Shown here: piece by piece, positions 1-39,383 of the stretch
Layout: every line of letters starts with the position of its first letter
Position numbering within the stretch: the stretch's first letter is position 1
Source: a virus
Length of the DNA stretch: 39,383 nucleotides
IMG/VR virus record: IMGVR_UViG_3300045988_059515
Coordinates: 1-39,383 of that record
Strand: one strand, 5' to 3'
Translations under genes and position numbers: made by a program
Notes under the pieces: model-generated
Seen by the model: the letters and a program-made list of their open reading frames with translations, nothing else
Databases searched by the model: none
What the model was told of the DNA's origin: nothing

Positions 1-141
1 GAGATAATAGATGGCAAAACAAAAACTAGGAAAAGATTTTATGTTAAGTGGTACAGCTTGCTGGGCTCACACAGACAGCCCTGAGACATACGAGGGCAAT
101 GAAATTGGTTACTCTATCATGGTAAAGCTTGAGAGCGATGA
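1..141. repeat. Exact 141-bp terminal overlap, identical to 39243..39383; circular-assembly closure or collapsed terminal redundancy
   Basis: Read directly: gagataatagatggcaaaac...gagagcgatga occurs at both window ends, giving a genome unit of 39,242 bp. Confidence 0.95.
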
Positions 142-592
142 GAAAACTGAAGCATTCAAGAACGCACTTGAAGAGCTCTTTAATGAAGCAGAGGCTCAAT
201 TAGACAAGAAAGTAAATCGTAAAGTACCTATCAACTTAGCAGTTAAAGAGGACAAAGAGTATGGTGAGTGCTTTAAAGCTAAAACAAAGCATGAATTTAA
301 AGACCGAGTAACAGGTGAACTTGTCAAACGCACATTGCGTGTATTCGACAAATATGGCGACCCATTACCTAAAGGCACAAAGATTGGTAATGGCTCTAAA
401 GTCAAAGTAAAAGTAACAGCAGATCCATACATCATGAGCTCTAAGAACTACGGCATTACACTACGCTTAAATGCAGTCATGGTAGAAGAACTTAAAGAGT
501 ACACTGGCGGTGGTTCTACAGCAGAAAGCTTCGGTTTTGAAGTAGCAGAAAAGCCTGACAATGACATCGACGATGAAGCAGTAGAGTGGTAA
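11..592 (+). CDS. ssDNA-binding protein, T7 gp2.5-like
   Basis: ATG 7 nt after a GGAG SD. It sits immediately upstream of endonuclease I, as in T7. Acidic C-terminal tail ends in an aromatic residue (DNDIDDEAVEW), a gp2.5-family hallmark. Confidence 0.7.
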   Translation: MAKQKLGKDFMLSGTACWAHTDSPETYEGNEIGYSIMVKLESDEKTEAFKNALEELFNEAEAQLDKKVNRKVPINLAVKEDKEYGECFKAKTKHEFKDRVTGELVKRTLRVFDKYGDPLPKGTKIGNGSKVKVKVTADPYIMSSKNYGITLRLNAVMVEELKEYTGGGSTAESFGFEVAEKPDNDIDDEAVEW

Positions 593-595
593 CAA

Positions 596-1024
596 ATGGC
601 TAAGGGCTGGACTTTTAGTCGCTTAGGAGGCTTTAAAAAGCGTACCGACAAGAGTACTAGAAGTGGCTTTGAGAGCAAGGTAAAAGCTAACCTTGAGAAA
701 GCTAAGGTACCCTTTGAGTATGAAACACTGAGGGTACCATACACGACCACTCACTACTATAAGCCTGACTTTATATTGACGAATGGAATTATTGTCGAAG
801 CCAAAGGGCTATTCCTACCTGAGGACAGAAGTAAGCACTTAGCAATCAAGAAGCAACACCCTGAGCTAGACATTCGGTTTCTATTTATGAGAGACAACTA
901 TATCAGTAATAAGACAAAAGCTAATAAGTACAGTGATTGGTGCAAAAAGAATGACTTTAAGTATCATATCGGTACAGCAATACCTAAGAAATGGATAGAA
1001 GAGAAAGGAGGTAAAACGAATTAA
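596..1024 (+). CDS. Endonuclease I (T7 gp3-like Holliday junction resolvase)
   Basis: Motif FEYE...VPY...YKPDFIL.NGIIVEAKG matches the T7 endonuclease I core (FEYE..VPY..YTPDFLLPNGIFVETKG); syntenic position. Confidence 0.85.
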   Translation: MAKGWTFSRLGGFKKRTDKSTRSGFESKVKANLEKAKVPFEYETLRVPYTTTHYYKPDFILTNGIIVEAKGLFLPEDRSKHLAIKKQHPELDIRFLFMRDNYISNKTKANKYSDWCKKNDFKYHIGTAIPKKWIEEKGGKTN

Positions 1025-1112
1025 AACATACGGAAAACTTAAAGAACGTAAAGAAACAAAATACATTAAAGTAACGCAGTACGCATTACACGACAAAGAC
1101 CCTCAAGTAATC

Positions 1113-1346
1113 TTGAGAAACAGTCAAAAAGCAGGCTACCTGTTCTTCCCTCACCACTACTTAATCACAGCAGATGGGACAGTCAATAAGTTCCGACCTG
1201 AGGAAGCAGTAGCATTCGGTGAGATGGACAATTATGACACTACTATTAGTGTTCTATCTGACATCACTGAAGAAGCTCAAGCCAGCTTAGAAGTCGTGCT
1301 CAATGCGTTGCGAGAGCAATATAAAGGAGTTGAAGTCATTGAGTGA
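1113..1346 (+). CDS. Truncated, zinc-ligand-less T7 lysozyme (gp3.5, amidase_2) homolog; homology extends upstream to about 1020
   Basis: HHYLITADGTVNKFRPEEAVAFGEMDNYDTTISV aligns with T7 lysozyme GYHFIIKRDGTVEAGRDEMAVGSHAKGYNHNSIGV. ITEEAQASLEVVLNALREQYKG aligns with FTPAQMQSLRSLLVTLLAKYEG. The frame is open from 999 and a GGAGG SD lies 8 nt before an in-frame ATT at 1020. Confidence 0.55.
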   Translation: MRNSQKAGYLFFPHHYLITADGTVNKFRPEEAVAFGEMDNYDTTISVLSDITEEAQASLEVVLNALREQYKGVEVIE

Positions 1347-1560
1347 TACACGAGACGAGCTAAAGGAATACGAGTGCATGATGGACAGAAAGCATAAAGC
1401 CATCACAGTATATGCTAAGCAAGTTAAGTACTTTGAAGTCGAGCTTGAGAATGTCTCAGAGAATGAAGCTATAGAGCAAGCAAAAACTCAGATTAATTGT
1501 CGAGACATAGAAGCAGACGATGAAGAAGTACTGATTGACGACATGGATATCCATGAATAG
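1303..1560 (+). CDS. Hypothetical small acidic protein (alternative start ATG 1378)
   Basis: ORF track; lies between the lysozyme-like gene and primase; weak SD for either start. Confidence 0.4.
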   Translation: MRCESNIKELKSLSDTRDELKEYECMMDRKHKAITVYAKQVKYFEVELENVSENEAIEQAKTQINCRDIEADDEEVLIDDMDIHE

Positions 1561-3178
1561 CACATCAGAAATTCTCAATGCTCATCTTCCGTGCCCTGAT
1601 TGTGGCTCATCTGACGCACTCACAGAGTACACTGACGGACACACTTATTGCTTCTCTTGTGAAACACATCATAATCACAACGAGGGGAAGCCTAAGACAA
1701 CTGACCACTCATTCATAAGTGATATGACATTAAAGCCTTTGAAAGCTAGAGGTATCACTGAGAGCACCTGTAGGAAATATCAGTACTACTATACGAACTA
1801 CAAAGGACAGCCTTGCCAAGTCGCTAATTACTTTGATGAGTACGGAACTCTTGTCGGACAAAAGCTACGCTTTAAAGACAAGTCATTCGCTATCAAAGGA
1901 AAGCTCAGTACTACATTCTTTGGACAGCAACTATACAACAATGGAGTACGACTAATTATCACTGAGGGCGAGATTGATTGTCTAACAGTTAGCCAACTAC
2001 TGGGAAATCAAGAGCCAGTGGTGAGTATTCCATGCGGAGTACAGAGTGCACGCAAGGTATTTGAAGCTAATCTAAAGTGGCTTGAGGGCTTCAATGAGGT
2101 AGTCGTAGTATTCGACAATGATGAGGCAGGACGCAAAGGAGCTCAAGATATAGAGGGCATTTTGTCTCCTGACAAGCTCCGTATAGCTACACTCAAGCAG
2201 TACAAAGATCCTAACGAGTATTACTTAGCGGACAAAGGTAATGAGCTTTTAGAAGCCTTAGAGAACGCTAAGAGAGTAACACCTGAAAACATTATCAATG
2301 CTAACACACTACTTGATGACCTCTTAGAAGAACCTGAAGAAGTAACTGGCTACGGACTTCCGTGGAATGTTAAAGCCGACAAAATGATACAAGGAGTACG
2401 CAAAGGTGAAATCACAATGCTAACTGCTGGTACTGGCATAGGTAAATCTACGATGATCCGAGAGCTAGGATACCACTTAGTCATGAAGCATGGCTTAAAG
2501 ATAGGCTCAATGATGTTAGAGGAGAACGTCCTTAGGACTTCTAAAGGCTACATCGGTTTATACCTAAACAAGCCAATACACCTTAGTCGTAAAGGAATAT
2601 CTAATGAGAAGTTTACAGAAGCCTTTACGAATACTTTAGGCACAGGCAATTTCATAATGTATAACCACTTTGGTAGTTTAGACAATAACTCAATACTAAA
2701 GGGAATACGCTACATGGCTGTAACTGAGAAGTGTGATTTTATTCTCATAGACCATATCAGTATAGCCGTAAGTGGCATTGAGAGTAACAATGAGCGAAAG
2801 CTAATTGATATACTTATGACACGCTTAAGACAGCTTTGTGAGGAGCTAGGAGTAGGACTTATCTGTATTTGTCATCTTAAACGAGGAGATGGCAAGAAGA
2901 GTGCTGAAGAGGGCGGAAGCATTTCTCTTGAGGACTTGCGAGGTAGCCAAGCAATAGCTCAGTTGTCGGACACAATTATAGCACTAGAGCGTAACCAACA
3001 AGCCGATAGCGACGTTAAGAAAAACCTAGTGCAAATTCGAGTATTAAAATGTCGACAAACAGGGGATACAGGAATAGGAGGAAAACTTTGGTTTAACAAA
3101 GAGAAGAACCGCCTAGAAGTTCCTGACGCAGACCTATTGAACGACATAGAAAGAGATGAAGAGGTACCTGAATTTTGA
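1535..3178 (+). CDS. Bifunctional DNA primase/helicase (T7 gp4-like); the ATG at 1553 may be the true start
   Basis: N-terminal Cys4 zinc ribbon (CPDCGSSD...HTYCFSC), TOPRIM (ITEGEIDC, VFDNDEAG), Walker A (GTGIGKST), DnaB-type helicase motifs. Confidence 0.92.
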   Translation: MTTWISMNSTSEILNAHLPCPDCGSSDALTEYTDGHTYCFSCETHHNHNEGKPKTTDHSFISDMTLKPLKARGITESTCRKYQYYYTNYKGQPCQVANYFDEYGTLVGQKLRFKDKSFAIKGKLSTTFFGQQLYNNGVRLIITEGEIDCLTVSQLLGNQEPVVSIPCGVQSARKVFEANLKWLEGFNEVVVVFDNDEAGRKGAQDIEGILSPDKLRIATLKQYKDPNEYYLADKGNELLEALENAKRVTPENIINANTLLDDLLEEPEEVTGYGLPWNVKADKMIQGVRKGEITMLTAGTGIGKSTMIRELGYHLVMKHGLKIGSMMLEENVLRTSKGYIGLYLNKPIHLSRKGISNEKFTEAFTNTLGTGNFIMYNHFGSLDNNSILKGIRYMAVTEKCDFILIDHISIAVSGIESNNERKLIDILMTRLRQLCEELGVGLICICHLKRGDGKKSAEEGGSISLEDLRGSQAIAQLSDTIIALERNQQADSDVKKNLVQIRVLKCRQTGDTGIGGKLWFNKEKNRLEVPDADLLNDIERDEEVPEF

Positions 3179-3195
3179 CAAAAACTGATGAGTAC

Positions 3196-3336
3196 ATGGA
3201 GTGGCTAGAGTACAAAGTGCAGGAGGCTAAAGATGAAATGAAAGAAGCCTTATCGCACCTAGACCACGACAGAGCTCAGATTAAATATGTAACTCTATTG
3301 AAAACCTATAACAAAGCTAAGGAGTTATCACTATGA
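3196..3336 (+). CDS. Small hypothetical ORF (46 aa), below the track cutoff
   Basis: Hand-translated MEWLEYKVQEAKDEMKEALSHLDHDRAQIKYVTLLKTYNKAKELSL. Its stop overlaps the nrdG ATG (ATGA). An internal AGGAGG at 3221 could instead drive a 32-aa product from ATG 3238. Confidence 0.3.
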   Translation: MEWLEYKVQEAKDEMKEALSHLDHDRAQIKYVTLLKTYNKAKELSL

Positions 3337-3812
3337 AAATTCCAGTGATGGGTAAAGGAGTAACACTAACAGAACTACCTAATGAAATTGCAGTATTCTT
3401 TGAGATTGGTAATTGTCTACAGCATTGCGAGGGTTGTCATAGTCCTGAACTTTGGACAGATGAGGGAGCCCAATGGATCACTGTAGATGACCTAAAGAAA
3501 TACATTAAGTCTCAAAGAGGTATCACCGCAGTTGTATTCATGGGCGGTACGACAAACTATGGTATTGACCCTGAAGAGTTCCTTGAGAAAATCGTAAAGC
3601 CTATCTCTAAGGACTATCCAGTAGGACTTTATCATGGTTGTATTGACTTCCCTTATAGCCGTGAGGACTTAACATGGCTAAAAGTAGGAAGATACATTGA
3701 ATGTCAAGGAGGCTTAGCAAGCCCTACGACAAATCAAAAAATGTTTTACAAATTGCCTAATGGCGAATGGACAAATATTACATCATTTTTCACTAAGGAG
3801 ACTAATGGCTAA
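3333..3812 (+). CDS. nrdG: Anaerobic ribonucleotide reductase activating protein (radical SAM)
   Basis: CxxxCxxC cluster motif (CLQHCEGC); immediately upstream of and overlapping nrdD. Confidence 0.8.
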   Translation: MKIPVMGKGVTLTELPNEIAVFFEIGNCLQHCEGCHSPELWTDEGAQWITVDDLKKYIKSQRGITAVVFMGGTTNYGIDPEEFLEKIVKPISKDYPVGLYHGCIDFPYSREDLTWLKVGRYIECQGGLASPTTNQKMFYKLPNGEWTNITSFFTKETNG

Positions 3813-5619
3813 ACAACTTTTAAATAAACTGACAGACGACCAAATTCAAACAAAGGTCAACTTTATTCAAAACTACATGAGCTCTTTCAATACAGCTGAC
3901 GGCTCTATTGTCGACCCTAACAGTAATGTCGATGGTAAAAACATCGGTATCCTTGAAAGTGAGCTATACAAGTTCGAGACAATTCAAATCAATCGAGCAA
4001 TGGTAGAGGATAAGTTGACTAAAATGTTCGGTAGTGAGTACGCTCACCAATACGAACAAGACATCAAGAACCATCTTATCTACATTCACGATGAGACTTC
4101 TTTACGACCATACTGTGCAAGTATTAATATGTTCCCTTATTTATTCGAGGGCACTAAACCACTAGGCGGTACATCGACAGCTCCTACAAATCTACAGTCA
4201 TTCTGTGGTAGCTTCGTAAATCTTGTCTATCAAGTAGCCAGTGGCTTCGCTGGTGCTATTGCTACAGTCGAGTTCTTAATGTACTTCGACCACTTTGCAC
4301 GAAAGACATACGGAGACAACTACTTAGAGACAAATGCTAAAGAGGTTGCTCAAGAACTACAAGGTGTAGTCTATGCAATCAATCAGCCAGCCAGTGCACG
4401 AGGCAATCAAAGTGTATTCTGGAATATCTCAGTATTCGATAAGTACTACTTCGAGAGTGTGTTTGGAGCATTTACGTTCCCTGATGGCGACAAAGCGAAC
4501 TACACGAGCATTGCTAAACTACAGGACTTCTTTATGAACTGGTTTAGAGAAGAACGAGAGAAAGAACTATTGACGTATCCAGTACTCACCAGTGCAGTAC
4601 TTGTCGACAAAGAAACAGGCAAGCCTAAAGATGATGAGTTCGCCCATATGTTAGCTAAACACATGAGCAAAGGTTTATCATTCTTTGTCTACCAAAGCGA
4701 AAGTGCAGACAGCTTAGCAAGTTGTTGTCGACTACGCAATGAGCTTGCAGACAATACCTTTAGTTACACTTTAGGTGCAGGCGGTGTATCCACTGGCAGT
4801 GTACAGGTTATCACTATCAATATGAACCGCTTCCTACAGAAGCACCATAGAGGTGTATACGCATTCCCTGATTTAATCAAGCGAGTACAAAAGTATCTTA
4901 TGGCTCATCGAGCAGTCATTGAGGACTACCTAAAGGCAGGCTTATTGCCAGCTTATAGTGCAGGCTTTATCAGCTTAGACAAACAATTCTGTACTATTGG
5001 TATCAATGGTATGCTTGAGGGCATGGAGTTTTTACGAGTAGACCCAGTGAAAGATCCTGACTTGTACATCAAGACAGTTAGTGGCTTCTTAAACCAAATC
5101 TACACGCTAAACAAAGAAGCCTATAAGGACTACAAAGTTCGCTTTAATACTGAGTTCGTCCCAGCGGAAAACTTAGGTGTTAAAAATGCTAAGTGGGACA
5201 AAGAGGACGGCATTAAGACAAAGCGAGACTGCTATAATTCCTACTTCTACCCTGTAGAGAATACGGACATGACTATCCTTGACCGACTAAAACTACACGG
5301 CAAAGACATGGTTAAGTATCTTGATGGTGGCTCAGCTTGTCATCTTAATATCGCTCAGTTATTGACTGAAGAGCAAGCCTACAAACTCTTATGCTTAGCT
5401 GGTGAGTATGGCTGTAATTACTGGACATTTAATTGTCTTGTAACCATCTGTGATAACTGCGGTTTTATTAATGTAAACACTGAAGATCATTGCATTAAGT
5501 GCGGTGAGAAAGAAAAGATTGATTATGGCACACGAGTAATTGGCTACTTAAGACGAGTTAGTAACTACTCAGAGGGCAGACGTAAAGAACACGCTTTACG
5601 GAATTACATGAAGAAATAG
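3805..5619 (+). CDS. nrdD: Anaerobic ribonucleoside-triphosphate reductase (class III)
   Basis: C-terminal Zn ribbon (CDNCGF...CIKCGE) followed by a glycyl-radical motif (RVIGYLRR). The ATG at 3805 follows AAGGAG and overlaps the nrdG stop, so the track start at 3760 is probably an upstream extension. Confidence 0.88.
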   Translation: MAKQLLNKLTDDQIQTKVNFIQNYMSSFNTADGSIVDPNSNVDGKNIGILESELYKFETIQINRAMVEDKLTKMFGSEYAHQYEQDIKNHLIYIHDETSLRPYCASINMFPYLFEGTKPLGGTSTAPTNLQSFCGSFVNLVYQVASGFAGAIATVEFLMYFDHFARKTYGDNYLETNAKEVAQELQGVVYAINQPASARGNQSVFWNISVFDKYYFESVFGAFTFPDGDKANYTSIAKLQDFFMNWFREEREKELLTYPVLTSAVLVDKETGKPKDDEFAHMLAKHMSKGLSFFVYQSESADSLASCCRLRNELADNTFSYTLGAGGVSTGSVQVITINMNRFLQKHHRGVYAFPDLIKRVQKYLMAHRAVIEDYLKAGLLPAYSAGFISLDKQFCTIGINGMLEGMEFLRVDPVKDPDLYIKTVSGFLNQIYTLNKEAYKDYKVRFNTEFVPAENLGVKNAKWDKEDGIKTKRDCYNSYFYPVENTDMTILDRLKLHGKDMVKYLDGGSACHLNIAQLLTEEQAYKLLCLAGEYGCNYWTFNCLVTICDNCGFINVNTEDHCIKCGEKEKIDYGTRVIGYLRRVSNYSEGRRKEHALRNYMKK

Positions 5620-5636
5620 AAAGGAGACTGTACACC

Positions 5637-5816
5637 ATGCTATTAAAAATCTTATTTAAACTAGAAGCTATATCTATTGAGTTCCAAGCGTGGCTACGTT
5701 TGAAACAAAAGCAACAAATTGAAAAACTAATTGAGGAGAACGAGAGCGACATAGCGGAGTTGAAAACACAAAACAGCTACCTTAAAGGGCTCTTAAAGAA
5801 CTATGCTGGTATTTGA
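5637..5816 (+). CDS. Small hypothetical coiled-coil protein (59 aa), below the track cutoff
   Basis: ATG 8 nt after GAAAGGAGA. Hand-translated MLLKILFKLEAISIEFQAWLRLKQKQQIEKLIEENESDIAELKTQNSYLKGLLKNYAGI. The stop overlaps the DNA polymerase start by 14 nt. Confidence 0.5.
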   Translation: MLLKILFKLEAISIEFQAWLRLKQKQQIEKLIEENESDIAELKTQNSYLKGLLKNYAGI

Positions 5817-7677
5817 TATTGAAACAAACGGACTTCTTGACACTGTAACCAAAGTGCACTGTATGGTAGTCTACGACACTGAAACAGAAGAGTACTTTGA
5901 GTATAGACCTAATGAGATTGAGCAAGGTGTACAGAAACTTTTACAAGCCGACAAAATATGCGGACACAATGTTATAGCGTTTGACGTTCCATGCTTAGAG
6001 AAGCTCTATGGAGTTAAATTTGAGCATGAAAAGGTAATAGACACGCTAATACTAGCACGACTTGTCTACTCAAACATTAAAGATGTAGACATCGGACTAA
6101 TGAGAAAAGGAGTACTACCTAAGAAACTCTATGGACGCTATAGTTTACAAGCCTTTGGTTATCGCTTAGGAGAACTCAAAGGTACCTACAGCGAGGACAA
6201 TGAGGACGCATGGGCTTGCTTTAATGAGGAAATGTTAGCCTACAACAAGCAGGACGTAGTAGTTACCTATAAGCTATACAACAAACTTGTCGATAAGGGT
6301 TTTACAGAACACGCTTCTATGATTGAACACAAAGCTCAATGGTTAATGCAGAAGCAAGAACGAAATGGCTTCCCATTCGACAAACAAAAAGCAATGAAAC
6401 TTGAGGTAGACTTAAGGAAAGAACTAGAGCGTATCACTACTGAGCTCACTCAATATGTACCACCAATTCCTGACCGCATATTCATTCCTAAGAGAGACAA
6501 TAAGCGACTAGGGTATAAAGCTGGTGTTCCTGTACAGAAATACAAAGAGTTTAAAATCAATTCACGAGACCAACTCAAGTATATCTTAGGCACTCACTTT
6601 GGTTACAAATGGTTAGAAACAATGTTTGAAATCGAGACAGATGAGGACGGAGAGGAAATCAATAGAAAACTAAAGTTAGACGAAGAGAGCCTACAGGAAA
6701 TCATCAATGATCCTAAGGCAAGCGATGAGGTGCGTCATATTGCTAAGCTCTACAGCACTGCATTTATGTTGTCGAAACGATTAGGACAACTTGCAGATGG
6801 CAATCAAGCATGGCTCAAGCTCTTAGGAGATGACAATAGAATACATGGCAAGGTAAACCCTAATGGTGCAGTATCAGGGCGAGCTACTCATAGTAACCCT
6901 AATGTAGCTCAGGTACCTGCTATTGACAAACCCTATGGCTATCAATGTCGAGAGCTCTTTATGGCACCTAAGGGCTGGTATGAAGCTGGCATTGACTGCT
7001 CAGGTTTAGAATTACGTTGCTTAGCTCATTTCTTAGCACCATTCGACCACGGAGCATATGCACACGAGATACTCAATGGTGATATTCATACAGCTAACCA
7101 AATGAACGCAGGGCTTGAGACAAGAAACCAAGCAAAAACATTTATCTATGCGTTCCTCTATGGTGGCGGTAATGCAAAGATTGGTGAGATTGTCGGAGGA
7201 ACCGAAGAGGACGGCAAGAAACTCAAAGCTAAATTCTTAAAGAATACACCAGCAATCAAGAAGCTATCCAGTAGCATTAAGGATACCTTAGCTCCTTATG
7301 ATGTATCAGCAAGATGTCGCAGATATAAACGTAAGTGGCTAAAAGGACTTGACGGCAGAAAACTATATGTACGCTCATTGCATAGTGCATTGAACCTATT
7401 ATTGCAATCAGCAGGGGCTCTAATCTGTAAACGATGGACAACAAGAACAGAAGAGAGACTACAGGCACTGGGGCTTCAACATGACTGGGACGGAGATTAT
7501 TGTCTCATGGCATGGATCCACGATGAAATTCAAGTAGCTTGTAGAACTCAAGAGATAGCAGAAGTTGTCGTAAGAGAAGCTCAATTAGCAGTGCGAGACG
7601 TACAAGAAGAGTTTAAATTTAGAATTCAATTAGATACCGAGGGTAAAATCGGTAAGAACTGGGCGGAGTGTCATTAA
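5803..7677 (+). CDS. DNA polymerase, family A (T7 gp5-like)
   Basis: Exo I motif (FDIETNGL), motif B (RNQAKTFIYAFLYGGG), motif C (WIHDEIQV). Confidence 0.95.
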   Translation: MLVFDIETNGLLDTVTKVHCMVVYDTETEEYFEYRPNEIEQGVQKLLQADKICGHNVIAFDVPCLEKLYGVKFEHEKVIDTLILARLVYSNIKDVDIGLMRKGVLPKKLYGRYSLQAFGYRLGELKGTYSEDNEDAWACFNEEMLAYNKQDVVVTYKLYNKLVDKGFTEHASMIEHKAQWLMQKQERNGFPFDKQKAMKLEVDLRKELERITTELTQYVPPIPDRIFIPKRDNKRLGYKAGVPVQKYKEFKINSRDQLKYILGTHFGYKWLETMFEIETDEDGEEINRKLKLDEESLQEIINDPKASDEVRHIAKLYSTAFMLSKRLGQLADGNQAWLKLLGDDNRIHGKVNPNGAVSGRATHSNPNVAQVPAIDKPYGYQCRELFMAPKGWYEAGIDCSGLELRCLAHFLAPFDHGAYAHEILNGDIHTANQMNAGLETRNQAKTFIYAFLYGGGNAKIGEIVGGTEEDGKKLKAKFLKNTPAIKKLSSSIKDTLAPYDVSARCRRYKRKWLKGLDGRKLYVRSLHSALNLLLQSAGALICKRWTTRTEERLQALGLQHDWDGDYCLMAWIHDEIQVACRTQEIAEVVVREAQLAVRDVQEEFKFRIQLDTEGKIGKNWAECH

Positions 7678-7919
7678 TGAAATTAAACAAAGAATTACAA
7701 GAAGTACTTGCAGTTGTGCTTATTGATGAGCAATTAGGCGACTTAGTAGACGACTGGGGTATTACAAGATATTTACCTACTGAAGAACTCAAAAAGAAAA
7801 ATGAAGAGTTTTATTTATGCTTAGTGCAATACAAAGAACTACTAAACCAATGGGCTGAAAAGAACTTAGTCAGAGAGGAGACAGATGGCGACAAAGAAAA
7901 AGACAAAGCTACTGATTGA
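7677..7919 (+). CDS. Hypothetical protein (80 aa from ATG 7677; track start is GTG 7668)
   Basis: TAATG overlap with the polymerase stop; GGCGGAG SD 8 nt upstream. Confidence 0.55.
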   Translation: MKLNKELQEVLAVVLIDEQLGDLVDDWGITRYLPTEELKKKNEEFYLCLVQYKELLNQWAEKNLVREETDGDKEKDKATD

Positions 7920-8637
7920 CGCAGACATGATGATTTATCTAGCGTTGCAAAATACAGAAACTGAACATGACTGGGGAGATGGCTTTTACACTCTTAGTGC
8001 GTTCTTCCCTGACGCAACAATGAGCTTTGACAGTCATCTTGCAGAGCTAGTCCCTCTTGTCTTAGAGCACTGGGACATCGAGGGAGAGTACGAGATTATT
8101 ATGGCTATGACAGATCTCAAGGGTAACTTTAGAAAAGAGCTAAACCCTGAGTACAAAGCCAATCGTAAATCTAAGCGACGTCCTATGATGTTTATTCGTA
8201 TGCGAGAGTGGGTTAAAGAAAACTTTAATATCATGATGATTGATAATCTTGAAGCTGACGATTGCATAGGAATTAGTGCAGACAAGAACTCAATCATGAT
8301 TAGTGGAGACAAAGACTTTAGGAGTATTCCTTGTCGCTTCTATGACTTCTTGCGTAATGAGTTTTACGATACGACAAAAGAAGAAGCTCACTACTTTCAT
8401 ATGTATCAGACACTAATTGGAGATACCGCAGATAACTATAAAGGTTGCCCTAAGATTGGTGAGGTAAGAGCTAAGCGTTTACTTGATGAGGACTGCTCAT
8501 GGGAAGCTGTAGTAAGAGCTTATAAAGCCAATGGCAGTACTGAAGAGGAAGCATTGATGAACGCTAGATTATCATTTATTTTACAAAAAGGTTATTACAA
8601 TAAGAAAACTAAAGAGGTGAAGCTATGGACACCGTAG
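7885..8637 (+). CDS. 5'-3' exonuclease (T7 gp6-like, FEN/PIN family)
   Basis: LLIDADMMIY, ISGDKDF, and an H3TH-like IGDTADNYKGCPKIGEVRAKRLL; syntenic after the DNA polymerase. Confidence 0.85.
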   Translation: MATKKKTKLLIDADMMIYLALQNTETEHDWGDGFYTLSAFFPDATMSFDSHLAELVPLVLEHWDIEGEYEIIMAMTDLKGNFRKELNPEYKANRKSKRRPMMFIRMREWVKENFNIMMIDNLEADDCIGISADKNSIMISGDKDFRSIPCRFYDFLRNEFYDTTKEEAHYFHMYQTLIGDTADNYKGCPKIGEVRAKRLLDEDCSWEAVVRAYKANGSTEEEALMNARLSFILQKGYYNKKTKEVKLWTP

Positions 8638-9098
8638 TCAAAGAAAATCATTTAAGGAACCCTGAGAGAGACGCAACGGCTTATGTCGAAGCACTAAAGC
8701 GTGAAGCAGACGGACACCTTTTGTTATCTCTAGGGAGCCGTGGAGCAGTCTATTCGCACCTCCTTGAACAAAACACCAAGGGGAACATCAGAGCATGGTA
8801 TGACGCTACAGGTAAACTTGTAGGAGTGCTAATGTTTGACGTAGGTAAACTTTGGTGGACTGATAAGACAGTCGTTATGGAAGAGACAGTATTCTGTATC
8901 GACAAAACTTATAGCGGTATTCAAAGAGAAGCTATCAGAGAACTAGAGAGAGTAGCTAGAGGTTATGAGGCAGAGCTTATCATCAGTGGTAATGTTTTGT
9001 CTACAGGACGTACAGCTAAGCTAGTCATGAATGGGTATAAGAAAGCTGGCTTTGAGCCTATCTGTACTGATATGGTAAAGGTACTTGCCTATGAGTAA
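8625..9098 (+). CDS. GNAT-like acetyltransferase-fold protein (tentative)
   Basis: Pattern SGIQREAIRELERVARGYEAELII...AKLVMNGYKKAGFEP resembles GNAT motif A and the C-terminal Y..GF element. There is no canonical R/Q-x-x-G-x-G/A. Confidence 0.45.
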   Translation: MDTVVKENHLRNPERDATAYVEALKREADGHLLLSLGSRGAVYSHLLEQNTKGNIRAWYDATGKLVGVLMFDVGKLWWTDKTVVMEETVFCIDKTYSGIQREAIRELERVARGYEAELIISGNVLSTGRTAKLVMNGYKKAGFEPICTDMVKVLAYE

Positions 9099-9279
9099 CC
9101 TAGACAGACCAGTACCAAGAGTTGACGAGATTATTATTGATGAACTCAAGCGAGCCTTTAATACACACTCAATCTTGCGTAGAGAAGATCTTAATGCAGA
9201 GCAAAAGATAGCATATATCATGGCTATTGATGAAGTAACTAATGTCTTAAACTCATGGAGACTAGAGCATGAACTCTAA
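9085..9279 (+). CDS. Hypothetical protein
   Basis: ORF track; overlaps the previous stop; ends at the phage promoter. Confidence 0.5.
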   Translation: MPMSNLDRPVPRVDEIIIDELKRAFNTHSILRREDLNAEQKIAYIMAIDEVTNVLNSWRLEHEL

Positions 9280-9299
9280 TGTACCCACGAGATAGAGGA
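9278..9299 (+). promoter_or_regulatory. Phage RNAP promoter, copy 1 (AATGTACCCACGAGATAGAGGA), ahead of the structural module
   Basis: 22-nt element identical to 37171..37192 and 21/22 identical to 30084..30105; all three are intergenic and point rightward. Confidence 0.8.
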
Positions 9300-9330
9300 C
9301 TTTAATTCTTTAAAAGACGAAAGGAGACTT

Positions 9331-9573
9331 ATGGGAACTATGCTGGCACAGCTTGCAGTAGGGTTGGTACTCAATAAAGTCGCTCAGAAATGGGGGAGTA
9401 AAGCTAAGCCAGTCCCTCAAGTAACTGGTAAAGACATTGTACCTGCTACTCAAGCAGAGACACCTGAGTTCGCACAGCTAGGTAGTGAGACACCTAACTA
9501 TGTACGAAAGAACAGGGAAGCATTAACAATCAAACGAAACACAGACAATGACTATAACCCTATGAATATGTAG
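9331..9573 (+). CDS. Hypothetical small virion-module protein
   Basis: Strong SD (GAAAGGAGA); hydrophobic or amphipathic N-terminus; lies upstream of portal. Confidence 0.6.
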   Translation: MGTMLAQLAVGLVLNKVAQKWGSKAKPVPQVTGKDIVPATQAETPEFAQLGSETPNYVRKNREALTIKRNTDNDYNPMNM

Positions 9574-9590
9574 AACACGAAAGGAGAACC

Positions 9591-9806
9591 ATGGGAGGAC
9601 TTAAGAAACTCTTTGGTGGTAGAGAACCTGACATTCCAACACCAGCAGTATCCGCACCTGAGGTACCTGATAGCACAGATCAAAAGTATGCAGAAACTCA
9701 AGGCGGTGGCTTGCGTAAACGTAAAGCAAGAGGTAAGAAAGACCTACAAATTACTACTACAGGGCTCAATGCGAATGGCACACGAGGTAATGGGGTGAAT
9801 GTTTAG
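9591..9806 (+). CDS. Hypothetical small basic protein
   Basis: Strong SD (GAAAGGAGA); abuts the portal start. Confidence 0.6.
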   Translation: MGGLKKLFGGREPDIPTPAVSAPEVPDSTDQKYAETQGGGLRKRKARGKKDLQITTTGLNANGTRGNGVNV

Positions 9807-11366
9807 ATGGCGACAAAGAAGCGTAAATCTACACAGCCTCAAGACCAAGGTATATCCGCTAAGGAGCTCTACACAAAACTAGAGAGTAAACGAGAGCCTT
9901 ATGTACAGCGAGCTATTAGTTGTGCAAAGCTAACTCTTCCTCATGTATTCCACGACAAGAATGACGATGGCAATACTAAATTCAATACACCTTATCAGTC
10001 TATTGGAGCACGAGGAGTAAACAACTTAACAAGCAAATTAGTACTTGCCCTATTTCCACCGAATGAGGGCTTTTTTAAATTGGGTTTGTCAACAGAAATG
10101 AAGCGACAACTCATCAACTCATCTCCTGAGGTTTACGAAGAGAAAACACAAGAGATTGAGCAAGCACTCATGAGATACGAACAGGCAAGCCTAAAGTATC
10201 TTGAAGAAATTCAATTCAGATCAACAGCTCAGGAAGCAAGCCGACACTTAATCATCACTGGCAATGGAGTAGTATTCCTACCGCCTGACAGAGATGGCAC
10301 TAAGTTTTATGACTTAAATCATTTTGTCGTACAGCGTGATGGGGTCGACACAGTAGTTACGTTGATAACTAAAGACGTCCTATTGAAACGCACATTGCCT
10401 CCTGAAGCATACAATCTAGTCCCTGACAAAAAGGACGATGAAGAAGTCGAAGTGTATACCAAATGCGACTTAGTAGATGACAACTATGAATGTTTTAGCG
10501 AAGTCGATGGTGTACTCATTAATGGTAGTGAGCAGTCATATCCTAAAGAGAAATTCCCTTATATTGTCTTAAGAATGACAAAAGGGAGTAACGAGGACTA
10601 TGGACGCTCAATGGTAGAAGAATACTTAGGTGACTTAACAAGCCTAGAGAAACTATCAAAAGCTCTAGTTACAATGGCTTCTATCAGTGCACGCACATTA
10701 TACCTAGTGAACCCTAATGGTATCACAAGACCTAAACTTTTACAGGACGCTCAAGAGGGCGACTTTGTAAGTGGTCGAATTGAAGATATTCAAGCACTAC
10801 AACTTAATAAATATCCTGATATGCAAACGACAAAAGCGACTGCTGACACTATTGAGCAACGCTTATCGTTTGCTTTTCTTTTGTCTAATGTCGTACAGCG
10901 GAACGCAGAACGAGTAACAGCAGAAGAAATTAGGACAGTCGCAAGTGAGCTTGAGGACACTCTTAGCGGTGTATATAGCATTTTAACTCAAGAGTTCCAG
11001 TTGCCACTTGTAAGACGAGTACTAGCAGTCTTAATGGCTAAAGGCGAACTAGCACAGCTTCCTAATGGCTTTATTGAGCCGACAATCACAACTGGTATGG
11101 AAGCCTTAGGTCGAGGACATGATTTTAATAAGTTCATGACTTTCATGAGTGTAGTAGGTCAAATGCCTGACGCTATGGGATACATGAAGATTAATCAATG
11201 GCTAGTAGCGATAGCGACAAGTTTAGGTATCGACACTACTGGACTTATTAAGACTGATGAAGAAATTCAACAAGAACAACAGCAAGCTATGGAAGCTCAA
11301 CAAGAGCAAGCCTTAGTAGAACAGGCTATGTCAAGCACTATGAATGAAAGCGAGGTAACACAATAG
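9807..11366 (+). CDS. Portal (head-tail connector, T7 gp8-like)
   Basis: YQSIGARGVNNLTSKLVLALFPP matches the conserved gp8 segment (TIGARGLNNLASKLMLALFP); size and synteny fit. Confidence 0.9.
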   Translation: MATKKRKSTQPQDQGISAKELYTKLESKREPYVQRAISCAKLTLPHVFHDKNDDGNTKFNTPYQSIGARGVNNLTSKLVLALFPPNEGFFKLGLSTEMKRQLINSSPEVYEEKTQEIEQALMRYEQASLKYLEEIQFRSTAQEASRHLIITGNGVVFLPPDRDGTKFYDLNHFVVQRDGVDTVVTLITKDVLLKRTLPPEAYNLVPDKKDDEEVEVYTKCDLVDDNYECFSEVDGVLINGSEQSYPKEKFPYIVLRMTKGSNEDYGRSMVEEYLGDLTSLEKLSKALVTMASISARTLYLVNPNGITRPKLLQDAQEGDFVSGRIEDIQALQLNKYPDMQTTKATADTIEQRLSFAFLLSNVVQRNAERVTAEEIRTVASELEDTLSGVYSILTQEFQLPLVRRVLAVLMAKGELAQLPNGFIEPTITTGMEALGRGHDFNKFMTFMSVVGQMPDAMGYMKINQWLVAIATSLGIDTTGLIKTDEEIQQEQQQAMEAQQEQALVEQAMSSTMNESEVTQ

Positions 11367-12113
11367 GTGGACATTACAGTTAATTCACAGAATAACACTC
11401 AGATTGTAGACGCTCAGCCACCACAGGAGCCTACAGTCGACAACCAACAACAACAGGTAAACACTGAGCCAGCTCAACAGCAACAAGTAGAAAACACAAA
11501 TACAGAGGCAACAGCTACGACACAAGTTGACGCTCAGACAAATACAGTGCAGGAAGCAATGGCTCAGCAAAAGCAGACAACTGAGAAGCTAACTGAGGAC
11601 TTAGCACAACGCAATGTAGACTTTAAAGCTCTTGAAGAGGAGTACACAAAAAATGGTAATTTGTCGACTGCTTCTTTAGAAGCCCTAGCGAACGCTGGCT
11701 ACCCTAAGGAAGTTGTAGACGCATACATCAGTGGTGTAGAAGCCACTCAAGAGAAATTCTACAACGCAGTAGTTGGCTTTGCAGGCGGTGAAGATGGATA
11801 CCGACAAGTAGCTCAATTCGTACAGTCTCAAGGTCAACAAGCAATCGACAACTTTAATAGTGCAATTAATGGAGGCAACTTAGGAGTAATCAATATGGTT
11901 ATCCAAGGTGTCAAAGCGAATATGCAGGCAGTTAATGGCACAACTAATAGTACTATCTTAGGTCAAACTACAGGCGGTACTACAGCGAACACAAATGCTT
12001 TCCAAACGAAGCAACAAATGGTAGAGGCTATCAGTGATCCAAGATACTCTACAGACCCAATCTACCGAAAACAAGTAGAGACAAAAATTATGAACAGTGA
12101 TTTTACAATGTAA
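11367..12113 (+). CDS. Scaffolding protein (gp9-like)
   Basis: GTG start abutting the portal stop; Q/T-rich low-complexity N-terminus; lies between portal and capsid. Confidence 0.7.
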   Translation: MDITVNSQNNTQIVDAQPPQEPTVDNQQQQVNTEPAQQQQVENTNTEATATTQVDAQTNTVQEAMAQQKQTTEKLTEDLAQRNVDFKALEEEYTKNGNLSTASLEALANAGYPKEVVDAYISGVEATQEKFYNAVVGFAGGEDGYRQVAQFVQSQGQQAIDNFNSAINGGNLGVINMVIQGVKANMQAVNGTTNSTILGQTTGGTTANTNAFQTKQQMVEAISDPRYSTDPIYRKQVETKIMNSDFTM

Positions 12114-12132
12114 AAAGGAGACAAATTAATTA

Positions 12133-13113
12133 ATGGCTGGAGTAACAAATTATCAACAACAAGGTGCTAAACAAAACACAGGCGATCAATTAGCCTTATT
12201 CTTAAAAGTATTCAGTGGTGAGGTTTTAACAGCTTTCACACGAGCTTCTAAAGTAATGAATAACCACATGATTAAAACTATTGACAGCGGTAAGTCTACT
12301 TCTTTCCCTGTAATGGGTCGTGGTAAAGCTCATTACTTGCCAGCAGGTTCTAACCTTGATGACTTGCGTGAAGCAATTCCACACAACGAAGTAGTAATCA
12401 ACATTGACGGCTTATTGACTTCCGATGTATTGATTACAGACATCTTTGAAGCTATGAACCATTACGATGTTCGTGGTGAGTACGCTAAGCAATTAGGCGA
12501 AGCATTGGCAATCGCAGCCGATGGTGCTACAGTGGCAGAAATCGCTAAGTTAGTTAAAGCGAACACTGAGAACATTACTGGTTTAGGCAAAGGTATTGTC
12601 GTAGAGAAAACCATTACAGGTGGTGCTGGTATTAATTACGAGACTGGTAAAGCGGTAATTGATGGCTTGCTTGAAATGAAAGCTAAATGGACTACTCAAT
12701 ACGTTCCTGAAGAAGAACGCTTTGCATACATCACACCTGAAGTAGAAAGTGCTATCATCACTTCTAAAGACGCTATCAACCGAGACTATGGTGCAGTAGC
12801 TTCTATTGTCGATGGTAACATTGATAAACTTTGCGGTTTTAAAATCATTGCTGTACCTCACTTGAAAGCAGGCGGTGCAGACAAAACAGGTATGCTTGGC
12901 ACAGCTCCTGAGGGTCATGAATTCCCTACAGATTATGCAGGTGCATTAGCTGTTTGTGCACATCGTACAGCAGTAGCAACTGTAAAACTTAAAGACTTGC
13001 AATTAGAACACGCACGTCGTCCTGAATTGCAAGCTGACATGATTATTGCTAAGAACGCTGTAGGTCATGGCGGTTTACGTCCTGAAGCAAGCGGTATTAT
13101 CCTTGCAAAATAA
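12133..13113 (+). CDS. Major capsid protein (gp10-like)
   Basis: Position, size (326 aa), biased codon use, and a strong terminator immediately downstream, as after T7 gene 10. Confidence 0.85.
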   Translation: MAGVTNYQQQGAKQNTGDQLALFLKVFSGEVLTAFTRASKVMNNHMIKTIDSGKSTSFPVMGRGKAHYLPAGSNLDDLREAIPHNEVVINIDGLLTSDVLITDIFEAMNHYDVRGEYAKQLGEALAIAADGATVAEIAKLVKANTENITGLGKGIVVEKTITGGAGINYETGKAVIDGLLEMKAKWTTQYVPEEERFAYITPEVESAIITSKDAINRDYGAVASIVDGNIDKLCGFKIIAVPHLKAGGADKTGMLGTAPEGHEFPTDYAGALAVCAHRTAVATVKLKDLQLEHARRPELQADMIIAKNAVGHGGLRPEASGIILAK

Positions 13114-13130
13114 TCTTTAACAACTCTATG

Positions 13131-13159
13131 GGGGTAGTCTTATGGCTATCCCCTTTTTT
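13131..13159 (+). terminator. Intrinsic terminator after the capsid gene
   Basis: GGGGTAG / CTA(T)CCCC stem with an 8-nt loop, followed by TTTTTT. Confidence 0.75.
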
Positions 13160-13174
13160 GTCTAAGGAGAACTT

Positions 13175-13747
13175 ATGATTTTAACACCACTAACCAAACT
13201 GGACGCAGTGAATGAAATATGCGGAGCTATGGGTGAGGCTCCTGTAGACACTTTAGAAAACAGTGAGAATGTCGATACAATCAATGCAGTTCGTATGCTT
13301 GAAGCTGAAACAAGAGCTATCCAAGTAATGGGCTGGACGTTTAATACCATAGAGAACTATGTCATGACACCTGACGACAATACTAAACGTATCCACTGGG
13401 ACGACACAATTTTGTCTATTCAATTCAGTGATAAGCGTATTGTTAGAAAGCGTGATGAGTGGCTTTATGATGTAACAAATAATACAGATAGGTTTGTATC
13501 ACCACTGACAGCTAAAGTAATTCAATATGTACCATTCGAGGAAATGCCTCAGGTATTCCGACAATATATCACAGTGAGGACAGCTCACCATTTTGTCGCA
13601 CGTTACTTAGGCGATCCTACAATCATGCAAGAGCTACAACAAGAAGAAGCTCAAGCATATATGCAGATGATGGAAGCAGAGATTACCTTAGAGCAATCTA
13701 ATGTACTCATGAACCCTGCTGTACAAAACTACATGAATAGGGGGTAA
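13175..13747 (+). CDS. Tail tubular protein A (gp11-like)
   Basis: Size (190 aa) and synteny between capsid and gp12-like gene; SD AAGGAG. Confidence 0.75.
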   Translation: MILTPLTKLDAVNEICGAMGEAPVDTLENSENVDTINAVRMLEAETRAIQVMGWTFNTIENYVMTPDDNTKRIHWDDTILSIQFSDKRIVRKRDEWLYDVTNNTDRFVSPLTAKVIQYVPFEEMPQVFRQYITVRTAHHFVARYLGDPTIMQELQQEEAQAYMQMMEAEITLEQSNVLMNPAVQNYMNRG

Positions 13748-13750
13748 CTA

Positions 13751-16246
13751 ATGCCACTTATACAACAAACAATAAAGAACCTCATTGCAGGTATATCTCA
13801 ACAGCCTCCTAAGTTGCGTCATGCAGAGCAACTAGAAGAGCAGATTAATGGCTTCTCTACAGAAGCAGGTGGTTTACAAAAGAGACCTCCTACACAGCAC
13901 ATTAGGAGACTACCAGCACTACCACTGAAAACTAAAGTACACCTCATCAATCGTGATGAAAATGAAAGATATATTGTCGCTTTCACTGGGGATAGTCTTA
14001 AGATATTCGACATCAATGGCAATGAGAAAACAGTCAAGATGGAGAATGGAGCAGATACTTATGTAACCTGTAGTGAACCTAACAAGCAACTTAAGGCAAT
14101 CACAGTAGCAGACCATACATTCATTGTGAACACTACTAAAGTAGTCGAGATGGATAAGACAAATAAAGCTCCTGACGCATGGACTGAGCAAGGAGCACTT
14201 GTCGTAGTCCGTCAAGGTCAATATGGCAGAAAGTACACAATACGTCTTAATGGTACTGACTATACCTATGAAACACCTGACGGCGGGGCGGCTAGTCACT
14301 CTAAGATGATAGCTACAGACTACATCACAGAGCAACTCTATAGTAAAGTTGCAGGTACTTTTAAGAAACCTTTTAGTACATTAACAGAAGAAGAACTAAA
14401 GAAATATGGAATAACAGTACATAGAGAACGTATTAGCGGGAATGATAATGACTGGGAATTTAACACTTATACATACAAAGGGAAACGCTATAGTGAAACA
14501 GATACAATTACATTTGAAGGTGCTCAAGGCTTAACAGCTATTAAAGGCTCTAACTGGATACAACTTATAGGTAACTTAAAAAACCTAACAGTATCTGATG
14601 GCTTTAATGGTGAAGCCCTTAAGTTATTCACTAATACAACTCCTAGGTTTGAAATATTACCAGCGACAGCTCCGAGTGGGTATACAGTTATTGTCAAAGG
14701 CGAGAAAGCCTCAGATGATGACTACTACGTTAAGTATGACATAGATCAAAAGCTATGGACTGAGACAACTAAGCCTAATACTGAGATAAACTATAACAAA
14801 TCTACAATGCCTTATATCCTCCGAAGAGAAGCAGATGGCACATTCACTTGTACGACTGCTGATTGGAATGAGAGAAAGACTGGTGATGAGGACAGTAACC
14901 CTACGCCATCTTTTGTAGGCAATAAGATAAACGACATTTTCTTCTTTAGGAACCGCTTAGGAATTATCTCAGGGGAAGCAGTCAATTTGTCGAGGACATC
15001 AGACTTCTTTAACTTTTGGGTAGACAGTGCTACTTCTATTGTAGATACAGATCCTATTGATTTACAAGTATCTCACAATCGAGTAAGCACACTATACAAT
15101 GCAGTACCATTCAATCAAGACTTATACCTCTTTAGTGCCCAGACACAATTCATTTTGAGAGCTGAGGGAGTACTAAGTCCTAAGACAGCAGTCATCGACC
15201 AAGTAACTGAGTTTGACGCTGATACATGGGTTAAGCCTATAGGTGTAGGACGTAACTTATACTTTACAGCTCATAAGACAGACTTTACGACTGTACAGGA
15301 ATACTTTGCAGTAGCTGATAGTACTACTCAAAAGAACGCTACAGACGTTACAGGACACGTTCCGAACTTCCTAAAGAATAGCATTTATTCTCTTAAGGCT
15401 TGTAACAATGAGAACTTATTGATTGCCTTAAGTGATAACCAAAGAGACACAATGTATATCTACAAGTTCCTATTCCTGAATGATAGTAAAGCTCAAGCAA
15501 GTTGGAGCTCATGGACATTCGATGGAGAGCTCATAGGTGCTGACTTTATCAATTCTGTTATGTACTTAGTAATTAACCGAGGTGGCAATACATTCCTTGA
15601 GAAATTACCAATTAGTTATAATACAAAAGATTTTGTCTCAGAACCATACCGAGTAATGCTTGACAGGAAGTTTAAAACGACATTACATGGTACCTTTGAT
15701 AAAGACACCAAGGAGATGAGGTATGACGTCAAATCAATCTATGGAGACGCTTATTCTGAGCCTAGAGAGTACACAATAGTACTTAAGAATGGCTCAGTGT
15801 ATTCAGGAAAAGATACTGTAGTTATACCACACCAAGTAGAACCACTGGAGGACTTTGAGTGTTTCATAGGAGTAGCCTATGAGTTTAAGTTTATCTACAG
15901 CACATTCTTTATTAAACAAGCAAGTCAAACAGGTACCGACACGATACCTAACGACAGACTACAGCTACGCTTCCTGCACATCAATTATGACAACACAGGA
16001 GAGTTTGAAGTTATTGTAAATGCTACTGGTAAGACACCTAAGCATTATAAAATGACTGCACGTATTGTCGGTACACCAAGTAATCAAGTTGGTATACACC
16101 CACTGGAGACTGGAGAGTTCCGAGTTCCACTAATGGGACGCAATACGGACACAGAAGTAACAGTAATCAATACAAGCCCTTTACCAAGTGCATTTAACAC
16201 AACAGTATGGCAAGGACTTGTAACATATAAATTTAGACAAATATAG
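13751..16246 (+). CDS. Tail tubular protein B (gp12-like)
   Basis: Size (831 aa) and synteny. Confidence 0.8.
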   Translation: MPLIQQTIKNLIAGISQQPPKLRHAEQLEEQINGFSTEAGGLQKRPPTQHIRRLPALPLKTKVHLINRDENERYIVAFTGDSLKIFDINGNEKTVKMENGADTYVTCSEPNKQLKAITVADHTFIVNTTKVVEMDKTNKAPDAWTEQGALVVVRQGQYGRKYTIRLNGTDYTYETPDGGAASHSKMIATDYITEQLYSKVAGTFKKPFSTLTEEELKKYGITVHRERISGNDNDWEFNTYTYKGKRYSETDTITFEGAQGLTAIKGSNWIQLIGNLKNLTVSDGFNGEALKLFTNTTPRFEILPATAPSGYTVIVKGEKASDDDYYVKYDIDQKLWTETTKPNTEINYNKSTMPYILRREADGTFTCTTADWNERKTGDEDSNPTPSFVGNKINDIFFFRNRLGIISGEAVNLSRTSDFFNFWVDSATSIVDTDPIDLQVSHNRVSTLYNAVPFNQDLYLFSAQTQFILRAEGVLSPKTAVIDQVTEFDADTWVKPIGVGRNLYFTAHKTDFTTVQEYFAVADSTTQKNATDVTGHVPNFLKNSIYSLKACNNENLLIALSDNQRDTMYIYKFLFLNDSKAQASWSSWTFDGELIGADFINSVMYLVINRGGNTFLEKLPISYNTKDFVSEPYRVMLDRKFKTTLHGTFDKDTKEMRYDVKSIYGDAYSEPREYTIVLKNGSVYSGKDTVVIPHQVEPLEDFECFIGVAYEFKFIYSTFFIKQASQTGTDTIPNDRLQLRFLHINYDNTGEFEVIVNATGKTPKHYKMTARIVGTPSNQVGIHPLETGEFRVPLMGRNTDTEVTVINTSPLPSAFNTTVWQGLVTYKFRQI

Positions 16247-16260
16247 AAAGGAGGCGACTT

Positions 16261-17256
16261 ATGGGTACAGCTAATACACAGCTATTAGGAGCTATGAATG
16301 CTGGAGGACTAGCGACTACTGGCTCTTTAGGGGGAAATACATCAATCGGAATGGGTATGCAACTATTGAGTGCTTATAACAACTATAGAGCTCAAAGGAG
16401 ACAAGCAGAGGCTCAAGCAGACCAAATCATTGCTCAGGCTAAAGGAGCCATTAAGACAATGAACTACTCTTTAGGTAACTTTGAGAATGAACGTAGAAAT
16501 GCCTTTGAAGCTAGTGTAGCTCAATTAGGAGCTATTCGTATGCAGGCAAGAGGACTTGAAGAAAGTGTACAAGCAAGCACTGGAGAATACCAAAGTGGTA
16601 AGACAGCCAAGCTATTGGTACGCTCTACGAAAGCTGATGGGCTCCGCACGACAAATCAAGTGAAAGACAATTATATTCGTAAGAGTGATGAAATAGATCA
16701 AAATAAAGAGCGTGTATTCCTGAGCACTAGGGAATATTTGTCTCATCTTGAAACACCTCGTATCCCAACTCTAATAGGTGGTATTCTTAGTCAAGCTGGT
16801 GCTTTAATGTCGGCTTATAACGACTATAAGAATATGAACGCTAATCGAATTTCTAAGATAGGCAATGGGAGTGGAGTAGGTGGTACCAGTGGCACTCATG
16901 TAGAAAGCCTAGTGAGACGATGGGAACCTGACTACACCTTTAGGAATGCTAGTAAAAACCCATGGCGAACCAGTGCTAACGATGGTTTTAGCCTAGCGGA
17001 CACTCGCAGAGGAGTACTAGGGTACACAGTTAATGATCCTAAAGCAATCAATTATGGTAACCCTAACATTCGTTATGACACTAATAGTGCAAGCTACCAG
17101 TACAGTGCTAATGGCTTTGCTACAGCCTTATCAATCAACATGGACTACCCTAAACTCTTAAGTACTTCTTATCGACAACCAATTAGATTTGGTAACCCAC
17201 GCATAGGGTATAACCAAGACAATAATCAATACATTTTCAATGGAGGACAATTATAG
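16261..17256 (+). CDS. Internal virion protein (gp13/gp14 position)
   Basis: Synteny after tail tubular B; Gly/Ala-rich hydrophobic N-terminus. Confidence 0.6.
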   Translation: MGTANTQLLGAMNAGGLATTGSLGGNTSIGMGMQLLSAYNNYRAQRRQAEAQADQIIAQAKGAIKTMNYSLGNFENERRNAFEASVAQLGAIRMQARGLEESVQASTGEYQSGKTAKLLVRSTKADGLRTTNQVKDNYIRKSDEIDQNKERVFLSTREYLSHLETPRIPTLIGGILSQAGALMSAYNDYKNMNANRISKIGNGSGVGGTSGTHVESLVRRWEPDYTFRNASKNPWRTSANDGFSLADTRRGVLGYTVNDPKAINYGNPNIRYDTNSASYQYSANGFATALSINMDYPKLLSTSYRQPIRFGNPRIGYNQDNNQYIFNGGQL

Positions 17257-19470
17257 ATGGCTAATAACAATACACAAGTGAGTGGTTCCATAGGTACTGC
17301 TCAACAGTTTATGCCTAATGCCCCTCAGACATACCAACAGAATTTGTCTAATGTAGCCTCCGTAGGCTCACCAATGGCACGCTTTACGAATGACGCAGAC
17401 CTATTAGCAACTGGTTTGTCTCAACTAGGAGTAGCGTGGAAGCAGTACACAAATGATGAAGAGGAGCGTAAGGAAAAGATAGCGAAAGCCGTAGCTCCTC
17501 AGCTATACACAAGTATGACTGAAGCTCAGAAAGAGGGCTTGACTACACGACAAATCTTAGCGACAAGTGGTAAGTTCAATCTACAGGACAATGAGTACGC
17601 AGTGGCGACTATTGACCGCATGAGAGGTACTGAGATGGGGAAACGTATAGAGAGCGACTGGCAAATCTATGACGACCAACATCAGCAACAACCTGATTTA
17701 CCACGACAATTCAATACATTCGATGAGTTCTATGAAGCACGACTTAAGGACTACATGAGTGAGGAGAACATCGAGAACCAATATGCCTTTCAAGGTGGAC
17801 TTGAAGAGCAACATATGGCGACTAAGATGGCAGTCTTTGATACCTTTACGAAACGTAAAGAAACTCAACTAAAGCTAGAGCGTGTCAATGGTATTACTGC
17901 AATGGTAGGGGACTTCGCACGGAATAACCCTGACATTACTGTAGAAGATGGCACACCATACCTTGAGAGCTTTATCACTAATATTCGTGAGACAGCAACA
18001 AGTGATAGTAACCTTGAGTACAAGCTACTAGGCAACGTAGCAGAAGCAATCTCTAAGACTGGTAATGCAGACCTAGTAGAAGCCTTTGGACAAATGGAGT
18101 ACGACGATAGACGTCGAGTGAAAGACGTAATTGATTTGTCGGACTATAAAGACGGAGCCAATACGGAAGCCGTTAAGATACGCAATGACAGATTTGTCGC
18201 ACTCAATAAGGATATTGAAGCAATCAAGACTGTAGAGGGACTTGACGAGTACTACAACAAGAAGAAAGAAGAAAGCCCTGAGGACTACCGACTTATTGCT
18301 CCTCTATACAACCATGCAGTAGCTAACATCAAGACTGAGCAAGCTAGACAAAAAAAGTTAGCACTCATGAAGCAAGCTAAAGAATTAGCTAGAAGCAATG
18401 CTAATGCTACGCTACAGCCAATGTTTGACGCAATGCTTGCAGGTAAAGCCTCATGGAATGGTATGGAGTTCCCAAGAAGTGAAGCTGACCTTAAGGATAT
18501 GGGTATTGACCCTGATATGTTCATAAGCGGTGCAAGAGAAATGCTTAGACAAAGACTATTAAGCGGTCAGTATGATGGCTTACAGTATGTCTTAGCTAAC
18601 CCACTTATCGGTAATGCTATGCGAACCTCTATGAAAGACCAAATGGACGTAGCCTTAGCTTCTATGGATCAAAGTGGTAATATGCCTGAGATTGTCGGAA
18701 TTGCTTTGTCGCTCTATAGGGCACGACCAAATATGATACATCAACTCTTAGACCCTAAATGGGCTGGACGTATCCAAGCTCTAGGAAGTCTACAGGACAG
18801 CATGGGACAAGATGAGGGAACTAAAATATTCGCTATGGGTATGCAAGCTCTACGAGACCCTGATACAGCAGACAAGGTTAAGACGGCTATCAATGCAATT
18901 CCTATGGGAAGCTCAAAAACATTAAACATAAGAACTGGTGCATGGGGTTATTTTGATATACCTGAAAGCACACCTACAGGCTTATTAGGAGCTATTAGAG
19001 ACCAAGCAGAGATACTTAAGGCAACTGGAAGATTTACAGCTGACCAAGCTATGGAGAAAGCTAAAAGCAATCTAATACACTCTTTTGTCAACTATGATGG
19101 AGTACTTTTACCACGCTCTATCCTTAACACAACTGGTGTAGAAAGTGAAGCATTCGCTAGTGAGGGTGTACGACACGTATTAGATGAGCTGAAGAGTAAA
19201 CAAGGTGATGGCTCATGGATAAGCTATGATCCAGACCAAGATGTAATTTATGTACGACGAGCAGGCTCTATGGAGGGCTTAGCGTATTATCCATGGGATA
19301 TTGGCAATAGAGCTTATCACTATCTAAGCGACACTACAGCAGAAGAACGTAAAGGTGAAGATACAGAGCATACAGTAGTATATGGCAATAATGTTATTAA
19401 TACAGATTTGTCAGGTAGCTCATTGAACCAAGGCAAGAGTAAACTACGAGCATTCTTTGGTTTAGATTAG
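17257..19470 (+). CDS. Internal virion protein (gp15-like)
   Basis: Size (737 aa versus 747 aa in T7 gp15) and synteny. Confidence 0.7.
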   Translation: MANNNTQVSGSIGTAQQFMPNAPQTYQQNLSNVASVGSPMARFTNDADLLATGLSQLGVAWKQYTNDEEERKEKIAKAVAPQLYTSMTEAQKEGLTTRQILATSGKFNLQDNEYAVATIDRMRGTEMGKRIESDWQIYDDQHQQQPDLPRQFNTFDEFYEARLKDYMSEENIENQYAFQGGLEEQHMATKMAVFDTFTKRKETQLKLERVNGITAMVGDFARNNPDITVEDGTPYLESFITNIRETATSDSNLEYKLLGNVAEAISKTGNADLVEAFGQMEYDDRRRVKDVIDLSDYKDGANTEAVKIRNDRFVALNKDIEAIKTVEGLDEYYNKKKEESPEDYRLIAPLYNHAVANIKTEQARQKKLALMKQAKELARSNANATLQPMFDAMLAGKASWNGMEFPRSEADLKDMGIDPDMFISGAREMLRQRLLSGQYDGLQYVLANPLIGNAMRTSMKDQMDVALASMDQSGNMPEIVGIALSLYRARPNMIHQLLDPKWAGRIQALGSLQDSMGQDEGTKIFAMGMQALRDPDTADKVKTAINAIPMGSSKTLNIRTGAWGYFDIPESTPTGLLGAIRDQAEILKATGRFTADQAMEKAKSNLIHSFVNYDGVLLPRSILNTTGVESEAFASEGVRHVLDELKSKQGDGSWISYDPDQDVIYVRRAGSMEGLAYYPWDIGNRAYHYLSDTTAEERKGEDTEHTVVYGNNVINTDLSGSSLNQGKSKLRAFFGLD

Positions 19471-19484
19471 AAAGGAGGTAACAT

Positions 19485-22400
19485 ATGGAGATAAACCCTA
19501 AAATACTTGAAGTAGCTGACATATATCAACGTAAATATGGTACTTCAGACTACTTCAAGAAGCTACAAATAGCACAAATGGTACATGAAAGTGCCAATGG
19601 TGAGTCCGCCTTAGCCGTTGAGGATAATAACTTTGGTGGGCTTACTGGATACCATAAGGGAGCAGGACTACAGCCTGAAGAAGATGGTACAGCTGTTTAT
19701 GGACACTTTGATAGTAATGAAGAGTACGCTACATATCTACATGATGGCTTCTTCGCGCACTATCCTGAAATTCATAATGCTACCTCAGCAGGTGAATACG
19801 CAACTATCTTGTATGACAATGGTTACTTTAGAGATAACAACAAAACTAGAGAACAAGATATAGACGACTATGGTACTGACATGGCTAACATTGCAGGAGA
19901 AACATATGTCGCAGGAGCTAAAGTAGGCAGGCACTATGCTGGCTTCGGAGGACTAGAGAAAGGTGTGGGACCACGAGTATACGACTTCTCAGATGATGTC
20001 TTTGAGCCACTAGCCGACACAAACACAGGTGGCTTCTGGAAACAAGCTAAAGATAGCTTCTTGAATGAGTGGTATAACAATGGTACAGTCGCATTGCTTC
20101 GCACAGGATACAATATGGCGGAAGCCAATGGGTTTAAACCAGCAGACAAAAACTGGACACCTAATGAAAACGACCTAAAGGCAATCGACAAGTACTTCCC
20201 TAATGATCTTGAGACAAGACATTTCTTACTTGCAAATGCTAAGTCTCAAGCTCAACTAGGGGCTCTTATCCAGCAAAAACGAGATGACTTTGCTAGACAA
20301 GCACGAGTAGAGAAAGCTGGATACGGCTTAAAGAGTATCGGTGGTATTTTAGGTACAGTGGCAGACCCTCTTAACTTTATACCAGCAGTAGGTCAAGAAG
20401 CACTCATCGGTAAAATGATAGCACGCTTAGGCACACGAACACTAGCCAACCTAGGAGCTAATAAAGTATTCCAAATGGCTGAGCTAGGGTTAGCCAACGG
20501 CTTAATCAATATGGGAGACCAATATGTCGCTCAACAGTATGGTGGTTACACTCCTGACTACTCTACAGCATTTCTATTCGGTGCTGGTATGGGGGCAGGA
20601 GCACGTTACTTCCATTCCATAGGAGGAGAACATAAGACAGCTGTAGGTGCTACACCAGCAATGGATAGATTAGGACGACAAATAGAAGCTGAGACAGAAC
20701 AAGCACTCATGCAGGCTTCTGACTTAGCAGTACCTAAAGCACCTACTAAAGTTGCAGATGAGATTGTCTTACCTAAGATCAGTGAAGCTGACTTCGTGAA
20801 AGACAAAGGCTACACCAATAAAGGTGAATGGGCTGAGCACTTATTGCACCATAAGACAAGTAATGAGTGGAAAGAAGCTAGAGACTTCTACGGAATGTCT
20901 AACAGCGAACTCAAGTCTAAACTTAAGGACTATGCAAGTCTTAAGGACTACTATGGACGACTAGAGAAAACTTACGACTACACATCAAGACCTTACATTA
21001 CTAAGCATAATGATGGCTCAGTATCAGTCAATGATGTAGATTTGTCGAATACATCAGTTATCGCTAATGCAGTAAATGCAGAAGATAACAATTTCTATAT
21101 ACCACTAGCAGATGATGAAGAAATACCATTTATGGACGAGGGCTTTGTCTCACACGTTCCTGAGCTTCCTGAGAGCTCTATAGACGTAGGACTTAAGCCT
21201 GACGATGAAATACCCTTAGAAGCAACTGGACACTCAGATAAGCCTGCACAGGCACTAATTAAGACTGAAATTAAGCCTGAGGACGATTACTTATATATGG
21301 GACAAGGCGGAGTATCCAGCCCTGAAAAAGTAATGATGGAAACTCAAGGAGCTCTAGGTAACAAAGGAACAATCAAACAAAAGGCAGAACTTAACAAAAT
21401 CCTTGGTACAATTTACGGACATCTAGCGAATAGCCCATCAGATACCATGAGACACTTCGCTAAGACAATGTTACTTGACCCTAGAGACCGCATGAATAAC
21501 ATCGGTATTCCTATAGAACTTGCTAAGAAAGTCGTACAGAAAGACTACAAAATCAAGATGGCAGTCTTTGAGGACGACTTTAGGAAGTGGTACTTTGAGC
21601 GTCCTAGACGTCAATGGTTTACACCTAAGCACGCTAAAGAGGAATTTAATGAGGTAGTCAGCAAGGCTTACCATGAAAAGTACAGAGATGGAAAAGACAT
21701 ATCTCACTATGGAGAAACCATCAATAATGCTGTAGAGCACGTTAAAGACTTCCGTGAGTGGGACTTAAAGAACCTTAAGCAGTCAGGACTTGTCAGTGAG
21801 GACTTCGATGGAAGCCCTGAGCTCTACAGACGAGTATCTAAAGACAAATTAGCTTTATTGTCGGAGAAATTCGTTAATGAAGAAGCTAAGAGAAATTTCT
21901 TAGTGCACTACATTGAGAGAGCTGTAGACAGAGAAAGACTAGACGAGGGAATTGACTTAAGAACTGAAGCAGAAGCCTACGCAGATCACATTATGAGAGC
22001 TGGACAACATCACTTTGACGATGGCGAAATGAAAGACGTTAAGGGCGACAAAAGGCTTGCTTACTTTAAGCGTCGTTTACCAATGAACACTGGCTTGACA
22101 GTTCCACTTAAGTTAAGCGGTGGTACTACTGAGAAAGCACTTAATGACCTCTTTAGTTTTGATACAGACCTAAGGGATACTAATATCATGAACCATATGA
22201 ATTATGTCTCTAACCGCTCAAGTGGTGCAATAGCAATCAAGCAGGTAACTGGAGTAGATGATGTCGGAGCACTAGCACATCGTTTTGATACAAAAATCAA
22301 GAACGAACTAGAGCAAGCCGTACAGCTAGGATATGTTAGCGACAAAGAGGCACAGTTAAGCTATGAGGACTTCCATAGAGCATTCCATCATATCACTGGT

Positions 22401-24035
22401 GCACGCATATTCGAGGACGTTATTCCTAAACCTGAGCAAGCTATGGACAGACTACAGAAAGTCTTATTGGACGCTTCCTATGCAATGAATGGTATGAACT
22501 TTGGTTTGTCGGCACTTGCAGAACACGCAGGGGCTGTATCTAAAGTAGGGGCTAGAGCTTTCACTCATTTCATTCCACGCTTACATGATTTTATTCACGA
22601 CTTGAAGCACTCTAAGTTTGTTACAGCTAAGCAGTTAGCAGACTTTAGAAAGATGGAGATAGGTACTTATATGTCGGAAAGCAACTGGTTTGATCCTATA
22701 GTAACCGACAGAAATTACTTAGAGAATAACATTGCAGGCTTGCATATGGAGGCTCTAGGAGCTACACATGATGGCATAAGTGTAGGAGCAAGATTGACTT
22801 CTACCTTGTCTCAAGTACAGCAAATCACTAATCATAGTATTCAATCAATTAAGGCTGACTTAGTACCTGATATGATTGACTGGGCTAATGATGAGTTCTC
22901 AAGCACTTTCAGAAAGAACCTCTTTAGTGAGCGAGCATTTAAGCGTGTAGGTATCGACAATATACCTGAGTTTAAAGCTACAGTAAAACACTATTTGTCG
23001 GACTTAGACCATAACGATCCTACAGCTCTACGCAAGAGCCTAAGAGAATGGCAAAAGAATGACAATATGAGTTATATCAAGTTCCATGCATTCCTTGATA
23101 AGCACTCTATGGACGCAATCTTACAGCCTCACTTTAGTGCAGGTAATACAAGATTGACTGGACACATCTTACCAATTCTTATGCAATTTAAAGCCTTTTC
23201 ACGAATGGCACTCAATAGCCACTTAATGCGAGCCATGGAGCATTGGCAAAGAGAGGACACTATCCAAACACTTGCTACCATTCTTTCAGGCGGTATGCTA
23301 TGGGCTATCCGTATGAGAGCTAAAGCAGAGTATATGTATGGTAATGATGAAAAGCGTAAACAAAAGTTCCTAGACAAAACCTTTACAGCTGACAATATCA
23401 TCACTGCTGGTTTGACAAGAAGCTCTATTTTGTCTCCTCTATCCTTTGAAGATGACGCACGTTCACTTATCTTCGGACGAGGGAGTACTGCTAGAACTAC
23501 TGTAGACCGCCCTGAGTGGACTGAAGATGGGCAGTTGATTGATAGTATAGCTGACAGAGCTAAGCAATTCGCAGTACTAGGGAGTGCTATAAGATTATTC
23601 AATGGTGCACGCACTGGCTTAGAAGCTATTGGAGCACTTGAAAATAATCAAAAGAATGGTAAAGGACAAAATGCTTTGACTGCTGTTTATCCTCTTGACC
23701 GCTACTTGCCTATCCAAATATTCCTTACAGGTATGGCTGATATGGCTCATAAGGAGCAACAAGACTTTAAACGAGTTGAAGAGGAGAACGCTAGACGTAT
23801 CACAGTAGCTAAACCTCAAGTACAGCCACAGGCTCAACCTCAACCTAAGCCACAGCCACAAGTACATCAACCATCAATTCAGGAACTTCTTAAAGATCCT
23901 AAGAAGCGTAAAGAGTTGACCGATGGGCTCAATGCTGAGAAACCTGAGGCACTTAAAGGACGTAATGCAGATGACTTAAGCGACGATGAGTTAGCTAATT
24001 TATACAACGAATATCGACAAATGAAAGGACAATAA
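19485..24035 (+). CDS. Internal virion protein with an N-terminal peptidoglycan hydrolase domain (gp16-like)
   Basis: Size (1516 aa) and synteny. N-terminal AQMVHESANGESALAVEDNNFGGL resembles the glucosaminidase (GH73/FlgJ-type) pattern rather than the SLT motif of T7 gp16. Confidence 0.8.
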   Translation: MEINPKILEVADIYQRKYGTSDYFKKLQIAQMVHESANGESALAVEDNNFGGLTGYHKGAGLQPEEDGTAVYGHFDSNEEYATYLHDGFFAHYPEIHNATSAGEYATILYDNGYFRDNNKTREQDIDDYGTDMANIAGETYVAGAKVGRHYAGFGGLEKGVGPRVYDFSDDVFEPLADTNTGGFWKQAKDSFLNEWYNNGTVALLRTGYNMAEANGFKPADKNWTPNENDLKAIDKYFPNDLETRHFLLANAKSQAQLGALIQQKRDDFARQARVEKAGYGLKSIGGILGTVADPLNFIPAVGQEALIGKMIARLGTRTLANLGANKVFQMAELGLANGLINMGDQYVAQQYGGYTPDYSTAFLFGAGMGAGARYFHSIGGEHKTAVGATPAMDRLGRQIEAETEQALMQASDLAVPKAPTKVADEIVLPKISEADFVKDKGYTNKGEWAEHLLHHKTSNEWKEARDFYGMSNSELKSKLKDYASLKDYYGRLEKTYDYTSRPYITKHNDGSVSVNDVDLSNTSVIANAVNAEDNNFYIPLADDEEIPFMDEGFVSHVPELPESSIDVGLKPDDEIPLEATGHSDKPAQALIKTEIKPEDDYLYMGQGGVSSPEKVMMETQGALGNKGTIKQKAELNKILGTIYGHLANSPSDTMRHFAKTMLLDPRDRMNNIGIPIELAKKVVQKDYKIKMAVFEDDFRKWYFERPRRQWFTPKHAKEEFNEVVSKAYHEKYRDGKDISHYGETINNAVEHVKDFREWDLKNLKQSGLVSEDFDGSPELYRRVSKDKLALLSEKFVNEEAKRNFLVHYIERAVDRERLDEGIDLRTEAEAYADHIMRAGQHHFDDGEMKDVKGDKRLAYFKRRLPMNTGLTVPLKLSGGTTEKALNDLFSFDTDLRDTNIMNHMNYVSNRSSGAIAIKQVTGVDDVGALAHRFDTKIKNELEQAVQLGYVSDKEAQLSYEDFHRAFHHITGARIFEDVIPKPEQAMDRLQKVLLDASYAMNGMNFGLSALAEHAGAVSKVGARAFTHFIPRLHDFIHDLKHSKFVTAKQLADFRKMEIGTYMSESNWFDPIVTDRNYLENNIAGLHMEALGATHDGISVGARLTSTLSQVQQITNHSIQSIKADLVPDMIDWANDEFSSTFRKNLFSERAFKRVGIDNIPEFKATVKHYLSDLDHNDPTALRKSLREWQKNDNMSYIKFHAFLDKHSMDAILQPHFSAGNTRLTGHILPILMQFKAFSRMALNSHLMRAMEHWQREDTIQTLATILSGGMLWAIRMRAKAEYMYGNDEKRKQKFLDKTFTADNIITAGLTRSSILSPLSFEDDARSLIFGRGSTARTTVDRPEWTEDGQLIDSIADRAKQFAVLGSAIRLFNGARTGLEAIGALENNQKNGKGQNALTAVYPLDRYLPIQIFLTGMADMAHKEQQDFKRVEEENARRITVAKPQVQPQAQPQPKPQPQVHQPSIQELLKDPKKRKELTDGLNAEKPEALKGRNADDLSDDELANLYNEYRQMKGQ

Positions 24036-24038
24036 TAC

Positions 24039-25418
24039 ATGATACCACGACTTACCACTAAGACCGTAGTGGGACAGCGTAGCTATAACTTCGGCTTCGA
24101 CTACCTTGCAAGAGACTTTGTTAAGGTAGAAGTCGATGGGAAGCTATTAGAGTACGATAAGGACTACACAGTGAATGGACGCACAGTGGAATTTGTCGTA
24201 ACTCCTACAGAGGTAAAACCTTTGTATATCTATAGGGATACTACAACAATTCCTTTAGTTGACTGGAAAGATAGCTCTATTATGCGAGCTGATGACTTAA
24301 ATCTACAACAAAGGCAAACACAGCATTTGTCAGAAGAACTTGCATTCAGAAGTCAAGAAGCTGTTAAAGCGTATGAATTGATAGTAGACAGTACAGACGA
24401 AGTCAAAAGAAATACTGAAGAAGTGCGAGAGAAAACTGATACAGTAATTAATAAGTCGACAGAAGTAGAAAATAAGACACAAGAAGTAACTGTTAATGCA
24501 AACAAAACACAACAAAATACATCGACTGTACAAGTACTTACACAATTGAACGATAAATACTATAGTGATACATTAGCTATTAAAAATGATGTATCAGTAA
24601 AGGCAGACGAAGTAAAACGTAATACTGATATAGTAGCAGTGCTTAAACGTAAAACTCAGGAACTTTTAGAAGAAAGTCAAAGGTTAGCTGGGCGAGTACA
24701 GCAAATGGTAGGTGGAGACTACTATACAAGAACTGAAGTAGACAAAAAAATACAAACAGAAGCTACAGAAGCATTAAATAATTTAGTAGGCACAGCACCA
24801 CAATCTTTAGACACACTACAGGAATTGGCTACAGCACTAGGAAATGATCCTCATTTTGCTACAACAATAACTAACTTAATTAGTGCTAAGACAACTTTAC
24901 AACAGGTATATCCTGTAGGCTCTATTTATACTTCTACTGTTAATACAAACCCTAGTATACTTTTTGGTTTTGGTAACTGGGAAGCTATTGAGGGTGGTAG
25001 AGTGCTGTTAGCTAGTGGTAATGGTTATAACGCAGGTTCTACAGGTGGTAGCCCTACGCATACCTTGAAAATTGATGAACTACCTAGTCATAATCATGGC
25101 GGAAGTGTTACACAAGCAGGGGCACATGGGCATACGGGAATATCTACTGCTAATGGTGCACATACTCATGACGCTTATTACTATCAATACAGCAAAGGGA
25201 ATGGTTATACCACATCACCCACTATCACAGATATTATAAGCACTTCAGGGAGCTATACTATACCAGTAACTGTAAACAAAGCAGGTGAACATACACATGA
25301 TATTCAAATTAATAATAATGGTAATCACACACATGGTATACCTAATCAGGGGGACAATAAAGCCCATAATATTATGCAACCTTACCTAGTAGTATATATT
25401 TGGAAGCGTACAGAATAG
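24039..25418 (+). CDS. Tail fiber (gp17-like)
   Basis: N-terminal YNFGFDYLARDFVKVEVDG matches the T7 gp17 adaptor (FNIPFEYLARKFVVV). C-terminal HxH repeats and a tail-collar-like ending (HNIMQPYLVVYIWKR). Confidence 0.88.
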   Translation: MIPRLTTKTVVGQRSYNFGFDYLARDFVKVEVDGKLLEYDKDYTVNGRTVEFVVTPTEVKPLYIYRDTTTIPLVDWKDSSIMRADDLNLQQRQTQHLSEELAFRSQEAVKAYELIVDSTDEVKRNTEEVREKTDTVINKSTEVENKTQEVTVNANKTQQNTSTVQVLTQLNDKYYSDTLAIKNDVSVKADEVKRNTDIVAVLKRKTQELLEESQRLAGRVQQMVGGDYYTRTEVDKKIQTEATEALNNLVGTAPQSLDTLQELATALGNDPHFATTITNLISAKTTLQQVYPVGSIYTSTVNTNPSILFGFGNWEAIEGGRVLLASGNGYNAGSTGGSPTHTLKIDELPSHNHGGSVTQAGAHGHTGISTANGAHTHDAYYYQYSKGNGYTTSPTITDIISTSGSYTIPVTVNKAGEHTHDIQINNNGNHTHGIPNQGDNKAHNIMQPYLVVYIWKRTE

Positions 25419-25432
25419 AAAGGAGATAATAT

Positions 25433-25975
25433 TTGTTAATACCAACAGCAGTGCTAGGAGACGCTCTTCTAGCACTTCTTTTAGTTATCATTATTGTATT
25501 TGTCGATACGCTTACCAAATGGACAGCTATTGCTATCCGCTATTGTAAAGACAAAGACTATTACCCTACAGTAATGAATTTGTTTAGAGCTGTTTTCTTC
25601 CGAGCATGGGAGACTGGCTATTTAGAAAGTAAAAAGTACAAGTGGAATATCATGATTAAATTTGTCTCTTATTCCACAGTTATACTCTTAGCAGTCTTTA
25701 TTTACCTGCTATTCCCACAATATGAGGTACAAGGCTTCCACATTGGAAAAATTGTAGCTCTTTTGTTGTATGTAGGGGTAATCTTTGCAGAACTCTTTAG
25801 TATCGCAGAGAACTTGAAAGAAGCTGGCTATGAGAGAAGCCAATTATTTGACAGAGTACTTGAAGCAGGACTTAGCAGAATTGGAGTGAACTACAGAGTA
25901 GATGGCGACAAAATGGCTGAGCTTCCTAAGAAAGTATCTACAGAAATCGAAAGGAGAACTGATGAGAGAAATTAA
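25433..25975 (+). CDS. Putative holin (multi-TM)
   Basis: TTG start 6 nt after AAAGGAGA; three to four hydrophobic segments; AELFSIAENL resembles the E..SI.EN motif of the holin_4_1 (TcdE/LL-H-like) family; overlaps the endolysin start. Confidence 0.6.
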   Translation: MLIPTAVLGDALLALLLVIIIVFVDTLTKWTAIAIRYCKDKDYYPTVMNLFRAVFFRAWETGYLESKKYKWNIMIKFVSYSTVILLAVFIYLLFPQYEVQGFHIGKIVALLLYVGVIFAELFSIAENLKEAGYERSQLFDRVLEAGLSRIGVNYRVDGDKMAELPKKVSTEIERRTDERN

Positions 25976-26483
25976 ATTTGAGGAGTTGTCGGACTACACA
26001 GTCCCTGCTAGAGGTGCAATCGACAAGATTTACTTGCACTGGACAGCAGGGCATTACGGACAATTCTTTGGGGACTACCACTTGAACATCGACGCTGATG
26101 GTAGCCTACACACTGATATGGACAGCTTTATGGACTTGAAAGCTCACACATGGAGACGCAATAGTCGTGCTATTGGTATTTCTATTTGTTGTTGCTATGG
26201 AGCCTCTATAGACGCTGATGGCAACATTGATTATGGCTCAGAGCCTCCTACACAAGACCAATTAGACATGATGGCTAAAGTTGTCGCTAAGCTATGCGTA
26301 GAAATCGGTATTTACCCTGAGGGGAACGTATGGACACACGCTGAAGTAGCCGACTTCGATGGCTATGGTTTACATGATGACGATCCTGATATGCGATGGG
26401 ACTTATATGGTTTAGGCTGGCAGATTAGACAGAGAGTGAGGGAGTATATCAATGAGTGGAGTACCGAACAAACACACGATTAA
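25962..26483 (+). CDS. Endolysin, N-acetylmuramoyl-L-alanine amidase (amidase_2/PGRP, T7 lysozyme family)
   Basis: IYLHWTAGH (first Zn-ligand His context), AHTWRRNSRAIGISI, WTHAEVAD. The ATG at 25962 follows AAAGGAG, so the track start at 25902 is an upstream extension. Confidence 0.85.
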   Translation: MREIKFEELSDYTVPARGAIDKIYLHWTAGHYGQFFGDYHLNIDADGSLHTDMDSFMDLKAHTWRRNSRAIGISICCCYGASIDADGNIDYGSEPPTQDQLDMMAKVVAKLCVEIGIYPEGNVWTHAEVADFDGYGLHDDDPDMRWDLYGLGWQIRQRVREYINEWSTEQTHD

Positions 26484-27030
26484 GAACTGGCTAAAGGTAA
26501 TCATACCACTTGTACTTGTGATTGTCGTAGGCTTCCTAGCCTACCACTTTAACACTCATGAGGTTCCTGAAGAGCCTACATACACACCAAAGGCTCCTAT
26601 CCATGTAGAACATGAAAGAAAACAGACGACTACCTTTGAGTACTTACCAAAGGCTGTAGATCCTATTACTGGAGTTCGTGAGGATACAGATGTACAATTC
26701 ACGACTAAACAACAGCCACTTGTAGTCAATGTTAATGGCAAGCGTCATGAGATAGCTACAGACAACGTAAAGGAAGAACATAAGCTAGACAATGGCAAGC
26801 TAGTAGTAACTGAAACACATGAAGCAGTACTAGACCTAAGAGTACCTGAACAGCCACGCTTTAAGAAAGGCATTTATGTCGAGACAGACTTTAACAATGA
26901 TAAGGCAATTACAGCAGGAGCTAGATTGTCGTACCAAACACCAAAGTTTGACGTAGACCTTAAGGCTGACCTTTATAGTCAAAAAGAACATACGAAAAGA
27001 ACAACACTAACCGCTACTGGTTGGTTCTAA
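26452..27030 (+). CDS. Membrane-anchored protein in the lysis cassette (possible spanin-like or lysis accessory protein)
   Basis: Single N-terminal TM (WLKVIIPLVLVIVVGFLAYHF) and a soluble C-terminal domain; overlaps the endolysin end; followed by a terminator. Confidence 0.5.
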   Translation: MSGVPNKHTIKNWLKVIIPLVLVIVVGFLAYHFNTHEVPEEPTYTPKAPIHVEHERKQTTTFEYLPKAVDPITGVREDTDVQFTTKQQPLVVNVNGKRHEIATDNVKEEHKLDNGKLVVTETHEAVLDLRVPEQPRFKKGIYVETDFNNDKAITAGARLSYQTPKFDVDLKADLYSQKEHTKRTTLTATGWF

Positions 27031-27035
27031 CCAAT

Positions 27036-27069
27036 AGCCCTCTATGGATATTCCGTAGGGGGCTTTTTT
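27036..27069 (+). terminator. Intrinsic terminator after the lysis cassette
   Basis: 12-bp stem AGCCCTCTATGG / CCGTAGGGGGCT (two G-U pairs), 5-nt loop, then TTTTTT. Confidence 0.8.
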
Positions 27070-27088
27070 ATATTCCTAAGGAGGCATA

Positions 27089-27595
27089 TTGAGACAAGCA
27101 CTAATTAAAGGGAGCAAGACAGATGAATGGTACACACCACTGGAAACAGTTAAGACAATGCTTAAAGTATTCCCACCTAAAAGAGGCGACCATATTTGTC
27201 TACCATTCGACACAAAAAAAAGCAATTTCTATAAAGTCATAACCAAAGATTATGATCCACAAGCCATCTATGGAATAAACGATTGGCTAACAAAAGATTA
27301 TGAATACGACTATCTAATCACTAACCCTCCGTACAGCAATAAAGATGAGATTATTGAACGCTGTATCGAGAGCGGTAAACCATGCGTATTAGTGCTACCT
27401 ATAGAAAGCCTAGGCGGTGTAAAGCGTCATGCACTCTATAAGAAAACTAATATAGCTATCTATGTACCAACTAAACGTATCAAGTTTATTAGTGAAGATG
27501 GTGAGGATAGTAAAGCACCTGCACACCACAGCATTGTAATGCTCATCAATGCAAAGCGTACAGAGATTATATTTGAGCATGAATTAGAACACTAA
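27089..27595 (+). CDS. DNA N6-adenine methyltransferase (small phage Dam-like)
   Basis: TTG start after AAGGAGG; DEWYTP near the N-terminus; catalytic NPPY motif (ITNPPYSNK). Confidence 0.75.
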   Translation: MRQALIKGSKTDEWYTPLETVKTMLKVFPPKRGDHICLPFDTKKSNFYKVITKDYDPQAIYGINDWLTKDYEYDYLITNPPYSNKDEIIERCIESGKPCVLVLPIESLGGVKRHALYKKTNIAIYVPTKRIKFISEDGEDSKAPAHHSIVMLINAKRTEIIFEHELEH

Positions 27596-27604
27596 GGAGA
27601 ACAT

Positions 27605-27802
27605 ATGGCGAAAGTAATTAGAACTCAAATGAAAGCTATCAGAGCAAAATGTTTAGATTGTTGCTGTAACGACACTAAAGAAGTAGACAACTGCACTGTA
27701 GAAGATTGTCCTTTATGGGACTACAGAATGGGAAAGACACCTAAAGGAGTTGTAAAGGTAAACAAGCTAGACCTTAATGCTACACGAAAGAAAGGAGAAT
27801 AA
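27605..27802 (+). CDS. Small Cys-rich (zinc-binding-like) protein
   Basis: CLDCCCNDTKEVDNCTVEDCPLWDYRMGK; SD AAGGAGA. Confidence 0.6.
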   Translation: MAKVIRTQMKAIRAKCLDCCCNDTKEVDNCTVEDCPLWDYRMGKTPKGVVKVNKLDLNATRKKGE

Positions 27803-28045
27803 ATGAATATTAAACCTGAGATTTTAGACCAATTAGCAGAGCTTGAAGTAGACGCACTACTTGAGGGCTTGCAAGACCCTGAAACAAGACTTAACCCATC
27901 ATTCCTAGAGAAAGTCCGTAGGTTCTTACGAGACAATAAATTGGAGACCACTCCTGAACTTGCTATTGAAGTAAAGAGAGAGACACATGAAATTCCAGTG
28001 TTTGACCCTCCGACACTCATGGACGAGCACTATGGTGATCACTAA
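27803..28045 (+). CDS. Terminase small subunit (gp18-like), by position
   Basis: 80 aa directly upstream of and overlapping (TAATG) the large terminase; T7 gp18 is a similar size. Confidence 0.6.
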   Translation: MNIKPEILDQLAELEVDALLEGLQDPETRLNPSFLEKVRRFLRDNKLETTPELAIEVKRETHEIPVFDPPTLMDEHYGDH

Positions 28046-29769
28046 TGGAGTGGACTGAAGAACAGATAGCTAAGGCTAAAGAGGACTTTAGGGTATTCAT
28101 ATACATGGTATGGAAGATGATTAGTCTACCTGATCCTACACCCATACAATACGACATAGCTCATACATTGCAGAACTTACCTAATGACCGCTTTATCATT
28201 GAGGGGTTCCGTGGTGTAGCTAAGTCATTTATCACTTGTGCATATGCTGTATGGACACTATGGAGAGACCCTCAGAAGAAAGTAGAGATTGTCTCCGCCT
28301 CTAAAGACCGAGCAGACGCTAACGCTATCTTTATCAAACGTATTATCTATACACTACCATTCCTAGCTCATCTAAAGGCTAGACCAGACCAACGAGATCA
28401 ACAGAACTTATTTGATGTCGGTCCTGCTGTTCCTGATATTTCTCCTAGTATTAAGTCAGTAGGTATTTCAGGACAGTTGACAGGTAGCCGTGCAGACTTA
28501 TTGATTGCCGATGACGTTGAAGTAGCTAACAATAGTGGCACTCAGACACAACGAGACAAGCTCAATGAAGCTGTTAAGGAGTTTGACGCTATCATTAAAC
28601 CTAAGGGACAAATCGTATATCTAGGTACTCCTCAGAACGAAATGAGCTTATACAATGAGTTGCAACAGCGTGGTTATCGTTGTCGCATATGGACTGTATT
28701 GTATCCTGAGAACTTATCTGAAAGAGAGTTCTATGGAGACCGCTTAGCAAAGATTATAGCTGACAAATACGACAATAACCCTGAGCTCTACGCTGGGAAG
28801 CCTACAGATCCTAGACGATTTGATGAGGAAGAAATTTATAAGCGTAGATTGTCTTATGGTAAAGCTGGCTTTGCACTACAGTTTATGCTTAACACTAACC
28901 TAAGCGACCAAGAGAAGTACCCATTGAAAGTACAGGACTTAATGATTGCTAACTTGTCGCTTGATGAAGCTAATCTCAAGTGGTACTGGAGCAATGACCG
29001 ACAACTCCGCATTAATGATTTACCTTGCGTAGCACTTAAGGGCGACTACTTTTATGAGCCTCAGGGACGCTCTAATGAAGTCTTTGAGTATACAGGTACA
29101 GTAATGGCAGTCGACCCATCAGGTAGAGGTAAAGATGAGACCTCTTATGCAGTCGTTAAGTATCTCAATGGCTACTTATTTGTCTTAGAAGTAGGTGGCA
29201 CTAGGGAGGGCTATAGTGATAGTACACTCCGACAACTGGCTAATAAAGCAAAAATCTATGGAGTTAATGAGATTGTCGTAGAGGGCAACTTTGGTGATGG
29301 TATGTTTTCACAGCTATTTAAACCAGTGCTAAATGACATACACCCTTGTAGCGTTACTGAAGTAAAGAACTATGCTCAGAAAGAGGCTCGTATCATTGAT
29401 ACCCTTGAGCCAGTCATGATGAGACATAAATTGATTATCCATAAGCAGGTTATCATTGATGACTACCAAGTCTATGAGAACGCTCCTGCTTACTCCTTGA
29501 TTTACCAAATGACACGCTTAAGCAGAGACAGAGGGGCACTGGCTCATGATGACCGCTTAGACGCTTTATGTATGGCAGTAGCATACTGGTTAGCAGTCAT
29601 GGATAGAGACGAAGAAATTGGTATGCAGGAACAGATAGAAGCTAAACTGGAGCAATGGCTTGATCCTGACAAAGGGGTATTCTACAGAGACGAAACAAAC
29701 CAAATGCGACCAATGGGACGCTCAGAAGCTAAAAGGATAAGCACCTATAATATACTTAAGAATTACTAA
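28045..29769 (+). CDS. Terminase large subunit (gp19-like)
   Basis: IIEGFRGVAKSF (T7 gp19-like Walker A region), LLIADDVE (Walker B); size 574 aa. Confidence 0.92.
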   Translation: MEWTEEQIAKAKEDFRVFIYMVWKMISLPDPTPIQYDIAHTLQNLPNDRFIIEGFRGVAKSFITCAYAVWTLWRDPQKKVEIVSASKDRADANAIFIKRIIYTLPFLAHLKARPDQRDQQNLFDVGPAVPDISPSIKSVGISGQLTGSRADLLIADDVEVANNSGTQTQRDKLNEAVKEFDAIIKPKGQIVYLGTPQNEMSLYNELQQRGYRCRIWTVLYPENLSEREFYGDRLAKIIADKYDNNPELYAGKPTDPRRFDEEEIYKRRLSYGKAGFALQFMLNTNLSDQEKYPLKVQDLMIANLSLDEANLKWYWSNDRQLRINDLPCVALKGDYFYEPQGRSNEVFEYTGTVMAVDPSGRGKDETSYAVVKYLNGYLFVLEVGGTREGYSDSTLRQLANKAKIYGVNEIVVEGNFGDGMFSQLFKPVLNDIHPCSVTEVKNYAQKEARIIDTLEPVMMRHKLIIHKQVIIDDYQVYENAPAYSLIYQMTRLSRDRGALAHDDRLDALCMAVAYWLAVMDRDEEIGMQEQIEAKLEQWLDPDKGVFYRDETNQMRPMGRSEAKRISTYNILKNY

Positions 29770-29774
29770 CCACT

Positions 29775-29812
29775 AACCCTAAGGAAGTCAGAACGATTTC
29801 TTTAGGGTTTTT
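29775..29812 (+). terminator. Intrinsic terminator after terminase
   Basis: 12-bp stem AACCCTAAGGAA / TTTCTTTAGGGTT (one G-U pair), 11-nt loop, then TTTTT. Confidence 0.75.
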
Positions 29813-29965
29813 GTGGCTATTAAGAGTGTACAGAGGTTTATTTTGTCGCCTAGAGATTGTCTAAGGTATTTATACCTAAGGAGTGACACAAACCTCTACA
29901 CACGCACAACAAAAATCGCCATAGAGGCTGATGGTTTATTAATAGACAGAAATAAATAAGAGTAC

Positions 29966-30044
29966 TATAGGCACTCTTTAGTCCCTCTATAAGCACTCTT
30001 AAGTCCCCCTCTTAAGTACCTCTTATAGCACTCTAAAGTCCTCC
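29966..30044. repeat. Three tandem ~21-24-nt repeats, TATA(G/A)GCACTCT(T/A)(T/A)AGTCC(C)CTC
   Basis: Read directly: tataggcactctttagtccctc, tataagcactcttaagtccccctc and tatagcactctaaagtcctcc. They carry CTTTAG/CTTAAG/CTAAAG cores. Confidence 0.8.
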
Positions 30045-30083
30045 TATGTATAACTTATTGTAATACTCTTATGATTATTTCTC

Positions 30084-30105
30084 AATGTACCCACGAGATA
30101 GAAGA
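30084..30105 (+). promoter_or_regulatory. Phage RNAP promoter, copy 2 (AATGTACCCACGAGATAGAAGA), upstream of int
   Basis: 21/22 identical to the other two copies. The predicted initial transcript forms AGAAGA-GTA-TCTTCT (30100..30114). Confidence 0.75.
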
Positions 30106-30120
30106 GTATCTTCTAGCTCT

Positions 30121-30138
30121 CTTTAGTTTTAACTAAAG
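30121..30138. promoter_or_regulatory. Palindrome CTTTAG-TTTTAA-CTAAAG; its 15-nt core TTTAGTTTTAACTAA repeats at 30259..30273
   Basis: Read directly; same CTTTAG/CTAAAG half-sites as the tandem repeats. Confidence 0.6.
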
Positions 30139-30377
30139 TCTATCTATTAGACAACTTGAGACATCTATGTCAATGGTTTCTCAAGAAAACTAATAGGCTT
30201 ATTTAGAATTTTAATTTAGTTATTAACTCTTAAGACAGCAATAAGAACTTATAGATTTTTTAGTTTTAACTAACGAAGTTTAGCAAACTAAAGGAACTCT
30301 ATAAGAATACTATTAGATACTCTTAATTACTTCCGAACCATACACCTTTAATGATATACTTAAGGAGTAGTAAAGTA

Positions 30378-30398
30378 CTCTTTAGGTATTCTAAAGAG
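30378..30398 (+). promoter_or_regulatory. Perfect 8-bp hairpin CTCTTTAG-GTATT-CTAAAGAG that sequesters the int Shine-Dalgarno
   Basis: The 3' arm contains AAGAG of the SD AAGAGG, which lies 6 nt before ATG 30408; coordinates were checked against the ORF-track translation. Confidence 0.6.
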
Positions 30399-30407
30399 GT
30401 GAACTTA

Positions 30408-31352
30408 ATGACATATTTAGAATACATTAATGAATGGTTAAAGTATAAAGAAAGTGAGTACTCTTATAGCACCTTAAGAACCTATAGAGCACTCATTAAG
30501 AAGCACTTTATACCATTCTTTAGAGACACAAAAGTAGAGGACTTAACACGACTACAGTTACAGCATTTCATCAATACACTAAAGACATCACAAAAGGTCT
30601 GTATAGCACTGCTTAAGAGAACCCTAAAGGAGCTCTACTACGATGAGCTAACCCCTAAGGACTTCTCTACACAGCTAAGGAAGCCACCAAAGGCACACGT
30701 TACAAGATCTAAACAAGCACTCACAAGAGAGCAAGTAGCCCAGCTATTCGACTACCTGAAGCCTAACTACTGGCACTACTTTATTCGACTACTGTTTAAC
30801 TCAGGACTACGAATAGGGGAAGCACTAGCTTTACAGTGGTGCGATGTCCTTTGGTACACTAAAGAACACACTTTAGTTCCTCAAAGGGAATACCACCAGT
30901 GCTCTTATGTAGTACTAAAGATAACAAAGACATTTGATGAACATATGGGAGCTCTACACGAGCCTAAGACAGCGACAAGTATAAGAGACGTAATAGTTAC
31001 TGATAGAGACACTATAGAGCTCTTATTTCACCAGTGGTCAGCTGTAGGCTTCCCAAAGAACTCTTATGTAGCCCAATCGAAACGCTGTAGTGATCAACCA
31101 GTATCAAGAGTAGCCATAAAGAATATCTTTAAGAAAGCTACAGAGGCACTAGGACTGCCATTTCTCTTAACTCCTCATCATGCTAGACTCAATTACACAA
31201 GCCACAGTTTAGCCTCAGGAGTTAGCGAAAAGAACCTACAAGCCCAACTAGGGCACAGCTCAACTAATCTAATTCGTAGTGTGTATGGGAAAGCCATTGG
31301 CAATCGTTTAGAGGAACTGATAGAACACAAAAGTATCTATTACTTCCGATAA
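30408..31352 (+). CDS. int: Tyrosine recombinase/integrase
   Basis: SAM-like N-terminal domain (YSTLRTYRALIKKHFIPFF), box I LLFNSGLRIGEALAL, HHAR...LGHSS...Y catalytic signature. ATG 30408 has an SD; the track start at 30351 has none. Confidence 0.88.
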   Translation: MTYLEYINEWLKYKESEYSYSTLRTYRALIKKHFIPFFRDTKVEDLTRLQLQHFINTLKTSQKVCIALLKRTLKELYYDELTPKDFSTQLRKPPKAHVTRSKQALTREQVAQLFDYLKPNYWHYFIRLLFNSGLRIGEALALQWCDVLWYTKEHTLVPQREYHQCSYVVLKITKTFDEHMGALHEPKTATSIRDVIVTDRDTIELLFHQWSAVGFPKNSYVAQSKRCSDQPVSRVAIKNIFKKATEALGLPFLLTPHHARLNYTSHSLASGVSEKNLQAQLGHSSTNLIRSVYGKAIGNRLEELIEHKSIYYFR

Positions 31353-32408
31353 CGATAATATAACTGTAAGAAGCCTAAAGGGAAAAATACTACAAAATTT
31401 TATGAGCCCATATATACTATTAAGATTAGAGCCACAGTCCCCCATGCCCCTGCCATGTCGTCGCTTCGCTCACGCTCAGCACTCCGCAGGTTCATTCAGT
31501 GTTACTCTCAGTACCTAGCATAGTCTCACTTTGCACGCCCACATTCACATCATGAGTTACCCTAAGTACGTTGGTGGGGCGGTTAAGTTTGAGTATACGA
31601 GCACTTACAATTTAGAACATCACGACGTGCAATTTGTACACCACAGAAGCACATTAGCACTCTTTAGTCCGCCTACAGTAGACATAAGTGTACAAATCGC
31701 TCAGCAATGCTTGTTGCCCGCCTATGGTTCACTCCGTTAGTTCGACCTATGGTCTCACTGTCGTTCACAGTAGTACCACAATAAGAACACTCACGGACTA
31801 CCTCAGAAGCTACCACAGCTCACCACTGGAAGCCACAGTACTCTTGTCGAGTACGTCCTGCATTATCACAGGTCTTACGTTCGACACAAATAATAACGAC
31901 AACAAAGTCATTCCCATGTATAACCACAGCTCACCAATGATTACTTTAGCACACTAAAGTATATCCAATTGTTATCCACAGGAATGACTTGGGTGTGCAC
32001 AAGCACCTCTATTGATTGAGGGCTTCTTGACGAGCCCTAGCGAGGAGCTTGCACACACCACCGAATGTACGACAACTGTTCGCCTAGTAGCAATCGGTAG
32101 TGAGCTCTACAGTGCACACAGTAGTGTTCCGTTTAGGACAGCGAGTACTCAACACTGGCGACAACTAGAAAAGCCAAATGGTGCACAACGTAGTCCTCAT
32201 GAGGGTACTAACAGCAATGCTCAAGTATAGCTTCAGTGTACACGTTGCACACAGTTGGTACTACTATAGTGCTGTTAAAGAATACATAAAGTAAACCAGT
32301 GGTAACACGTCAGACTGACAACTCACCACTTATTTGTCGACGTATCATACATGATCCACATCACGACAACCATAATATTAATTATTGACAAGCAATAAGC
32401 AATAAAAA
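31353..32408 (+). other. ORF-poor, hairpin- and repeat-dense segment with inverted C>G skew. Candidate large structured ncRNA and/or attP or origin-type DNA element; strand uncertain
   Basis: No SD-preceded ORF. Repeated modules have conserved hairpin architecture (details in findings). It lies downstream of the promoter at 30084 and ends at a terminator. Confidence 0.35.
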
Positions 32409-32453
32409 AGAGGCTCTACAGATTTCATAAAGATTTCTGTAAAGCCTCTTTTT
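32404..32453. terminator. Bidirectional intrinsic terminator
   Basis: 13/14-bp stem AGAGGCTCTACAGA / TCTGTAAAGCCTCT flanked by AAAAAA upstream and TTTTT downstream. It sits 8 nt from the stop of the minus-strand RHH gene. Confidence 0.85.
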
Positions 32454-32461
32454 GTGTGCTC

Positions 32462-32707
32462 TTATCGTTGGTTACGCATTATAAAATTTTCAGGACTGAC
32501 CTTTACTTTGTCGGTACCCTCTTGAGGGATAACAGTAGATTTTGTAGCCACCTCATGCACCATGAACTCACGCAAAGCCTTGGATACATTACCATCAGGG
32601 CAAACATTAGCGAAAGCGTCGCGAAGCTCGTGAGGTAGTCTAATAGTAAGAGTACTGTCAGCGTCAAGCGTTGCATAATAATATAATAATTGATAATTCT
32701 TTTCCAT
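32462..32707 (-). CDS. Ribbon-helix-helix (CopG/Arc/MetJ-type) DNA-binding protein; candidate repressor or regulator
   Basis: LTIRLPHELRDAFANVC...NVSKALREFM fits a beta-strand/helix/helix RHH pattern. SD AAAGGTGG lies 6 nt before the ATG. It is the only convincing minus-strand gene and is divergent from the early promoters. Confidence 0.8.
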   Translation of the reverse strand: MEKNYQLLYYYATLDADSTLTIRLPHELRDAFANVCPDGNVSKALREFMVHEVATKSTVIPQEGTDKVKVSPENFIMRNQR

Positions 32708-32728
32708 AATAAGCCACCTTTCAAAATG

Positions 32729-32753
32729 ATACTATATAAGATACCTATAGTAT
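32729..32753. promoter_or_regulatory. Operator-like palindrome ATACTATA-N9-TATAGTAT
   Basis: Perfect 8-bp inverted arms overlapping the -10 of the minus-strand promoter for the RHH gene. Confidence 0.55.
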
Positions 32754-32778
32754 AACATAAGTATAAACAAATTGTAAA
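32749..32778 (-). promoter_or_regulatory. Sigma70-like promoter for the RHH gene (TTTACA-18-TATACT on the minus strand)
   Basis: Read on the reverse complement; 41 nt upstream of the RHH ATG. Confidence 0.5.
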
Positions 32779-32821
32779 TACAAAAAGATAAAAGATTTAC
32801 GAAATGTTTATACATTATGTA

Positions 32822-32851
32822 TTGACACATTGTAATGACATAGTGTATAAT
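32822..32851 (+). promoter_or_regulatory. Sigma70-consensus early promoter (TTGACA-18-TATAAT)
   Basis: Perfect -35 and -10 hexamers in the AT-rich leader of the early gene block. Confidence 0.7.
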
Positions 32852-32884
32852 GTAATTAAAGATAAGGGCAGAAGCCCTAAAAAA

Positions 32885-32908
32885 TTTAACTATAATGTAC
32901 ATACAAAG
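32885..32908 (+). promoter_or_regulatory. Conserved 24-nt early element, copy 1 (TTTAACTATAATGTACATACAAAG; contains TATAAT)
   Basis: 23/24 identical to 33564..33587; both precede early gene blocks. Confidence 0.6.
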
Positions 32909-32929
32909 TGTACATACAGGAGGTAAACA

Positions 32930-33271
32930 ATGGACACTATTCAAATTACTGTAAATTTCACATTTGACAATCTTTATAGCGTACTCAGTGAAAGAGCTTG
33001 TGACACTTTGCGAGTAATTGCAAGCCATCACAAAATCAATAAATTTATGGAACTAGCTAGAGAGCTAGGCTATAGAGAGCTATCTATAAAGGAATGGGAA
33101 AGCATTTTAGATAATAATATCACAACTAGAGATAAAGCGGAAGCAGTGAGCAAAGTCTTAACACTATCCGACTTTGAAGCTCTACTATTAACGGAAGAAA
33201 CAGAGCTTTATTATAACTTAGGTATTCCACTAGATGAAAACTACGAACCATTACCATATGAGGAGGCATAA
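32930..33271 (+). CDS. Acidic early protein (113 aa) in the gene 0.3 position
   Basis: First early gene; strong SD (CAGGAGG); about 22 D/E versus about 10 K/R; shares an FTFD(N/D)L N-terminal motif with the next gene. Confidence 0.7.
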   Translation: MDTIQITVNFTFDNLYSVLSERACDTLRVIASHHKINKFMELARELGYRELSIKEWESILDNNITTRDKAEAVSKVLTLSDFEALLLTEETELYYNLGIPLDENYEPLPYEEA

Positions 33272-33275
33272 TACA

Positions 33276-33500
33276 ATGATGACATTAAAAGGGACGTTTA
33301 CATTTGATGACCTAATAGACTTATCAAGAGGTCAAACACAAGAAACACTATTAGAAATTAGAGCAATGGGGCTACAAGATGAATTTGAAGCAGTAGCCGA
33401 CGAGGTAGGAGATTGGGACGAGCTTTACAGCATGATAAATGGTATGTCTATCCCTGAATTATTAAACCTTGAAGAAGAGGAAGAGGAGGACGAAGAGTAA
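33276..33500 (+). CDS. Very acidic early protein (74 aa), paralog-like to the previous gene
   Basis: ATG after GAGGAGG; 23 of 74 residues are D/E; poly-E tail (EEEEEEDEE); FTFDDL motif. Confidence 0.7.
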   Translation: MMTLKGTFTFDDLIDLSRGQTQETLLEIRAMGLQDEFEAVADEVGDWDELYSMINGMSIPELLNLEEEEEEDEE

Positions 33501-33563
33501 TGTTACTAATGGCGGTTATTGTCTCAGGGGTTTACCTTTGGGCGGTTACAGATGACTTATTTT

Positions 33564-33587
33564 TTTAACTATCATGTACATACAAAG
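33564..33587 (+). promoter_or_regulatory. Conserved 24-nt early element, copy 2 (TTTAACTATCATGTACATACAAAG), with TTACAG 18 nt upstream of TATCAT
   Basis: 23/24 identical to copy 1. It is followed by the 5'-UTR hairpin CCCCTC-ATAA-GAGGGG (33601..33616) and an SD. Confidence 0.55.
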
Positions 33588-33631
33588 CGTAATTACAAGT
33601 CCCCTCATAAGAGGGGCGAAAGGAGCACACT

Positions 33632-33925
33632 ATGAAACTAGGGCAAGAACTACAGGCATTTATAACGAAGTACGGAAGTGTGATTTTAGACAAAGAGGGC
33701 AGTAAATGGGACGTATTCGTAGCCCTTGAGACTGCTGTAAGTAAAATCACAGGTACAGCAATAGAAATAAGACACGATGAAAGCTCATACATACTCTATC
33801 AAGATAACAAACAAATAGAATGGGTAGGCGATGGGCTCACACCATACGAACTACATTTATTGTCGGAAGCATTGCAAGGGCTAATAGAAGAGAAAGGCTA
33901 TAAAGTGCAATTAGTAGAAGCATAA
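33632..33925 (+). CDS. Hypothetical early protein
   Basis: SD GAAAGGAG; ORF track. Confidence 0.65.
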   Translation: MKLGQELQAFITKYGSVILDKEGSKWDVFVALETAVSKITGTAIEIRHDESSYILYQDNKQIEWVGDGLTPYELHLLSEALQGLIEEKGYKVQLVEA

Positions 33926-33937
33926 GGAGTAAAAAAA

Positions 33938-34285
33938 ATGAACAATTACATAACAGTAGGACACCTAGAAAGCCAAATTAAAAAAACTCACCCAAAAATT
34001 GCCGATGTATTACTAATGAGAATAGTTTTGCGTCTACACAAGGGAGATATAGAACCATTAAGCCTGCTTGAAGCTACAAACATACAAGCAGAGCGGAACG
34101 GCTGGGCACCAATTCCAGCATGGTTATATAACGAAGTCGGAAACGAATTAATCTTAAGCCAATACCTAAAAGCAGGCGGAGCGAACCCATATGGATCAGA
34201 AGATTTTATCCACCTGTACGCAGATGAGTATGGCGATTGGTACGCAGACATAAGCGAAATAGTAGAAGAGGTATACAGATTTTGA
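33938..34285 (+). CDS. Hypothetical early protein
   Basis: SD TAAGGAG; ORF track. Confidence 0.65.
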   Translation: MNNYITVGHLESQIKKTHPKIADVLLMRIVLRLHKGDIEPLSLLEATNIQAERNGWAPIPAWLYNEVGNELILSQYLKAGGANPYGSEDFIHLYADEYGDWYADISEIVEEVYRF

Positions 34286-34509
34286 AAAAGAGGGAGCTTG
34301 AAGCACTAATAAGAGAATTTAAAATCTCATCTCTAAAGCTAGCAAGAACTATGGAACGACTAAGGGACGCCAAGCAAGCCATAGAAAAGCGAGCACAAGA
34401 AAACGATGGGGAAATATCAAAAGATGACGCAGTAAGACATGAGATACTAGCAAGACTTTTTGAACAGTCTTATGAAGAGATTGCGGACGCTATGAACAAA
34501 TTCCCATAA
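34282..34509 (+). CDS. Hypothetical early protein (start uncertain: TTG 34282 with GAAGAGG SD, or the track TTG 34237)
   Basis: ORF track frame; helical, charged sequence; followed by a terminator. Confidence 0.45.
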   Translation: MKKRELEALIREFKISSLKLARTMERLRDAKQAIEKRAQENDGEISKDDAVRHEILARLFEQSYEEIADAMNKFP

Positions 34510-34519
34510 GACACTAACT

Positions 34520-34564
34520 AAATACACCTATTGAAACCTTGATTTGTCGATAGGTGTATTTTTT
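34520..34564 (+). terminator. Intrinsic terminator between the early genes and the RNAP gene
   Basis: 12-bp perfect stem AAATACACCTAT / ATAGGTGTATTT, 18-nt loop, T-run. Confidence 0.75.
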
Positions 34565-34645
34565 ATACCCTTTTTGCACCGCTCAGGGCGGTCAAAACGT
34601 ATGCAGGCGGTAAGCCAAAGGCAAAAACCGAGGAGGTCAAGAGAT

Positions 34646-37165
34646 ATGAACACGAACACAATAGAGCAACAAATAGAGCTAGAAAAGTATTACACAAACC
34701 TAGCTCAAGAGGCTTTCAAGAAAAGACTGGAGCAAGCAAGAAACCAAGGGCGGATAACAAGCCAACCCTTAGGCAGTGGCTTGAAAAAGCTCTTTGTCGA
34801 AGCCCTAGCGACAAACATAGGAGCATGGATAGATGAGAACACCAAGCCAAAGAGAGGTGTGGGCAAGAAGTATAGAGAGCTTCTAAAGGCAATGCTTGAG
34901 GCATTCGGTAAGGAAGCTCTAGTGCTCAATATTTGTGCTACAGTACTTGAAAAGGCTATTAATGAAACCTTAGCGACAGACCATAAGGCTAGTGTATCAA
35001 GTTGTGGCTACCAAGTAGGCAACAGTCTATACTACAATGCAAAAACTGAAGCGTACCTAAAGCAAGACGGCACAGGAACTCAAGTAAACAGGATACAAGA
35101 GGGCTTAGACAAAAGAACCCTCATGTATCAAAAGACCTCACATATTAAAGGGGTCATGAAGAAAAATAAGTTTGAATGGGTTAAGTGGGAAAAAGGAGTA
35201 ATAGTAAACCTAGGACTAGACATATTGTATATCCTTATTCAATCTACAGACCTAATAACTACAAGCCAAGCAAATGATAGAACACTATACCTAGAGCCAT
35301 CTCAAGCTCTATTGGATACATATAGATACAATGCAGAGTTCATCAGTAAATTTATTGTCGACCGCACACCAACGATCGTGAAGCCTAAACCATGGACAGA
35401 CATGAGCCAAGGCGGTTATTACGGGGTAATGCGGAAGAGACTACATTTTATGCGTATCAGTCATATTGTCGGTAAGACAAAGGTAGTGAAGAGCTACATT
35501 AAGAAAATACAGGACGTAGACTTGAGCAAGATATATAGTGCAGTTAATGCAATTCAAGAGACACCTTATCGTATCAACAAAAGTATGTATGAGGTAGTCA
35601 ATGCAATCTTTGAGCAAGGCGGAGGGATAGCTGGTATAGCAGACTTTGAGCCTCACGCACCTGAGCCAGTAAGAAACACCTTTGAGACAAAGCAAGACTT
35701 TGGGAAGCGGTTCCATGAGTGGCTAGAGATTGAAATTGCAAGACGTAGTAAAGCCCTAAGAGCTATGAGACTGTTCAGATACGCTAAGGAGTTTAAAGAG
35801 TATGACAAAATATACTTCCCTTGCAACATCGACTTTAGAGGACGTATCTATCCTATACCACTCTTTAACCATCAAGGGGACGACTTTATGAAGTCTTTAA
35901 TTGAATACGCAGAGCCTGTACCGCTCAAGGATAGCCAAGATATAGAGCTCTTTTACTGGCAAGGAGCAAACCTATGGGGCAACGACAAAGTATCTCATAG
36001 CGAGCAAGTGGAATGGGTGAAAGCTCACCACTCTAATATTGTCGACAGTGCAAAGGCACCTTTGGACTACCTATGGTGGACAGACGCAGATGAGCCTTTA
36101 CAGTTCCTAGCGTGGGCTATGGAATACGTCAAGTCTCTTGAGTACTACCAAGAGCACAAGACATATGAGGGCTATAGTTGCCCTTTAGTCATTGCCTATG
36201 ATGGTACTTGCTCAGGGCTACAGCACTACTCAGCAATGCTAAGAGATGAAGTAGGCGGAAGTGCAGTGAACCTAATCGACCACGAGAGACCAGCCGACAT
36301 ATATCAACAAGTAGCAGACAAAGTACTTAAGATTGTCGAAAAGGACGCAACAAGCGGAACACTTGATGAAGTCGAAAAGGAAGCAGTAGGAGGCGGACAA
36401 AGGGTACACTTCGGAACACGTTCTATGGCTCAAGCATGGTTAGCTCATGGAGTTAATCGTAAAGTAGTCAAACGGAACGTCATGACGCTTGCCTATGGTA
36501 GCGGACAATATGGCTTCCAAGAGCAAATCCTTGAGGACACCTGCAAAGGCAACCCACATTTCAAGAGATTTGAAAAGCCTTGTGCAAAGTACATGGCTAA
36601 GCTGGTATGGCAAGAGGTGCAGACAACAGTAGTTAGTGCTACAGAGGGCATGAAGTATCTTAAAGCACTAGCTAAAGTGCTCACTAAGCATGGACTACCA
36701 GTGAATTGGTGGACACCTTTAGGACTACCAGTACAGCAACAGTATCTAAAGTTAGTGCAAAAGAGCTTCCGTACACGCTTCGGAGATATGGTGCGGTGGC
36801 ATGGGTACTATCAAGACGTAGCAGATGATGAAGCACTGGACGCTAATGGGCAGAAGAATGGAATAGCACCTAACTTTATCCATAGCCTAGACAGTACTCA
36901 CTTAATGATGGTAGTCAATGAAGCTGGCTTAAAGAACTATACGACAATTCATGACAGCTTCGGTACATCACTAGGAGAAGCTAGACACATACAAAAAGTT
37001 ATCCGTGAGCAACTCTATAAGTTATATACAGAGCACTCACCACTTGAAGAGTTTAGACAATATGTACAAGAGATGACTGGAGAGGACTTATCAGATATTG
37101 TCGAACCGCCTAAAGGCAATTTAAACCTAAGAAACATACTAAAAAGCACATTTATTTTTCACTAA
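34646..37165 (+). CDS. Single-subunit DNA-directed RNA polymerase (T7 gp1-like)
   Basis: AYDGTCSGLQHYSAM, VMTLAYGS, PNFIHSLDS and IHDSFGT match T7 RNAP motifs A, B and C. ATG 34646 follows GAGGAGG, so the track start at 34544 runs through the terminator and is an artifact. Confidence 0.95.
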   Translation: MNTNTIEQQIELEKYYTNLAQEAFKKRLEQARNQGRITSQPLGSGLKKLFVEALATNIGAWIDENTKPKRGVGKKYRELLKAMLEAFGKEALVLNICATVLEKAINETLATDHKASVSSCGYQVGNSLYYNAKTEAYLKQDGTGTQVNRIQEGLDKRTLMYQKTSHIKGVMKKNKFEWVKWEKGVIVNLGLDILYILIQSTDLITTSQANDRTLYLEPSQALLDTYRYNAEFISKFIVDRTPTIVKPKPWTDMSQGGYYGVMRKRLHFMRISHIVGKTKVVKSYIKKIQDVDLSKIYSAVNAIQETPYRINKSMYEVVNAIFEQGGGIAGIADFEPHAPEPVRNTFETKQDFGKRFHEWLEIEIARRSKALRAMRLFRYAKEFKEYDKIYFPCNIDFRGRIYPIPLFNHQGDDFMKSLIEYAEPVPLKDSQDIELFYWQGANLWGNDKVSHSEQVEWVKAHHSNIVDSAKAPLDYLWWTDADEPLQFLAWAMEYVKSLEYYQEHKTYEGYSCPLVIAYDGTCSGLQHYSAMLRDEVGGSAVNLIDHERPADIYQQVADKVLKIVEKDATSGTLDEVEKEAVGGGQRVHFGTRSMAQAWLAHGVNRKVVKRNVMTLAYGSGQYGFQEQILEDTCKGNPHFKRFEKPCAKYMAKLVWQEVQTTVVSATEGMKYLKALAKVLTKHGLPVNWWTPLGLPVQQQYLKLVQKSFRTRFGDMVRWHGYYQDVADDEALDANGQKNGIAPNFIHSLDSTHLMMVVNEAGLKNYTTIHDSFGTSLGEARHIQKVIREQLYKLYTEHSPLEEFRQYVQEMTGEDLSDIVEPPKGNLNLRNILKSTFIFH

Positions 37166-37170
37166 GAATT

Positions 37171-37192
37171 AATGTACCCACGAGATAGAGGA
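37171..37192 (+). promoter_or_regulatory. Phage RNAP promoter, copy 3 (AATGTACCCACGAGATAGAGGA), just after the RNAP gene
   Basis: Identical to copy 1; its position is analogous to the T7 phi1.1 promoters. Confidence 0.8.
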
Positions 37193-37211
37193 AAGCAAAA
37201 GTCCTCTTTTT
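37187..37211 (+). terminator. Hairpin plus U-run overlapping the promoter initiation region (AGAGGA-N9-TCCTCT-TTTT)
   Basis: Read directly. It could terminate host-RNAP early transcription after the RNAP gene. Confidence 0.5.
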
Positions 37212-37243
37212 CGTGGCAACAGAGTTAATGAAAGGAGACCACT

Positions 37244-37405
37244 ATGAAAGTAAAGATTGACATGAGAACACTACAGGTAGTCAGCATTGAACTAGATACA
37301 GACAATAGAACTGACATGAGCATACTAAATGGGCTAGACAAAGAAACAGGTATAGGAAAATTGATTGGTGAACGATTAGAACAAGGAGTGAAAGTACCAT
37401 GCTAA
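37244..37405 (+). CDS. Small hypothetical protein (53 aa), below the track cutoff
   Basis: ATG after AAAGGAGA. Hand-translated MKVKIDMRTLQVVSIELDTDNRTDMSILNGLDKETGIGKLIGERLEQGVKVPC. ATGCTAA overlap with the next gene. Confidence 0.55.
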   Translation: MKVKIDMRTLQVVSIELDTDNRTDMSILNGLDKETGIGKLIGERLEQGVKVPC

Positions 37406-37842
37406 CAAGAATTGAAGAACTAGAGATCCGAGTAGGTGAACTTGTAAAGGAAAACCATGAGTTACGAGAAGCTGGCGAAAGATTAGCTAAAGAAAACATA
37501 GATAAACACTTTGCAATGAAGAAACACGCAGAGTGTAATTATAAGCTAATGAAAGAAATTGAAGCATTACAAAAAGAGGTTAAGGAACTAAAAGAAAATA
37601 AATTAGAAAAGAATAAATGGTATAGAGCCTCAGATTTTTATGTCGATGAGCTAAGAGAAAAACTAGGTACAGGAGTTTTAGTAGAGGTAGTAAAACACTC
37701 AAACGAAGATAAAGATGAAATGCGACCTGAGTTAAGGGAAACTAAATTTGAAAGAGTGCAGTACATCGCTAAAGATGGGTTTGGAAAAACAGCACTATCG
37801 ACAGGAAGCGTATTCTACAGAAATTGGTTTAGAGTGATTTAG
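37399..37842 (+). CDS. Hypothetical protein: coiled-coil N-terminus plus a C-terminal KWY...FYRNWFRVI module
   Basis: ORF track; the C-terminal module is paralogous to the C-terminus of 37948..38703. Confidence 0.65.
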   Translation: MLTRIEELEIRVGELVKENHELREAGERLAKENIDKHFAMKKHAECNYKLMKEIEALQKEVKELKENKLEKNKWYRASDFYVDELREKLGTGVLVEVVKHSNEDKDEMRPELRETKFERVQYIAKDGFGKTALSTGSVFYRNWFRVI

Positions 37843-37850
37843 GAGGACTA

Positions 37851-37943
37851 ATGGCTAAAAACTTTAGAGCACAACAAGTCTACTACAGACGACTACAATT
37901 ACTATTCTTAATTCAAACCTATTTAACTGGAAACTGGAGATAA
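37851..37943 (+). CDS. Small hypothetical ORF (30 aa)
   Basis: ATG 4 nt after AGGAGG; MAKNFRAQQVYYRRLQLLFLIQTYLTGNWR; fills the gap to the next gene. Confidence 0.35.
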   Translation: MAKNFRAQQVYYRRLQLLFLIQTYLTGNWR

Positions 37944-37947
37944 CATC

Positions 37948-38703
37948 ATGAATACAAATAGCAAACACTACGAAACACTTAACATTCAACCATGGGAAAT
38001 CATGGAGCGAAACTTTACCAATGAGGAGTTTGTCGCATACCTTAAAGGTAATATAATTAAGTATACTTTGCGAGACAAAGGGCAAGCCTTAACGGACGCA
38101 GAGAAAATCAAGCACTACGCAGAAAAACTCATTGAAGTCATCGAAAAGAAAGAGACAGATGAATTCCTTAAAGAGGACGCTGAGCGTATCTATGGGAAAC
38201 ATAAATTTAAAGTAGGCGATCGTGTAAGAGTATTAATTAGTAATAAAACAGGAACAATTATTAGAACCCCTGTAGAAGAATTATGGTTAGAATGTAGTAA
38301 AGACTACATTATCGAACTAGATAACAAAGATAGTGGCTGGAAAGCAACTAAAGAACGACACTTAGTCGACAGTGAGAATGCATGGTATGTCAATGAAACT
38401 GACATGGTATTACTAAAAGAAGAAGAACCAAAGAAAACCTTAACACCTAACAAGTGGTATGACGCTGAGACTTTTACTGTAGAAGAACTAAAGGAACTAC
38501 TACCAGTAGGGACTAAGGTATTTGTAATAGAAGAGTATACAACCAACAATAACGACTACAATGAAGAAGAACTAGGTAAAGAAACATGGCTAAGCACTAC
38601 AGTACAAAGAGTTGACAAGAAACATATGACAGAATTAACACGAGTAGCTATACCAAATGATATTTTCTTTAGACGTTATTTTAGAATTGTAGAGGAGAAC
38701 TAA
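37948..38703 (+). CDS. DUF3310-like (SaV-like) N-terminal domain protein with the paralogous C-terminal module
   Basis: HYETLNIQPWEIME...EFVAYLKGNIIKYTLRDKG fits the DUF3310 pattern (HY...P.E.I...GN.IKY..R). The C-terminal KWYDAETFTVEELKELL...FFRRYFRIVE parallels the preceding gene. Confidence 0.65.
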   Translation: MNTNSKHYETLNIQPWEIMERNFTNEEFVAYLKGNIIKYTLRDKGQALTDAEKIKHYAEKLIEVIEKKETDEFLKEDAERIYGKHKFKVGDRVRVLISNKTGTIIRTPVEELWLECSKDYIIELDNKDSGWKATKERHLVDSENAWYVNETDMVLLKEEEPKKTLTPNKWYDAETFTVEELKELLPVGTKVFVIEEYTTNNNDYNEEELGKETWLSTTVQRVDKKHMTELTRVAIPNDIFFRRYFRIVEEN

Positions 38704-39191
38704 TGGCACGACCAAAGAAAACACAAGAAACAGAAGCAATCACAATGAATGGTGAGCAAGTGCTCATCGAACTACTTAATGACAACGCAGTAATTCCTGA
38801 AGCAAAGACAGAGGGAGCTGGCTGTATGGACATTACAATTCCAACGACAATCTCAGTACCGCCAGTAACAGTACAAACGAAAGCTACAGAAATTCCTTTA
38901 GGCTTCAAGGTAGCAATTCCTAAAGGACACACAATGCGTATCCAGTTGCGTTCCAGTGTAGGGCGAGACTATCCAATCAGCTTAGCAAACATTGAGGGTA
39001 TTGTAGATGAGGACTTTAGAGGCGAAGTAATGCTTTTTGTACGCAACTACAGTAAACATATTGTAATGCTAGAGCAAGGCATGAGAATTGCTCAATGCTG
39101 GCTTGAGAAAACAACACCAATGACTTTTGTCGCTGGTGAAGTAGTCGAGGACACTGAACGAGGCACTAAAAGCGGTAGTACAGGTAAGTAA
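38703..39191 (+). CDS. dut: dUTP diphosphatase (trimeric dUTPase)
   Basis: GAGCMDI (motif I-like), LRSSVG, GIVDEDFRGEV (motif III), RGTKSGSTGK (motif V). Confidence 0.8.
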   Translation: MARPKKTQETEAITMNGEQVLIELLNDNAVIPEAKTEGAGCMDITIPTTISVPPVTVQTKATEIPLGFKVAIPKGHTMRIQLRSSVGRDYPISLANIEGIVDEDFRGEVMLFVRNYSKHIVMLEQGMRIAQCWLEKTTPMTFVAGEVVEDTERGTKSGSTGK

Positions 39192-39204
39192 TAAATATAT
39201 TCTA

Positions 39205-39234
39205 AGGGCACTCTTAATGAGTGCTCTTTTTTTT
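39205..39234 (+). terminator. Intrinsic terminator after dut
   Basis: 9-bp stem AGGGCACTC / GAGTGCTCT (one G-U pair), 5-nt loop, eight T residues. Confidence 0.75.
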
Positions 39235-39242
39235 GTCAAAAG

Positions 39243-39383
39243 GAGATAATAGATGGCAAAACAAAAACTAGGAAAAGATTTTATGTTAAGTGGTACAGCT
39301 TGCTGGGCTCACACAGACAGCCCTGAGACATACGAGGGCAATGAAATTGGTTACTCTATCATGGTAAAGCTTGAGAGCGATGA
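39243..39383. repeat. Second copy of the 141-bp overlap; includes a duplicate of the SSB 5' end (39253..39383)
   Basis: Identical to 1..141. Confidence 0.95.

Follow-up and report, generated by a model that had tools for sequence, protein, structure and literature searches.

Organization of the integrase locus

The DNA analyzed here (the window; 39,383 nucleotides, IMG/VR record IMGVR_UViG_3300045988_059515) is a circular assembly of a T7-like phage with 39,242 bp of unique sequence. A contig identical to the window shows a T7-type gene order with nearly all genes on one strand, and encodes the single-subunit RNA polymerase (RNAP) domains PF00940/PF14700 together with domains of the T7 primase-helicase, endonuclease I, T7 SSB, T7 tail, and T7-type terminase. 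With its own single-subunit RNAP and T7-type replication, structural, and packaging genes, the phage belongs to the T7-like class (Autographivirales type). The RNAP (gene at 34544–37165) shares 34% identity with its counterpart in Vibrio phage ICP3, and the phage infects Veillonella, with V. atypica as the most likely host species. The integrase gene (int) is located between the large terminase gene terL (28045–29769) and the early region with the RNAP gene; by analogy with T7, int could sit at the right virion end, behind a phiOR-like promoter, as readily as at the left end named in the first-pass annotation.

The int ORF as listed spans 30351–31352 on the plus strand, and translation probably begins with the ATG at 30408, with the Shine–Dalgarno (SD) sequence AAAGAGGTG positioned 6–7 nt upstream, giving a product of 314 aa (30408–31352) as also predicted by gene callers on identical contigs. 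Int exceeds the gathering scores of Pfam Phage_integrase (PF00589; 57.2 bits, cut-off 27.1) and Phage_int_SAM_3 (PF14659; 50 bits, cut-off 22.6), matches PHROG 1 'integrase' (E = 6.7e-43), and contains by motif inspection the complete R-K-H-x-x-R-H/W-Y set (Arg135, Lys187, His257-x-x-Arg260, His283, and Tyr293 in the 314-aa numbering), which places it in the tyrosine recombinase family. A full-length integrase with an intact R...HxxR...Y signature between the terminase and the early promoters, as proposed in the first-pass annotation, is thus borne out by the Pfam and PHROG matches and the motifs, and the protein probably catalyses strand exchange. Its architecture is of the simple type, with a SAM_3 core-binding and a catalytic domain; no arm-binding family was found among the Pfam matches of the 314-aa protein, and a lambda-type (heterobivalent) integrase was rejected on the basis of this two-domain composition. 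The nearest profiles are XerA and the integron integrase.

Contigs in 74 blocks of the collection encode exactly this Int protein, whose 90% cluster comprises 438 members. The int cassette is found at one and the same genomic position in three clades, among which Int identity falls as low as 68% and Int is intact and conserved throughout; this contradicts the recent acquisition of int suggested from its lack of the hexamer TTGTCG. None of the 52 plus-strand copies of this motif falls within int, as had been noted, and one minus-strand copy does (30973); the gap in int is unremarkable, the largest motif-free gap lying elsewhere and the probability of a maximum gap at least as large as that observed being 0.66, and the hexamer argument carries no statistical weight.

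Region upstream of int

The terL gene is followed by a terminator-like hairpin with a T-run (29775–29814, plus strand; arms 29775–29789 and 29795–29809, then TTTTT), which is kept in relatives. Further downstream are an array of three ~22-nt repeats of the ATAGGCACTCTTTAGTCCCTCT type (29952–30045, plus strand; three repeat families), of which a fourth copy is found at 31653–31674 and whose number differs among the clades; we take these repeats to resemble the short repeats flanking T7 concatemer junctions. A promoter-like 22-mer of the phage-RNAP type points into int (30084–30105, plus strand). The 22-mer, AATGTACCCACGAGATAGAGGA, is present exactly at 9278 and 37171 and with 1 mismatch at 30084 (chance expectation, 0); these three are the only copies of the candidate phage promoter found in the genome, and the copy at 30084 is kept in the 81% clade with two changes. 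The element ATTACTTCCGA occurs in just two exact copies in the window, one in the attP arm described below and the other at 30326–30336 (plus strand), 82 nt before int begins and in an unchanged position in three clades; it may be a half-site bound by Int (or by a host recombinase) for autoregulation.

The int leader (30343–30400, plus strand) can form alternative hairpins that bury the SD sequence (30392–30400). The 8-bp hairpin CTCTTTAG/CTAAAGAG (30378–30398) is present, and three clades retain its stem (30378–85/30391–98), one A-to-G substitution yielding a G·U pair. The fold predicted for 30340–30440 has a minimum free energy (MFE) of −28.5 kcal/mol (z = −4.9), with 0 of 200 shuffled sequences being as stable; the MFE structure pairs partly otherwise than the 8-bp hairpin, yet also buries the int SD. 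The promoter copy at 30084 and the SD-burying hairpin noted in the first-pass annotation are thus present as sequence features, and both may well have regulatory roles. A lysogeny decision fits awkwardly with transcription of int solely by the phage RNAP, which drives the lytic genes as well.

Attachment site and integrated copies

The attP core (31339–31373, plus strand), delimited by junction boundaries, the empty attB, and spacer covariation, is composed of the left arm ATTACTTCCGATAA (31339–31352), whose last 3 nt form the int stop codon, the overlap CGATAAT (31353–31359), and the degenerate right arm ATAACTGTAAGAAG (31360–31373), owing to which attP itself is a poor palindrome. Both junctions with bacterial DNA map to the 21-bp core (31339–31359; 14-bp arm and 7-bp overlap), which overlaps the int stop codon. 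At int-side junctions, homology to the window stops at 31359/31362, and in eleven contigs bacterial genes for PAP2, VanW, a Xer-like recombinase, LexA, panCD, dapAB, and asd begin ~10 nt past the int stop codon. At the opposite junction, homology begins at 31339, and in eight contigs other bacterial genes are found beyond the minus-strand gene and the 1.1-kb region described in the following section. An empty site was identified in V. atypica KON ATCC 17744, in which bases 1–1799 match the int-side flank and bases 1776–7256 match the other flank, the overlap being the core. The products of an attP × attB recombination with a short common core (21 bp) are therefore all recovered, that is, attL, attR, attP, and empty attB. 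The attL site consists of the host arm, the overlap, and the degenerate phage arm; attR is sequence-identical to attB, and the host site is therefore regenerated.

Across three phage clades, the 7-bp spacer of attP and that of the host site vary together. The spacer of the window (CGATAAT) is that of the V. atypica attB; the clade with 81% Int identity has CGATATA both in attP (two contigs) and in the junctions (five contigs), corresponding to the V. parvula-type attB; and the 68% clade has TTTATCG, with the insertion in the opposite orientation. Integration into a tRNA or tmRNA gene, the usual target among temperate T7-like phages, was rejected, since the attB palindrome is intergenic and has a terminator hairpin on either side; the window contains no tRNA or tmRNA genes.

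These junctions with host DNA, the empty attB, and the host-matched spacers, together with the poor palindrome of attP and its degenerate right arm, make it exceedingly improbable that the recombinase only resolves phage dimers or concatemers in a Cre/loxP-like manner, as might be supposed from a simple Xer/Cre-size enzyme without an arm-binding domain and from a lox-like site with inverted arms and a 7-bp spacer. Resolution as the sole function is rejected by the host junctions and empty attB, and an extra resolvase role beside integration is possible.

Integrated copies form the main assembly path in contigs of 80–300 kb from many independent samples, and therefore most host cells in those samples carry the prophage. 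Both junction types and the free form were found in the same samples, and free, circularly assembled contigs of ~39–41 kb are numerous. Tandem scaffolds may be assembly artefacts, and immunity or stable inheritance is beyond what metagenomic contigs can prove. The first-pass annotation had proposed a search for integrated copies permuted within 29.8–32.5 kb, and had named the absence of prophage copies as the outcome that would speak against a lysogeny-type module in an integrase-bearing T7-type phage; such copies exist, with both junctions at 31339–31359, and one of them is contained in a 303-kb contig of the NCBI assembly GCA_003605975.1. The module is accordingly supported by the integrated copies and the empty attB. 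We consider, with a probability of about 85%, that this region serves a temperate T7-like Veillonella phage with a real prophage state as its integration and lysogeny cassette. Integrase-bearing T7-like phages are a kind already known, within which the Veillonella phage is a variant.

Minus-strand gene and early promoter

Between attP and the minus-strand gene lies a conserved non-coding region of ~1–1.1 kb (31374–32397), C-rich on the plus strand, which comes to lie at the attL end of the prophage. Comparison between clades reveals near-identity blocks and non-3n indels, with no conserved ORF in the region; neither an Rfam match nor a match in phage records was obtained for it, and its RNA-fold z-scores are −1.5 (plus strand) and −2.4 (minus strand). 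It is followed by a bidirectional terminator-like hairpin (A-run, stem, and T-run; 32398–32460; 25-nt arms, 84% complementary) at the 3′ end of the gene at 32462–32707, the sole minus-strand gene called on an identical contig. As described in the first-pass annotation, this gene is divergent from a consensus early sigma70 promoter, TTGACA-18-TATAAT (32822–32851, plus strand; 12/12 match), which sits inside a 20-nt inverted repeat (32808–32850). The minus-strand gene has its own promoter-like site (32778–32749; 10/12, with TG), whose −10/+1 region is overlapped by the perfect 8-bp inverted repeat ATACTATA-N9-TATAGTAT (32729–32753), a candidate operator. The pairing of int with this gene holds in the phage map, where the two are neighbours separated by ~1.1 kb of conserved non-coding DNA; in the prophage they are ~39 kb apart at opposite ends, because attP lies between them.

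The 81-aa product is a candidate ribbon-helix-helix (RHH) regulator, putatively a prophage repressor or autoregulator. It contains the motif TLTIRLPHELRDAF...SKALREFM, and the AF2 monomer model predicts an extended segment (residues 13–24) and helices at 25–34 and 40–55 (pLDDT, 87–92 over residues 11–50). Like Arc/Mnt (P22) and CopG, the protein is small, has a β-strand-helix-turn-helix pattern (TLTIRLP-HELRDAFANVC-PDGNVS-KALREFMVHEV), aligns in register with CopG and Arc, and has a gene that diverges from early promoters accompanied by operator-like palindromes; unlike these regulators, it has additional N- and C-terminal elements, and its DNA binding is putative. Pfam gave no match for any of 17 members, and no significant PDB or Foldseek match to the protein was found. 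A remote homolog matches RHH_1 below threshold (E = 0.019), and the PDB profile matches are also sub-threshold (pRN1 ORF56, 0.092; NikR, 0.12; DinJ, 1.4). The RHH fold is plausible, and of the earlier Arc/CopG-type identification the minus-strand gene stands, with the RHH assignment being sub-threshold only. No CI-type repressor was recognised in the phage, and no excisionase candidate was identified.

The numerous free circular contigs, the apparent dependence of int on a phage-RNAP promoter, and the lack of a recognised CI-type repressor would also suit an essentially lytic phage whose integrated copies are rare by-products of transient integration without true lysogeny, for which T7-like cyanophages provide a precedent (PMC8776855). 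We regard this as improbable, given that integrated copies are the main path of long contigs in many samples and occur in an NCBI assembly, and that a divergent repressor-like gene is accompanied by operator-like palindromes over both promoters.

Host site and neighbouring recombinase

The attB site is a perfect 35-bp palindrome of the form 14-7-14, ATTACTTCCGATAA-CGATAAT-TTATCGGAAGTAAT. It occurs once per contig in Veillonella, Megasphaera, Selenomonas, Anaerovibrio, and others, is conserved across Negativicutes, and the same site sequence is also kept across several phyla. A gene for a Cre/Xer-like recombinase is found near the palindrome in 57 of 120 loci; a host recombinase gene adjoins the site or is 2.3 kb away. 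The host recombinase (~320–340 aa) is of the simple tyrosine type, with full-length matches to Cre (E about 1e-5) and XerD, and scores under every NCBIfam Xer cut-off; its gene usually has the inverted-repeat site (11–14-bp arms, 7-bp spacer) 20–80 nt upstream. The palindrome would be the target of the adjacently encoded enzyme. This module resembles Cre/loxP (P1), XerS/difSL, and XerH/difH in consisting of a simple recombinase and a putatively cognate inverted-repeat site, and differs from them in its perfectly palindromic arms, its scores below the NCBIfam Xer cut-offs, and the retention of the site across several phyla. The arm of the host site presumably resembles those of loxP and SloxP.

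In all 34 Negativicutes loci, local GC skew to the left of the site exceeds that to its right (plus/minus in 27 of the 34), a pattern absent from the loci of other phyla, and flanking host genes are directed toward attB in 16 of 20 cases. From this local skew and gene orientation in partly syntenic loci, attB in Negativicutes is probably located at the replication terminus. Because a Cre/Xer-like gene adjoins the palindrome and the GC skew switches there, the palindrome is a candidate single-recombinase dif-type site.

In Legionella, integration of the element LME-1 exposed an unrecognised single-recombinase dif acted on by XerL (PMC9765430). By this precedent, a host Cre/Xer-like recombinase could wholly or partly integrate the Veillonella phage, with Int serving as an accessory that binds the degenerate phage arm, gives directionality or excision, or resolves multimers. 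The left arm and overlap of attP exactly mimic the host site, attR regenerates it, as in dif-exploiting elements, and the host recombinase gene is at or close to the site; moreover, Int and the host recombinase are distant (31% over 78 aa), and would need to read the same 14-bp arm. We judge this unlikely, since an intact Int is kept in three clades with its stop codon in the attP arm, a classical int–attP linkage, known IMEX elements are without their own recombinase, and the T7-like cyanophage S-TIP37 requires the phage int to integrate (PMC8776855). The IMEX elements (CTXphi/TLCphi with XerCD; LME-1 with XerL) share with the Veillonella phage an att site that mimics the host recombinase target and the regeneration of the host site; their target is the host terminus site, whereas the Veillonella site is a putative dif. 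Membership of the phage among IMEX elements was rejected for its intact, conserved int, though site mimicry and regeneration hold.

Proposed integration and comparison with other T7-like phages

Through the 21-bp identity in attP (31339–31359), whose 14-bp arm encodes the final codons of int along with its stop, the circular phage genome recombines with the palindromic chromosomal attB to give attL and attR. In the temperate-phage reading preferred here, the simple Xer/Cre-size phage recombinase would exchange strands within the 7-bp overlap, whose asymmetry would fix both prophage orientation and host-species specificity. The phage RNAP would transcribe int from the promoter copy at 30084, translation would be throttled by the SD-burying leader, and Int would perhaps autoregulate through the arm half-site at 30326. 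In the prophage, the divergent RHH-like protein would repress both the consensus early promoter and the promoter of its own gene.

The cyanophages P-SSP7 and S-TIP37 are likewise podoviruses of the T7 type; they encode an RNAP and a tyrosine integrase of their own and have attP directly downstream of int. Attachment sites of HTVC019P-type pelagiphages lie in tRNA genes. Site-specific integration has been demonstrated for T7-like cyanophages, whose attB is within a tRNA-Leu gene and whose integration is rare and transient without stable lysogens (PMC8776855). The Veillonella phage differs in that its attB is a palindrome lying between genes, long contigs are dominated by integrated copies, its host is a human-associated diderm Firmicute, and its int follows a phage-type promoter in the interval from the terminase to the early promoters. 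The HTVC019P-type pelagiphages (SAR11 podoviruses) are also T7-like, carry integrases, and integrate into host genomes (bioRxiv 10.1101/410191); they have marine hosts, and are not reported to be linked to the target site of a recombinase.

The cassette thus represents a T7 relative of the human commensal Veillonella with a prophage state. We further put forward, as a tentative proposal that is less likely than not to be true, that attB (ACTTCCGATAA-N7-TTATCGGAAGT) is the hitherto undescribed chromosome-dimer-resolution (dif-type) site of Negativicutes served by a single, adjacently encoded Cre/Xer-like recombinase, that the phage has evolved an attP which mimics this site and regenerates it upon insertion, and that Int reads the arm of the host recombinase or cooperates with the host enzyme. 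If so, the IMEX elements that exploit dif would have in this phage their first counterpart with an integrase, and the att site of the phage would disclose how a whole bacterial class resolves its chromosome dimers.

Integrated copies of the phage genome and the attachment site

The first and last 141 bases of the window are identical, and the window is therefore a circular assembly whose unique sequence is 39,242 bases long; a Logan contig of 39,272 bp is identical to it. Its plus strand codes for a single-subunit RNA polymerase (RNAP; 34544–37165), with ~34% identity to the enzymes of T7-like phages such as Vibrio phage ICP3, and for a T7-type primase-helicase, endonuclease I, SSB, tail proteins, and large terminase. 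T7-type phages are textbook examples of strictly lytic phages. No tRNA genes were detected in the window by ARAGORN, and no Rfam family reached its gathering score over the whole window.

The exact sequence of the 314-residue tyrosine integrase (Int), and then that of the 81-residue protein encoded on the minus strand, were looked up in public assemblies for their flanking genes. Free or circular contigs show int followed by a 1.1-kb region, the 81-residue protein gene, and the RNAP gene (L002–L004 and L006; L numbers denote contigs or genomic loci). In integrated contigs, including a 116-kb scaffold and a 100-kb SPAdes contig, bacterial genes start ~75 nt past the int stop codon (L001, L005, L007–L010, L153, L155, L156, L158, and L159), and code for PAP2, VanW, a Xer-like recombinase, LysM, LexA, panC, panD, dapA, asd, and dapB. 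The other junction, retrieved with the 81-residue protein, has its gene and the 1.1-kb region joined to another set of bacterial genes, as in a 303-kb contig (L011) of NCBI assembly GCA_003605975.1. Integrated copies joined at a site between 29.8 and 32.5 kb, as proposed by the first-pass annotation, thus exist, in support of its main interpretation. BLAST places the boundaries at 31359/31362 where int adjoins the host, and at 31339 at the opposite junction.

Junction alignments define a common core, ATTACTTCCGATAACGATAAT, at 31339–31359. The reconstructed attB, ATTACTTCCGATAA-CGATAAT-TTATCGGAAGTAAT, is a perfect 14-bp inverted repeat with a 7-bp spacer, and is placed between two terminator hairpins; a tRNA or tmRNA gene as attB was ruled out, as ARAGORN found none. 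Veillonella atypica KON ATCC 17744 (L127) contains the exact attB as an empty site, and its flanks match both prophage flanks, overlapping by the core. In the phage attP (31339–31373), the left arm is identical to the host arm, with its final three bases forming the int stop codon, and is followed by the spacer (31353–31359) and the right arm ATAACTGTAAGAAG, a degenerate copy. Because the left arm both equals the host arm and contains the stop codon, all Ints of the group end with ...YYFR-stop. After integration, attL carries the degenerate arm and attR is base-for-base identical to attB, so that the host palindrome is regenerated.

The spacer varies among three phage clades, matching a host spacer in each. 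That of the window clade, CGATAAT, matches V. atypica (L127 and L089), and CGATATA, found in attP (L145 and L147) and junctions (L146 and L148–L151) of the clade with 81% Int identity, is shared with V. parvula-type genomes. At 68% Int identity, the third clade has TTTATCG, and its int adjoins the opposite host flank (L141–L144). As the arms are palindromic, only the asymmetric spacer can set the orientation, and the flipped prophage of this last clade is as a lox/FRT-type mechanism would predict. Strand exchange would take place within the 7-bp spacer and would be catalyzed by the phage Int. Altogether, we assign a probability of about 0.85 to a functional integration module with attP at 31339–31373.

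Two scaffolds of 82–90 kb (ERZ28635317 scaffold_335, comprising L002 and L010, and ERZ28635086 scaffold_214, comprising L152 and L156) run from host DNA through attR, phage, and attP into a second phage copy; the two int copies are separated by one genome length, and the phage copies are identical. Such scaffolds either represent tandem double prophages, made plausible by the identity of attR and attB, or arose when the assembler went round the phage circle a second time, with which the identity of both phage copies is consistent.

The integrase gene and its leader

All features from which the first-pass annotation had proposed a lysogeny module were found in the window by ORF, domain, promoter, and fold checks. 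The int ORF extends over 30351–31352 in the ORF list, and the ATG at 30408 has a proper Shine-Dalgarno (SD) sequence; this start gives the 314-residue protein, which gene callers also give on identical contigs. The integrase is intact, as had been described, with Phage_integrase and Phage_int_SAM_3 above the Pfam gathering scores, a match to PHROG 1 'integrase' (6.7e-43), and the residues R135, K187, H257-x-x-R260, H283, and Y293. An arm-binding domain is absent. Among curated profiles, the protein comes closest to XerA, integron integrase, and XerD, each scoring far under its cut-off, and its best phage relatives, with <30% identity, are integrases from phages and satellites of Firmicutes. 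At 90% identity, two integrase clusters contain 438 and 514 members. The DNA of the module was unmatched among 50,697 deposited phage records in megablast and blastn searches.

The 22-mer noted earlier as a phage-type promoter occurs exactly at 9278 and 37171 and with one mismatch at 30084, 300 nt upstream of int, with none expected by chance. Since a scan of the circular or concatemeric genome found no sigma70-like promoter upstream of int on its strand, the phage RNAP probably transcribes int. T7 has a phage promoter close to each end, phiOL on the left and, past the terminase gene, phiOR on the right. Given this placement, the 30084 copy may be an ancestral promoter of the junction region, with int having been inserted into its transcript.

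The 8-bp hairpin burying the SD sequence of int is present as first described. The minimum-energy fold of the leader has a partly alternative pairing and likewise buries the SD sequence (−28.5 kcal/mol; z = −4.9), and the 8-bp stem is retained in the three clades, with an A-to-G change still pairing as G·U. Such an SD-sequestering leader would keep int translation low. In addition, the arm sequence ATTACTTCCGA has a second exact copy at 30326–30336, 82 nt upstream of the int ATG and conserved in the three clades; these two copies are the only ones in the genome. The upstream copy may be an autoregulatory binding site for Int or the host recombinase. For the regulatory details of the module, we consider the chances to be roughly even.

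TTGTCG copies and the age of the integrase gene

The hexamer TTGTCG is over-represented 8-fold genome-wide, with 103 copies (52 on the plus and 51 on the minus strand) against 13 ± 3.7 expected, for example at 792, 1497, and 4601/4605, and in a cluster of seven copies in 31844–32513. It is not enriched in the Veillonella host flanks (4 copies in 18.8 kb). T7 primase recognition sites contain GTC, as does TTGTCG. A recent acquisition of int, weakly suggested at first from a lack of the hexamer in the gene, does not hold up. A minus-strand copy lies inside int, and the gap over the gene is as expected; the longest TTGTCG-free stretch is not over int and instead occupies 26926–28680, and a gap at least as long arose in 66% of simulations with random placement (P = 0.66). 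Furthermore, the position of the int–attP cassette is unchanged in clades with Int identity as low as 68%, and the cassette is hence not recent. The lower G+C content and reversed GC skew of the 30–32 kb region, together with the Firmicute-type affinities of Int, are compatible with an older horizontal origin.

The divergent gene and the non-coding region

The ORF for the 81-residue protein (32462–32707) is the sole minus-strand gene called and faces a perfect TTGACA-18-TATAAT promoter at 32822–32851, both in agreement with the first-pass annotation. Its own promoter-like site (32778–32749) is overlapped by a perfect palindrome, ATACTATA-N9-TATAGTAT. The protein has a ribbon-helix-helix (RHH) sequence pattern, and its AlphaFold model consists of an extended segment followed by two helices (pLDDT, 87–92 for residues 11–50). 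A profile search of 1.8 billion proteins yielded a small family, in which one member has a sub-threshold match to RHH_1 and whose profile gives sub-threshold matches to the RHH proteins ORF56 of pRN1 and NikR. Alignment with CopG and Arc by hhalign is in register, with a probability of <2%. Foldseek searches of the PDB with two AF2 models gave nothing significant, and Pfam searches with 17 family members gave no match. From the position of the gene and the operator-like palindromes, a role as prophage repressor would be no more than a reasonable guess.

A 34-nt repeat, TTTAACTATAATGTACATACAAAGTGTACATACA, is present at 32885–32918 and 33564–33597 (the second copy being 88% identical), preceding two early genes. 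Within the repeat are a TATAAT and TGTACATACA as a direct repeat, and it may act as a second early promoter or operator. In the clade with 81% Int identity, an extra, moron-like ORF for a 64-residue protein with two transmembrane segments is located between the non-coding region and the candidate RHH gene (L147, 2128–2322; L148, 10380–10574 on the minus strand; also L149 and L150), and is absent from the window.

Between attP and the 81-residue protein gene lie ~1,020 bp (31374–32397), which are at the attL end in the prophage and are C-rich on the plus strand. Equivalents of the region are present in L006, L011, L016, L145, and L147. A coding function was rejected, as no ORF is conserved among relatives; clades share long, near-identical stretches, and indel lengths are not divisible by three. 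The region has no match in Rfam or, by megablast and blastn, in the phage records, and a sensitive Rfam search of 29770–32930 gave just two chance-level matches. A large structured RNA is unsupported, because the RNA-stability z-scores are only −1.5 and −2.4. The left end of T7 has ~900 bp of non-coding DNA, and by analogy 31374–32397 may be where the terminal repeat, sequences for DNA entry, and packaging signals are located; int would then be the terminal gene of the right end instead of lying at the left.

Solely inside this ~1-kb non-coding region, a 22-nt palindromic mini-insert (core GTTCGTTCTACGAAC) occurs in 0–3 copies at positions that differ between genomes (L002, 11282–11296; L016, three copies in 10562–10968; also L015, L017, L020, L149, and L150), with no copy in the window. 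It appears to behave like a tiny mobile hairpin element.

The host palindrome and the nearby Cre/Xer-like recombinase

One GTDB genome per species was scanned for ACTTCCGATAA-N7-TTATCGGAAGT, and at least 120 loci (L021–L140) were obtained, with ~0.03 matches expected by chance for this 11-7-11 palindrome. None of the listed loci contains a lysogen with this Int. Among the matches listed, the palindrome is present once per contig in Veillonella, Megasphaera, Selenomonas, Anaerovibrio, Mitsuokella, Allisonella, Anaeroglobus, and Anaerospora, and also in scattered Alphaproteobacteria, Actinomycetes, Stenotrophomonas, Bacteroidota, and Pelagibacteraceae. Its occurrence extends to unrelated phyla (e.g., Stenotrophomonas, L026; Ensifer, L043; Saccharothrix, L053; and Pelagibacteraceae, L060), with some genomes having a G+C content of 72%.

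A tyrosine recombinase of one family (316–340 residues) is encoded nearby in 57 of the 120 listed loci (at least 120 in all), usually starting 20–80 nt downstream of the palindrome, and in V. parvula and V. atypica 2.3 kb from it. This host recombinase gives full-length alignments with Cre (E, about 1e-5), XerD, and XerA, falls under every NCBIfam Xer cut-off, and is only remotely related to the phage Int. Judged from sequence, the palindrome and the Cre/Xer-like recombinase are an unusually conserved module across phyla.

Local GC skew, for which at least 2 kb on both sides of the site was required, is higher left than right in all 34 Negativicutes loci, many of them syntenic, and changes from positive to negative in 27; the 20 loci of other phyla lack this pattern. 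Transcription of 16 of the 20 genes flanking the site in V. atypica runs toward it. The Negativicutes site would thus look like a terminus-located, single-recombinase dif-type site, for which XerS/difSL, XerH/difH, and XerL are precedents. The assignment of attB as the dif-type site of Negativicutes is tentative, and we rate it somewhat below an even chance. A literature search found no paper describing this site, its arm sequence, or dif for Negativicutes.

Comparison with known systems and significance

Integrase-bearing T7-like phages as such are already known. In the cyanophages P-SSP7 and S-TIP37, which belong to the best-studied group of them, attP is located downstream of int and matches a tRNA-Leu gene, and integration needs int and attP, being rare and transient without stable lysogens (PMC8776855); HTVC019P-type pelagiphages are reported to integrate as well (bioRxiv 10.1101/410191). 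Passing mentions exist of a 'T7-like prophage' in dental plaque and of a Veillonella-associated prophage (PMC11371653), and an oral phage contig is reported to have Veillonella DNA at both ends (bioRxiv 10.1101/633727). The module itself is described in none of these works. In contrast to the integrase-bearing T7-like phages, the host here belongs to the Negativicutes of the human microbiota, the prophage is the main assembled form in many samples, and the int stop codon is built into the attP arm; attB is a lox/dif-like palindrome regenerated on insertion, unlike the tRNA gene used by P-SSP7 and S-TIP37. Mechanistically, the closest parallels are found in IMEX elements that exploit dif, among them LME-1, through whose att site XerL/dif was recognised in Legionella (PMC9765430), although IMEX elements are without their own integrase, whereas this phage has Int.

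Widespread T7-like phages infecting a major commensal of the human mouth and gut are thus seen as full prophages, with the attachment site mapped to the base and an overlap that tracks the host species. They offer a tractable system for how a phage with its own RNAP can be silenced, and the 7-bp overlap provides a host-range marker for Veillonella phages. The compact Int/att pair with its lox-like architecture could serve as a genetic tool in Negativicutes. The attachment site also leads to an unrecognised, widely conserved Cre/Xer-like recombinase-plus-site module, which may be the dif system of Negativicutes.
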